From the NCBI GenBank assembly GCA_002633005.1, contig NMRA01000495.1, forward strand, positions 98,837 to 162,836: a stretch of 64,000 nt of DNA, read 5' to 3'. How positions within the stretch are numbered: position 1 is the stretch's first letter; the number at the start of each line of letters is the position of its first letter. The notes below the pieces were generated by a model. The model was given only the letters and a program-made list of their open reading frames with translations, did not search any database and had not been told where the DNA came from. This document shows, one piece after another, positions 1-64,000 of the stretch. Both the position numbers and the translations under genes were made by a program. The DNA is from Phoronis australis. Lineage: Eukaryota > Animalia > Phoronida.

Positions 1-282
1 ATCAGCTGATTCCGATCTTTTCTTTTATCGTCACCTTAGTTATGTAAGCATTTCACTCTACTAATTTTTTCAGACCCCATGTATGAGCTTACTGTCTAAA
101 TATAGACTAAACCTGAGAGGCACCATTTCTAAAATCTATTGGTCTGTTAATACATCAACCTCTAGCTTATTGACATTAGTACGTTCAATGGTCGGTCATT
201 CCTCCTGTCATCTTCAGGTATTTAACGTTTATAAACGAATGAGCTGGAGCATGTGGTACGCACATGGTGGTCATACTGTTAA

Positions 283-342
283 TGGAATTTGAACCATAGA
301 CGTTTTGGTTGTCAGTCCAGCGCTCTCACTTAAAGACCACTG
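283..342 (-). mobile_element. tRNA-derived SINE head remnant
   Basis: Minus strand gtggtct...gagagcgctggact...ggttcaaattcca has A-box-like and B-box-like spacing; too degenerate to be a tRNA. Confidence 0.4.
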
Positions 343-1401
343 TGTCTTTTAACTCTAAATCACCTGAAGATGATTGGTGAACTGACCGATCGAAACATGG
401 TACCAATGCAGAGCTCACCACTTAGCATAACATCATATTGCCAAGTGTGATCTGGCAAGATTGTCAGGTTGCTAAAAGGAAATGAACTCACCAAAACTAG
501 GAAATTCCATTAGCGGCATTTATTAGAAAAAATAAATCAGGGATGGGGGGTGTGCATAGTGATGGACATTTTCTCCTTCACTTGCCTAAGGAGAAGGCAG
601 GCGATCAGAAGTCATTGTTTGTTCATGCATTATGCTTGGGCCCTGCCGGTTATTACAGGACAATTCCGACTCCTGTCTGTTTGCTGGGATCCTGTTGTAG
701 TTTGAGCACCTGTGGCTGTGTCCTGAGTGTGGTAGATTTTAATGATTTCACGAATAAATAAATGGAACATTTGTGAACCAAAGTTATAGAATATTTGTAT
801 TTGCTAAAAATGTTATTTTTTTAAAGTTTGGAAGTCAATTCAAAGCAAATTCCAATTGAATTCTTATTTTTCTGACCTCTTCTAATTGCAACTGGCAAAA
901 AATCCATTGCTTAGGAATTTTACCAACGGTCACTAAACAAAATCTAAGGTTGCATTAGCAAGCTGCAGGTTGCCAAATTGAGTCCTGCAGTGTAAATAAG
1001 ATGTAGGTTGGTGCGAAGGTTGGTGTAAACTGGCCATTAGATTTAAAGAAATTGGGCTACGACATCGCTACCTCTAAGTGGTTTAAGGAAAATATTTGAT
1101 CCTGAGAAGATAGTTGGTCCAAAACAGAGGGTGGTATTGCACAAGTTCAATGTCGCAAGAAATACTGTAGAATGGCATTTTTGTCATTCATGGGGTCACA
1201 TGACTATGACTGTTTAATAAAATTTAGTAAAAAAGAAGGGGACATTCTAAGTAAAACGACGATACTAATAACGCGACCAAATTCCATTTGATATAAATAT
1301 TCAAGATGAAATCTCAAAAACGCTGTATTAGTTTACAAAATGTTTTTGTTTTGTGCATCTTTTGAGTTTTTTTCATAAAAGTCAACCTTTTGTCGTTGCA
1401 G

Positions 1402-1559
1402 CACCAAGCTTCAACTGGATGTAGTTCTTCTTGTCTTGCCAGTTCTGTTGAGTTTCACGGTGTGTGCTGATCACGTGCAGGCCCTGATCACAGGGTTACT
1501 AACAGCAACATTTGGCATAATCTTGTTCAACGAGAGCGTGCAGAGTTCAAAATGTCAGA
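1402..1559 (+). CDS. PIGW: PIGW coding exon
   Basis: ttgcag acceptor, gtaagt donor; [24 protein letters not shown] (hydrophobic TM segment); phase 1 joins the next exon. Confidence 0.8.
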
Positions 1560-4500
1560 GTAAGTTTTACGCCATCATTACTTTGCGATTTGAACTTACT
1601 TCTTAATAACTTAAACTGAAAATCAACGTAAATAACCCCACGTGAAATCGTTTTTTAAAGCTTTTGTTGAGTCCCACAGAACACTGTTTGGTCGAGCCAA
1701 AGTCATATACAGTACAAGACAAAAACAGTCGGACAAATTATTATTTCCCCGTCGTGACAGATAATTCTGTTAACAGTGAAAATGACTGTTAATAACTATT
1801 AGGTTTGTGAATTTCTAATTACAGGATGGCTTAGTCACCTTATTAACTTTCCTGTTCATTTTCCTGTTCATTTTCCTGTTCATTTTCCTGTTCATTTTTG
1901 GTCATGAGGGAAGACTACTCTGACCATGAGTTTGGCTTCTGCCAAGTCGTCATGACGGGGAATTCTGTGGTCTTATATCTGAATACTTTTGGTTTGTACA
2001 CTGTACTTCCTGTCAAAGTAGTCATTGAACTGCATTTGGTCCAAATTGTGTTACTGTGTAATCATGAATGCCGGTAGAGTCTTGCCCAGCTTTTTATAGG
2101 CTAATTAGCAACCTACTGGATGGCATTGTTACATGCCTACAACATATAGTGCATGGCAACAAATGGAAACGTCTGTCCGTTTTCCTAAAGGAGACTGGCA
2201 GACTTGAAAACTTTCTTCACGAGGAGCCATAATTGGGGTCTCGTGCCTTTGCTCAGGTGTTTTGTGCAATGGGCCCAACCATGAGGCCTGCGCACGTCTG
2301 ATGCACTGCAAATGACATCAGACCACCTGCACTGTTTTTTTTTTGTTTTTTTTTTAATTATGAATGCCAACTCGCAGTTTTAAGGGACTTTTGCACTATG
2401 GATTTAGAACGGTGGACTAACATTCTTTCACGATCACAAAAAATTTAGACCCAATGCAAATGTGATGTAGACCAGTTTAAATTTAGGGCTGTACTTAAGT
2501 TAGTATACTCGAAAAGATCGGACCAAAGTTTTTTCGATTACTTATTAAAGCGCAATGCGAAAGGTTTGGTCAAGATTATTTTTCTGTATCGCCCTAAGTT
2601 GTCTCGCCACTTCATTAAAACGTGGAATTCTTTCCACCATTTCGCGCACTCTCGACATTGTGTCGTCAGCTGCCCACTGGACAACTTTTAAGTAAACATG
2701 TCTCAAAGCAAGTAATGTAACAAGAATAGAAGTGGCAACTGTTTACTTGATGAAACCCGAGGGAGTCACTGGTTCAAGGTATTCTTTATGGAAAGGATCG
2801 CAACAGCGTAGCGACATATTGTATTTAATACGGTGAATCTTTAAAGTTAGAACAGTGCAATGTTAATCCACTCAAGTGAGAAAGGTGGCAATTTTTGAGG
2901 GCAGGTTATCACACTGATTTGAAATATGTTGCGGCTGCAAACTAGTCCGGACTAACTCTAATGCGAAAGCAGCTTTTGAGAAAATATACAAAGGGTTTCT
3001 CACCAAACAATGATTTTCAATGATAGCACTTCAGGTGACTTTAACTGAAGCTTGTTAGCTTTTGGCAGATTGTATCAAATTAACTTATTTATTTTTTTCA
3101 TGGTGAAGGCTCAAAGCACATCATGTTATCTACGTTTTTATGGAAAGTTGAAACCCTTGGTCCTCTTCTTGGATTACGAAGTCCAATCAGAGAACGAGCA
3201 AACTGAAACCTTTTGAACAGTGGCAAACATAAGCTCAATTTACCCAGCGAGGGTTTTCTTGATTCACCCATTTTTTTTAAAGAGACATTATCGGTGAAAC
3301 AATGAACTTCTAAGTTAAGGCTTTAGCGTGGATTCGATCCTGGAACCCTCGTGGCTAGAGTTTGCAGAGTTAAGTGTCACCCGATAAATGGCATAAGTAT
3401 TTAAAGAGTATATCAATCCATTTTTTGGCCACTGAAACGATAATACCTCCAATTTTAACCTGCTTTTTGCTGCCCAAATCTTGGAGGCAATCCCTGCCGT
3501 TACCTGATATGCCTATGGTGAAAATTGGTCTACAGCAGGTGCAATTTAAATTTAATTCTATCCACATTGCTAAAACATTCAACATTAATGTACTGTTTGG
3601 AAATGAACTGCATGTTTTATTACCATTTAATGTGTTCTTTGATGTCGTTTACTGCTTTTTCGTAACTGCTTTAACCTTCATTACTTGTTGCTGTTTACAC
3701 AGGGCCATCCTTCAGCTCAATATTAGACGATGACTTACCTGGTGAGAAGAGGCCTTTTATAAGCGCCTATCGTGCCTACGTCAACATAGCCACTGCAATC
3801 AGCATCCTGGCAGTGGACTTTGCTATATATCCACGTCGGTTTGCTAAGGCAGAGACGTATGGAACGGGTCTCATGGATGTTGGTGTGGGAGCCTTCATCA
3901 TATCAAATGCTATAGTTTCGCCGGAATCCAGGAAAAAGGGTGCAGAGCTCAGGTTTGGAAATACTCAAAAGTGGCTTGTTACGTGGCTTACGAGATTTAT
4001 TGCTACAGGCTGATATAGCTGCCTAATTATGTCTGAGAGTGGCATACCGTCATTGCAATAAAATAGAAAAGTGGAAAAGGCGAATCTTGATACTTTGGGT
4101 CTGTTGTTGCTGTAATGTTAGCAAACTGTGGAAAATTCATCAGTAACCCTTGTCATGAAAACCATCTTGTGTGCCTAGCACTTTCCCACCTAATCTTTTA
4201 ATAACTATAATGATAATAATGATAATATTATAAATAATGATCATGATAATAATTAGAAAATCATAAAAGATTCCATTTTCAGTTGCTTTCAACAAACTAA
4301 GACTGAGACAACACACTGTTTTTACTGCAGGTCAGTTGCCGACAAAGTCAAGTCTGTGCTTAAAGCCTGTAAGGGATGTCTACCTCTAATTGTCCTGGGT
4401 CTCATTAGGCTGATCAGTGTGAAGTCAACAGGCTATCAAGAGCACGTCACAGAGTATGGTGTTCACTGGAACTTCTTTTTTACGCTGGCCTATGTTAAGG

Positions 4501-7500
4501 TACGGCAATTTCTAATTTGACTGTCAACGCACTTCGAGCCTGACTTGTAGGACTGGAAAGTTAAGTTTTTTGGTCATGGGTTTTAGAACTTCCAGCCACT
4601 GGCTTGACTCTTAATACTCCGATCACACCAAAGCGGATATAACTTTTAAAACGGATTTAAAGTTTATGTCCGTTGGTCTGAAGTAACACTTAATTAAAAC
4701 CAGAGTTTTAAAAGTTGTATCTGTAGTGTGGTAAAAACCCTCTGTGATGGTAGTTTATCATCAATGCTTTACTGTTAAATCCACCTCTTCACTCCAGAGT
4801 TGACTCGCGCTGTTAACTTTGATTCAAGACCTAAGTTGAGTGGTCCCATTGTAACGAAGTGTCGATGCTTCGCTGTTAAATCCTCCTCTTCACTCTGGCG
4901 TTAAGTGTTCCCATTGCATGCTTCTGGTTAAAAAATATAGACTGATTCGTCACTGAGTAAACGCTTCAAGTGAAAGATGAAAATGGTCATCAGGAAAAGT
5001 GTACACAATGTTAATTCAGTAGTAAATCTTCGCTGTCAGAGATTTTAATTTACTGTAATGGAATAAATTCATATTCAATGCCCAAGTCAATTGTTACTTA
5101 TTAAAAATGTATTAAGCAATTTGTAATTTCGGCACAATTGCACTAAAATGCTGCTCTTTTTAATCACCTTATTTTCTTCCAGATACTCTCCACCATAATC
5201 CTTTGCTTTGTCAGTCCATCTGCTAGTGCCATTCTATCCCTAGTATGTGCAGTTGGGTATGAAACTGCTCTCACTAAGTGGAGGTTAAAAGACAGCATCC
5301 TTTCTGGCTTTGACAGCCATGACTCCAGGGAGGGTTTCCTGAATGCTAACAGAGAGGGCATCTTCTCAGCTATTGGATATTTGTCTCTTTACTTTGCTGG
5401 CATCGTGATTGGCAAATACCTGTTTCAAGCTAGGTAAAGCAGATTTTGAAATAGTGGTCAGCGTTGACTCTAACATTATTCCATGTCTTGGTTAGTGACT
5501 TCATTAATTGTTTTGTTAATTAGTCAACTTTTTGTATGTTAAGCTCTTTTGTGCTTCTGGCTTATAACTGACCACTGAATTCACTGATTTGTAACCACAA
5601 AAAGCTCAACCTTTGCAGAAATGTAGCTACCATATTTTAAAAGATGGCAGGTCATAGGGGTTAGAACCAGTTTAATGCCTGTTGTTCCGTTATAAAGACT
5701 GGTTCTCAAAATGCTAGATCCCTGTAAATGACTATTGCCCAAAATGCTGTCTGGATTCTAAAAATTAAGACATTTACTCATTGCTAGGTATAGTTGCCTA
5801 TTGGAATTTGAAGAATGCTGTATTGTCATTTTTTTCTGTTTTCCAGGTCAAGCTTAAAACAATGGATAACTTGTTTGTTTACTCTGGGAGTTTCTTGTCA
5901 AGGCTTCTACCTGTTATTATTTTATTCAGAAACATTTGTGGACAACGTCTCAAGAAGATTGGCTAATTTATCTTTCATCATTTGGATGGTTAGTTCAAGC
6001 ACAGCTGTTGTGGTACTGTGGTGGTGTAGCAAGAGTGCTCTTGCTTAAGCTGTTAAAAGTGAACTAGGGTTACCTTGTGTGTTTATTATCGTATGGACAT
6101 AACAAATAAGAGCCTATTTAACAGTAGAATGCACAATGGTTCTAAAAGCTATCAGTACATACCACATTATTAACCAGATATTAAATAAATGTTTCTTACT
6201 TGTAGAAAACTGGAGCTTATTTGCGTGGTTGAAAATTTTTGAAGGGTGCACAACATCCATCAATAACTGCTGATTTTAGGTTAAATGCTGTATTCGTTTA
6301 CATGGCAACGGTGGTGACAGGTGGGATCTTCTATCAAATTGAACACTCACGATGAAAAATGGCAAATCTCACAGGTACAATGGTAGGGTTCACCTGTCAC
6401 TTCTACAATATTGAAATAGGTTCTCAGTTTTATCGATATTTCGGACTTGTGTTGGGGTACGTGTCTGGGACGGGTACGAGAATGGCGGTCTGCACTTATG
6501 ATAGTCTTCAGCTGATTGAAATTCGTTGGTGTATAAATTCTGGCTAACTTGCTTATGGCATAAACCAATTGGTTCATTTATTTCTCTCCAGGTGGCGTAC
6601 AATCTCCAGACGTTGACGTCCTTTTGTCTAGTTGATGTTGCTGTGTATGTTTGTCAGAGGTTTAATTACTTAAAGAGAGTTACACAAAAAGGTGGGTGTT
6701 CGATTGATATGTTGTCATTTTGACGTTTTGATTCCAGTCAATTAAAAATTAAATGCCTAAGTTAAAAACAATAATAATAGTACTGCCATCCTGGATTACA
6801 CAGCGACAGGACTCTCCTTTGGTCCGGAGTTAATAAAGGGCGTTGTTTTCATAGAACTAGTTTTGCCGGGCACATTTTCACTGGTCATTTTGGAAACCAT
6901 GGAAATGTTAACGATTTCAACAGTTTAAAAGTACTAGAATTATAAGATATCTTCAAGGAGGGATTCTGTTCGGTTCAAAATTAATGCAATGAACTTGCTT
7001 TATCCACTCCCTCTGCTGTTGATTGATGTCAGAAAGCGATGAACTTAACACCACGCGTGTTGATCAAGTTTGTCCAACTTTCCCTCGTTGGGAGTTGCAG
7101 CCCACAGCACAGCAATAATACTTCGTTTGCATTATGAAGGATGGTTAGAGTAATGCGTCCGAGAAAATCTTGAAAAGAAGAATACCATAACAAGGAATAT
7201 GTGGAACTCCAGTAGTGTGAAAACGCCAGGCTTCAAAAGAACCCGTGGGTAAATGCAACTAGATTCGAGTGTCACTGTGTAATCCAGGACGACCCTGTTA
7301 GGCAGATTTACGTAGCGTTGTAAATTACTAAGCTCGTTGAAAATTATTACTCAGCTACGGACCTGGTAATCTTTCTCAACTCCATGGGAGCATACAGTGG
7401 GGACAACCATTGTGGGAGCACACAGGTTAATCCATACCCATAATTTTGGTAAAAGCTTCAAGTGCTAACGCTGCAATGGTTACCAGAGTGGTAAAAAATC

Positions 7501-8462
7501 CAAGACATGCGAAATTTTTGAAAATGTGATGTGACTGTTCTTTTATTCCTATTTTTGGGTCCAAATCGCGTGGTATCAGAAATAGACATGTATACAGGGC
7601 TTTCTCACCTGAGAGGAAAGGTGCTTTTTGGTTGGGAAAATTCCTTTCCTCGTCGCTGCCAATTTAGGACAGTGTATGGCCAACAAGTGGAATTTTATTT
7701 TTCATGTTTTTCCGTGACAGAGACGCCACACCAATCTAATGCTTTTACAGGTTCAGGTTCTATACTATAGCTAGTTGTTTTGAAAAAAAAGTGATTATTT
7801 TTAACAATGTTGGAGGCACTTGAAAAAATGAAAAAGTAGCAATTTTGGCAATGATTTTTATCCGAAATTGATTAGATTTTGCTGTAGCGTTTTGCAGAAG
7901 AGATTCAAACTTGGTGGAAATTTTGTAATGATTGGAGGAAATTTTGAGCCTGGTGGGAATTTCGAGTGATTTTTAAATATTTTCCATAGGGTAATGGAGC
8001 CGATATTTGGCCCCAAAATTGAGGCATCGAGGGCCCTGGTATAAAATCTTGTGTGTTTTTCCTGTGATATCAGCTTACTCTTGCCCTCATTTCGATCTTA
8101 GCACTCTCACCATTCCAGGGATATCTGAAGCCCATTTTCCTTTTATTATAAGAACCCAGTTGGCCACAAAAATATAAATTTCTGTCACTTTATCAATTTT
8201 GTCTTCTTTGCAATAACCCGATCTGTATATGTTTGTAGACACATTTGTGGAGGAGAGTCGGTGCCTTCTCGAGGCAATCAACAGAAACGGACTGCTCTAC
8301 TTCCTGTTGGCCAACCTTTTGACAGGAGTTGTCAACTTTTCCATGTCAACGATCTACGCCACACCACCTGTTGGATTTTGTGTGGTTTTAGTGTACATGA
8401 CTGTCCTCAGTGCCATAGTCTATTGTATGCACTTGAAGAACATCACAACAAGGTTTTGGTGA
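1402..8462 (+). CDS. PIGW: GPI inositol acyltransferase PIG-W/GWT1, spliced gene, 5' end not established
   Basis: join(1402-1559,3703-3952,4331-4499,5183-5433,5847-5988,6592-6691,8239-8462). All introns are GT-AG with consistent phases, giving ~430 codons. Hallmark motifs: [89 protein letters not shown]. Confidence 0.95.
1848..1898. repeat. 12-bp minisatellite (ttttcctgttca) x4
   Basis: direct reading. Confidence 0.9.
3703..3952 (+). CDS. PIGW: PIGW coding exon
   Basis: [56 protein letters not shown]. Confidence 0.95.
4331..4499 (+). CDS. PIGW: PIGW coding exon
   Basis: [39 protein letters not shown]; ctgcag acceptor, gtacgg donor. Confidence 0.95.
5183..5433 (+). CDS. PIGW: PIGW coding exon
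   Basis: [26 protein letters not shown]; ttccag acceptor, gtaaag donor. Confidence 0.93.
5847..5988 (+). CDS. PIGW: PIGW coding exon
   Basis: [14 protein letters not shown]; ttccag acceptor, gttagt donor. Confidence 0.93.
6592..6691 (+). CDS. PIGW: PIGW coding exon
   Basis: [15 protein letters not shown]; ctccag acceptor, gtgggt donor; phases fit both neighbours. Confidence 0.85.
6783..7297. mobile_element. non-autonomous TIR element in a PIGW intron
   Basis: tcctggattacacagcgaca / tgtcactgtgtaatccagga inverted repeat (19/20 match), TA near both ends. Confidence 0.65.
8239..8462 (+). CDS. PIGW: PIGW last coding exon
   Basis: [28 protein letters not shown]...ITTRFW*; ttgtag acceptor, TGA at 8460-8462. 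Confidence 0.95.
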
Positions 8463-9221
8463 ACATAAAAGAAGTGAAGGCCATTCCTATCATCATCAGC
8501 AAAGAAATAATATTGTGGCATTTCATATGCATTCTATATGAAACCCCAGCACAGCTTACTGTCGCAAAAGATTGGCACTTAGTAATTATCAAGAAGTGCT
8601 ACTCCGAGAGAGAGGACACTGCAGGACCGGAGGTCACCAGGACGTCAGTTTTACTGAACTCTTGGGCCAATACAAGAATTTGTGAAGATCAAGATTTCGC
8701 ATTTGATTTTTGTTAACAAATTTGTCAATGCTTACTGAGGCAAAGTATTTCTGTTCCAAAGTGCACCTCTTTTAGGTGTGTCTGCAGATTGTGGGTGATT
8801 CCACAGAGGATCCATAAGTGGATTTAGGGGGGGCCAATCTCCCTCTCCCCACTGTGGACATTACCCAGCCATTATGTCATTTGTAGGGGTTAGTTGTCAG
8901 TTCCTCCTGCAGGTGGTGCACCTGATTGCTCTACATCACTGAACAGAATCAAACTTTCTTGTGGTAGTCTCTTTGACTGCTTTGCCTTGTCACCACAGTG
9001 CATAGCATGTTTTACCATACAGTGTGGCTGCTTAGAAAACACATTTCTCCATGCCATGGGAGTTGTTTACTGGACTACAAGGACCTCCAGATAATGCAGC
9101 CAGATTCCACAGTTGAACATTGCTTTGTCGTTTGGATTAAGTTAGAATTTTATACCAGTCACCCCTGACGATTTGTACTGGCAGTTGGTATCCAGTGAAT
9201 CTGTTCATGCAAAGTCGTTGA

Positions 9222-9227
9222 AATAAA
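9222..9227 (+). promoter_or_regulatory. candidate PIGW polyadenylation signal
   Basis: AATAAA ~760 nt after the stop codon. Confidence 0.4.
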
Positions 9228-10520
9228 AAAATATAAATGACAAATAATTGTCAGTTATTAAAACACAAGACAACTAATGACTTGAGTGTATTATTTCCAG
9301 TTTGTTCAGAACCCTTAAACAGCAAACAAATCCATTGTCTATGAAAACAGTACAGCCACACACACATTTGCGTTCTACAAAAATAAACACTTGTAAACTG
9401 ATGACACTATTTTACACACATCCCTGATTTACACACATGAACTACATACTACTGTTCACCTGTAGCGACACATTTGTTGAGCAGTGGCTTGTGATGTGGT
9501 CACGTTCAGAAAGTACTGTAAACATGTTCAACGGGTGCAACTTGATAACAAATTTACTGCTTAATGTTGGTAATTAAATACTATAAATACTACATTATAT
9601 TGGTGATGCAATGCAAAAAATCATGTTCACACAAAATAAAAAAATCTGCTTGAGCTTTTCTTTAATCAACTAAGAGTACAGTCTATGAATTATTTACACA
9701 ATGATATTGCCGACGAGATTCTTCTAGTCTATCTTCAGTTGTTATTTACAAACGAAATGGCAATGCTAAGCCCAACGAGAAGTGAAGTTCAACACTTTTG
9801 TCACAAAATCCTAGGGTCCGAAATGGATAATTCTGCAACAAGAGGTTTGCGAATTTTAGAATCCAGATAAAACCTATGAATAAATGACGGAGAACCACTT
9901 GTAAGGCTGGCGTGGAATGATTGATGCCTACTTACTAAGGCTGCTGTGACTTTCAACCTTAATGACTTTCTGGAAGGCGGAAAGTTTTACTAGTTGGTTG
10001 CAAGCCTTTACTATTGTGAACCAGCAAAAAATAAAAACAAGTTTTCCATGATTTGTGTCCCCCTAAAAGAGTTATTGAGATTCGTTGGATAACAAGCTCA
10101 AGGACTTGCAAGTCTGATGCTTTGCGCCAACGTGATAAGTGATTTGAATGCTACAGTGGTGTTAAAATTACGGGGGAATTCCGAAGTGAGTAGAAGACGA
10201 GTATCCACAGAGGTCCTGTTCTGAGTCCAGAATTCCAACCCCTTGCACTTGAGAAACTTTTAGAATTCCAATAATGATTTAACACCAGAAAAAACGTCCT
10301 GAATGAAGGGCGTGTGAGTGAAAGAAAGAAATTATCGCCAGGAATTCCCGCAACGGTCGTCAATGAAAGGTTGAGTTCTGTACACGTGTTGTCGCGAGTT
10401 TCTTACATCTACAGGACACAACCCTTTTTCTACTGCACAAAATCCAGACAAACAATGACACATCTTGTTACTCATACTGCATTGATTTGAGCACCGTCTC
10501 CTTAAAAGTTGCCCAGAGCG

Positions 10521-10652
10521 TTACGACGTTTTGGCGTGCGTCTGTACGTCCATGACGAAGTTGTATAGTTTCAGCGCGGGTCCAAGCTTCAAGGACAAGC
10601 CAGTGAGAACGTCGTTTCGTCGGAGAAGAAGCAACGACTGTCCGTCTATTTC
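10521..10652 (-). CDS. SAMD1: exon 8: SAM domain C-terminal half and stop
   Basis: [43 protein letters not shown]. Confidence 0.94.
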
Positions 10653-13600
10653 CTGCAAAATAAATTTTACTCATCGGTTAACAAAGGCAATTCTGCATTA
10701 GCCGCAGTAGCCAAATGTATTTGCCTGGAGACTTTTTCCACCAACTTCAGGTTACGTAAGACCTTATGGACAAGCCGAAAATCCAAACTATATATCTTAA
10801 CTCCGTAAATGTATACATTTTTTGAAACTAGAAAGCAATTAGATTTTTTTTTCTTTTTTCCCATCAGTATATAATACGGCCAGGTGACTGTGTACATTTG
10901 GTAGAACAGTAAAATTTAGAAAAACGGAGAGGTACACTGATGGCACAACAAAGTATAAATTACGTTACCAAAATTTGAAAGAAATGTCCAAATTGTTTTC
11001 GTTTTATGTAAATTTTGTTTTTTCATGAAGAGCTACAAGTCTTATTTTTGATAGCCAAATATGCGAAAGTGAAACATTGTAAAAGTAGTTCCTAACACGT
11101 TTTGGAGAACTGTAGAAAGCACAGTATCAGAAAGTTTCATTATCTGATCAATCATTTCTGAGAGGTACAGTGTTGGGAAGTTATTCAACAATTTGGACAT
11201 TTGTCCAGAGTGTGACTTAACCTTAAACGAAGCAAACGCGGCTGAGAGCAGATTTAGATGAATCAACCTGTAAACTACATAAACAATCAAAAGATGTCAT
11301 TTTTCAAAATGTTTGTCATATTCACCTGCTCCTTGAAGTTATCCGCCTGCTCTTGGAAGCCGAGATCTGAAATATACGTCATAACGTCGTCAATTGACCA
11401 AGTGGCGGCGTTCGTGACGCGAAGTCTGGTTGGGAACGCCTTGAGAATAACTTCTTGTTTCACGTTGCCGTTTCTTCCCTGTGTCGTGTCTAACAAGGCG
11501 CTGTAAGTAAACGGAAATCGTGCACATGACGGAAGGCCTCCTTAGCTGCTCGAGATTTGGATAAGATAACGTTTCGTGAAACTTGGTTTCGAACAGAAGG
11601 TTTCCACAAATAACCTTGATTAGATTTTTGCAAAAAATAATGAAATCGTAAGATTGAAATGACCAGACTGACAGCAACTTAAACGCAGTTTTGATATTTC
11701 GATATTAATGAGTCGATCGCTGACTTGTCAAAACAACTTTGTTTTCTAAACTCGCCGATATACAACTCTCATTAAGTCACTACTTCCAAAAGATTATGCA
11801 AGAACATTACATTCCCTAATAGCCATGTCATTATTTAAGATACCTGCTTAGTTTTCGTTAAAACCTCGATCATTAAGCGACTTGCAACACAAAAACTAGA
11901 CGAATATCTTTCTAGAAAATGCTGTTTCGACCTGACGTCTAATTTTTCCCATAAAGGAATTAAGCTTTGATTCTTAAATTCAAATTCAGCGTGGTCAACA
12001 GGAATTTGGATATTATCGTTCACATTGAGTAGTTGCACATTTAAAATTCGTTATTAAAACATGGACGGAATAAGAGGGAACAAACGCGACATCTTTCCTT
12101 CGAAAATTGTGTGGTTGACATCCTTGCCTCGCCAGGGCAAATACCGCATATCAAAATACCGAAGGTACCCAATAGGCTACAGCATACTCTAACCCTGGAG
12201 AAGCTCAACCCAAAATCGTAAAAGAAGTCCCACGAAATTATAAATGTTCGGGACAAAGGAAAGTCGCTGATGGGCATACGATTCGGTTTGTGCGAAAAAA
12301 ATGAGTTCATTAAAATAGTATTGCGGTTTTTGAGAAATAAGTTAACTTAATGAGAAAAAAAAAACGCTGTTAATGAAAACATCTGGACTGATTGTCTACC
12401 CTAACATAAATATCTACATGTATACCTATGTAATTATTTATGTATAAATAAGAATCCGGGTCTTGTTGTTTTAAATATGTAAATCAACGAAAATCTTTAA
12501 ATATCTACCCTCAACATACTCCGTGATTAACCGCACCAAGTCGGTAACTTACCCGCCCATCTCTGTGATCGGTGAGTCGCACGGCGTTGGCAGGCACGAG
12601 GCACCAGAGAACAGCTCTGAAACATCATTGATAAGTAAACTCCAGGAGCCTTTTTCGTGAAACGTGACGTCAGACAGAAATTTAAATTTTTGACTCCCAC
12701 TTCCTAGTTGCTAATAAAGGTTTAGCCCAGTAATTATGAGTCTAGAAATAATTATCTCGGTAATTAGCTGTTACTGTAATATATTCTGAGACTTAAACGT
12801 TTGCTCGCGATGCAAACAACAGTTTGGCACTCTTCAGTGTTGAACACTACATATTTGAAGAAAGACCTATTAGCAAAGTATGCAAACTCTTCTGTCACAG
12901 GAAGTGGGCGGATCAGACTTCAACTAACAACAATCTTTATTAAAACTTTTTGGTATCTCCGACAATAATTTGGTTCTTAGCGGGCCGTGAAAGTGCCCTT
13001 CCCAATTCTTTAGCAGCATAGGTTACGACAGTGTTGTCTTTGCTCGCATAAATGTACCTGCGGCGTCCGTTTCCTCCGGCGACCCATTATCCGAATTGAT
13101 TTGAACCGTAAGCGGACCTTTCCCAGTCAGCTCGATTTGACCTCCGATGGGCGGAGACTCGTCAAACGTCACGCCTTCGTCCACGCACTGTGCACATGCC
13201 CACTTTCCTACACAGGCAATATAAATCAAGTAAATAGAAAAACTGCTAACAACTGTAGGTCACCATGAAAATGCTCAAAACCAGTGGCAACACAAAAACA
13301 ACACTCGACATACAAAGCTCACTGACTTATCAACATTCGCATTCAGAAAGTAACATGCGCGCGCGCACCCAGCCTAAAAATGGGGGGCTCGAATTTTTTA
13401 GAATGTGGACCTTTTACTAATAAATAACGGGGTACCGTCGTTCAGAGCTATGAATCGTGCATTCGCCGAATTTTTGGTGGACTTTTGTCTCGTTTTCTAC
13501 TTTTTCGGACTCTGGGGCGGACCTTTTTGCCCACTTCGCCAAGTGAGCCCCCCGGGTGCGCGCATGAGTAATCAAGCGTTTTGGTAAGAAATTTCTTTTT

Positions 13601-16600
13601 CATGCATCATAACGAAAAACAATCGCAGCTGAGGCCTGTTTCATTAAAATGTAACTTTATGACGTTCCTTACACATAACCTAAAGGGAGGCTTACGCAAT
13701 AAAACGAGTGGCTGTAATTACTCGTTTAGGCTCTGAACTTAACTGTCATAAAGTTACGGCATTTCAGTGAAACAAGGACCAACGGAACGCATCACAAAGT
13801 AAATCACGTGACCTGCTCAAACAGATAAACCCTAAGAAGAACATTATAAGAAACTACGACTTAAAAGCGGCACATTTCTTGCTTATATTATATTGAACAC
13901 CCAATCCTGAAGTAGACCAGGCTACGTGCCTGTGCCGTCCACAAGTTGACCCCAAGTTTCCTTTTCGAGACGTCGTTAATCAATTTATGTTTCAGTGACA
14001 AATCGATGTGTCAACGCTGACAAAATTAGATGACAATCAGCTGGCTTTTTATACTGGCACATCTACCGTGAACCTAACGTAACTTAATGTTCAGACCCCC
14101 AGATCAAAATCAGGCCCCAGTGTCGACTTCCCAATTTCTGCAATGAGGTAGTCAAATTCTAGTCCAAGTACACGTAGGGCACTTAGAACCCAGAACAAAC
14201 ACAGAATGTAGCGCGTTTCAAAAGCAGGGACGACCGGGGGGGGGGAATGAGTGGCGTGGCGCGACAGGGAGAGGGAGGCGAAGAGGTGACCGGGGAGTGA
14301 ATAGCACTTTTTTTGAAAACGAGGGTAACCATACCTGATCAACCTTAAGGCCCAAAAACCTAAAATGGCACCAAATCCAGTTTTGGCCTATTAACACATA
14401 TTTTTAAAACCACGTTCCCATCTAGTTCTCTGAAACAAAATAATGCTTTGTAACCCTCGACATCCCTCAAATGTTTCGCGTAAAATTTGAAAATTCCTCG
14501 CAAAGTATGCCAAATGGGCAACCGTGACCTACGCTTTAAGCGAGTTACGCGACAACCGTAGGGAAAGACCAACCATCAAGAGTCATAATATCCTATCAGT
14601 GACAAAAAGCACGAGTTCTTATTTGAAACCTGCTTTTATCACTCAGGTGGGACGCCAATGGTGTATTAGCACGTGACAGAACGAGCATTGGCTGAAATCC
14701 CCAAATCTAGGAATAATAGTATCCTTTCAAACGGTAACTGCAGATCCGGTGCGTGGCTGGAAGCTAGTCCTTCGAAGCCATCAGACATTACGTCACACTA
14801 GTCGCTTCCTCATTACCCATGACAACTGTCGGATCTTAACTGTAATGTGTAATCACTTCTTTCCATTGCCCCTTTCCGGACGCGAGTAGGCCTTAAAATC
14901 GGCGTGTTGACGGTATTTTTGCCGTACCCGTCTAAATTCACCGCCCCAATACTCCTTGAATACCCGTTGTATACATGTATAAAAACAAAAGAAAGCTCAA
15001 GTTTCTATGACGAGAAAATTGTCAATTTTCATTTTCCAATCGTCACAGCAATCAAGCGTAATTAATGTCAAGGCTGTAACATCGGTGTCTCATAACTTAA
15101 CACGAATAAAATTTGATCCATTATGTGTCTCTTGCATGGCGAATACGTACTCACTGTAATGAAAGCATTGCATTGTCATTGGATAGCGCTTTTAAAGAAA
15201 AATTGTTTTAATGGGATCAATGTCCGTACATCGTTTTCAACCAAATATCCATGATTAAGAAAAAAAAAATGAAAACGCGTTCGTCATTCTAATGCAATAG
15301 AATTCAATAAACTACTACAAAAATACTTTTAAGAAGTCACAACGTTTCAAGCGCAGAATTTTTCTATTTCGTTATTTTCGTTTATGTCTGTAATTAATCT
15401 AGGACAAAACACGGTCAGCTCGCTTTTGGTCTGCGCACACAGATCGGAACCCCACTCATAAATGTCCTTATCACGTAATGGAATTTGTTTCCTAATTATG
15501 CAGGAAAATAAAAACGCTTCAGGGTTGCGACTCCTTGACGCAAAAATTTATAAACCTACTGTGTTCACGTGCTTTGCTTGTAATGTATGGCGATATCTCG
15601 CTAAGTTTTGCGTTTTTGCAAGGTTCTCGCGTCTCGGGAACGTAGCTCTCACAAATAACATTTTATTACATCACTTGAAGTGGTTTCGATTGAATTTCAA
15701 TCATGCGCGCAATAAAATATAGGGTTGCTCGATTTTTTCACAATGCAAATCTTTTAGTGGAAAAATCAACGAGGACTAAAAAAAAACAAAAGAAAACGGG
15801 GCCACCAGGATCAGGCCTACGAATTGTGCATCCGCGTCGAATTCCTGCGGACTTTGTGTACTTTTGTCTCGTTTACTCGGACTTTTTGCTTCACTGAGGC
15901 GGACCTTTCGCCAAATTGGGGGGCTCGCCCCACCTGGGTACGCCCATGTCAATAGTGGAACAGGATAACCACGTCGTCACATCGATTTCGGAACAAATTT
16001 CGATCTAAACAACAAAGCTTTTTAGCCGAGATGGGCTTTGTCACTTCCAAGCTTTTTGGACCGACGCCAAGCGCTTAGCGGTATTGTAACATCGCACGAT
16101 ACGGGAAATCTGCATTCTATCTATGATACACAACAATGCGATCGATATACTATATACAGTGGCAAGAAAGTTACAACCCGTTTTTTTAGTAAAATTACAT
16201 ATCCATGGTTACCTTGGAGAGACATTTCCCCAGTTAATTTGTGTTTCATTTCCGCGTACCTGCTATCCATGGATGAATGGAAAGTGACGTAAACGGTCCA
16301 GCAAAAAGCCCTCATCTTGATTTTGCACTCACTTCCATGCAGCAAACAGACTGACCGACAACGACAGCTGAAGTACATTGCGTTTGTTCCATGTAAGTGA
16401 ACGGAGAACCAAGATGCGGTCCCTTTGTTGAGCCATTCGCGTCTCATTCTGCAGGTCACAGGATGGCAACTACACTGCAGTGGAACCAGTAATTAACAGC
16501 GAAAACGTGTCTCAAACATAACCAGAGTTGTGTATTACAATTAAAGGTAACCTCAGAAATGTTTGCGGCCTTTAATGCATCCTATATTCGGGATAGACAA

Positions 16601-19600
16601 TCATCCATCCCCACAGCCCGCAAGGGTGATCTGAATAACAGAATTCTTTTTTCATAAATGCTCGTGTTTTTTCACGAGCTGCAGTTCTTTTCTCACTTAC
16701 TGCAATTTTAACCTATTCTCGCCATAAATGATCCAAATTGAAGAGCACAGACATACATGTTTATGATACGTTAAATTATGAATCGTATTACTTAGTACCA
16801 AGAACGAGCAACTCGTTGTCCTGTGAGAAAGCAAAGAAATGCCGTGTACACTAAGCGAATTGAGTTCTAAAGAACAGAACTGGGGTTAACGAGAAAGGAA
16901 CTACCTTTCAAAGGGGAACAACTGAGTTACGGCGTTAATGAGAACAGTTGCGCGGAAGGAAGATTGTCTAATTCTATAATGAGATGTAAACACTCGGCCA
17001 CGTACCCTTGGGTTTCTCAGTAATGGTAGGTACATGACATTTCATGTGGTAACCCTTGTCGCACGCGTCACAAAACAACATGGCGTCCTGAAAGTACAAC
17101 CGAGTACATGGTCATTATAGCCGTCGAAATAATTAATCACCTAAATTTCGCTCTGCTTACCTGGCCAAAAAAAGGCAAAATACATTAGGTCTTCTATTCT
17201 CGCGAAATCTCGGTCTCTTAAATAATATTCCCTTCCGTGATAGGATTCTATTTCCGTTACCAACGCATTACAGACAACGCGTACTTCCCACATTTTTGAA
17301 TTCGCAGTTTTAGGGTTGGCCAACCCAATAAGCTCTCAAGCGTTTTCTTGAGTCGCTGATTATTTCGACGTTCTGGTTGGCAACGGAAATAAAATCCTGT
17401 CACGGTAAGGAATATTATGACACTGTTCAATGAGAATAAAATGACAGGGCGAGAATGTAGCATTAATAATTCTGAGTTTTGGGAGACTAACAATGAAACT
17501 TGTTACCATGAATATCCAGTCTGCTCGCTTTCTTTACCCTAATTATTTCCACTTTCAATTTCATACGGTGTCAACTCGCAGTAATGTGGTTGGTATGTAG
17601 GGAACAACGTGCAGTTTTCAACGGAAATTCCTTACAAAGAAACTAATTGTACAAATAACATGATATTAATGTGCTTGCAAAACGTAACCAAGCTTCCAAA
17701 TACGTCACTGAAACAGAAATTATCAGTAAGAGTTAAGTGTGACTTCATCAACCCGCCTCCAACAGACGCGAAAGGAGACAGTTTCAGTAGTAGGTCTCAG
17801 ACAATGTGCAGCTTACCGGATCGCCAGCATCTTGACAAATGAAGCAGGTCTTACAGTCAATACATTGCCACGGGGCCCGTCGAGCTCGACGAGCCAATGA
17901 CTCGGAGTAATCCATGCAGGAGGGATGAGCTGAAATAATACACATGTGGCGATATAAATCTTTTAGGCACGTCACTCAAGGTGTAAAGGAAGGATCTCGA
18001 TAAACTCGGTCAATATTTTCATTTCATTTCAACACGGTAATAACCCATAGTATTTGTCCTGGATGTCCGTTATGCACAAAATTACAGCGAAATTAATCTT
18101 CAATGAAGTCTAACGAGAGGGAGACTCCGTCGTGTCTTCACTATAAGGGAATAAAAAATTACAGAGCTGACTTGACCAAGAAATTGATCGGAAACCCGAC
18201 TACTCGACATGTTTCTTTGTAACGAAGGGAACAAATACCATGGAACCGACCAACAATAAGATGATCAAAAAAAAAAAAACGCCGCCATCCTCTTATTCAG
18301 GTGGCATATTTCTGATCATGTGCTAATGCAGCTGCTAGGTATAACGAGACTGGATGCAGATGGAGTTTACGGGGCCAGGAGGCCCCCCCTCGCCCCCCCC
18401 CCTCAACCACTTGTGTATCGCTCCAATGGAAGCACGTGTCTGCCCACTTATCGGACACCCTCTGGCCATGACACCTGAACGGTGACTATGATATTTAACA
18501 GAATGGTTAAGTATTATTGACTTAGGCGTGTTTGCATCATTTCCTGTTTAATGCAGCACGCGGACAGTATGTAAACGAAGCAACGCTCAAGAAAAAACGA
18601 CAACAGGAAGAATGTTGCTTTTAGTGCGACTGTAGAATTTCATGACAATTTAATGACCTCTTTAGGTGGACAAAAAGAAGTGAGACAACACAAAGAAACC
18701 ATGCAACAAATTGTCCAAGTTACAAACCATTTTAATCGTTCGCGCCTTCAAATCGAAAATTATCCGACGTTCTACTGAATTCCGCCTTAATACAAATGGC
18801 CTATTAGAAGGAGACGCCTCGATCTTTCTGTCGTTAACAGCTAGAAGAGGATGCTGTACTCCTTATCTTTTTGGCTACTGTAGTAAGCATGTTCGTGTAG
18901 TTTTTAGAAAGTAGAGGAGGACCCCACTAATATATTTATTATTTATTAGAGGGGGTGCAGGGCCCTTGTCAATAGTTAGAGGGCGCACTTTGTCACTCCA
19001 ATTGTACCTTTAGCATTGCAGTCTATACACACGAGTAGGTCCTCGCTTTGCCCGTTACGCTTCTTTTCCGTCTGCAAACAAAAGTCACACATTCGTCTCT
19101 CGTTGGCGGCGGGATCGTACGATTCGAAGTCCGGCCCATGGTTCTTCTTGATCCGCTGAAACAAATAACGGTGGTTTGTTCTGGGAATATCATCGACCAG
19201 AGAGCACTTCGGGGAGTAATCCCGTTTGTTGGTTATGTGGAAGTGGGTCGTTTAAACGTGTTATTTTTCAGCGAGATCTCACTGTTGGAGTCCCATCACT
19301 CGCCAAATATTGCGGTCATGTCAAATTATTCAAACAAGAACTCAAGGAAGGGCAAAATATACAGATTGGTGAATTCACGGGGCAAATATATAGGGGTACT
19401 TGAGTATCCCAGTACCTGTGCCCTAACGAAGCATTTACCGTTACACAGGTCAAAGTTTACGTCACCACCTGAAACGAACAGAATGATGCGACGTTTGTTT
19501 GTTTACTCATCGTTGCTTGGCAAATCATGGCGTTTCAACATGGGCGGAGCACCATAGGGGGCTGGGGGGAGGCTACATCCCCCACTTTTTTCAGTGCTGT

Positions 19601-22600
19601 ACCGCCCATAGACCATGGGCGGTGCACCACAGGGGTCTGGGGCATAAGTCCCCCCCCCACTTTTTTCAGTGCTGCGCCGCCCATGTTCAAACCTAATCCT
19701 TGCGTGCTTTTTGTACCTTTTAGAGCACACACACACACACGCACACACACAAACACACACACACACACACGAGACCTTGACTGAAGTCGAAACGGGCGGG
19801 CGTTTTTTTACTTTTTAGTCGGTGAGCACAGGTCTAAAAACGAGGCAGGTGAAAGACAAAAACCGACTTTGCCGCCTTTTTCCTTGATGGAGCGATGGTG
19901 GCATCTTTCACTTACGTGCAGTAAGCCAGACGTGAGATTCGCGCATGTTTGCGTTTCTATTGATCGCTTTATTCTCGTTTCGCTGGTACACCAACAGACT
20001 TACTGTAGCTGAAGACATTTATATGTAGCGTTGGTTTCCAAGGGCGAAGCTAATTCTTTTTAGCAGGTAAGCTTACACCTCCGGAGGGCACTCGACAATA
20101 TTTTGAATAGGTGTGTCACGGTGAACTGGAATACCGATCCCTTCACCCTTTTTGTTGATGAAGTAGAAGTTTCCCAAAAAATAATCATTTTGTAGAAGAT
20201 GTTACAACATAGTTATTTATTGAATAAAAATGATTAAGCATTCTTTGCACTCTATTATTTTTAATAAGAACACCCCCTTTTTAACACAAGTGGGGAATTT
20301 AATCGTAAAAATACACCTTCCAAGGGAATCCGGATGTGAAAAGTCTTGCCTCTTCGCAACACGTCCCGTATATATCACCTATGTAAGTATACCCCGGGAC
20401 CTACAAACTAGTCTCAGCTGGACCAGATCCAGGGGGGTCAATGGGGTCCGTAACCACCTCAGCCACTTTTAATTTACTGCAATAGAGGGTCTAAAGCCCA
20501 TCTTTATGTTCGAAAACTGCCGAATCAACCTCGTCAAGATCTTGAATCCACTCCAGCTTCGACAGTTGGGGAGCAGTAGACCGCTGTAATAATGTGCCTC
20601 ATGAACGTTCTACGCGCAGTGACAAAACAGTGACATACACCCTACCACGGAGGCATTAGGGAGAGGAACAATTCGTGAACGACTCCTTTTCCGAATTTTT
20701 GCTAACACGTGGGCACGTCAAATGCTAGCACGTGTGTCTAGAACTTACAGTCACTGCATCCGCGCCGCCACCAACAAAGGATGCAAACTAAATGCTCCCG
20801 TTTCTCGTGAGTTTGCCACAAACAGAATGTTCTACCGTTATTAATTTCCCCGAGGGTTTACTCAATGAGAGCTAGCCTTCATAAACAAGCGACGTAAAGT
20901 GTGACTCCAGAGCGCGATCCGGAAATCCAAACTGCTTTGCGCTTTACAAGTACTTTATGTCATGGTCATGAATCCACGCCCAGACTGATGTCTGGTCATT
21001 TATTCCCGTAAGAGAACACGTAGACGCTAGCGTTGGATTACGTAGTAAATGTTTATGTCTACTGATACAAACAACAAAAAAATTGTGGGCTTGAGTTTTG
21101 ACTTCATATTTAAAGCCAGAGCATTCTCGCAAACTATTATGTGGTCATCATGGCGGAGTTTGGCGGGTAACAATTTGACGAGGCGCATTGTAGGTATTTG
21201 TTTTACGGGTAAAACTCTTTTTAATAAATATGAGTCATCTCCACCCACCGTTTAGAAAGTACTCAAAATCATTTGCAGATGAACTTTGGAAAACTGAAGT
21301 GGATTCGAGCAAAAATACCGCTCAGTAGCCTGTAAATCAAGAATATCTGCCTTGTCATCATGCTGGCGAAATTATTAACGCACGGCGAGCCTGACGATTC
21401 GCGCAGTTGAGTTAGCCGTTACATTAATTACGCGTCGTGCGACCCACCGGCTCAACAATAAACCGGTAATTTGCGATATCTTCTACGATTACAGTTCCGC
21501 TGCGGATAGCGAAAGAAATGGGTCATTTCAAGTACGTTTCACGATGTGTTTGTCAACGTCACTCCAAATCCGTGACGTCAACTGATGCTGATACTTAGTC
21601 GTGAGCGGATTTTTATACTGTGTCCATGAATTTAGGTGATCGTTATTTAAACAGGATTCAATGAAACTGTTGTGCTGTATCGATTTCCGTGATCGCTATG
21701 GTAACATAATTGTTACGTGGCGGATTACGAGAAGACAGTTTGATCGTTAGGACGGTAAAAAATAACGGGTAACTTTTATACTCTCTCAAACGTTGCACCA
21801 TATCAATTCGAACTCACTCGCGTTTACTTTGCGTAGATTTCGTAAAGTACACGAGTAAATAGCCAAAATACTCAACGCGACACACTTCAATATTCAAATA
21901 TGGTATTGAACGCTTCCTTGATTTAAACAGCCAGCTTCCGCGAAGTCAGTCACCGCCGGGTCATTTTAAATAAAAATATAAGGGCAATCGATATGATATT
22001 GGGTCGTTGTTATAAGGTTGAGCGCACATAAATTCACGCACTGAGAACGAACCGACAGCGGAACAAGCCGACAGAAAACGGAAAAACAAAAGCACAAACA
22101 TTTTGGCGTCAATTAGGTGTATAAAGAGCAGAAAAAACAATAATTTGTTTTAGAACGCAGAGTTAAATCTAAGACATGTAAACGTTTTTTTTTTCAAGTT
22201 GGAATGAGCGTTCGAACGAACACAAACGGAAAATGCGGAGGAGCTAGATTTGGTTCGGTACATTTTACCACATTGCGAAGACAGCATGGCGAACTAACTT
22301 CGGAAATTCGAACTGTAACAATCCGTGTGGTTGTAATGTTTATGCTTATATTTCGTACTGTTCACCAACGTTTCAACATTTTGGTATCCAACAGATGTCA
22401 AATTCTACATGCAACTTATAACTGACTGTTTGTTAAAAAATATCGCTTAACACGTAGACTCACGAATGCGTACATAGTGGCGATAACGCGTAGTTGGGGC
22501 CGCAAAATAACATGATCGTACGCAGGTCATCATTTTTTTTCGTTGTACTAAAAGGATACGCTGTTAGGCAAGAGCTGGGGCGGTCTGTGGAACGCTAAAT

Positions 22601-25214
22601 ATTACCCTCCTCTCCAATTTTTAGTGTACATCGTAATCCAACACACACACGCACACACACTATTGCACGCAAAACCTATCTAGTCAGAAAGCGCAATTAC
22701 ACATGAGAACACAACACTGCGTGACATCAATTTGAGTAAAGAATATGCGTAACTGATCGTCGGACTGAAGAGGAAAAAATGCGTACACGCAGTTTAACCA
22801 TGTCTAAACAGCTTGGGGTATAAACATGGCGTCTGACCTAACTAGACCGAGGGCGTAAGAGTGACGGTCATCATGCCTTTATCGGGTGAATGTGGAGATT
22901 ACGAGCGCGCTTGACAGTCATCACGGAGCACCATTTTATAACGACGCGAGTGGTGTGGTTTCCGAGCGAGAACAGTAAATACGCGCCGGACATTTCGGCT
23001 TACCTAGTTTGAATTGCAAAGTGAGGTCACTCTACTCCTTAACTGATACAAGAATAGCTTCAACACGAATCAAATAGGTGATAGCGGCGACCGAGGAAAA
23101 TTCAATACGAAGGCTAAAGCGTTTCAAAACCTTCCCACTCACTTTCTAGTTGATGCCGCGTCTCTCAACCATTTTGCTATAACAGCTTTCGAGACAACGC
23201 TACTGATGTTTAGTCCCTGAATTTTTGGTCACAGAGACATTTCCGGAAATTTTTTTGAATGAAAGCAAGCCAAAGGGTGAGGCGGGCTATTATTGGTGAC
23301 TTATTCAAACATGGGGGATGTGAAAGATTAGCGAAAAGAGCATTAAGCAGCATTTATCAAACTAAACTTTGTGATGAAACGATTACGCTGGTTTAGTATT
23401 TGGAAACAATTTTTGTGTAGGTGATTTAGATCTCCCATAACACCACCGTGTTTTTATCGCAAGACATCGGTTGGTTCGCAAAAGCGCGCGCGGAACAAGT
23501 TTTTTTTTCAATTGGGACATTATCGCGCCCGCGTTCTGTAAATACCGGCGGTCCGCAAAATGTTTGACAATTAGAATTTTCAAGGTGATAACAGAATATT
23601 TCAGTGACCAAGTCACGCGCACGGGGTTAACGCAAAAACAGACTGAGGTAACCTTTCCAAAACGTAAGGAATTAAAAATGACACTATAGGATCGAACTTG
23701 CGGATTATCGACGAAGACTATCTGCTTACTAAGTTACAAAGGGTGAATCACGCTTTTTAGCAGTTTATATAAATATCCATCTCTGACCTTACCGCAGTAT
23801 TTCTCGTGTCGATCGACAGACGCCCTAACGCACATATCGCCCTGGCCTACTACACTTGTGCGCGTTGTATAGTGCAAGACGTGTGAGTTGAAAAACAATT
23901 ACGCATTCAACTCTACGCATCGATTGAAACGGGTTTAATCACAAAGCGAAAACCAAGGACACAACGTCCTAGTAGCTCTTTGTGTGTTCGTGTAGGCCTA
24001 CGACATCACTCTATTCCGGGTCCACGCAGAGTAGCATTTTGCGGTACATCATAAACACAAACGAAGCCAACTTTTGGTACTTTACCAATAAACTGGATAG
24101 TAACGTAATTTCGCACACGTTCATGACAACATTTATACATTAAAGCGGTTATCAACTCGCGTTCAGCCGAACAAGCAAACTTTTGATTTAGACCCCTTTC
24201 TCCCTATAAAATTGAAGCCAGCTTGTTCACTGCTTCGATGAGAAGCGATTTTGGGCTTCGCAAAGAACTGACATATCGGTTACTCCTTGAGACCGCATAC
24301 TCGGCACATAAAATGACACGCCGTGATAAGTCAACTTGTACAGTCCGGTCTCAAGCAACAAGCAACAGCCAGTTTTTTCGAAGGCCTCAAATCATCTCCA
24401 GTTTGGCAAAGGATCAATTTCAAAAACGTAAGGAGTCCAATCAAAAAATTCTTTTCGTTATGGAAGGCGCAGGGGTTTATAGCCGCTTAAAAGAGATTTT
24501 TGTTACTAAAGGTTATACCTTTCTTTTCGAGAACGGTCTTCCTCGTTTTGGTGAACCAATTTCAGCACCATCGGAGTGGGTTGACTTATTTGGACTTTTG
24601 GGTGTGGGACTCAGTTTCGCTAATTTCGCACTGGTGCTGTGGCCCCCTGTAGGATCTGAGAGGGCTCTTTTCAACGCTGTTTTTGTGGAGTTTGACATGC
24701 CAGGCTTTGGACCGCGCTTCAGTGTCAACGAATAATTCCCATTGGCAAGCTTTCTCATTTTTCCTATGTCCACTTCACGATTCAAAGCCTCTTTCAGAGT
24801 TTCGTTCAGTAAATAGGTTTCCTCCTTTTGACGCACGAGCCAACTTTCGATGTCGTCAAGCGGAACGCCTTGTTTTGCGTCAACACACTTTTCTACGACA
24901 AGAGAACGAATCGCTTCAATAATTCTTTCACTTACGTCTTTCGAATTCAAAATCTGACCACCAAGATGATGTTTTCTCCATTTTGCGCCATTTCTATAAC
25001 TAGTTGACCCCTTGTATTCCACTTTGACGACGTCGCCCGAGTCCACAAGTTTCTCAATGTGCCCTTCCGTCTCCGAGGCCTTGAGTCCGTATTTGCGCTC
25101 GAGCATGTGTGAGATTCGCTCAAGATCAGGACGGGCTTTCCGTTGGCGCAGCTGGTCGATTGTTTCAATAATTCGTTCCTTGACACTTCCTTGATTTGTT
25201 GTTACAGTTTTCAT
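10521..25214 (-). CDS. SAMD1: SAMD1-like chromatin protein with KAT6-type N-terminus: WH1 + H15-like WH2 + AT-hook-like motif + double PHD finger + SAM domain, 519 aa
   Basis: complement join(25214-24519,19155-19008,17929-17817,17087-17006,13207-13058,12616-12553,11500-11326,10652-10521) = 1560 nt, open from ATG to TAA, all introns GT-AG. The WH ([17 protein letters not shown]...YKGSTSYRN) and SAM ([32 protein letters not shown]) match recalled SAMD1/atherin; the DPF matches recalled KAT6A/B. Confidence 0.9.
11326..11500 (-). CDS. SAMD1: exon 7: SAM domain N-terminal half
   Basis: [25 protein letters not shown]; ttacag acceptor, gtgaat donor. Confidence 0.92.
12553..12616 (-). CDS. SAMD1: exon 6: 64-nt linker exon
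   Basis: [21 protein letters not shown]; tttcag acceptor, gtaagt donor; needed to reconcile the phase of exon 5 (1) with exon 7 (2). Confidence 0.8.
13058..13207 (-). CDS. SAMD1: exon 5: end of PHD2 plus linker
   Basis: GKWACAQC completes the C4HC3 finger; gtgtag acceptor, gtacat donor. Confidence 0.92.
13354..13566. mobile_element. MITE family A (CATGCGCGCACCC termini), 5-bp TSD AGTAA
   Basis: agtaa|catgcgc...gggtgcgcgcatg|agtaa; the internal ggacttttgtctcgttt core is shared with three other copies. Confidence 0.85.
15702..15948. mobile_element. MITE family A copy, TSD TCAAT
   Basis: tcaat|catgcgcgc...gggtacgcccatg|tcaat. Confidence 0.8.
17006..17087 (-). CDS. SAMD1: exon 4: PHD2
   Basis: [27 protein letters not shown]; tttcag acceptor, gtacgt donor; absent from the ORF track. 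Confidence 0.94.
17817..17929 (-). CDS. SAMD1: exon 3: PHD1/PHD2
   Basis: [37 protein letters not shown]; tttcag acceptor, gtaagc donor. Confidence 0.94.
19008..19155 (-). CDS. SAMD1: exon 2: start of PHD1
   Basis: RIKK...[27 protein letters not shown]; tttcag acceptor, gtacaa donor. Confidence 0.92.
19539..19685. mobile_element. MITE family B (CATGGGCGG termini), head-to-tail dimer, TSD TTCAA
   Basis: Two ~72-bp units (19539-19610 and 19614-19685) inside a single ttcaa duplication. Confidence 0.8.
19726..19769. repeat. (CA)n microsatellite
   Basis: direct reading; explains the VC-repeat ORFs. Confidence 0.95.
24519..25214 (-). CDS. SAMD1: exon 1: SAMD1-type winged helix, H15-like winged helix, AT-hook-like/basic tail
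   Basis: 232 codons from ATG 25214; ends [11 protein letters not shown] at an aag|gtataa donor. Confidence 0.93.
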
Positions 25215-25316
25215 GGTCAATCTCAACTTAGAACACTTTTAAAAGTCGAAAAAACGTACACTGGTATTCAAGCGAGTGAGCGCAATATTACTCGATTGAG
25301 CCACCGTCAGTGCGAT

Positions 25317-25332
25317 AACATGGCGCATGCGT
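25317..25332. promoter_or_regulatory. candidate core promoter motifs of the SAMD1-like gene
   Basis: aacatggcgcatgcgt: overlapping YY1-like (AACATGGCG) and NRF1-like (GCGCATGCG) motifs ~110 nt upstream of the ATG. Confidence 0.35.
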
Positions 25333-28300
25333 TAACTTGAGGCTCCTTATGATGAATATCATTTCAAATGATGTAACTAAAATATCTTTACTAAGAAATA
25401 AAACTGGTGCTTATTGTTAACATAAGCACACTTATAAAATTTTCATTTCATTATTAGAGTATGTAGTTATTATTTTAACATTATTTGGCTACTTTTAACC
25501 TAAATCTATTCAAAGTATCAAATGCACGGTCCACATTGGAAGCCTCAGATATGTTGTGATAGGGTGCATTGTGGGTCGGCTTTTATGTATTATTTATAAC
25601 ACATTGATTCTGTGTAAAGAAAATGGTTTTACACACGAGTTTCGGCAAGCGCGCGTATACACTGGAGTACTTTTGAGACGCGCACTAAAGAAGCTTTACT
25701 GAGCAATTCCAACCCCGAATCGCGCGTATCGCGTTTAAATGATTTAAGCCCAGAATACACTAAACATGCTGAATATTCGTGAAACAGCATAGATTTTAAC
25801 TGGTTTTAGTGTTATGTCGCTCATGCATGAGCGTTTCAAAGTAATTATGTTAGTTTCGTTCACCGATAACGCGCTTCAGTGCCATTTGCGCGTTTGACCT
25901 AGGCCGCTTTTTATCCATACTCGCTCAACGTAACTCTCGTAGCTGTGCCATGTCATTTCAAACACAATCAAATCTCAAGATAACGAGTCTACACAGCGTA
26001 CGTTTCTGTTTAGGATTCTAGTTTAGACTGTGCCACTGTACACGTAGTCAGTAGGGCTATGCGGGTTTACCGACAACTCTGTTGTAACTTTGCGTTAATA
26101 ATGATATTCGCTCTCTTGAACTGAACGTTTTAAAGTCTCCGTATGTGCCGATGTTAGATTATCTCGAGAGTGCTGGCAAATAGTTATAGTCAAAATGAAC
26201 CGTTTGTAGTAAGTGCGCTATGTTACTGGCAGCCGCGCATATTAACTGAAGTCAACAGCGTAGCCACAAAGCGCAAACAATGCTACACGCTTCTAACCAA
26301 GGCTTAGGACAGGCATGGCGGGCGCTTTGTGTAATTTTAGTTAGTCAGGTCAAGTTTAATCACGACAAGTCGGCCATGGGTAACGCGACAGCAATGTCAC
26401 ATTATATACAGCTCACTGTCTGTACCAACTTTAACCATTGTTTTTAGTGCAAAGCACAGCGACTATGAGTGAATTTACTATGTCGACTATCGCTGATTCC
26501 TCATAAAATATGCCTAGCGACTAGTACAATAACATTGCGAAAATCATTTCGTGACAAGCGACACGCGCGTTTTTCGCAACAAATATTCTTCCTGAGCCGC
26601 TCTATATTCTCAAGCGACACCGGCGCTTATGTCACTTCTATGACCATAGCACTTGTAAACCCCAACGAAAGCGGCAAAATCTTACAATTATTCTAGATTC
26701 GCAGAATTTGACTGGAAGGCCGGAGACACGGCGGATCGAGCTGCGGCTACGGACTGATCACAAGATGTCGAAGCCATAGCTGCATGCATAAGAAGGAAAT
26801 AATCGCTCGACGTGTTACAGGCTTTAGTCAGAAGTTTCGTTACCTCACGACTGTTATAGCAGAATTGCGTTAGCTGAGGATACATAGGCTACTGCATAAT
26901 GTTTAGGTTGTTAAGGTTAGAATTTCAAACCGGCGATGTTTTATAACGTGAAGTCGGGGCTAGGCCGAAGTGCCACGTACTCTTTGTTGTGCCTAAACAT
27001 TCATCCCTCAAGCTGCCTCTCGGCGTAACAAGATTGCATTAATGACCACTGTTTCTTGCCTGGAGATTACGTTTTGCATTTCAGCTTTTTCTCATCATTT
27101 TGAACAAGAACATGGGCTAAACATGGCTTCCCGTTCTTATGTGTGCGAGTCAGGCTACGATTGAGCGGAAAAGAGTTAAGCGCGCGCGAAATACCGGTGT
27201 CTCGACTTAGTGTTGTAAGCCTTTGCGCTCGCGTGTTTCTCGTCCGTGGCGGCGTGCAGTGGGTGACACATCCGCCACAACTCTAAGCTGTCTAAGCGTT
27301 TGTGGTTATTGAGGACAAAGTGAACTACGGACTCCATGACGTAACCGTATTAGCTTTGTAGGTCTAACGGAGGTGGTCATGCAGAGCAGCTTGCAATCTC
27401 TTTCAGCGACTGAATGCGCATTGCTGCTGCCACGCCAGGAATTGTAGCCTACATCTACATCCCTGCTCACGCACGCAAAACGCAGTGAACCGTTTCAAAC
27501 TGGAGTGCGGCGCTGCACACCGATTAGAGGGAGACACAAGGACTGAAAAAAAAAACGCCGTCGGCTTCCGTCATTAGGATTTGCAAACACAGACATTTTT
27601 CCTTCGAAAATTGTGATTGGGCCCCCTAAACTACATCCTGCATCCCCCGGTGCACAACCAATATTCAAGCGGATCTAACCAGTATGGAGCCTACATTCAA
27701 ACAGCCATTTATTTTGCAGTCACTTTGAGCTATCCCTGTAAGTTCAAATCAAATAGTTTCAAAATAGCCAGTCTATACATCCTGGTAGCTCAGTGTCTAA
27801 AGGTATCTGGGACTCTTTATTCTTTCGAAACTTGGTTTGCTTGACTGTTTCCAACAAGGTGAATATTTTCCTGACAATTGGTCAGAGAGCTGAAAGAATG
27901 TTGGCAGAGCTCAACTGTGGCTGATGCACTGAAGATTCTCATAAGCGGTCGTCGGGTTAAAGTATTTCGAGACCCCTAATATACAAATGTGGGCAATAGT
28001 AATTTGAGGTGCTGTCAGTCGTCACAATTTTTCCACCAGTCCGCCAAGTCGCAACAATTTTCGAGCTACCGCCGTTGCTACCAAAGTTTATCCCTCCCCG
28101 TCAAAACAACCCCAGTGGTTATTGAAGCGAGGCGTGTGATGTGTTTTATTGTTAAAATCCGGCGAACTGGAATGATTGGCTTTCTAGCGATGGCAGAAGG
28201 CGAGATCGTCCGATCTTGCGGCTTAGCCCCCCACCTACTCATCATCCATAGGCTTTCTAGGAAGACGTGGGAACTGACCCGGGTAGGAAACAAGAAAATG

Positions 28301-29333
28301 GAAGCGGTAATTCTCGTTGACAGAAACCTTTTTGAGAGTCTACAACAAATCTAAAATATTTCTTCATAAAGATCAGCTATGGGTGATGATTTATGTGGTT
28401 CGGTTTGTTGAAAAACATTAAATGAAAAATATATATTCGGATCATGGTAAAAACGTGAAGTCATTTTTTGAATGGTGAAGAAGAACGTTTCATTAAAATT
28501 GTGACACACTGTTGCCCTTTTTGGATTTCTTTATTTTTACTAGAGTTGACCAAATCACGTCAGCCAAGCAACAGTCCGATTTTAGCGCACCAGAAATATA
28601 TTTTGCTACGCAAATCACCTTCCTCAGAATTTTTTAGCACAAAAACACGCGAATTAGGCGGTAGACTATTTTACTATCTCTATTTGAGAACTCTCGCTAA
28701 CACTATAATTTATTACATTTCCACAAGAAAACGGTTTGGCAATGCCGACACGAGGGTTATTTTTTGTTGTTTATTAATTCATATCCGAACATCTACTTAT
28801 GCCATAAACACTGGATTTAAGTCCCATGTAATGCTGGCGTTTAAACTACCATTGTTTGGGTTCGTTTTTTGGTGTGGAGTCGTTTGTTGGTTATGCGGCC
28901 AATTCCTCTTCCAAATTACACATTATCAAACCGAGGTCTAAATGGAATCTACAGAACGCTGCAACGGGGAAGATTCGCCACCTCATTTGAATTTGAAGTT
29001 TGCTACTTCAACTTGACCTAAGTAGCGCGCGCGCGGCAGGACGGCACACTACCCCGGGAGTTCATAATCAGTAACGCGTGCAACATTCAAAATCGAAAGC
29101 AACAAAATACCTGGGCAATTTAGAAATGGGTACCTGAGACAACTATATACCAAATGATTAAACCCACAACAGCTTCCCCCACCCCTGTGGTTATGCCAGC
29201 TCCAAGTTGACTTAGGAACAATTTGAAACCAATTTCATGATGGTACCTGATCTAAATAAAAAGTTACTTTCAAGTGATACAAGGCGGGTTTAGGTGACGG
29301 TTGCAACTATTATCGACATAAGCCAGTCCCAAA

Positions 29334-29562
29334 CTTGCGCGCACCCAGCCTTTATTTCGGGGGGGGCTCGAATATCTGCCGATGTGGAAGTCCAAAACGG
29401 GTATCACGTTCAGGGCTGTGAATTGTGTGTTGCGCCTTTTTAGTGGACTTTTGTCTCGTTTTCACGGACTTTTTGTTTCTCTGAGGCGGACCTTGTTGCT
29501 CACTTCGCCAAATGGGGGGCTCCTTCGATCCCTCCGAGCCCCAACCCCTGGGTGTGCGCATG
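29334..29562. mobile_element. MITE family A copy, TSD CCAAA/TCAAA
   Basis: cttgcgcgcacccagcc...gggtgtgcgcatg; same core. Confidence 0.8.
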
Positions 29563-31096
29563 TCAAATTTTAAGGGGCCATGGCCCCCTTGTCCCCCCTA
29601 ATCTGCCACTGCTTAGCTACCATCTTATACAACACGTGTCCATTAAATTTAGGATAAGGCGGTCTTTGCTACGACTGGGCTACGACTGCAGTATAGCTAC
29701 GACTATGGTACTCTTGTGAAAGGAAAAATATCTACTGACTTAAGTGATGTTCGATCTTTACCCTGCAGCTTTAATCTATGACTTAAAATTTTGTTTTTGA
29801 AATGTTGACCACGAAGTCCCCGGATTTTTTCGGAACTCGAAGTGACCGTGAAAGTCCAGTTGTGTAAAATTCATGCGATCGTGAAGGTCCGGTTTTGATC
29901 CCTCTGCCAATTAAAGTCAGGATCTCTGAGCGACTTTTTGGCGGCTTTTTGCGGTTTGCTTGAACAAAGGCTTACTGAAAACTCCATTTTAATGTATAGT
30001 CGGGGTTTAAAAAAGATAAGTGAACTAAAGATCAATTAATATAAAAAATATGAAAAGGAACGAAAACCCTACGACAACGTCAAGATTTTCTAAAAATACG
30101 ATATGGCCGCAGATCAGTGATGACCAGAAAGGTCGGTAAAATTACGAGTAGACAGGATTTTTGTTTCCTCTTGTCAGTACTACTCTCACTCCTCTATGAT
30201 GAGTAGGTCGGGTGGTAAAGTATTTTACACTTTCCTTAATTGTACAATTGCAAAAATCAAGTTCTTTTGTCCGATTGAAAATATAAAATAGTTCTGTGCC
30301 TCGTGCATATTTTACAGCCGATCGCGAGAGGATAAACAAACTTATTTTGATTTACGTTTTTAGCGCAACTCCACTAGTCTGTATGACGTCGTATCGTACG
30401 GGCTCAATGTCGTCAAGTTTTTGCCTTTGGAAAGATATGATTCAGTTACAGGGGGAATCCGCGCTCGAGTGATCGAGCACGTGAAATCGCTTTCGGTTCT
30501 TTCCAGACTCTCACATTCAGTCGTTACTGGGAGCTTCATGCAGTAATTGGCTTATTGAAGTGAAATCGCTGATTACTGGTTTTTAGTAGAAATGTGTTAG
30601 AAATCAATCTTGCTTCGTTCTGTTCTTGCTGCTGTCAATATCTGTCAAACATTTTTGTGCAGGCCTACAAGAATAGCTGATGCCAATCTAGTTCTGCTAT
30701 TTTCGATAAGAAATTTAACTGTAACAAATCTCAGGTCTCATGGCTATTTGTAGGCTTACGTCAGTAAAACTCGTGTCAGTAACAATTTTCTTAACTCACT
30801 GGCCGTATGCTCAGGCTTGTACTAACAGCAGTTGCCTAATATATTTATTTATAATTTGCAAAGATTGTTCTGGAGAGGCCACAAAAACTCACGTTAAAGG
30901 ACTTAACCAGCATTTGTTCCCCGACCATTGCGGTCGGTAGCCTCGAAAACAATACAATTCGCACACCTTGGTGGCAGTGCAACGTCTTGTTAACCACCTA
31001 AGGATATAAAACCTCTGACACTGTTGAAAAGTGGGTCACGGATGATAGCTGGGGTGCGTTCCGTAAAGCTAGAGTTTCCTTCAAGATTTGCTAGAT

Positions 31097-31246
31097 TAAG
31101 GGAGGATCCAGGATTTCGTAAGGGGGGTCGGATCAAGGATTTTTTCAAAAATAAGGGGGACCCAAGTCAATAATTTGAAAATTCTAGATTTGATATCACT
31201 AAAATCAAGGGGAAAAGGGAGGTCCGGACCCCTGGATTCGCCTATG
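31097..31246. mobile_element. degenerate GC-rich MITE (GGATCCAGG termini)
   Basis: ggaggatccagg...cctggattcgcctatg inverted ends; imperfect tagat/gagat flanks. Confidence 0.5.
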
Positions 31247-32870
31247 GAGATCGAGCAAGTTTTCGCGCCGTATGGGCATGGATTACAAGCGAAGTACGTG
31301 ATCTTTCAAGTTTTTAGTCGTAAGTAATTTCCTACGGAACACTGAGGCCCACGGTGGGAGCAAATGTTACATATTAGCGGGGGATCAGTAAATCGTCACT
31401 ATTATCGTCAAACTTTCATGTTGTCAACAGCTTTAGAAAGTCACTGCGGGGCATATTCCAATTACTACGACTTAAAGTGGCCCGGGAACCACCACCACGG
31501 CTCCGCTCTGTAGGTAGGCTACGTATACAAAAGAGAAACCAACAGCTGCCTACCAAGCGAATCCCGGTGACTCAGTAGGTACGGTTGAACACGTCAACAG
31601 TTAATGTTTCAAGGAAATATTGCTTTTTCTATTCCGAGGTCTCTAATTAATGGCGCACGACGACTTTCTTGTTCGTAAAGAAGAGATGCGTAGGTCAGTA
31701 GCGATTTGGCGTTACAACGTAGCAATGCAGAAAGACACAGCAACTACGTAAAAACGTATTGGTCGACATGAATGCAGAGCCGGAGTGTCCGTAGGTAGCC
31801 ACGAGTCATCAATGTACGGTTGCGATGCAGGCAAATCGCTAAGTGTAAACATTCCTGTACTTCTCGTCTGCCAAAATCATTCATGTAGTCCTTTATCAAT
31901 TCTCTTGGTTAGAGTATGGGTCAACGAGAGTCATTTCCCGAGGTCACACGGCATGCACTATTTACAGCGCGGAACTAGTCGACTGGAAACTGGGACAATT
32001 TTCTGTGTTTTGGAAAGAGCATCTGAATGCAAATTACTATTCTTAATACAGTCATTAAAACGTATGAAAATCGAAAACACAATTAACAACCAAGCTAGAA
32101 AATCGGTCACATGGTGTAAGCTGATCTTGATACCGGAAAACTACGTACTCATTATTGGTAACACAAAAATTATAGTGGCTATAAACACGACGCTTTTTAT
32201 TCCATAAAACAACTTTAGACCACTTACCGTTATGGAATTGGTCACAAATTATTCCGTTGTCACATTAGAGAGGTGATTTCAGGACTTAAGAACAGCCTGT
32301 ACAAGTTGACTGTCGCGGAGTGTCATTTTATGCGCCGAAGTCGAGGGTAGTCTCAACTTGAAGGAATAACAAACAGTCAGAACTTTGAAAGCACAGTGAT
32401 CATTTTTCACCTTAAGAAGAACAAGTTGGGACCAATATCGTTGCGGTGAGTGATCTAAACCAAAAATTCACGTCACTGACGGAAGGTACTGGAGTTAGAG
32501 CTACTTTAATCACACCTGTTTTGTTCAGTGAAGTAATTACCATTAGCTATGCTGTGACATATAATGTCGCAATCGACGCATATTGTAGCCCGGGTAATCG
32601 GGGAGCCACAACGATCGACTGTGCAGTGAACATCGACGCATATTCGGACTTTTAGTGATAACGTGTCATGGTAGTAGATGACGCAGTTTGGACCCACAAG
32701 AATTAAAGGAGAATGCCACCAGATTTAATTAGCCTTTTTGCCGTATTAATCGGTCTATATACACATTGCCTCGCATACGGTCGACTTTACCTTGCCGAAA
32801 GACCGTCGCGTTAACCTGTGAGGAAGGTGAGAAATGACGCAGCGACGTCAGTGGTTCATTTGCGGAATGA

Positions 32871-33120
32871 ATGCCGATATGTTGCGGTGCCATCGTTCCC
32901 GCTTGTCCGAACTAGTGCAGCTGCGAGGAAAGCGGGTATATCGTTTTTTCGACTTCCCCGAGAGTTCAAAATGCTTAGGAAGTGTAGTGAAGAAATGAAA
33001 AGTACGCTGTAAATAGCAACTATGAGGCCGTGAAACATTTTCGTGTCTGTGGCCTGCAGTCGTCGACAGTGCCAGACGAATGCCGGCTTACTAAATAACT
33101 ATCCATACGTTCCGTTGTCT
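32871..33120 (+). pseudogene. decayed THAP zinc-finger domain
   Basis: MPICCGAIVPACPN* / (frameshift) RKAGISFFRLPRE..MLRK / (frameshift) KHFRVCGLQ / YVP follows the THAP order CxxxxC...F(F/H)RFP...W...RVCSxHF...AVP, with stops and frameshifts. Confidence 0.6.
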
Positions 33121-36100
33121 GAGCTTGTTCAGAGCACCTCTATAGTATTTCTTCATCACTGTATTGCGGTTCGAACTGATGGCCTGTTAAACTTAACGTT
33201 TCACCTGCGAAGTCTTCGTCGGGATCGAGCTCTCGTCTAAGTCGGGATTGCGAGTTGCTATGTTGACGTTTGTTACTGAGCGCTCTGTTTCAAAATGAAT
33301 TATTCTCACCCTAACCAATACTTATATAAAACTGAAACAAAGTCTGTCTCATTAGATGCAATTTTTAATGCCTTTGGAGTGCTCGTGAGTGCAAATGATT
33401 TGAGAATCCACTGAGCAATGCGTTACCGGCTTGGTGCAGCAACTCTAATTGACGGGACACCGAGGCCATGTGAGCTCATGCTAATTCAGTGTTTGTTGAC
33501 AGAAACTGTTGTGAAACAACCCGATTTCTATCCCACGCCCAGGTGTTAGGGGAATCTTTATTTACATTTACATTATTCAAATGATGATTGTCAATGTACA
33601 ACTTCTGCCCTGACGGTTCTGTGGCCAAAGCGAAACCTCATGAATTCGCGGCCCCTGAGGAGTAAGTAGGTTTGCAGTTTCGTGGCTAATTCACCAACAT
33701 AACCACGTGCACATTACTTCTTTAGAAGTTTAGTTTCCAACTTCGTGTGGTTTATGTTCGTGATGTCTTCAGTCCGGCCAGCCGCGACGGGCCTGATCGG
33801 GCTCCGAGCCACTCACTCGGGCAAAAGATAACAAGCGTTTTGTGTGTTTAGAACTCAAAAAATCACAAGTCTAAACAACACAAACCTAGGTTCTCCTGTC
33901 AGTATCTCACGGAAAAATACTTCGAATTTGTCTCCGAACAGACCCCAAACTCCTGCTACGGACTACGGACCCTATTGGCCTGCCGAACTTTGTAGGCTAC
34001 ATTGTGTCCAAATACCAATAAATCCGTAACAGCGAAATAAAACACGTTTTTATAAGAACTCGGTGTATTTTTAAGGGTTTTACATCGAAGTTTGATGATT
34101 TATTGGTGTTAAACGATGAATTCAAGCGATAAGCTCGAACCAGTGAACTGCTAAACAGACTGCGCGTGAAACCAATACGTCATTGCATAATTTCAACACC
34201 TGCGTCTGCCGTCAGGTGTCAGGTAACGCAACCGTACGAGACGTTATCGAGTAGAACTACTCGATCTAAATTGACACAAATTAGGTTGTTTTTTGGGTGG
34301 CATGCTCCTTTAGAATAAACATGCCGTCGCCGACTGGGTCCAAAACGTCACAATGACGTCAAAATGACGTCATGCTAAACATTCCTGCCGGCCTCCCCAG
34401 CTGCGTTGAAAAGTTGCCTTCTTACCAGGATTTTTGGCACATAGGCGGACGTAGAGTCAGAGGGATGCCTTAGAACTTGCAAGGAAATCCAAAAGGAGGT
34501 TCTGCAACAAGTTAAAAGGGGGAAATAGGCGAGAATTGGCTAAATGGTTATAATCGCCTCGTTTCATATATTGTCGTGATGGACCGTTCGAAGATGACAG
34601 GGATGCAACCCTGGACGGTCAAAAAACCGCAAGTCCTTCTGCTCGATTACTCTCAGTACTTTAATCAGACAGCATCAGTTGCCTGAGGAATTAAGACGTT
34701 TGACTTTTCGCCTTTTTGTGGACGAAAACAGGGCCAGTGAAAAAAGCGTGTCCAACGTATGTTCCCTGAAGCCCGCTTCACAATCAAAATACTGTTGTGC
34801 GCGTGGACGTTGATTTTGTAAACAGGAACATTTGGGATAATGAGTATACGTGGCTTTCTCCCTCCGGTTTTCGGAAGCCCCCTCTAGAATCGCATTCAAA
34901 TCCTTATACCTCCCATCTCATCTACTGAGTGCGAAAGTCCTTCAGGCGGAAGTATGATTTCTGGGGGTGTTGAGAGGGTGACACTCTCCAGAAATCGTAT
35001 AATTAGTTGGACGAAAAGGTTGGACAAACAGTGTCAAAAATGGTTTCATGTGACCTTTTAGTTCGTCTGTCATAAATTCTCCCTAAACGGAATCGTGTGT
35101 TTTTTCAGTACTTTCTAATTTTGTCGTCATTTTTGTCTTGCAATAGATATGTTTAATTTGCGCGTTGTTCTGCATGAACGAGGTATGAAAAAGATGAACG
35201 ATACACAAATGCGCGATCCATTAGCGTCGGAACGTGCCGCAATTTTAGTCACGAGCCTCTGTTGCTAATTAGGTTCAGTTCAACGTGTCCACATTAACAA
35301 ACTCTTTGTTTGCAAAATCGACCAAATTTGAAACAAAAGTTCGCCAGTGTGTTCAGGTTGCCAAACACGGACAAACTGATCACGTGATTCTCAGTGATCA
35401 AAATGTCAGCCCCTGTAAGTGAAAGTTTGGTGGAGTTTGCTAGTGAGGGCTGGTTGCCACTCATCAAAACATGACCAAACTCCGAGTTTGGGCTTGTTTT
35501 CACCAAAACTTTGATAGAGTTTTCCAATGTGAACTTGATGTTTACGAAACAGCATTGGGTGATGCAATTTTAAAATCAAACAACTTGTTAGATATCAATC
35601 AATAACCGGATACTATTTATTTTGGGAGAGATCAATTAATTTCGTTGCAAGCTAGAGCAACTTCATTCATGAAAAAGACGTTGACGTTAGATTACATTTT
35701 TGCTAAACGCAAAGCAATGTAAAGAAAACAAGAATGTCCTGTAATCCGACACTGTGTAAAATCGACGAAACAGTTTCCAGCCACACTGAAGAACTAGATG
35801 TCCGTATACTAGATGCTCCTGAACGCCCATTTGCGGTACCGGAATTTGGCAAATAACACAGTTAAATTTAAATTAAATCGAAAATTTTGTATGAGACGTC
35901 GAAATGAGTCGTGCTGTTTTCTCCGGGAACAAAATAATATCCAAACCGGCGCGTTGATATCAAGCAATAACCTTGGACTAAAATTAATCGATATCCCCAG
36001 AAAAAAAGTGGTTGTATGACCACCTATTTTTGTCAGCGTTTGTTTTTTCAAAATAAAATTGACCTGTTTTTGACAAAATCGAAAACCGTGATAACACACA

Positions 36101-36363
36101 AAAGATCATGTCTAGTTTCAATTACAAACAACCAAATTAAAACAAATTAAAATGGTGAAAAATAAGCATTCTGCAACTTTAAACACTCGGAGAAAAGTTT
36201 GCTTGCAAAATAACAAAGCGAATTTTAATAAGGTTTGGCTAAAGCCCTTGAGCTTTGACTGCTTTGTATTTTCATGAAACATATTGCTGAGTCAATGGTT
36301 GAAGTCCTTGATACTCATACAAAATTACTTCCCAGTGCCAAGTGATGAGCGATGAAAGACCAG

Positions 36364-36802
36364 TGGCCGGTTGCATGAAACAGTCCCAAATGGGGACTCA
36401 ACTATGGTCCTTAAGTCTTTTTACGTATTTGTGTTTTCATGGACTCACAGATGTAACATTAATTTTATACCATTTCATCTTTATATGAGCTCCTCTTTGA
36501 TAAATTACATTTTCTAATAATATATTTAACTAAAAACTGAGCCCAGAGATCATTGAAAGTAAAATGACTCAGTCCTTAAAATTGGGGGTGTTGCATGAAA
36601 AGATCCCTAATTATTTTTGATAATATCGACAATTCAACGTAGAGTTCACTCTCGATTTGTATCAAAGTCAAAATTTGACTTAGTAATGAAACTAAAACAA
36701 TAGAAGAAAGGGTAATCTATGTTTTCACAAGTCCAAAAATACGCAGTAGATTTAGGGAATTTAGTTGAGTCCCTATTTGGGACTGTTTCATGCAACCGGG
36801 CA
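36364..36802. mobile_element. PIF/Harbinger-like MITE, ~41-bp TIRs, 3-bp TSD CAG
   Basis: cag|tggccggttgcatgaaacagtcccaaatggggactcaacta ... tagttgagtccctatttgggactgtttcatgcaaccgggca|cag. Confidence 0.85.
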
Positions 36803-38673
36803 CAGAAGGCTTTTATCTATTCGCAAAACAAAAACATTTGAAGTTACAATATCGGCTCGAAGAATGTCCATTGACTTCATGGCTCGAAACTTATCTCTGT
36901 ACTCGGTATAAGACTCGATAACTGTCCATGGCACAATAGCGTCCAGGTTGGTGATGCTCGCGGCGGTTTTTAATTGGATGTCTGTGGACCTTAGTGCTAT
37001 GAAAAGTAAAAAAGATGAAACATAAAATAGAAATTTTATTCAATTTAACTACAAATCAGTCACAATTTCAAAACGTTTATTCATAGTGATTGGATGGCTT
37101 GTGATGATGATGTCCGGGGCCAGCCGTCGCCCCGACGGATCCTCTCCTTTCTGAACGCTACTGCCATGGTGTGGCATGCCTCAAGTAACTCGAGGGATAT
37201 TAGACCCTGGACCCAGGAGTCTATATGTTCGTAAAGGAAGATGCGTTGTGCACTAGTTTGAGTGACACTGACAATGTGATTTCAAAATTGAACATTGGTT
37301 TGAATGCCTGTGAAATAGCAATACTGGCATGCTTTGGCACTGAAAATATTGCTGAAGTATTTAATTAATTGAGTAAATAAAATAGCTTGTTTGATAAACT
37401 TGCTAACAAAAAATCCGCTTTTACTGAACCATAGGATTACTACCATATATGCGCGTATTTAGGCCCGTGCTTCAATATCTGAAGCTGTGCCTATATCCAC
37501 ACTTAGGCGCATGCGCCTATATGCGAACCATTCGATTAATACCATTCATGAGTGGTGCTCCTGATTTTGGCGCGCCGCATTTATTTTTACGAAAAAATTC
37601 TTAGCTGTTTGTCTCGTGTAATGCAGTGACGAATATCACAAATGATATAGGGTCCCATAATACTCCTAGACGTACTACCTGTATATTTATTTGGTTCGTT
37701 TCTTAGTTTTTTAAACACCCATTTTGTTTTTCTGTTGAACACTGTTGGCATTTGCCCTTGTTATGCCCGAAAGGTAGTGTAAATTGTCAACCAATCATTC
37801 CTTTAATTTCCTTCCGACTATTATTCATTGTTTAAATCCGGTTCAATTAGTAATAAACCCATTGTGTTCATAATTTACAAATGTGAAAACATTTAAACAA
37901 ATTTTGCAACATTTAACCGCTAAACCGATGTTCCTATTATTTCTACCAGTTGTGCTCAAAAGTGTTTATCAAAGCGTCTTGTCTGAGTCGTAGTCTTAAA
38001 GAAGTGCGCTGTCAAACACAGTCGCGAAGAAATGTTTCGCATGGGCAAGATTATACGCGTTTGCTGTATCCGCAGCAAGGCAATGCGAAACATTTGGGTA
38101 AATATTGCTTTTTGAAATTAACGCACTATTTCGGATATAGATTAGCGCATGGGTCCAAATACTACTATAGTCGATTTGTTGCAGTCTTGTGTTTGCTCAG
38201 TCCAGTCCTTCATATTGGGTTTCAAAGGGTTTCTGGATATAGAACATGTTGAGCAATATCTGACCCCCAAGTAAACTTGCTTGCTAGTATTGCCCCTGCC
38301 CTCAGGCTCCGGCACCTAGCTAAGTTACATTCGCCCGTTCAGTCATGGAGGCTTACACACGGTATCACGCAGACCATGACGGCAAGTACACACGCAGCCA
38401 CACACCTTCGCAAAACTAAGCTATTAGAGGGCGACAATGTGTGCTACTAAAATGTGACAGCGCATATATTGTCGCACGCTCGCCCCCAGGGGCATCAATA
38501 TTTTCCGGATGAGGCAATCTGTATGCCGGGGTTACGCCGACACAAATCGTAGTCCGGGCGACATTTAAGTTATTGGTCGATATTGTCGGCTTGTCGCACT
38601 TGGTCGGCGATTATCGCCCGGGCGATAACATAAATATGTGTCGAATGCGACAATTTAAGTCACAACAGGCGTA

Positions 38674-38820
38674 CGTTCAGTAACGGCTAGGACCTAGGCC
38701 TACGCTAGGACCTAGCTAAAATCTAGATACAGTCACGTGTTCTCACTTAAAATACATGGCAGTATCTCACGTAATCTCGCGAAATCTTGCTTTTTAGCGA
38801 GGTCATGGCGTTACTGAACG
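38674..38820. mobile_element. small TIR element
   Basis: Perfect 12-bp inverted repeat cgttcagtaacg / cgttactgaacg, extended by gacctagctaaaa / ttttagcgaggtc. Confidence 0.55.
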
Positions 38821-39870
38821 GGAGGCAGGATATGATCCGTCATTGAATGTCCGCATCCGCCCATCAGGGGCAATTATCGAGAAACATTCGTAGTTTTCGT
38901 ACAAAGACGCGAGAATCTCACAATTATTTCGTAATTCAACACCGTCTCTACTCAGATCCGGTTAGATTGATTATCTCCACATGTATGCCTAAGCCAAATC
39001 GCACGTATTTTCAAACCCTGTAGAACTCTAGGGATACAGCTCTGTTCTTTAACGGACAAAACATGGTATCTTTGTAATATCGGGCATCACAGCAATGCCT
39101 ATCGACCGTTTCTGCTTTTTTAGCTTGCCCTGCTTCTCTTTCTTGTAAATTGCCGAACTATTTTATTTAGCGGAATCACAATATAATATATGTCGTCAAT
39201 TTCGACGTCTAATATTTATCTCATTGAATGTGGGTCCGTGTTCTCAAGGATACGGGCTCGTGGACGAAACGGTCTCGCCACCTGGTGATTACGTCTGTCC
39301 TTAATCTCCTCAATGCGGTGAATATATAAGTGCTCGACTGCAGTGATAGCTCGCACAGCACACTCACACTAGTTGTCACGCCAAACAATATTGATATGCA
39401 GGACACCTGCGTCTTGCCGGTAATGCGAAATTAGATGGCTTTTTCGAGTTTTCGCCAACACCAGTACTAAAGCCCCCTTATCCCCCAATGTGACGAAAAC
39501 ACGCCACAACCAGACCCACAGTGAACGAAAACCCGTCATTCCAATCGTTACGAGACAACAAAAACATCATGATCAGTCAGGCGGCTAGAAGAGGGAGTTA
39601 CTGTTGTCCAGGACATGCCTGACTTGGTGAAAGAAGGCGAGCAATAGTTACGCAACACTACCGTACTATAAACCTTTGACTGGAGAAGACAAGCGTGACC
39701 TATTTACAACAACGGTAGTTTTACGTCTGGATTCCTGACGATCCGAAACCTGGATACTCTACCTAAGATTTTCAAGGAGACAACCGTGGGAGGCCTATTA
39801 TGTCTGGTACCGGAAACAAGGAGCCCAAAATTTGCACGCACAACTCGATCAGTTACGCGAGTGCACAAAC

Positions 39871-40082
39871 CATGCGCGCACCCAAAAATATAGGGGTGCT
39901 CGAATTTTTCATGTGAACCTTTTACTATAAAAAGGGGGACTAAAAACAAAAACTGTCTACTACGTTCAGACCTATGAATTGTGCATTCGCGCCGAATTCC
40001 TGTGGACTTTTGTCGCGTTTTCTCGGACTTTTTGTTTCTCTGAGGGCGGGGGAGGGGAGCCCCCCCCTTGGGTGCACGCATG
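39871..40082. mobile_element. MITE family A copy, TSD CAAAC
   Basis: caaac|catgcgcgcaccc...gggtgcacgcatg|caaac. Confidence 0.85.
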
Positions 40083-40976
40083 CAAACCTGCATTTGCGAG
40101 CGTGTAATCCAAAAATAAAAGAAGACAATTGCGAGTTTACCAACCAACGGATTTAACTGTTTAGACCGTTTTTCGAGCGCACTGTAACTTAATTGTACAA
40201 ATTTATTTTCGACTATTATTCCTGTGACAAAGTCAACTTTTTAAAAGCAAGTCTCCATCAATCACCATAATCGCCTAACGGGTACCAATATTTACAGGAA
40301 ACCTGATATCGACAGCAACTTCCATTTTCATAACTTCCGCACCCATTTCGCACTAAAAGGTATCATCCATAGCCAATACCTGAGAAGTAACCGCATCTGT
40401 TCGAACCGGAAAGATAGAGACGGACCTCTAGACAACCCTTTACCTATCAAATTCATCAGGGAATACCCTAATAACCTGATTGATGAATAAACCATCAAAG
40501 CTAATAATAGTCACCACAACAAATCCACAAATACGATACGCATGCGCATGGGCTGACGGTCAATTATCATTCACAACTTTTGCGACTTTCGCGGTAGCCA
40601 AGCGTCTCCATTCCAAACTTGCCATTGTTTTCCTTGCACCTCTTATCTTGACATTTAGGTAGGCCTAGTAGATTAGCTACAGAAAAGTCGCCACCAATGA
40701 TACACCCCGGGCTAGCGGTACCTTCCCAATTTAAGTCAGTAACAAACGAGGATGCCTCACTTGTCAGCGCATTCAAAATGAGGTCGAAATGATTGAATAT
40801 CCTAGCGGAAAAAGTCACAGTCGGGAAAACTTACGTATCAGTCATCTGATTCGTCGGTCTGAGTCAATGGACACGGTAAAACAATCCGCGATGGTTCCTC
40901 GCTTCCACTCAGGCGGAACATTTTACGTCACATGACGGTATAGTAGTGATAACAAGTCATGCTCTGTGTACTAATA

Positions 40977-41043
40977 CATGGGCGGCGCACCATAGGGGGT
41001 TGGGGCTATAGCCCCCACTTCTTTCCGTACTGCGCCACCCATG
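40977..41043. mobile_element. MITE family B monomer (67 bp), TSD TAATA
   Basis: taata|catgggcggcgca...tgcgccacccatg|taata. Confidence 0.8.
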
Positions 41044-44000
41044 TAATAGGCAATCTTGATAACACCCACACCAGGAGATTTAAAGAAACCTCAATGATAC
41101 TGTTTCTCATCACCCACGAGAACGACACTTTTGATGGGCCCGGCACTACCTCTAACTTATTTGTTCCCTGACGTCCTCCCTTTTGTAGTTTTGCTGGTTT
41201 TGGTATAAGAAAGCCTTTCGCGCTACTAGCCTTCATACCTGATAATAAAGGCCGCTTTTATTAGTCTCGAAACCTAATGTCTTTAATAATTTGTTAAAGA
41301 ATTTTACCGAAATTCAAAATGTTTTACCCGCTTCTGCGTTGTCTCATTTTACCTGGTCTCAACATATATGTCATTTTTGTGTTCACCGGTCTTCATATGA
41401 GTGCATCGACATTCGTGCACCTATATCCGACATAATGTTTTTTATCGCTTACTAGTTCTCACAAAGGTTGATGCGCCTTAATAGAAAGCGCCATTAATCC
41501 CACGCTTTCTGACAATAATCAAGTTTCGATTTAGGACCCTTCAAACCGTCATAAGAATGGTCTCACATTGTTCCTTACTCAGATGACTGAGGAACGATTT
41601 CTGTGCCTATGAAGGAAGACATACCAGATCTTCATAAGCGTATAAATGCAGTGGCCTGAAATTATATAAGCTTGGTCTGAAGAAATAATAACCCGGTGTT
41701 GGTTGTTCCCCGATAATTCCAATTTTCGGGTAAGTGACATGAATTAAAACTTTGTGTCTTAACAGGAAGCTTGAGTTCCCCTTCAACTCACATGCGCAAA
41801 TTCTTATCATGCGTGCGCATGTCTTTTGAATTTAAACACTGGATGGTTTTGACAGTCCTTTGCCCGTTCCAAATTCAAAACACGCCAGTTTACCGTTTTG
41901 TAACAAACACGTTTCAGCCAGATCCCATTTCAAATCAAAACTGAGTGATGTATTTCGGCTTCGTGGACGAAACTATTTGGGTTAGTTTCGCTAATTAGCA
42001 TCGTCTTCATAGGATACATTCACTAGACTCGTAAATATAGTTCAAAGTTTGCCGGTCACTTTAGTCAAATGCTTGTTTGACTGGCGCGCATACGACGGCA
42101 ACTTTTCACCTTTACTGAAAGCGCAGCACAAGGTACATGTACAGCTGCGCCCCTTGAAGTTAAACAACACATTCGTTGCAAATCAAATAAACGTCCTCAT
42201 GTGTTAAAGAAAAGACACAAAACAAATTCTTCAACATGTTATTGTGAAGTGCATTTGAGACGCATGAATATTGGGACTATAGAAGTTTGAGCAGCGAGTT
42301 TTTGGCACGCGCGAATTTAGCATAGGCACACTCCACACCTCGTGCGAGCCGGTGGGCTCTCTCATGAGAACGAATCATAGTTGGTAGTTTGGGGACGGGC
42401 GGCCAATTCAGGTGGATATTTGTCTCTGCAGATGCCATCTTCAGTTGATATTTAGCTTTGTGGTATCATCAGATCTTGTTAATACCAGCTGTCCCTCATT
42501 CTATGCTCGAGGACGTTGTGGTTTACGCACGGCAAATGAGTTTCCAGTCCACGTTCGCACCAGGTGACCTCTATGTTCGAGCTACAAACTCGTGTAAAAT
42601 CTCGAAATTTCGCGCTCAGGCTCAGCTTCGGGGTGATTCACGTGAACCATGAGATACTCAAACACAGAATTACAGACACGTTAGTTTTTAAGCACAAAAA
42701 TTAGATCCAAGGCCCAGGTGTTGGTACTTTGGGCAGGTAAACGAAAAAATGATGACCATGGGAACGGCAAAATTCTTGTCTCGGTTAGAGGTTTTCACTG
42801 TTTTGTCTATTCGTGTAGCCTAGACCTACAGATGTCGTACTTTGAATGTCGTGTCTTCCTGCTCTTCGCAATGAGAATTAAAAATCCGAATCCTATTTTG
42901 AAACAAAATATTTTGGTGGTCTGTCAAAAATGCAGTACTGGAATTAAAACGCCAAAAGGTAAATATACCAGTCCTACATACCATAGCTACGTCAAGGGAA
43001 AACTGTGTATTGCCCAACGTTTGCACTGCTACCAATTTCCTTTTTCTCTTTAGTTTAACTTTAATTTCCTGATTCGTGTTCGTTCGTTGTTTTCGAAATC
43101 TGCACGTCCGCTCAGCCAGCAGCTCGCTGGCGTCAGTGTGTCGCGCGAGCCTTGGTCGCCGCATTCGACGCCGTTTTCTTTGTTTCGCCCCAACGTTCGA
43201 TTGAAAGCGGGGCATTATCTTCTTGCAAGACGATTACTACCCGCAGCTTCCACGTAGTGGTGAATCATAGGATTTCCGACAAATGTTTGAACTTTGAGCG
43301 CATGACACGTGCGCTGGCGTTCATTTGCTGGGATAAGAAGCCAAACACGATGTTAAAGTATGAAGAGGCTAGGAAATAAAACACCGCACGGGAAAACGCT
43401 CACTTCAACTGATAACAAAATAAACATGACGAATACGTCAAAAGGATACTAAACCGTTTTGATGATTTCAACCAACCCTCGTTCTGTCACCTGACAATGC
43501 ATCATTGACATCAATTTTATAAGATAAAGGCAAGAATCAACTAAAAACTCACACTTCCTATCTCACAAATTGGACATTTCGGTCCTTGGTGGACGTTTTT
43601 TCCCCGCAATTGCCGTATAATTCGCTAAAAGCGTACGTCATGCTTGCCTATTTTGCAGCTTTTTGAAGGAGTTTTAAGATTTTCCTCCCAGGGTTGTCGA
43701 GGTTACATTGCATTATTTTGTTTCATGGAACTGGATGGGAAAGTTGTTTTTAATATCTGTTCATAGGCCAAAATTGGGTTTGGTATCCCCTTAAACGTTG
43801 GTATACCAGAAAAGAGTTTACAAAATATTTTATAAAAGATGAAAAAAATAACACCAATCTGCCGATGTATAAAAAGCTATATTAGTAAAGCTTAAAATAG
43901 TTGTGATATTCTACATCTCCAATATTTTAAAAGTGAAAAAGTCAATCAAAATTATAGGATACACAAAAACACATATAATAAACATGGTCTAAAAAGACAA

Positions 44001-44242
44001 AAGTCTATTGGTTAATGGCCGGATTTCAGATATCATAGGTTCATCTCAAAAACACTTTACCAAAATAAAATGCAAGATCTGGAATACAGCATATAAGAAC
44101 GAAAATACTGGAAACAGACCAACCAGGAATCTAACATCAGTCGCCAATGGTTCAACACAAGCACTTCCCAAAGCACATACAATATCTGAATTACAAATAT
44201 GATATTAAACAATGGTCACCTTTTTGAAAGGTCCAAATCTAT

Positions 44243-44644
44243 AGTGCCGGTCACACACAAACTTACCCTGGAACAAGTCACTCCTGGGACAAGTAGTCAC
44301 TAACTTTGGAGGATGTGAGGATGCTATTTAAACTAGTGCAACTTACCCCATTTGTGACAACTTACCTCCCCTTATCGAGGTGAGGTAAGTTGTTCTAGGG
44401 TAGTTTGCGCCACTTCTAATTCCTGTGTGGCCCTGAACCAGGGGCAAGGCGGAAGTAAGTATCAACTACAGTTACATACAGACGGGTTTTCTCTTTCACC
44501 CTGTACTGGTATTAGGTGTTCACATAGTGACAACTTCCGCCTTACCTTAGTTATCCCATATGTGTGTGTGAACGCTCCACCTAAAAGTGGGGAAAGTTGC
44601 ACTAGTGTAAGTTGTTCTAGGGTAGGCTGTGTGTGGACGGGACT
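44243..44644. mobile_element. decayed palindromic DNA-transposon derivative (Harbinger-like ends)
   Basis: agtgccggtcacacacaaacttaccctggaacaag inverted against ttgttctagggtaggctgtgtgtggacgggact; internal repeats of the same motifs. Confidence 0.6.
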
Positions 44645-46171
44645 TAACAACATGGAATAGTTCAAGCATCGCAGTATAACAAATACTAAACATTTCTGTA
44701 TGAACTTGACAAATACAGACATAGGAATGTGTAATGCATTTTCAAACTAGTGGAAAATGATACCATATTGCTGTAAGACTAAATCTAAAAATGTCAATAA
44801 CATACAGCATTAATATTGGAATGTGATTATCATACTTATCATACAAAAGAAATAAATTAGTCATAATGTACAACTATTTACACAATTATCATTACGTGAA
44901 ATGAACTAAGATCAATATAAACATGTACAGCAATATAACACTGCTACGTCAATTAAGTCAGAGCCTGGTGTCTAATCAGTCTGTAATCGAAACTAAACTG
45001 GAAAATTGAGGAATTGTGCGACATGTTTTGAGTAAACTGACTAATTTGTACACGAACAATGTCAGATTCTGGGCACTAATAGAGCACAAAGGTGCAGGTT
45101 TCTGTTGTAACAAATATGTAAATTCTCATGGCAGTTATGTAACTTTCCAGAATCGTGTTGTCAACAGCGAGTAAAATTCACCCACATAATTCAATGTCCT
45201 AGGAAGAACTCCCATTTACTAGAAATAAGGGCACGTGTCTAAAAACGAAGGATCACATTTCAAACAAACAAACCTTGTATTAGAGTTCAAGGTGAGCATA
45301 ACAAATCTATGCCTGGAAAAAGCTGAAGATAAACAATCTATGGAAGAAAGCAAACGCCTGCAAATTTTGATTTACATTTTTTTATGTCTACCTATGTTTG
45401 CTTTAACATGATTTATAATTTACAGCATCAATTTGGAAGTTTCTTTTCGTATAAACAACAAGTCAATTTAAAATTTAACTCCTCATAAATAATTGAATCT
45501 AATTTCTTCTGACATACTGCGTGTTACATGCTTTTGTATAAAATTCCTAAAAACATTGGCACATCCCGCTAAAACACCGTTCAGCTAGACTCTGCTCAGT
45601 TTAGCTGCCAGTTTTAAACGCATTATGAGTTCTTAACCAAGCATCCTAAACCAACAGCTGATCTGCAATGTACTAACAAGAAACGGTCACTACTATGTCA
45701 CGTGACTGACCTATTTTTGACTGGAAATCTCTACCTACCATTTTCGAATTACAGGGATGGCCAATTTTCTGATGCAATTCTTACTAGTTGCGGTTCGTAA
45801 TGTTCTTGGCAACAGAAAACAACCCATATCATGGTAAAGACAATTTTGAGATCAATTTTATAAGAGCAAAAGGCTAACTCGAACTTTGTTCTTAGCCAGC
45901 TAGATGCAGCTTTGATCTAAGCCACACAAAAGAACACCCTGCCAGTGTTTGCAACAAGGAATGGTATGTACTGAACTAGAACTCCACAGAACTGTGAGAA
46001 TAACAGTTGCAAGTGTCAGATGCTGAAAGAAACTAAATTGTTTGCAACACCTAGTAAGCCTCTTAATCTCAGTACCATTTAAATTCTTTAGCAACCAATT
46101 TTTCTTGTTAATCTAGATTGACAGCTGTCAAGTTTTTTTGACATACCAAAATTCATCAACTATACAACACC

Positions 46172-46353
46172 CTAAATTTCAGAACATGAATACACGTCAG
46201 CACCATCTATTGCATCTTGCTGAAGGCTCACTGCATTATACGCAAACTGACCATTAGCCTGTAAGACGCCGAATCTGACTTGAGCGATACAGCCATTGAA
46301 ACCTGCTAGGAAGTGACCAGCGGTCAAAGAAGACACATCACCTGACACACCAC
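46172..46353 (-). CDS. EYS-like terminal coding exon
   Basis: GGVSG...GFNGCIAQV...DAIDGADVYSCSEI*. Confidence 0.9.
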
Positions 46354-49300
46354 CTGGAACAGTAATGCTGCTTTGAATTCTCAAAGAAAATAGTACAAGA
46401 CAGTTGCTCCTGAGAACTTAAAACATACGTTTGAACTACTGAATAATTTGCTCAAACTATTGAATCGTACATAGGAAAAATAGCATCAAACAAACGAACA
46501 AAATCATGCGCATGAAGTTACTGCAAAACCAACTAAAATCTTTCATGCGATTTGTACAAATACATTCTATTTTTGTTTGAACCATTTGATTTGCCATCCA
46601 TTGACATGATTTTTTCTTTGTATGGTAAAATCTCAACAGTTTAGGAGACAGTGTAGCAGTATATTGAAATTCTATTTAATTCCTGAATTTTCCAATAAAA
46701 ATATGTAGCACCAAAATGATGCTGTCATGTTCAAGTTTTGTACCAAAGTTGCCATAAGACAATGTTTCGGAAAAATTGGCAGTCAGTACAAAGTTAGAAG
46801 ACCTTGAAAAATGAAAAAAAAAATTAGCAACTCTTTTTGTCCAAAATTGGTGACATGTTACCATGAACTTATGACGTTGTGGTTTGTTCAATGGTTCAAG
46901 CTGATGTACGACTGAGTGAACGTACAACATACAAGCAACATTAGTGTAGGGTGCCGATGAGATTAATTCAAAAGTATTTCAATTATAAAAACAAGAGCAA
47001 TGCAAGGCATTGAAATGCACCCACGACTACATTGAGCATTGCACTTTTCTACCGAAAATAACAAAAAAAGGTGCTAGATAGTGCAGATTCCAAAGAATTT
47101 GTTCGAAATTAGGAAGGTGCTGTCCTCATCTCAATAGAAACATTTTTCCAAATTTTGTAAAATTTCAGCAAGGAAGTGAACAAAAATAGAACAACTAAAG
47201 TTGCCACTAGGTGGTGCACCAGTAATCAGATTAATCTGAAAATCTCCACTATCTATGCCATTTGTTGTCAGCTTCATGAGAGCACACCTGCCAAATTTTA
47301 TGAAGATCCTACGAGCAGTTTAGGAGATACACCGGACAGAGATGACGGCAATATGCACATACATAATTATGTATATCTGAGAGCATAGTAATAACAACAA
47401 TAACAATGAAAACAAGAGCCACAACAACAACAACAATCAAATTTGACACAGTGAAACTACCAGTGAAGTACCATACCTATAAACACTTTGCTTTCCGTAG
47501 TGTCAAGCTGCTTGCTATCTCCCTCTATTGGCCACGTGGAAAGTGTGGTCACCCCGGACATACTCAGTAGACTCAACAGCAGAGAACTCTCCAACCTTGA
47601 ACAGAAAGGCAAGCCACATGCAATTTCAACTAAACAGTCAACAGTGGCAAGGCCTCAAGACCAGTATGCATTTAAATAGACCGTTTAGCAGGTAAGAAAG
47701 TGATATTTTGTCCCATTTTGCTTGACGCCATGGTGATAACCAGTTGATGCACAGCATGAATTCAGCTAAGGTTAGTAAGACCTCATACTGGCTTTCAACA
47801 TGCATGGCTACAGAGGTTACCGGAGGTTATGCAACAAGATGGTGACTTTGTCCAACTTCCTCTGCTCAGTTGGGAAACCTACAAGTGTTAACGGTATTAA
47901 AGCAATTCTCCACTTAATTAACACACTATATGGTTTCTTTGCAAAAATAAAACGTAAAAAAAAATTTTAGTCTAGTGCTTGCACGGTTTGTACTAGTATG
48001 TAGATGTCTTAAAACAGCATGTGAAGAGGTTTCAGTTATTTCCGGCAAAGTAACCAGCCTTTGAAAAATGATTCTTTTGGGAATTATTTTTGTGCGAAAC
48101 AATAAAGAATTACCAACTGTAAGTCTCTACTTTTAATTTTTGTATTAATCAACACCTGTATCATTGCATCGATGGTATTTTTTTGCAAATTTAGTCTTCT
48201 GTACCAACTCTCTTTGAAATTCCATTGAATGTTCAAATGAGTACATTCCAAAATATAAAGTTTATTTTTCATTCATATCAAGTACATCACATGGTTCAAA
48301 GAAAATGCCCGTCACCTGGCACGATTAGCAATGCTTGGCAAAGTTGGACATAGCAACATTGGTGATGGTGATGATGACGACAACTGTGACAATTGCAACC
48401 AGTCATGACTTAGACATTTGTTACGATGAAGATGACGGAGAGGAGGGTGGTCAAGACAACAAAAGAGGATAAAGATGATGGGTTTCGACAGTGACGGTGA
48501 CTAGGATAGTGGTAATTCTGGTGACTATGACGGGGACAGAAAGTGCTCAAAGGAAACAATTCACTAAGCAAATAACGCTTCAGAAGACTAGTTGGCTGCA
48601 AGTCTGCAACTCAATGTTAAAAAGGTGGAAATTATATAAACCCATGAAAGTATAATTCTTCAAATATTTTCAAAGACAGGGAAACCATTAATGCCTTCGT
48701 CAAAGCCTGCCAGCGAAGACAGCATTTTGTCTCAAGAGGGGGGGGGGTCCCAGCCAAACCACTCCAAACGCAGATTTCCTATAATGAAGAAAAAGGAATA
48801 CAAGAGCATTGAGCAATCACCATACCTCTCACATTTCAGTAGGAAGTACTGATCACTAGTGACATCTGTTGACTGGAGGGTGAAGTTCAGGGGTTGGCTG
48901 CCAAGCTTAATGCTGCAATGAAACCATATGGTGGAGGTCAAACCAGAGAAAACCAGCAAGATTACAAAGTAAAAAAAAACACGTAACCAAAGAAAATAAG
49001 TAAAATATCACCTGAAATAAAGACCACCAAATTTCTTGTGCGGTACCAAAAAGCTCCAGTATGCGTAACTTTTAATAACCTGAGATGATGTCATTAAGAC
49101 AAAATGAACACCAAGGTAACCTTTTGTAAATAATTGTGAATTTTCTTGCCTCTTCCTGAGTACTTTACTTCAATAGATAACTGAATTTTGAACGAGGGCT
49201 TATAACAGTTATGTTGCAGATATTGATGATATACTATGTGCACCTGTAGTTCACCATTGAGTCTGGAGAGTAGCGCACCCTGGTGTTAAATACTTGTTAC

Positions 49301-52300
49301 AATAGAAAATTTGATTTTATAAATGCCTCTAACAAATGAAATTCCACCAACCTGGCATAAACTTGCCCATTTTTGACACCAAGTGTAAAGTAGTCTTCTG
49401 TTAACTGAAATGAGAAAAACACCAAAACTTGTGAAACTTTCATGCTCAGTTAGCTGACAAGTAAGTAGACAATAGAACCAACCCTAGCTATACACTCTTA
49501 AAAAAAAAAAACGACAAGTCAAAAATTAAATTTGGCAACACTTTAAAAAGGGAATTATGATTTAGCTTGTTAAACCACATTCCCGTAATTATAGTTAATA
49601 CAGAAATCTCAGCTGCTGCACACATCTAACGATAGAAAAAAGTGAACAGGCACGTGTGTGTAATATCAGATAATACCAGAGTGATCGTCAGTAAGCTGCC
49701 AGACAGGATTCGAATGGTTGCTAAGCCTTCAGAACTTGTGGATAGACAGGAAAACAACTCGCAAGAAAACAGTACTATCAGATGTCGCGAAGCTGTGCAT
49801 CTTTAAATCCATACATATGGTTGAACTAGCGGTTACTGGCAAAAATCACATGGCGATAAGCACAAGAACCATAAGTTTACCTTGCCAAACCATAGCAACA
49901 GACCAGTCTTCAAAGACGTCTTGAATGTCACTTCCACAGCCAGAGACGTGCGTGACCTAAAACAAGATAACTCATGTTATCCACTCATGTTATCTTCTCA
50001 TGTTATCTGCTCAAGTTATCCACTGATATTAGGGCCCATTCTTGCGGGTCTTGTTTGCGGATTTTTTTTTGAAATCTCGATTGAAAGCTTGTCACACGAA
50101 TGCAACAATTGCAGAATTATTAGGTTTGCTCACTGGAACAAAAAATTGCGGAAAAATACGCAAAAAAAACTTGTATGAACTGGTCATACAACCATTCAAT
50201 AATTCTATCAGTCTTTGACTTCAACAAACGGTAAATTAAGATCATAGAAGATAACGAAAATGTCATTAATTGTTAGCATAAAAATATAGAATAGCAAACA
50301 AGTGAAAGTGTCTTAAACAAGGCAGCAAAAGCTAACATTCAAGAAGGTGAAATGCATGAGTTAACATATCATATATGAGGATATTTATGCCGATGCATAG
50401 ATATTTGAAATGATGCAGGCTGCTATACACACCCATCTTACACTGGGGGTTATCATGTAATTTTGTCCTTTCATAATACTATTCATTTTTTTACTACAAA
50501 AATAGTTAAAGTTAGACTGAATACATATTTTGTAATGAGTAACTTGTTAAGTTCTGCTCCNATCTTTACCTGTAGGTGTGTGGGTCTAAATATGCAGATA
50601 TACCATACTTCTTAAAAAGCTGGCTAGATTTTGCAGTACTAAGCACAGGTGTAGCACAGTCGAAAGTAATTAATTAGCAATTCCGAAGAAGACTTTACCT
50701 TAAAAACACACCACCATTGAACGCCAGAAAACTTCTGGGTGTATAAAACTTGGCAAGATTGAACTTCGGAGCTAGAAGAGGGAAAATCCGAATGTTAAGT
50801 GAAGATGAGTTAGACAACGACAGATAAAAATAAAAACACGAACTAATTAACACATACACGATAAAATCTTAATACTTAGATGTCAACCAACTAGTTACAG
50901 CTATGTGGTTCTCCCGCTACAGTTATCAAAGGGCCAAAAGAGGGAGCAACTATCCTTCAGACTGTTTTATATTTCACCACAAGGTGGGGCAGCTATTGGT
51001 TCAGATTATTACACAATCTGTACATAAAGTAGGGACTGATAAACTCTGATGGGCTACTGCCAAGCCTTTCATGTCAGTCAATGCTGTTGACATGAAATAG
51101 CGCTTTCTGACTGCTCAGTATTTGAGAAATTAAATACATCGGTTTGTGTTAATGCAGGCATATCCACACAGAACACATTAGCACTTTCAACATGCATTTG
51201 CCATTGTTTATGCAAGTGGTGTGGAATATCGGAAAAGCAATGAGGATTGAGAACTTAAATATGGAACACCAGCATATCGAATGTAACGCGACATAATTCA
51301 TTAGAGGAAGTAACGTCGAGAGATTTTATACAAAGGGTACATCCAATGCATTTATCTTACGTTTTAAAACTTACGTCTATTTTATGAAGGAATGTGATTC
51401 TTAATAACAAAGTCTCAGCCCTTATTTCTAAGTGCTTTATAATGATAATAACAATAATTCTAAGCCATTTGTATGTCAGTTCAAACAGCCCATATTTTGA
51501 GACAGTATACATTTAAATTAGCGGTTCAAGCTTCTTAGTTAAAAACCCGAACCACTCAACAGAGGGAGTTTGATTTAATTGATAGGGAGTTGAGTCATGA
51601 TCTCAGTTGAATAGCATTCTTAGTGTGCTGACATGTGGCCCAAGACTTTCGAAAAAAGCAGCGAACAATTCAAACATAACATTCTTTAATGTAAAAACAA
51701 GTCATTTTGCATTTACTTGGAGTCCCCAAAATATAATATCCTGTCATTTAAAAATCCCGAACATTGAATAGCAAATCTGTGTTTTTCATTTCCATCACTT
51801 TTTGTACCAAACATTCAATAATCTCCCTCATCCAATCATTGATCATTCAAAATGAAAGATTTCTAAGCTCAAATAACACCATTCTAGCTTTAAGCGTTTC
51901 TTTTTAACTCCTAGCAAAAGACTTCACCGTTTAGATTAGAACTCAACAAAATACTCAATTTTTGCAATATAGAACTCTCCAGAAAGTGCTTATGAAGAGG
52001 TTTATTTATTACCAGTTTGATAAATACACAGTCTTCGTAGGCTTCAAGACCCCTACACTAAAAGCAACATGTTACTGGGGACAATCTATGAAAGGATGGC
52101 TTTTTCATAAAAGCTCCCTGTGCACGGGACATTTTTGATAGTGCTTAATCTCTGAAAGAATAGGATTTCAACTTGCCAAGGTTCCACAAGAGTGAGTGAA
52201 AAATGAGGGTCATAGGAGCTTTAAAGGGATGTTGCCAAGGTTACACACTAACAATCATGAATTGAAAGTTCACCAAATTTAAAAACAAAGCTATTTAGAC

Positions 52301-55300
52301 CAGCACAACAGCTAACTAGTAACATGTTCTTTAAAAAGAAGCTCTCAACTAATGACATCATACCAAGACGACCAATTCTGTGAACTAATGTATGCAGTGA
52401 TCCTGTTGGATGGTGCAGAACATACCAGAAGTGTGCTTGTGTGTCAATGAATTTTACTTAGTAAATTCTGGAAGAGACCTTAGAAGTCTTTGTTTGGTAA
52501 TGATGTATTAAAAGTGGCTTGTTATATATTTGCCCACAGAGGTCACTGTAATGTGACTGAGTGGGTGGAATGCCTTAATTTGTAAAAAATCATATTCCAA
52601 GCTTGAAGAACATAGAGACTTATAAACTAGGAAAAGGGCTGAGAGTATAACTTTAAGTAAGTACACCTCACCTGTTAGTGTATCAGAGCATGTGTCTCCT
52701 TTATATCCCACAGGACAGCTGCAACGCGCCTGTGAACCGTCTATGTAACATGATCCACCGTTCCGACACATGGTGCTGGCAGGCGGAGCTTCGCACAGCG
52801 TCAAGTTACAAAACTCACCTGCAAGTTAATCCACAAACAACAAAACATTAACATCACACAGATGGATAAAACTAAGCTCTGGAGTTTTACTTCATGCAAA
52901 TATTAATGAATCAATTGAAATTTCATTAACAGACCACATTAAACTTTCGCTGTATTTCAGTAACAAAAAAATTCAAAGCGTGACTTTCCAATGAAGGTTA
53001 CTTTAAATATTGCATCAGTTGTGGCTAAAAATCAACTATTAACAAATATTGNNNNNNNNNNNNNNNNNNNNNNNNNNNNNNNNNNNNNNNNNNNNNNNNN
53101 NNNNNNNNNNNNNNNNNNNNNNNNNNNNNNNNNNNNNNNNNNNNNNNNNNNNNNNNNNNNNNNNNNNNNNNNNNNNNNNNNNNNNNNNNNNNNNNNNNNN
53201 NNNNNNNNNNNNNNNNNNNNNNNNNNNNNNNNNNNNNNNNNNNNNNNNNNNNNNNNNNNNNNNNNNNNNNNNNNNNNNNNNNNNNNNNNNNNNNNGGTGG
53301 GGCAGCTATTGGTTCAGACTATTACACAATCTGTACATAAAGTAGGGACTCCTACACTCTGATGGGCTACTAGCCAAGCCTCTCATGTCAGTCAATGCTG
53401 TTGACAAAAAATAGCACTTTCTGACAGCTCAGTATTTGAGAAATTAAATACATCGGTTTGTATTAATGCAGGCATATCCACACAGAACACATTAGCACTT
53501 TCAACATGCATTTGCCATTGTTTATGCAAGTGGTGTGGAATATCGGAGAAGCAATGAGGATCGAGAACTTAGATATGGAACACCAGCATATCGAACGTAA
53601 CACGATATAATTCTTTAGAGGAAGTAACGTCAAGAGATTTTATACAAATGGTACATCCATTGCATTTATCTTGATTACGTTTTAAAACTTACGTCTATTT
53701 TATGAAGGAATGTGATAACAAAGTCTCAGCCTTTAATTCTAAGTGCTTTATAATAATAATAATAACAATAATTCTAAGCCATTTGTATGCCAGTTCAAAC
53801 AGCCCATATTTTGAGACAGTATAAATTTTGTGGTTCAAACTTCTTAGTTAAAACCCGAACCACTCAACAGAGGGAGTTTGATTTAATTGATAGGGAGTTG
53901 AGTCATGATCTCATGCTGAGTTGAATAGCATTCTTAGTGTGCTGACATGTGGCCCACGACTTTCGAAAAAAGCAGCGAACAATTCAAACATAACATTCTT
54001 TAAATGCAAAAACAAGTCAGTTTACTTGGAGTCCCCAAAATATAATATCCTGTCATTTAAACATCCCGAACATTGAATAGCAAATCTGTGTCATTCATTT
54101 CTGTCACTTTTTGTACCAAACATTCAATAATCTCCCTCATCCAATCATTGATCATTCAAAATGAAAGATTTCTAAGCTCAAATAACACCTTTCTAGCTTT
54201 AAGCTTTTCTTTTTAACTCCTAGCAAGACTTCACCATTTAGTAGAACTCAACAAAATACTCAATTTTTGCAATATAGAACTCTCCAGAAAGTGCTTATGA
54301 AGAGGTTTATTTATTACCAGTTTGATAAATACAGTCTTCGTAGGCTTCAAGACCCCTACACTAAAAGCAACATGTTACTGGGGACAATCTATGAAAGGAT
54401 GGCTTTTTCATAAAAGCTCCCTACGCATGGGACATTTTTGATAGTGCTTAATCTCTGAAAGAATAGGATTTCAACTTGCCAAGGTTCCACAAGAGTGAGT
54501 GAAAAATGAGGGTCATAGGAGCTTTAAAGGGATGTTGCCAAGGTTACACACTAACAATTATGAATTGAAAGTTCGCCAAATTTAAAGACAAAGCTATTTA
54601 GACCAGCACAACAGCTAACTAGTAACATGTTCTTTAAAATAAGCTCTCAACTAATGACATCATACCAAGACAACCAATTCTGTGAACTAATGTATGCAGT
54701 GATCCTGTTGGATGGTGCAGAACATACCAGAAGTGTGCTTGTCTGTCAATGAATTTTACTTAGTAAATTCTGGAAGAGACCTTAGAAGTCTTTGTTTGGT
54801 AATGATGTATTAAGTGGCTTGTTACATATTTGCCCACAGAGGTCACTGTAATGTGACTGAGTGGGTGGAATGCCTTAATTTGTGAAAAAAAATCATATTC
54901 CAAGCTTGAAGAACATAGAGACTTATAAACTAGGAAAAGGGCTGAGAGTATACCTTTAAGTAAGTACACCTTACCTGTTAGTGTATCAGAGCACGTGTCT
55001 CCTTTATATCCCACAGGACAGCTGCAACGCGCCTGTGAACCGTCTATGTAACATGATCCACCGTTCCGACACATGGTGCTGGCAGGCGGAGCTTCGCACA
55101 GCGTCAAGTTACAAAACTCACCTGCAAGTTAATCCACAAACAACAAAACATTAACATCACACAGGTGGATAAAACTAAGCTCTGGAGTTTTACTTCATGC
55201 AAATATTAATGAATCAATTGAAATTTCATTAACAGACCACATTAAACTTTCGCTGTATTTCAGTAACAAAAAAATTCAAAGCGTGACTTTCCAATGAAGG

Positions 55301-58300
55301 TTACTTTAAATATTGCATCAGTTGTGGCTAAAAATCAACTATTAACAAATATTGCCCATTTAGTTTCAACTCCGGAGGTTTCCAAATCCAGACATCAATC
55401 TTATGCATTATTGAGTGTTTGTGCACTTTTTTGTCTTACATAGTCACAACTTGCACGCCAATTAACTACCACGATGGTGAACCATTCGTCACGACAGAAA
55501 TATTGGACAACAAACCAAATCCAATTGTCCAATTGTCATCGTATTTTATCAGAGAAAATGACCCCAACCTAAGCTTTGATGATGGATTCAACAAACAGTT
55601 AAAAATCACTAGTTTCATTGAATGATATTGCAATTTATTATAGCCGGTGTTTAATTGGTGCGAAGTCAGCACTTGTGTGGTAATTGCCCAGCTCCACACA
55701 AAAGGAACTAATAGATCAGTGGTCTTGATGAGGAGAATTGAAGATGCCAGCGATTCTAGTATAAATCTGTTGATGAAGTGCAAGGTGCCATGAAATGGGC
55801 TGGAATTCCAATGGCCCAAAAACTAAAAGCAAGCACACTCGCTTTGCTTTGCTTACACTCAAACACATCTAATTACTTTTCATCAAAAACCTATGAACTG
55901 ATTCTGTTTAGCTTGCCAGTCATTTCTTGGGGCTACTAAATTAAATCTGGGGGCACTTTGAGCTGCTCCCGATCAAACAGTAATTCCCTCCCCCAAGTCG
56001 CCACAATTGTCCCCAATGTTAGCATAGCTTTCAAGGGTCGTTGTAGCAACACTGCTGGCTAAGCTCTTCAGGACATACCGGCAGCTTCAGGAGGACACAA
56101 ACAACGATATCCAGGGACAGGTTGGACGTTCTCCTGGCAGGTGGAGCCACGGGCACACTCGTGACTTTCGCAATATCTGACTGGACACTGGCTGACTGAA
56201 TAACCACCAGATGGAGCTGTCAAATCAAGGTTCCTCGATTCCACAGCAACGCTCCGTATACACCCATGGAATCCTGTTGAACAGAAAATGTGCTTTTATT
56301 ATTACTTCCTCCGTAGTTTTAAACCCAGAAAAGGATTGTGATACTTTTCTAAAAACTGTCTGAAATGTAAAACAGATTTTTTAAGTTTAATCGTATAAAG
56401 TACCTAATTTTTTCACCAAGATGATGTAAATACCAAAAATGTTTGACAACAGCCAAGTGTTATACTGTTACCTTAATTTCATCAGCGACTGGAAGATGGC
56501 GCATCATGCGCTATCACAACAACAAAACTTCTCTCACAACTCAACAGGTTCATAGGTCACTATCATGCTGAGGAAGGTCAACAACATGCTGCCTGCAGCT
56601 CCACCTATAAGTCAACAACTCTAAGTTTCACAATACCTTGCACAGAGAGCAGCAGGTCTGTAGGAACCCCTCCTATGTATGTGACATCACCATAGTCCAT
56701 ACTGACACTGCCTGCTGGAGATGTCCCGCGGATGACATCACCATCATCCACTCGCAACGATCCTTCCCGGTCTGAACGGGTCAGTGTGACCTTGTGCCAG
56801 ACATCCATGGTTAAACGCTGACCACTGGTGAGACTGACAGAGCCTGACCCGAGGTTGTAGGTGAACTTTGCATGACCATTCTCAAGTTCCAGTGCTGGAA
56901 AACGTATCAATAGTGGATCAATTACAATTAAACAAGCTGTTTTTACAGACATATATTCATAGAAGAACAGGGCACAAAAGATGGAGCTGCAGAACAGGAT
57001 GGAGTGCAAGATAACATACAGCAACTTCAACAGGAAACACACATCTCTTGCATTGTGGGAACATAAAAACGTCTTGTTGAAAACAAATTTTCTTATTCTA
57101 GCAAACTAAACGAGCTGAATTGACACAGACAAAGCTCCATTTCTTTCATTCACTGACATTTTGCAACATTGTACTTTTTGTGTGAATAACTTTAAATTTA
57201 AGAATATCCCACAAAATAACAGTGGCACTATGATGGCATAAAGATCGCAAAAATGAAAAATGGTTTGAAATCCCTCTCCCTTAAATCTCCATTCAAATCA
57301 CATGAGTGAACTGCAGATGGCGCTGAACATTGTCCACCAAGAACTCTATCGCCATCTAGTGATAAAGCACATTTTCATTATGTTGTTGCTAATACATTGT
57401 AGAATGGCTAGCAACAATAAAAGCTGAAACGGTCACTTGTTAATGTTCTAGCAAGTAGTATTATGTGTACTCACCAAATGAGTCTGGACTCTTGGCATTG
57501 TACAATACAATGCCAGTGTGGTTAACAGGCTTTATCTCTATGGAAAAGTCTGTTCTCCTGGATCTTGTGAAAATGCTGGAGAATGTCAGATATCCGTCTC
57601 CAGTGAAGAAGGGCTGGCTGATGGGCGTTACTAAAACCAAAATTGTCCAAAATCAATTTACATTGTTTATAACTGCAATGAAGCAAGCATTAAAAGATTT
57701 TAATGTAAGCTGACAAGTCTATTCATATTCATATTCACATCACTGCTGTTACTGACACCAAAACAATCAAAAATCAATTATTATTACAATTATTGCAAAG
57801 AAGCAAACTTCGGTATAAACTGTTTACCTACTTATATTTAGCAAATTGTCTGAGACACTGGTCATGCGACAGAAAACCAAAAGTTGATTGACCTGTTTCT
57901 CAGATTTTCTTCATTCACATGTTCACCAAAATTTTAAACAGAAACATTTGGACAACCAAACCACAAACTAGACTGAAGCAATTGGTGCACCTGTCCAATA
58001 CAAAAATATCATCATGATAAAAGTAGTTTTCTTGTCATGGAGCTCTTTTCTAACTGAAGTCATGGAAATGTACCTTGGGAACACGTCTGCCCACTGAACC
58101 CCACAGGACAAGTGCAGCTGCTGCTTGTGTCACTAATGACATGACACTGTCCACGCTGACTACAGGTGGTGCTTGTGCATGGTGTGTTGGCACACTGAGC
58201 GATCCCCCGACCGCCAGTGGCTTCATGCCAGGAGATGGACTGGACACGATCACCTCCAATCTACAAAGAACCAAAAAATCAATACACGACATCAAACTTA

Positions 58301-60592
58301 GAGCCACTGTTACAAGTAGTTGTACCCTTTTTGATTGATTTCTGTAACACCCTTGCGTACAACACAAATTAGCTAACCAATCGCAACAGAAGCACTGGTT
58401 GTCAGGATGATTACGCAATTCTTGTTTCCACGAGCGAAGTGTTTTACTTTTGAGGCAACATGATGTTTTCTCACAAGCTGTTTTCTTTTCAAATATGCCA
58501 CAATGCTTTTACACACACATTTTTTTCTCATAAGCCACGGTATAAAAATAAAAAATAAAATGAAAAAGATGACAACTGAAAAAAATTAAATTCGTTCACA
58601 ACTTGAAATACTCGAATGTAGAATAAGGGACACATTCTAAAACATTTTCCATAATTAAACACTGAAAGTCTTACTTTAAATTCTTGAATACATCCAATGA
58701 ATCCCTGTTGAAATCCCACGTCACTTTGTAGAAGGTTATAGTCAGGAGCGCCCCCTAGTAGGAGCTTTGAAGAAACACTAAGACCTTGCGATGCTCCTGC
58801 AATGAATGTAAAACATTAGCTTTTTATTATTATCTTATTTTGCTCACATAAGTACAGAAAATGCAAGAAAAAACACAAGACAAAGAGAATATTAAATAAA
58901 AGAACAAGTGAAAACACAGATAGCACAAACAGTCAGAGAGTAATTTCCACTGTGGTCTGAAGTTACAATAATTAGATGCTAAGAAAAGTTTCAACCAATG
59001 GTTACCATAGAAATGCATGACAAGGCAATTGAGTGGGTGCAAAAATCATTGCAAAATATCAGTCTGTCATTAGTAATAATGAACAGTCAGACAATCATTA
59101 ATACCAGACACATATTTCAATGCAAAAATCAATTTAAGTTGCACTATAAAGCGAAAATAATTGTTCTCACACTTATACATAATGCACTCTTATGACAAAA
59201 TTCCATATTAAATTTCCATCTTCCATAGAAAATTCAGGAACCTTTAATCCACAACAAATTAAGAGTGACACTTGCAATCATTATCATTTAACACACCATG
59301 TAACAATTTCTGATAACATTCAGACATACATGTCAATCAAGCAATACTCCAATTTTAGACCAGAAACACTCTTTGACGAAAACAAAGATTCTCACGACTC
59401 TTCCGTGATATTTCATAAAAATTTAGAGATTTTCCGAGGCAAAAACAAAATTCCAAGACTTTTCCAGTCTGTACAAACCATGAAACACAAAAAGAACACT
59501 TACAGTGGAAACATGTGTACAGCCAGACACACAATTCAATGGGCCATAATAAGCAATACAACTAAACCTCGCTTTAGTCCAGCCATCACATTGGTAACAT
59601 TTCCCAAGCCTATTTCTGGAACAAGGCTGGCCAGTAACCACGGTACAAAGGGTTCAGGCTTCAATAATCCTGACCTCTGGGTTGGACATTTCCCCAGGGG
59701 TGGAGAGTATGATCAGACTGTCACTAGAGGCCTCCTAAGGCTTAATATGCTTCACGATGCAAGAAATGTCACGCAACCAAAAAAGCGTAATCTGTACCTG
59801 GCCCGTCAGTGGAGAACTCCTGGCCTTCAGTAATAAGTGAAAGTGACCGTCCGTTTCTCGAGATCCTGACAGAGTACCATTGATTCAGCTGAGTACGTGG
59901 ACCTCTCAACACAGCAGTGCCAGAGCCTACAAAATTATTCCTTTTTAAATGAAAGGGCTATATTACAAGTGACTGAGTTTAGTACCTTTCATTCCATCCA
60001 TTAAATACTGTCTGTAAAAACATTGGTAGTCTTGATTTTTACAGCCAAAATAAATGACATAAAACATTAAGGTATAAGAAAAATATATAACAAAATTTCC
60101 TCGACAGATCATAAAATGCTTTTAAAATCATGGTATTTAACCTATGACTAATAAGTAAAAATTGTTGTTTGAACTAACCCAGATTCATGCGAACTTCCAT
60201 TACTGAGGAAGTCAAACCAAATGACAAAAAGTCGCCATCCTTTGTCCCCTGCGACATGTAACAAATAAGGCCATCTGAAGCGCCAGTGCGAAATGTTAAC
60301 AGGATGTTTGTGACAGTTGCGACACCTGTGGGTGGATTTAACTCCAGAAATGACGGTCCTCTAAAGAATGGAACAGTGCTTCTCAAATCTGAAATAACAT
60401 CAATTCATTTGTAAAGTAAACACTTTTAAACATTTCGAAAATAAAACATTTTCAATCTTAAAGGTCAAAATATTCAGTCTCCTTTATGAGAACATATCTA
60501 TTGAAACAAGAGAGACAAACTTTTGCTCAACTGATCATGAGCCCCCATAGAAAGCAGTGTGAACTGATGGGCCTACCCTCATTGTAAATATT

Positions 60593-60638
<46 letters not shown>

Positions 60639-63267
60639 AATAAAATATGAATTCACAAAGATCATGTCTTAAAACTCCATGTAGTGCCACCTGGTTTAGG
60701 TTCATGGTTTGATTTCAGTTTAATATTAATAGCAACTTAGCATTTCTAATTACATCTTATAACGCCTGATTGTAATTCATTGATTGCTTCTACAGGATGA
60801 TTCGGTACCACTAACTAGACAATGATTTATGCCCGCTTGTGACCATGGCTTGACATAATTATGGTGGCGCAGGACTTTAAAGAGAGGAAATATCCAGGAC
60901 CCCATGGAGAATAGAGGAAAACTGACGTCTATAATCCTGTCTCAACAATATGAAGTAAACAAATGATAGAATAGAGAATTGATGGATTACAGGAAATAAA
61001 ATCTATTCTCACCAAGAGTTTCATTGCAGTACTGGCCAGCACGGGACAGAGGACAGAGACAGTAGAACCCAGATCCTATTGGGATGCATGTTGAGCCCGC
61101 CGCACATTCATTGTTCTGGTGGCAGCCATCTTTGACGTATTCGCAGTTCATCCCATGATGCAACGCATCGCAGACGCATGTGTACGAGCCAGGGCTGGAT
61201 GTGCAGTTGCCGTGGATACAGGGGTCGGCTGTACTGTTACAGAGTTCAGCGTCACACTGAGTAATGTTGGAACTACTCGCAGCTGAGTCGGGACTGAAAA
61301 CATACGGGAGAAGACTGAATAACAAATTGTTATTGAATAACAAATTGTTATTCAGTGAGTGTCACAAATTAAAGTAAAACCTAGAAAATAAATTATGTGA
61401 AGGCTTCAGCAAGATTTAGATGTTCATATCATATCTTACAAAATTAGTAGAAAGAGGAAATCAGAATTTGTAAATTCCTTGAGAGAAAAGATTATGCGCC
61501 ATTTGTGACCAACACATTGTAGAAGATGAATATAATTTATTACGAATTAAGACCAAATTTCAAGATTATAGTACGCATGAACTACGAAATAACCTTAGAA
61601 AATGTCATGCTGACATGAGATAAAATTTAAATTAAGCAATTGAAAGTATTAGTTAGCAGCTGGAAACAGAAGAGACGAATGGAGATTGTTACATACTGAG
61701 TAGAACAAAGAAATAACCTTAATATTACAGACTGAGTGTAGAATTTGTTAAAAATTAGTTCAACACTGTTTTGTTATCCAATATTAAAACTAGTTTTGCC
61801 ATCTAGCCAAAATTTTCAGCAGAGTATAGCATCTTTTCCTATGACAGCAACAACTGTAAATTTCATTTTGCGTTTTGGCCGTTGCATAGTATTAACCAAT
61901 TGAATATTATCAGGCATTGCACGAACCCCGTACTATATATATTACATTCCATATTTGCAGGGTTCCCAAAATGGCCAGTGTCATTGAATGTACAAACAAC
62001 CTTACATTTGGGGTAATGAGCAATGTCCTGAATACAGTCAAAGGGTTCTTTTTCTACCATAAAAGATTCCGGGTAATTCTCTTCAAAGCATTTCTACATT
62101 GAACAGCCCACTCCTACCTGAACTTCACTCCATCAATGCTCACTTGCAGCACACAACCACTGAGACCTCGTGCAACACCAGTGCGTGTCATGACACGTGT
62201 CATATCTGGAACACCACCAACATGCACGCAGCCATCTGTGTTGAGCGCCTCCAATGATCCTGTGGCTCCACCTTGTGTTGTGCTGAGAAACAAAAGAACA
62301 GAGGGTGTAATGGCTGAACAAATTAAAAAGACTGATGTTTACGCTTGCATCTCAACACATTGGTTTCATATTACAATATTGCTTCATTACGTAACAATTT
62401 CCACATCCTGAATTCAACTCTCCTCTTCATAGAGGTAAAACATGCATTGCGTGACTGATCGAGTTTTCGTAAGGTAAGAACGGAACTTTTGAGCCAAGTC
62501 AGACAAATGAAGAACAATATAGTGTGCCAGCAGTTTACAGCTGTCACACATTAAGTACTCTTAGGACGCGCGGCATTGTGAATAAATGCCGCAGAATTAC
62601 AGAAGACATTGTGATATTCTTGAGGTGGCTACTAGAGGATCAGTGTTGGCGAAACGGTGATAATCTGAGATCAGCCTCTGTGCGAATTTAAACCCACAAT
62701 CCCCGTGGTGAAAGTCTAACGCTATGCTGGTAGAGTTAAACTTAACATGATAAATCACAAACACACAATGTATTTTAATTATTATTAATTGTTTCATAGC
62801 TATGGTCAATGCTAATAACTTATCAAAAGTCAAATCCTTCAATCAATAATCCTAAAAATTAATGCATTTTTCAGTCTTAAACCAACAAAACCAACAATGG
62901 CCCTTTAATGACTTACAGAAATGAACATACTTAGAGAAATGATGAGATGTCATCAATTTCTACCACTTCCTAATGAAGACCCAAGGTAACAAGTGGGGTG
63001 ATTTTCACATGGATAAATGAATCGTCTCAATTACTACTCAAGCACTGTGACAGTAACATCGTGATATTAATGTTCCCTATCCTTCAAGTTGAGCAGCTAC
63101 GCAGTAATGGCATTTCTTGCATAATAACTAAGTTATGTTAAAAAACTAAAAAATTCACCTGTAGCCTGCCACGATTAACTGAGCCCGAGTCCCATTCCTT
63201 TCAACAATAGCAGACAACCAAGTGTGCAAAGGTAATAGTTCACTCGTTAAGACACCATCACCGGCAC
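46172..63267 (-). CDS. EYS: EYS (eyes shut)-like laminin-G/EGF extracellular protein, 3' part; gene continues beyond the window
   Basis: complement join(63267-63159,62282-62118,61293-61013,60388-60179,59926-59798,58796-58675,58260-58074,57630-57475,56894-56637,56273-56079,55121-54975,50771-50699,49956-49881,49404-49352,48912-48826,47595-47477,46353-46172), ~848 codons, phases consistent. Domain order LamG-EGF-EGF-LamG-EGF-LamG-EGF-EGF-LamG-stop with no TM segment. Four or more C-terminal LamG domains favour EYS over agrin, perlecan or pikachurin (three each). Orthology is inferred. Confidence 0.75.
46989..47380 (+). mobile_element. possible DINE-1/Helentron-like interspersed repeat remnant
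   Basis: aacaagagc start and ...ccaaattttatgaagatcc...ggacagagatgacgg end resemble common invertebrate non-autonomous repeats (recognised from memory only). Confidence 0.3.
47477..47595 (-). CDS. EYS-like exon (LamG)
   Basis: ...GDSKQLDTTESKVFI(G); AAG acceptor chosen because the phase fits; gtatgg donor. Confidence 0.75.
48826..48912 (-). CDS. EYS-like exon (LamG)
   Basis: SIKLGSQPLNFTLQSTDVTSDQYFLLKCER. Confidence 0.8.
49352..49404 (-). CDS. EYS-like exon (LamG)
   Basis: LTEDYFTLGVKNGQVYA. Confidence 0.88.
49881..49956 (-). CDS. EYS-like exon (LamG)
   Basis: VEVTFKTSLKTGLLLWFGK. Confidence 0.9.
50699..50771 (-). CDS. EYS-like exon (last LamG start)
   Basis: APKFNLAKFYTPRSFLAF; ttctag acceptor, gtaaag donor. 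Confidence 0.8.
50983..53051. repeat. ~2.06 kb direct duplication, copy A (copy B at 53296-55354)
   Basis: Colinear and near-identical with scattered SNPs and indels; ends exactly at the N gap. Confidence 0.95.
52672..52818 (-). CDS. EYS-like exon (EGF), duplicate copy A (probably the other allele)
   Basis: Same protein as 54975-55121; one synonymous change (ACA/ACG) and donor gtgagg instead of gtaagg. Confidence 0.7.
53052..53295. other. assembly gap (244 N)
   Basis: run of n. Confidence 1.
53296..55354. repeat. ~2.06 kb direct duplication, copy B
   Basis: Starts exactly after the gap with ggtggggcagctattgg and ends attaacaaatattg, as copy A does. Confidence 0.95.
54975..55121 (-). CDS. 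EYS-like exon (EGF), copy B
   Basis: GEFC...CRNGGSCYIDGSQARCSCPVGYKGDTC. Confidence 0.9.
56079..56273 (-). CDS. EYS-like exon (LamG end plus EGF)
   Basis: GFHGCIRSV...CARGSTC...GYRCLCPP. Confidence 0.9.
56637..56894 (-). CDS. EYS-like exon (LamG)
   Basis: ALELENGHAKFTYNLGSG...WHKVTLTRSDREGSLRVDD...YIGGVP. Confidence 0.93.
57475..57630 (-). CDS. EYS-like exon (LamG start)
   Basis: PFFTGDGYLTF...IEIKPVNHTGIVLY. Confidence 0.9.
58074..58260 (-). CDS. EYS-like exon (EGF)
   Basis: PCTSTTCSQRGQC...CTCPVGFSGQTC. Confidence 0.9.
58675..58796 (-). CDS. EYS-like exon (LamG end)
   Basis: LLLGGAPDY...GFIGCIQEFK. Confidence 0.9.
59798..59926 (-). CDS. EYS-like exon (LamG)
   Basis: GSGTAVLRGPRTQLNQWYSVRISRNGR. 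Confidence 0.9.
60179..60388 (-). CDS. EYS-like exon (LamG start)
   Basis: PFFRGPSFLEL...LTFRTGASDGLICY...GDFLSFGL...RMNLG. Confidence 0.92.
60598..60636. repeat. (AAT)n microsatellite
   Basis: direct reading. Confidence 0.95.
61013..61293 (-). CDS. EYS-like exon (two EGF)
   Basis: PCIHGNCTSSPGSYTCVC..HGMNC; CAAGSTCIPIGSGFYCLCPLSRAGQYC. Confidence 0.92.
62118..62282 (-). CDS. EYS-like exon (LamG end)
   Basis: LNTDGCVHVGGVP...GLSGCVLQVSIDG. Confidence 0.9.
63159..63267 (-). CDS. EYS-like exon (LamG)
   Basis: GAGDGVLTSELLPLHTWLSAIVERNGTRAQLIV. Confidence 0.85.
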
Positions 63268-64000
63268 CTGTCAAAATTTAATTCTCAGTTGAAATAACAG
63301 TCATCAGTGACCGCTCAGATGTGAACTGATTTACTATGATAGCAAGCTTTATTATCAATGAGAATGACATATCAAAAGGATGGCTAGGTGTACGGTGAAA
63401 TCTCATCCTTTCAGAGTGGATGATTTTTATTTTTGCAGATACGAAGCATCAAGTCAACTGAAGGAACTATTAGACAATGTTCGGAAATTTGAAGGCAATT
63501 AAAGAAAAAGTTGGTGAAATTCTATGGTATAAGGAAAATGCTGATCTTGTTGAAACATGTGATTATTTTCACAGCGTTTTAAAGATTGATGCATAAATCT
63601 CTCAGTAAGTTGCATTTAGAATCTTGATCAGCCATTTTTGAGATATGATGATGCCAAATTAGCCAAAGTTTGAAGTTTTCCTAGGGTTATTCATAACCTT
63701 AAATGCTATCCGGAACTCGCAAACTCAGTGTTTCAAAGAATTGAACATTAGACCATCACAAAGGCAATGCCAAATTTTGTTTAGTCAACAATTATCTTCA
63801 CTTCATGACCAGAGCTGCATTCCACAGACTCTAAAATTTGTGATCATGCAAGTCTCAGCGAGATATCGCCATGCATTGCAAGAGAAACTGGTGAACACAC
63901 AAGCTTTTCTTGCAGGTGTTTTGCGTCGACGGAATGCTACCCAGGTAATCACGTTTGTGCTAAATAGATTTCATAATTCTAAACATTACATACCAAGATT

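What the first reader, a model, noticed from the sequence alone, without database searches (positions are those of the whole stretch)
10521..25214. SAMD1/KAT6 'missing link': WH1-WH2-double PHD reader module joined to a SAM domain with no MYST acetyltransferase
Seen in sequence: one phase-consistent 519-aa ORF over 8 exons carrying WH1, an H15-like WH2, a DPF and a SAM domain. Established: vertebrate SAMD1 is WH plus SAM only and binds unmethylated CpG islands as a repressor; KAT6A/B carry WH1-WH2(H15)-DPF-MYST. Here WH1 and SAM are SAMD1-type ([10 protein letters not shown], YKGSx[19 protein letters not shown]), while WH2 and the DPF occur in KAT6 order. Inference: this is an ancestral or invertebrate SAMD1 retaining the whole KAT6 reader cassette. 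It would be a catalytically empty, SAM-oligomerising reader of CpG DNA and the H3 tail that could compete with KAT6. It suggests vertebrate SAMD1 lost WH2 and the DPF. Automatic annotation would probably mislabel it 'KAT6-like'.
Basis: partly seen in the sequence, partly recalled or inferred. Interest (0 to 1): 0.85.

Follow-up and report, generated by a model that had tools for sequence, protein, structure and literature searches.

The report
Ancestral four-domain form of SAMD1/Lint-O
This is a real, spliced animal gene for the full-length invertebrate form of the likely gene repressor known as SAMD1 in vertebrates and Lint-O in flies; it shares its DNA- and histone-reading front end with the KAT6 enzymes, and the same design is common from corals to amphioxus, although we found no paper describing it.

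Summary
In detail: 8 exons, 519 aa, all 7 junctions seen in RNA reads. The order is WH1-WH2-double PHD (DPF)-SAM, with no MYST. It is not a rare 'missing link'. It is the standard invertebrate member of the SAMD1/SAMD13/Lint-O group, found in coral, protostomes, echinoderms, hemichordates and amphioxus, mostly mislabelled 'KAT6-like'. WH1 keeps 8 of 9 SAMD1 DNA-contact residues; SAM keeps 13 of 14 polymer-interface residues. WH2 is homologous to KAT6 WH2 (hhalign 96.6%). (1) Vertebrates lost the DPF, but fish SAMD1 and shark SAMD13 keep WH2. (2) The DPF is not simply KAT6-like: the acyl-lysine pocket glycine (MOZ G237) is Ala here and Gly in 1 of 213 family rows, and WH2 is not basic. Fly Lint-O is published as PHD-PHD-SAM, so flies and mammals appear to have lost opposite halves. 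Likely mechanism: it binds unmethylated CpG plus unmodified H3 tail, polymerises through SAM and recruits L(3)mbt to repress. Ten literature searches found no description of the four-domain form. An ordinary gene, but a useful unpublished synthesis.

The parts
24519..25214 (-). Exon 1 (aa 1-232): ATG, WH1, WH2, basic low-complexity linker
24978..25187 (-). WH1 (aa 10-79), SAMD1-type CpG-binding winged helix; 8 of 9 SAMD1 DNA-contact residues identical (R56 is H36)
24723..24959 (-). WH2 (aa 86-164), winged helix homologous to KAT6 WH2 and to the fish SAMD1 small helical domain; net charge -2
19008..19155 (-). Exon 2 (aa 233-281): basic motif and first half of PHD1 (first Cys at aa 255)
17817..17929 (-). 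Exon 3 (aa 282-319): A282 (MOZ G237 position), rest of PHD1, start of PHD2
17006..17087 (-). Exon 4 (aa 320-346): PHD2 core with the two H3R2-binding aspartates D326 and D329
13058..13207 (-). Exon 5 (aa 347-396): end of PHD2, acidic linker
12553..12616 (-). Exon 6 (aa 397-417): conserved linker motif L-P-T-P-x-x-S-P (12593-12570), shared with fish SAMD1 and shark SAMD13
11326..11500 (-). Exon 7 (aa 418-476): N-terminal part of SAM (from aa 448)
10521..10652 (-). Exon 8 (aa 477-519, stop): rest of SAM; with exon 7, 13 of 14 SAMD1 polymer-interface residues identical
9280..10520 (-). Probable 3' UTR (approximate lower end)
   Evidence: same-strand RNA coverage continues below the stop codon; end not mapped

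Best explanation
This spliced, expressed gene encodes the full-length invertebrate member of the SAMD1/SAMD13/Lint-O group (WH1-WH2-DPF-SAM, no enzyme domain), which likely acts as a chromatin repressor adaptor that binds unmethylated CpG DNA, self-associates through SAM and recruits L(3)mbt. Steps: (1) WH1 binds unmethylated CpG (inferred from conserved contact residues). (2) The DPF binds the H3 N-terminus when R2 and K4 are unmodified, and probably reads K14 acylation weakly or differently from KAT6 because the pocket glycine is Ala (predicted). (3) WH2 may add nucleosome or protein contacts; it is not basic, so strong DNA binding is doubtful (weak inference). (4) SAM forms head-to-tail oligomers and hetero-oligomers with L(3)mbt/L3MBTL3-type SAM domains, giving avidity and repression (inferred from fly and mouse relatives). 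History (inferred): the WH1-WH2-DPF cassette was duplicated before the cnidarian-bilaterian split, one copy going with MYST (KAT6) and one with SAM; vertebrates lost the DPF, some later also WH2, and at least some flies lost both WHs.
For: Gene and splicing are shown. WH1 scores 65 bits to SAMD1 WH against 26 to KAT6A WH1 and sits with vertebrate SAMD1/SAMD13 against 8 KAT6 rows at 100/100. The family SAM profile scores 114 bits to SAMD1 SAM against 63 or less to L3MBTL3, PHC3, Ph and Scm. DNA-contact residues from PMC8115922 section 7: 8 of 9 identical. Interface residues from section 12: 13 of 14 identical, M496 being L; these include the EH-surface residues R498, L502, L509, G510, L513 and K514 that bind L3MBTL3 (PMC11969672 passages). 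Lint-O binds L(3)mbt SAM-to-SAM and co-represses (PMC9535798 passages); insect four-domain homologues are named Lint-O by NCBI (P0038, P0046, P0121, P0400). 169 of 185 non-vertebrate rows with WH1+DPF+SAM also score WH2 at 15 bits or more. The coral Montipora has all four domains. Family WH2 against KAT6 WH2: 96.6%, E 6e-10; cross and reversed controls 6.4% or less. In the WH1+SAM tree vertebrates fall in a deuterostome group (86/80). A linker motif shared with fish proteins occurs in 92 of 269 SAM-bearing rows against 0.42 in shuffles. 0 of 270 SAM-bearing rows carry MYST.
Against: No binding or repression was measured for any four-domain protein. The Drosophila Lint-O sequence was not among my hits, so the link to it rests on NCBI names, the paper's domain description and one named dipteran (Hermetia, DPF+SAM). 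In flies an 8-Cys-to-Ala PHD mutant still repressed, so histone reading may be dispensable. The SAM-only tree is unresolved, and the coral row falls inside vertebrates on a long branch. The DPF cannot be assigned to KAT6 alone: profile scores are KAT6A 135, PHF10 130, DPF2 122, KAT6B 121, and in the DPF tree the one d4-type row groups with KAT6 apart from this family (100/99). Zebrafish Samd1 binds mammalian chromatin poorly, and fibre formation needs a mammal-specific region, so mammalian behaviour may not carry over. Of the 39 'vertebrate' rows only 5 clusters were named by a look-up; the rest were assigned by a sequence motif. Rows include isoforms and near-copies.
Confidence: 0.72

Rival explanations
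1. It works mainly as a catalytically empty KAT6 competitor: the same WH1-WH2-DPF cassette occupies the same acetylated CpG promoters and blocks KAT6.
For: The cassette is collinear and homologous. MOZ WH1-WH2-DPF alone reproduces full-length MOZ occupancy (PMC9908889 passages). Both families occur in the same species (Owenia P0020 and P0286).
Against: WH1 differs from KAT6 at 4 of the 9 contact positions in all 120 KAT6 rows (R45/Q, Y87/N, R94/K, R43/K). The DPF pocket Gly is replaced. WH2 charge is -2 against +1 to +9 in 14 KAT6 rows. Studied relatives act through L(3)mbt.
Confidence: 0.15
2. The DPF still reads acylated H3K14 like MOZ and DPF3, so the protein is drawn to active promoters and tunes them (it could be activating or poising rather than silencing).
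For: The other pocket residues are kept or conservative: W302, I305, D306, M287 for L242, D256 as in DPF2. The predicted fold of the brittle-star homologue matches MOZ, MORF and DPF3 DPFs at TM 0.7-0.8 by target. Ala is small.
Against: G237 is called the most important residue for forming the pocket and is present in all six human DPF proteins (PMC7800603 passage); the family has Ala 159, Val 31, Phe 10, Tyr 10, Ile 1, Gly 1, unassigned 1 of 213.
Confidence: 0.25
3. The resemblance to KAT6 is convergent domain shuffling: WH1, an H1-like WH and a DPF were assembled separately in the two families.
For: The DPF tree does not pair this family with KAT6 to the exclusion of d4; WH2 matches many WH folds at similar Z.
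Against: Three domains are each homologous and in the same order with similar spacing in one continuous profile alignment (E 2.4e-53); WH2 matches KAT6 WH2 but not either WH1.
Confidence: 0.08
4. Mis-joined model: the SAM exons belong to another gene, or a MYST exon is spliced in.
For: No single long read spans the gene.
Against: All 7 junctions are in RNA; no MYST in the window; the same architecture occurs in hundreds of proteins.
Confidence: 0.01

Closest known systems
Vertebrate SAMD1 (atherin); PMC8115922, PMC11969672
   Same: SAMD1-type WH1 (8 of 9 DNA contacts) and SAM (13 of 14 interface residues); no enzyme domain; fish forms share WH2 and the linker T-P-x-x-S-P motif.
   Different: This protein has a DPF (0 of 39 vertebrate-type rows do); it lacks the mammalian Pro/Ala-rich region; hedgehog SAMD1 lacks WH2.
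Drosophila Lint-O (CG2662); PMC9535798
   Same: Two PHD fingers followed by SAM; beetle, wasp and moth proteins named Lint-O belong to this family and have all four domains.
   Different: The paper describes no winged helix in the 446-aa fly protein and names SAMD13, with doubt, as its human counterpart. The fly sequence was not examined here.
SAMD13
   Same: Zebra-shark SAMD13 isoform X2 (P0183) is WH1-WH2-SAM with the same linker motif, 61% identical to the window protein over WH1+SAM.
   Different: No DPF. Human SAMD13 is described as having SAM and no PHD; that it is a short SAM-only protein is recalled.
KAT6A/KAT6B (MOZ/MORF), fly Enok; PMC9881136, PMC9908889
   Same: Homologous WH1-WH2-DPF in the same order.
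   Different: No MYST; SAM instead; WH1 of the other subtype; DPF pocket Gly replaced; WH2 not basic.
DPF1-3 (d4) and PHF10
   Same: DPF fold and zinc ligands; H3R2 aspartates.
   Different: No WH or SAM in those proteins (established); the review PMC8538644 lists six mammalian DPF proteins and, in the 2 of 5 parts read, not this family.

Membership tests
SAMD1/SAMD13/Lint-O group | N-terminal SAMD1-type WH with the CpG-contact residues | tested here: met
   Pfam PF21524 E 2.9e-27; 8 of 9 residues; groups with SAMD1 against KAT6, 100/100
SAMD1/SAMD13/Lint-O group | C-terminal SAMD1-type SAM with ML and EH interface residues | tested here: met
   114 against 63 bits or less; 13 of 14 residues
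SAMD1/SAMD13/Lint-O group | Orthology by phylogeny | tested here: inconclusive
   WH1+SAM tree roughly follows species groups but most forks are weak and coral is misplaced; no SAM outgroup, no fly sequence, no synteny
SAMD1/SAMD13/Lint-O group | Binds unmethylated CpG, oligomerises, binds L(3)mbt/L3MBTL3 and represses | not testable with these tools
   inferred from relatives only
KAT6/MYST acetyltransferases | MYST catalytic domain | tested here: not met
   no MYST in the window or in any of 270 SAM-bearing rows; RNA junctions leave no room for one at 35% share
KAT6/MYST acetyltransferases | WH1-WH2-DPF N-terminal cassette | tested here: met
DPF (double PHD finger) acyl-lysine readers | Tandem C4HC3 fingers in the DPF fold | tested here: met
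   zinc ligands in sequence; PDB profile hits E 1e-38 to 1e-33; homologue model matches MOZ/DPF3
DPF (double PHD finger) acyl-lysine readers | Pocket glycine (MOZ G237) | tested here: not met
   A282 here; Gly in 1 of 213 family rows, 120 of 120 KAT6 rows
DPF (double PHD finger) acyl-lysine readers | Acidic pockets for unmodified H3R2 and K4 (D282, D285, I-E-C-K niche) | tested here: met
   D326, D329 and I305-D306
Linker-histone (H15)-like WH2 | H1/H5 globular-domain fold and profile | tested here: inconclusive
   Z 9.1 to H1, tied with STN1 and other WH domains; no Pfam hit for the window's WH2; coral orthologue passes PF00538

The most novel reading that the evidence does not exclude
Early animals had a matched pair of chromatin regulators built on one duplicated reader cassette: KAT6, an activator that reads acylated H3K14, and this SAM protein, a repressor whose DPF has a narrowed pocket and reads the unacylated tail. 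H3K14 acylation would then switch CpG-rich promoters between the two. Vertebrates, where CpG islands alone give specificity, dropped the DPF; flies, without DNA methylation, dropped the winged helices. SAMD1, SAMD13 and Lint-O would be reciprocal truncations of one ancestral L(3)mbt-recruiting protein, which answers the Lint-O paper's open question about its human counterpart.
Probability: 0.25. Interest if true: 0.72.

Novelty: new variant of a known kind. Interest (0 to 1): 0.45.

Why it matters
It ties together three separately studied proteins (SAMD1, SAMD13, Lint-O) and shows that SAMD1 and KAT6 share not just WH1, as published, but a three-domain cassette older than bilaterians. It gives a seventh type of DPF domain, lost in vertebrates, with a natural change at the key pocket residue, which is a cheap and direct binding test. 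It identifies Pfam's 'SAMD1 small helical domain' as the KAT6 WH2 homologue. It also flags many invertebrate database entries wrongly named histone acetyltransferases. Against this: the gene in this window is one of hundreds, and another window of this scan has already yielded the same family.

Tried and rejected
No whole genome is held for this window, so paralogues and the host's KAT6 and L(3)mbt could not be checked. The sequencing-run search listed no holder on record as RNA; the raw-read rows were laid instead. The first lay at 88% likeness was swamped by intronic repeats and showed 1 of 7 junctions; the stricter lay showed all 7. The Atlas did not hold the window's WH2; the chiton homologue returned only clusters of this family and KAT6. 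An apparent WH1-WH2 similarity of 84% came from one mis-cut row and fell to 5% when fixed, so internal duplication is not supported. I recalled that the DPF intron positions here match human KAT6A and DPF2; two searches and one look-up did not confirm it, so it stays an unverified lead and is not used. An alternative THAP first exon, as reported for another genome, was sought by tblastn with two THAP-bearing homologues: nothing better than E 0.48. The SAM-only tree was uninformative. The Drosophila sequence was not among the listed hits of any search. No complex prediction was run: the window's SAM spans two exons and the pair has solved templates. Supplements of PMC8115922 could not be read and may hold a cross-species WH alignment; figures in all papers were not seen. 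Literature searches for the architecture or the orthology; 'SAMD1' with 'Lint-O' returned only the Lint-O paper, where whole-word SAMD1 occurs 0 times. Subscription journals are mostly not in the library.
Full report
1. The observation. Raw stranded RNA reads of three runs from one study show all seven junctions at these coordinates (2 to 19 reads in the best-covered run for each junction, junction 1-2 in two of three runs). Coverage on the same strand continues about 1.2 kb past the stop. Reads are short, so the full-length transcript is inferred from a chain of junctions. A KAT6 MYST query finds nothing in the window (best E 0.28) while the KAT6 N-terminus finds exons 1, 3 and 4. No whole genome is held. 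The closest named proteins are from a chiton (50%) and a brachiopod (46%), so the host is probably a lophotrochozoan; this is an inference.

2. How common it is. Exon 1 found 49 longer proteins among 2718 candidates. A 24-sequence profile found 748 at E 1e-10 or better among 7989 candidates, best 120 listed, and 499 50%-identity clusters at E 1e-30 or better, best 150 listed. With domain profiles cut from that alignment, 162 of 259 rows then held (window model included) had all four domains at 15 bits or more; later, 169 of 185 non-vertebrate WH1+DPF+SAM rows had WH2. Rows include isoforms and near-copies. Named carriers include coral (Montipora), flatworms, molluscs, annelid, brachiopod, nemertean, bryozoan, chelicerates, myriapod, insects, echinoderms, hemichordates and amphioxus. 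Most are labelled 'histone acetyltransferase KAT6B-like', some 'atherin', and several insect ones 'Lint-O'. None of 270 SAM-bearing rows has MYST. So this is the standard invertebrate form, not a rare intermediate.

3. Domain by domain. WH1: Pfam SAMD1_WH E 2.9e-27; 65 bits to the SAMD1 WH structure against 26 to KAT6A WH1; the model of exon 1 (mean pLDDT 80) matches 6LUI best; the WH1 tree splits 8 KAT6 rows from 36 rows holding the window, vertebrate SAMD1/SAMD13 and insect Lint-O at 100/100. Of nine DNA-contact residues of SAMD1 (PMC8115922 section 7) eight are identical. WH2: a confident winged helix, Z about 9 to H1 and to unrelated WH domains. Family and KAT6 profiles align continuously over WH1, WH2 and DPF (E 2.4e-53). 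WH2 alone matches KAT6 WH2 at 96.6% and either WH1 at 6.4% or less; reversed controls give under 0.2%. Its net charge is -2 (family median 0 in 27 rows) against +1 to +9 in 14 KAT6 rows. The papers disagree on KAT6 WH2: MORF WH2 binds DNA and the nucleosome dyad (PMC9908889 passages), while a supplement title of PMC9881136 says KAT6A WH2 does not bind DNA. DPF: profile scores to solved DPFs are KAT6A 135, PHF10 130, DPF2 122, DPF3 121, KAT6B 121; a brittle-star homologue's model matches them all. The H3R2 aspartates and the K4 niche are kept, but the MOZ G237 position, described as the key residue of the acyl-lysine pocket and present in all six human DPF proteins (PMC7800603 passage; pocket list also in PMC7797077), is Ala here; among 213 DPF+SAM rows it is Ala 159, Val 31, Phe 10, Tyr 10, Ile 1, Gly 1, unassigned 1, against Gly in 120 of 120 mostly vertebrate KAT6 rows. 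In the DPF tree KAT6 and the single d4-type row group apart from this family (100/99); PHF10 was not available, so the DPF's nearest relative is not settled. SAM: 114 bits to SAMD1 SAM against 63 or less to other SAMs; 13 of 14 interface residues (PMC8115922 section 12) identical, including the surface that binds L3MBTL3 (PMC11969672 passages).

4. What was lost where. Among 39 vertebrate-type rows (picked by a SAM-tail motif; 5 clusters named) none has a DPF and 15 keep WH2 at 15 bits or more, including zebra-shark SAMD13, chimaera, carp and lungfish; hedgehog SAMD1 lacks it. The fish domain matches family WH2 at 98% and KAT6 WH2 at 92% and is Pfam PF24971 'SAMD1 small helical domain'. A linker motif of the form hydrophobic-hydrophobic-T-P-x-x-S-P occurs in 92 of 269 SAM-bearing rows against 0.42 in shuffles, in invertebrates and fish alike. 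In a WH1+SAM tree vertebrates lie in a deuterostome group (86/80), although coral is drawn into them on a long branch. In the other direction the fly Hermetia and the hydrozoan Clytia have DPF+SAM with no WH detected, and two unnamed rows carry THAP instead. Drosophila Lint-O is described as 446 aa with two PHD fingers and SAM; it binds L(3)mbt SAM-to-SAM and co-represses germline genes, and its authors were unsure of a human counterpart (PMC9535798 passages). I did not hold the fly sequence.

5. How it most likely works. Shown: gene, splicing, domains, residue conservation, distribution. Inferred: WH1 binds unmethylated CpG; the DPF binds the unmodified H3 N-terminus, probably with little or altered K14-acyl preference; SAM oligomers raise avidity and recruit L(3)mbt, giving repression (confidence 0.72). 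The window has CpG observed/expected of about 0.4-0.7 at both ends and about 1 from 10 to 44 kb, the pattern expected of a mosaically methylated genome. In such a genome unmethylated CpG is common, which would explain why extra readers are kept; this is speculation. Against a tidy link with methylation: Tribolium keeps WH1 and Clytia lacks it (their methylation states are recalled, not checked). The fly 8CA mutant still represses, so histone reading may be dispensable. Pure competition with KAT6 is possible but less supported.

6. What is known. Published: the WH1 relationship between SAMD1 and KAT6 (PMC9881136 passages; PMC9908889), SAMD1 mechanism (PMC8115922), Lint-O (PMC9535798). SAMD1 is described as having orthologues in most vertebrates (PMC9944271 passage). 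Not found in searches or in passages of PMC11969672, PMC8175269, PMC13449738 and bioRxiv 2022.04.29.490092: the four-domain architecture, the shared three-domain cassette, the SAMD1-Lint-O link, or WH2 in fish SAMD1. I saw passages or named sections only, no figures, and most subscription journals are missing; the supplements of PMC8115922 were not readable.

7. Verdict. A real gene, correctly read. It is an ordinary member of a widespread invertebrate family whose full-length form appears undescribed: a new variant of a known kind, interest 0.45. The value lies in the synthesis (reciprocal truncations of one ancestor; a DPF with a changed pocket) rather than in this locus.

Noticed in passing
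window 3675-8459 (+): Exons of a PIGW/GWT1 inositol acyltransferase gene (Pfam GWT1, five pieces), convergent with this gene; opposite-strand RNA coverage near 9000-9200 suggests the two 3' ends lie close together.
   Followed up: partly
window 52511-61361 (-): Exons with EGF and laminin G domains, an EYS/crumbs/agrin-like gene; 52511-52825 and 54763-55128 give the same EGF hit pattern on either side of the N gap at 53052-53295, possibly a duplicated exon or assembly artefact.
   Followed up: no
window 12570-12593 (-), exon 6: The conserved linker motif L-P-T-P-x-x-S-P (92 of 269 rows) resembles an Fbw7-type phosphodegron such as that of c-Myc (recalled); Lint-O is unstable without L(3)mbt. 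Untested.
   Followed up: partly
P0183 (zebra shark SAMD13), P0202, P0207, P0218: Shark SAMD13 is a full WH1-WH2-SAM protein, and Pfam PF24971 'SAMD1 small helical domain' is the homologue of KAT6 WH2.
   Followed up: yes
P0160, P0171: Family members with THAP in place of the winged helices (THAP-DPF-SAM); no THAP exon found in this window.
   Followed up: partly
P0188: An 850-aa unnamed protein made of several degenerate copies of the SAMD1-type WH1 without DPF or SAM; possibly a repeat-borne or mis-predicted gene.
   Followed up: no
window 13361-13542, 15787-15908, 19540-19690: Short interspersed repeats in introns, heavily hit by reads of both strands; 19540-19690 contains two similar G/C-rich units, possibly a MITE-like element.
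   Followed up: no
window 10000-44000: CpG observed/expected near 1 over about 34 kb, against 0.3-0.7 on both sides: this gene body looks unmethylated while its neighbours look methylated.
   Followed up: partly
P0006/P0021, P0051/P0066, P0062/P0067, P0022/P0096: Several lophotrochozoans list two divergent copies of this gene; the two Sinanodonta entries have consecutive locus tags, suggesting tandem duplication.
   Followed up: no
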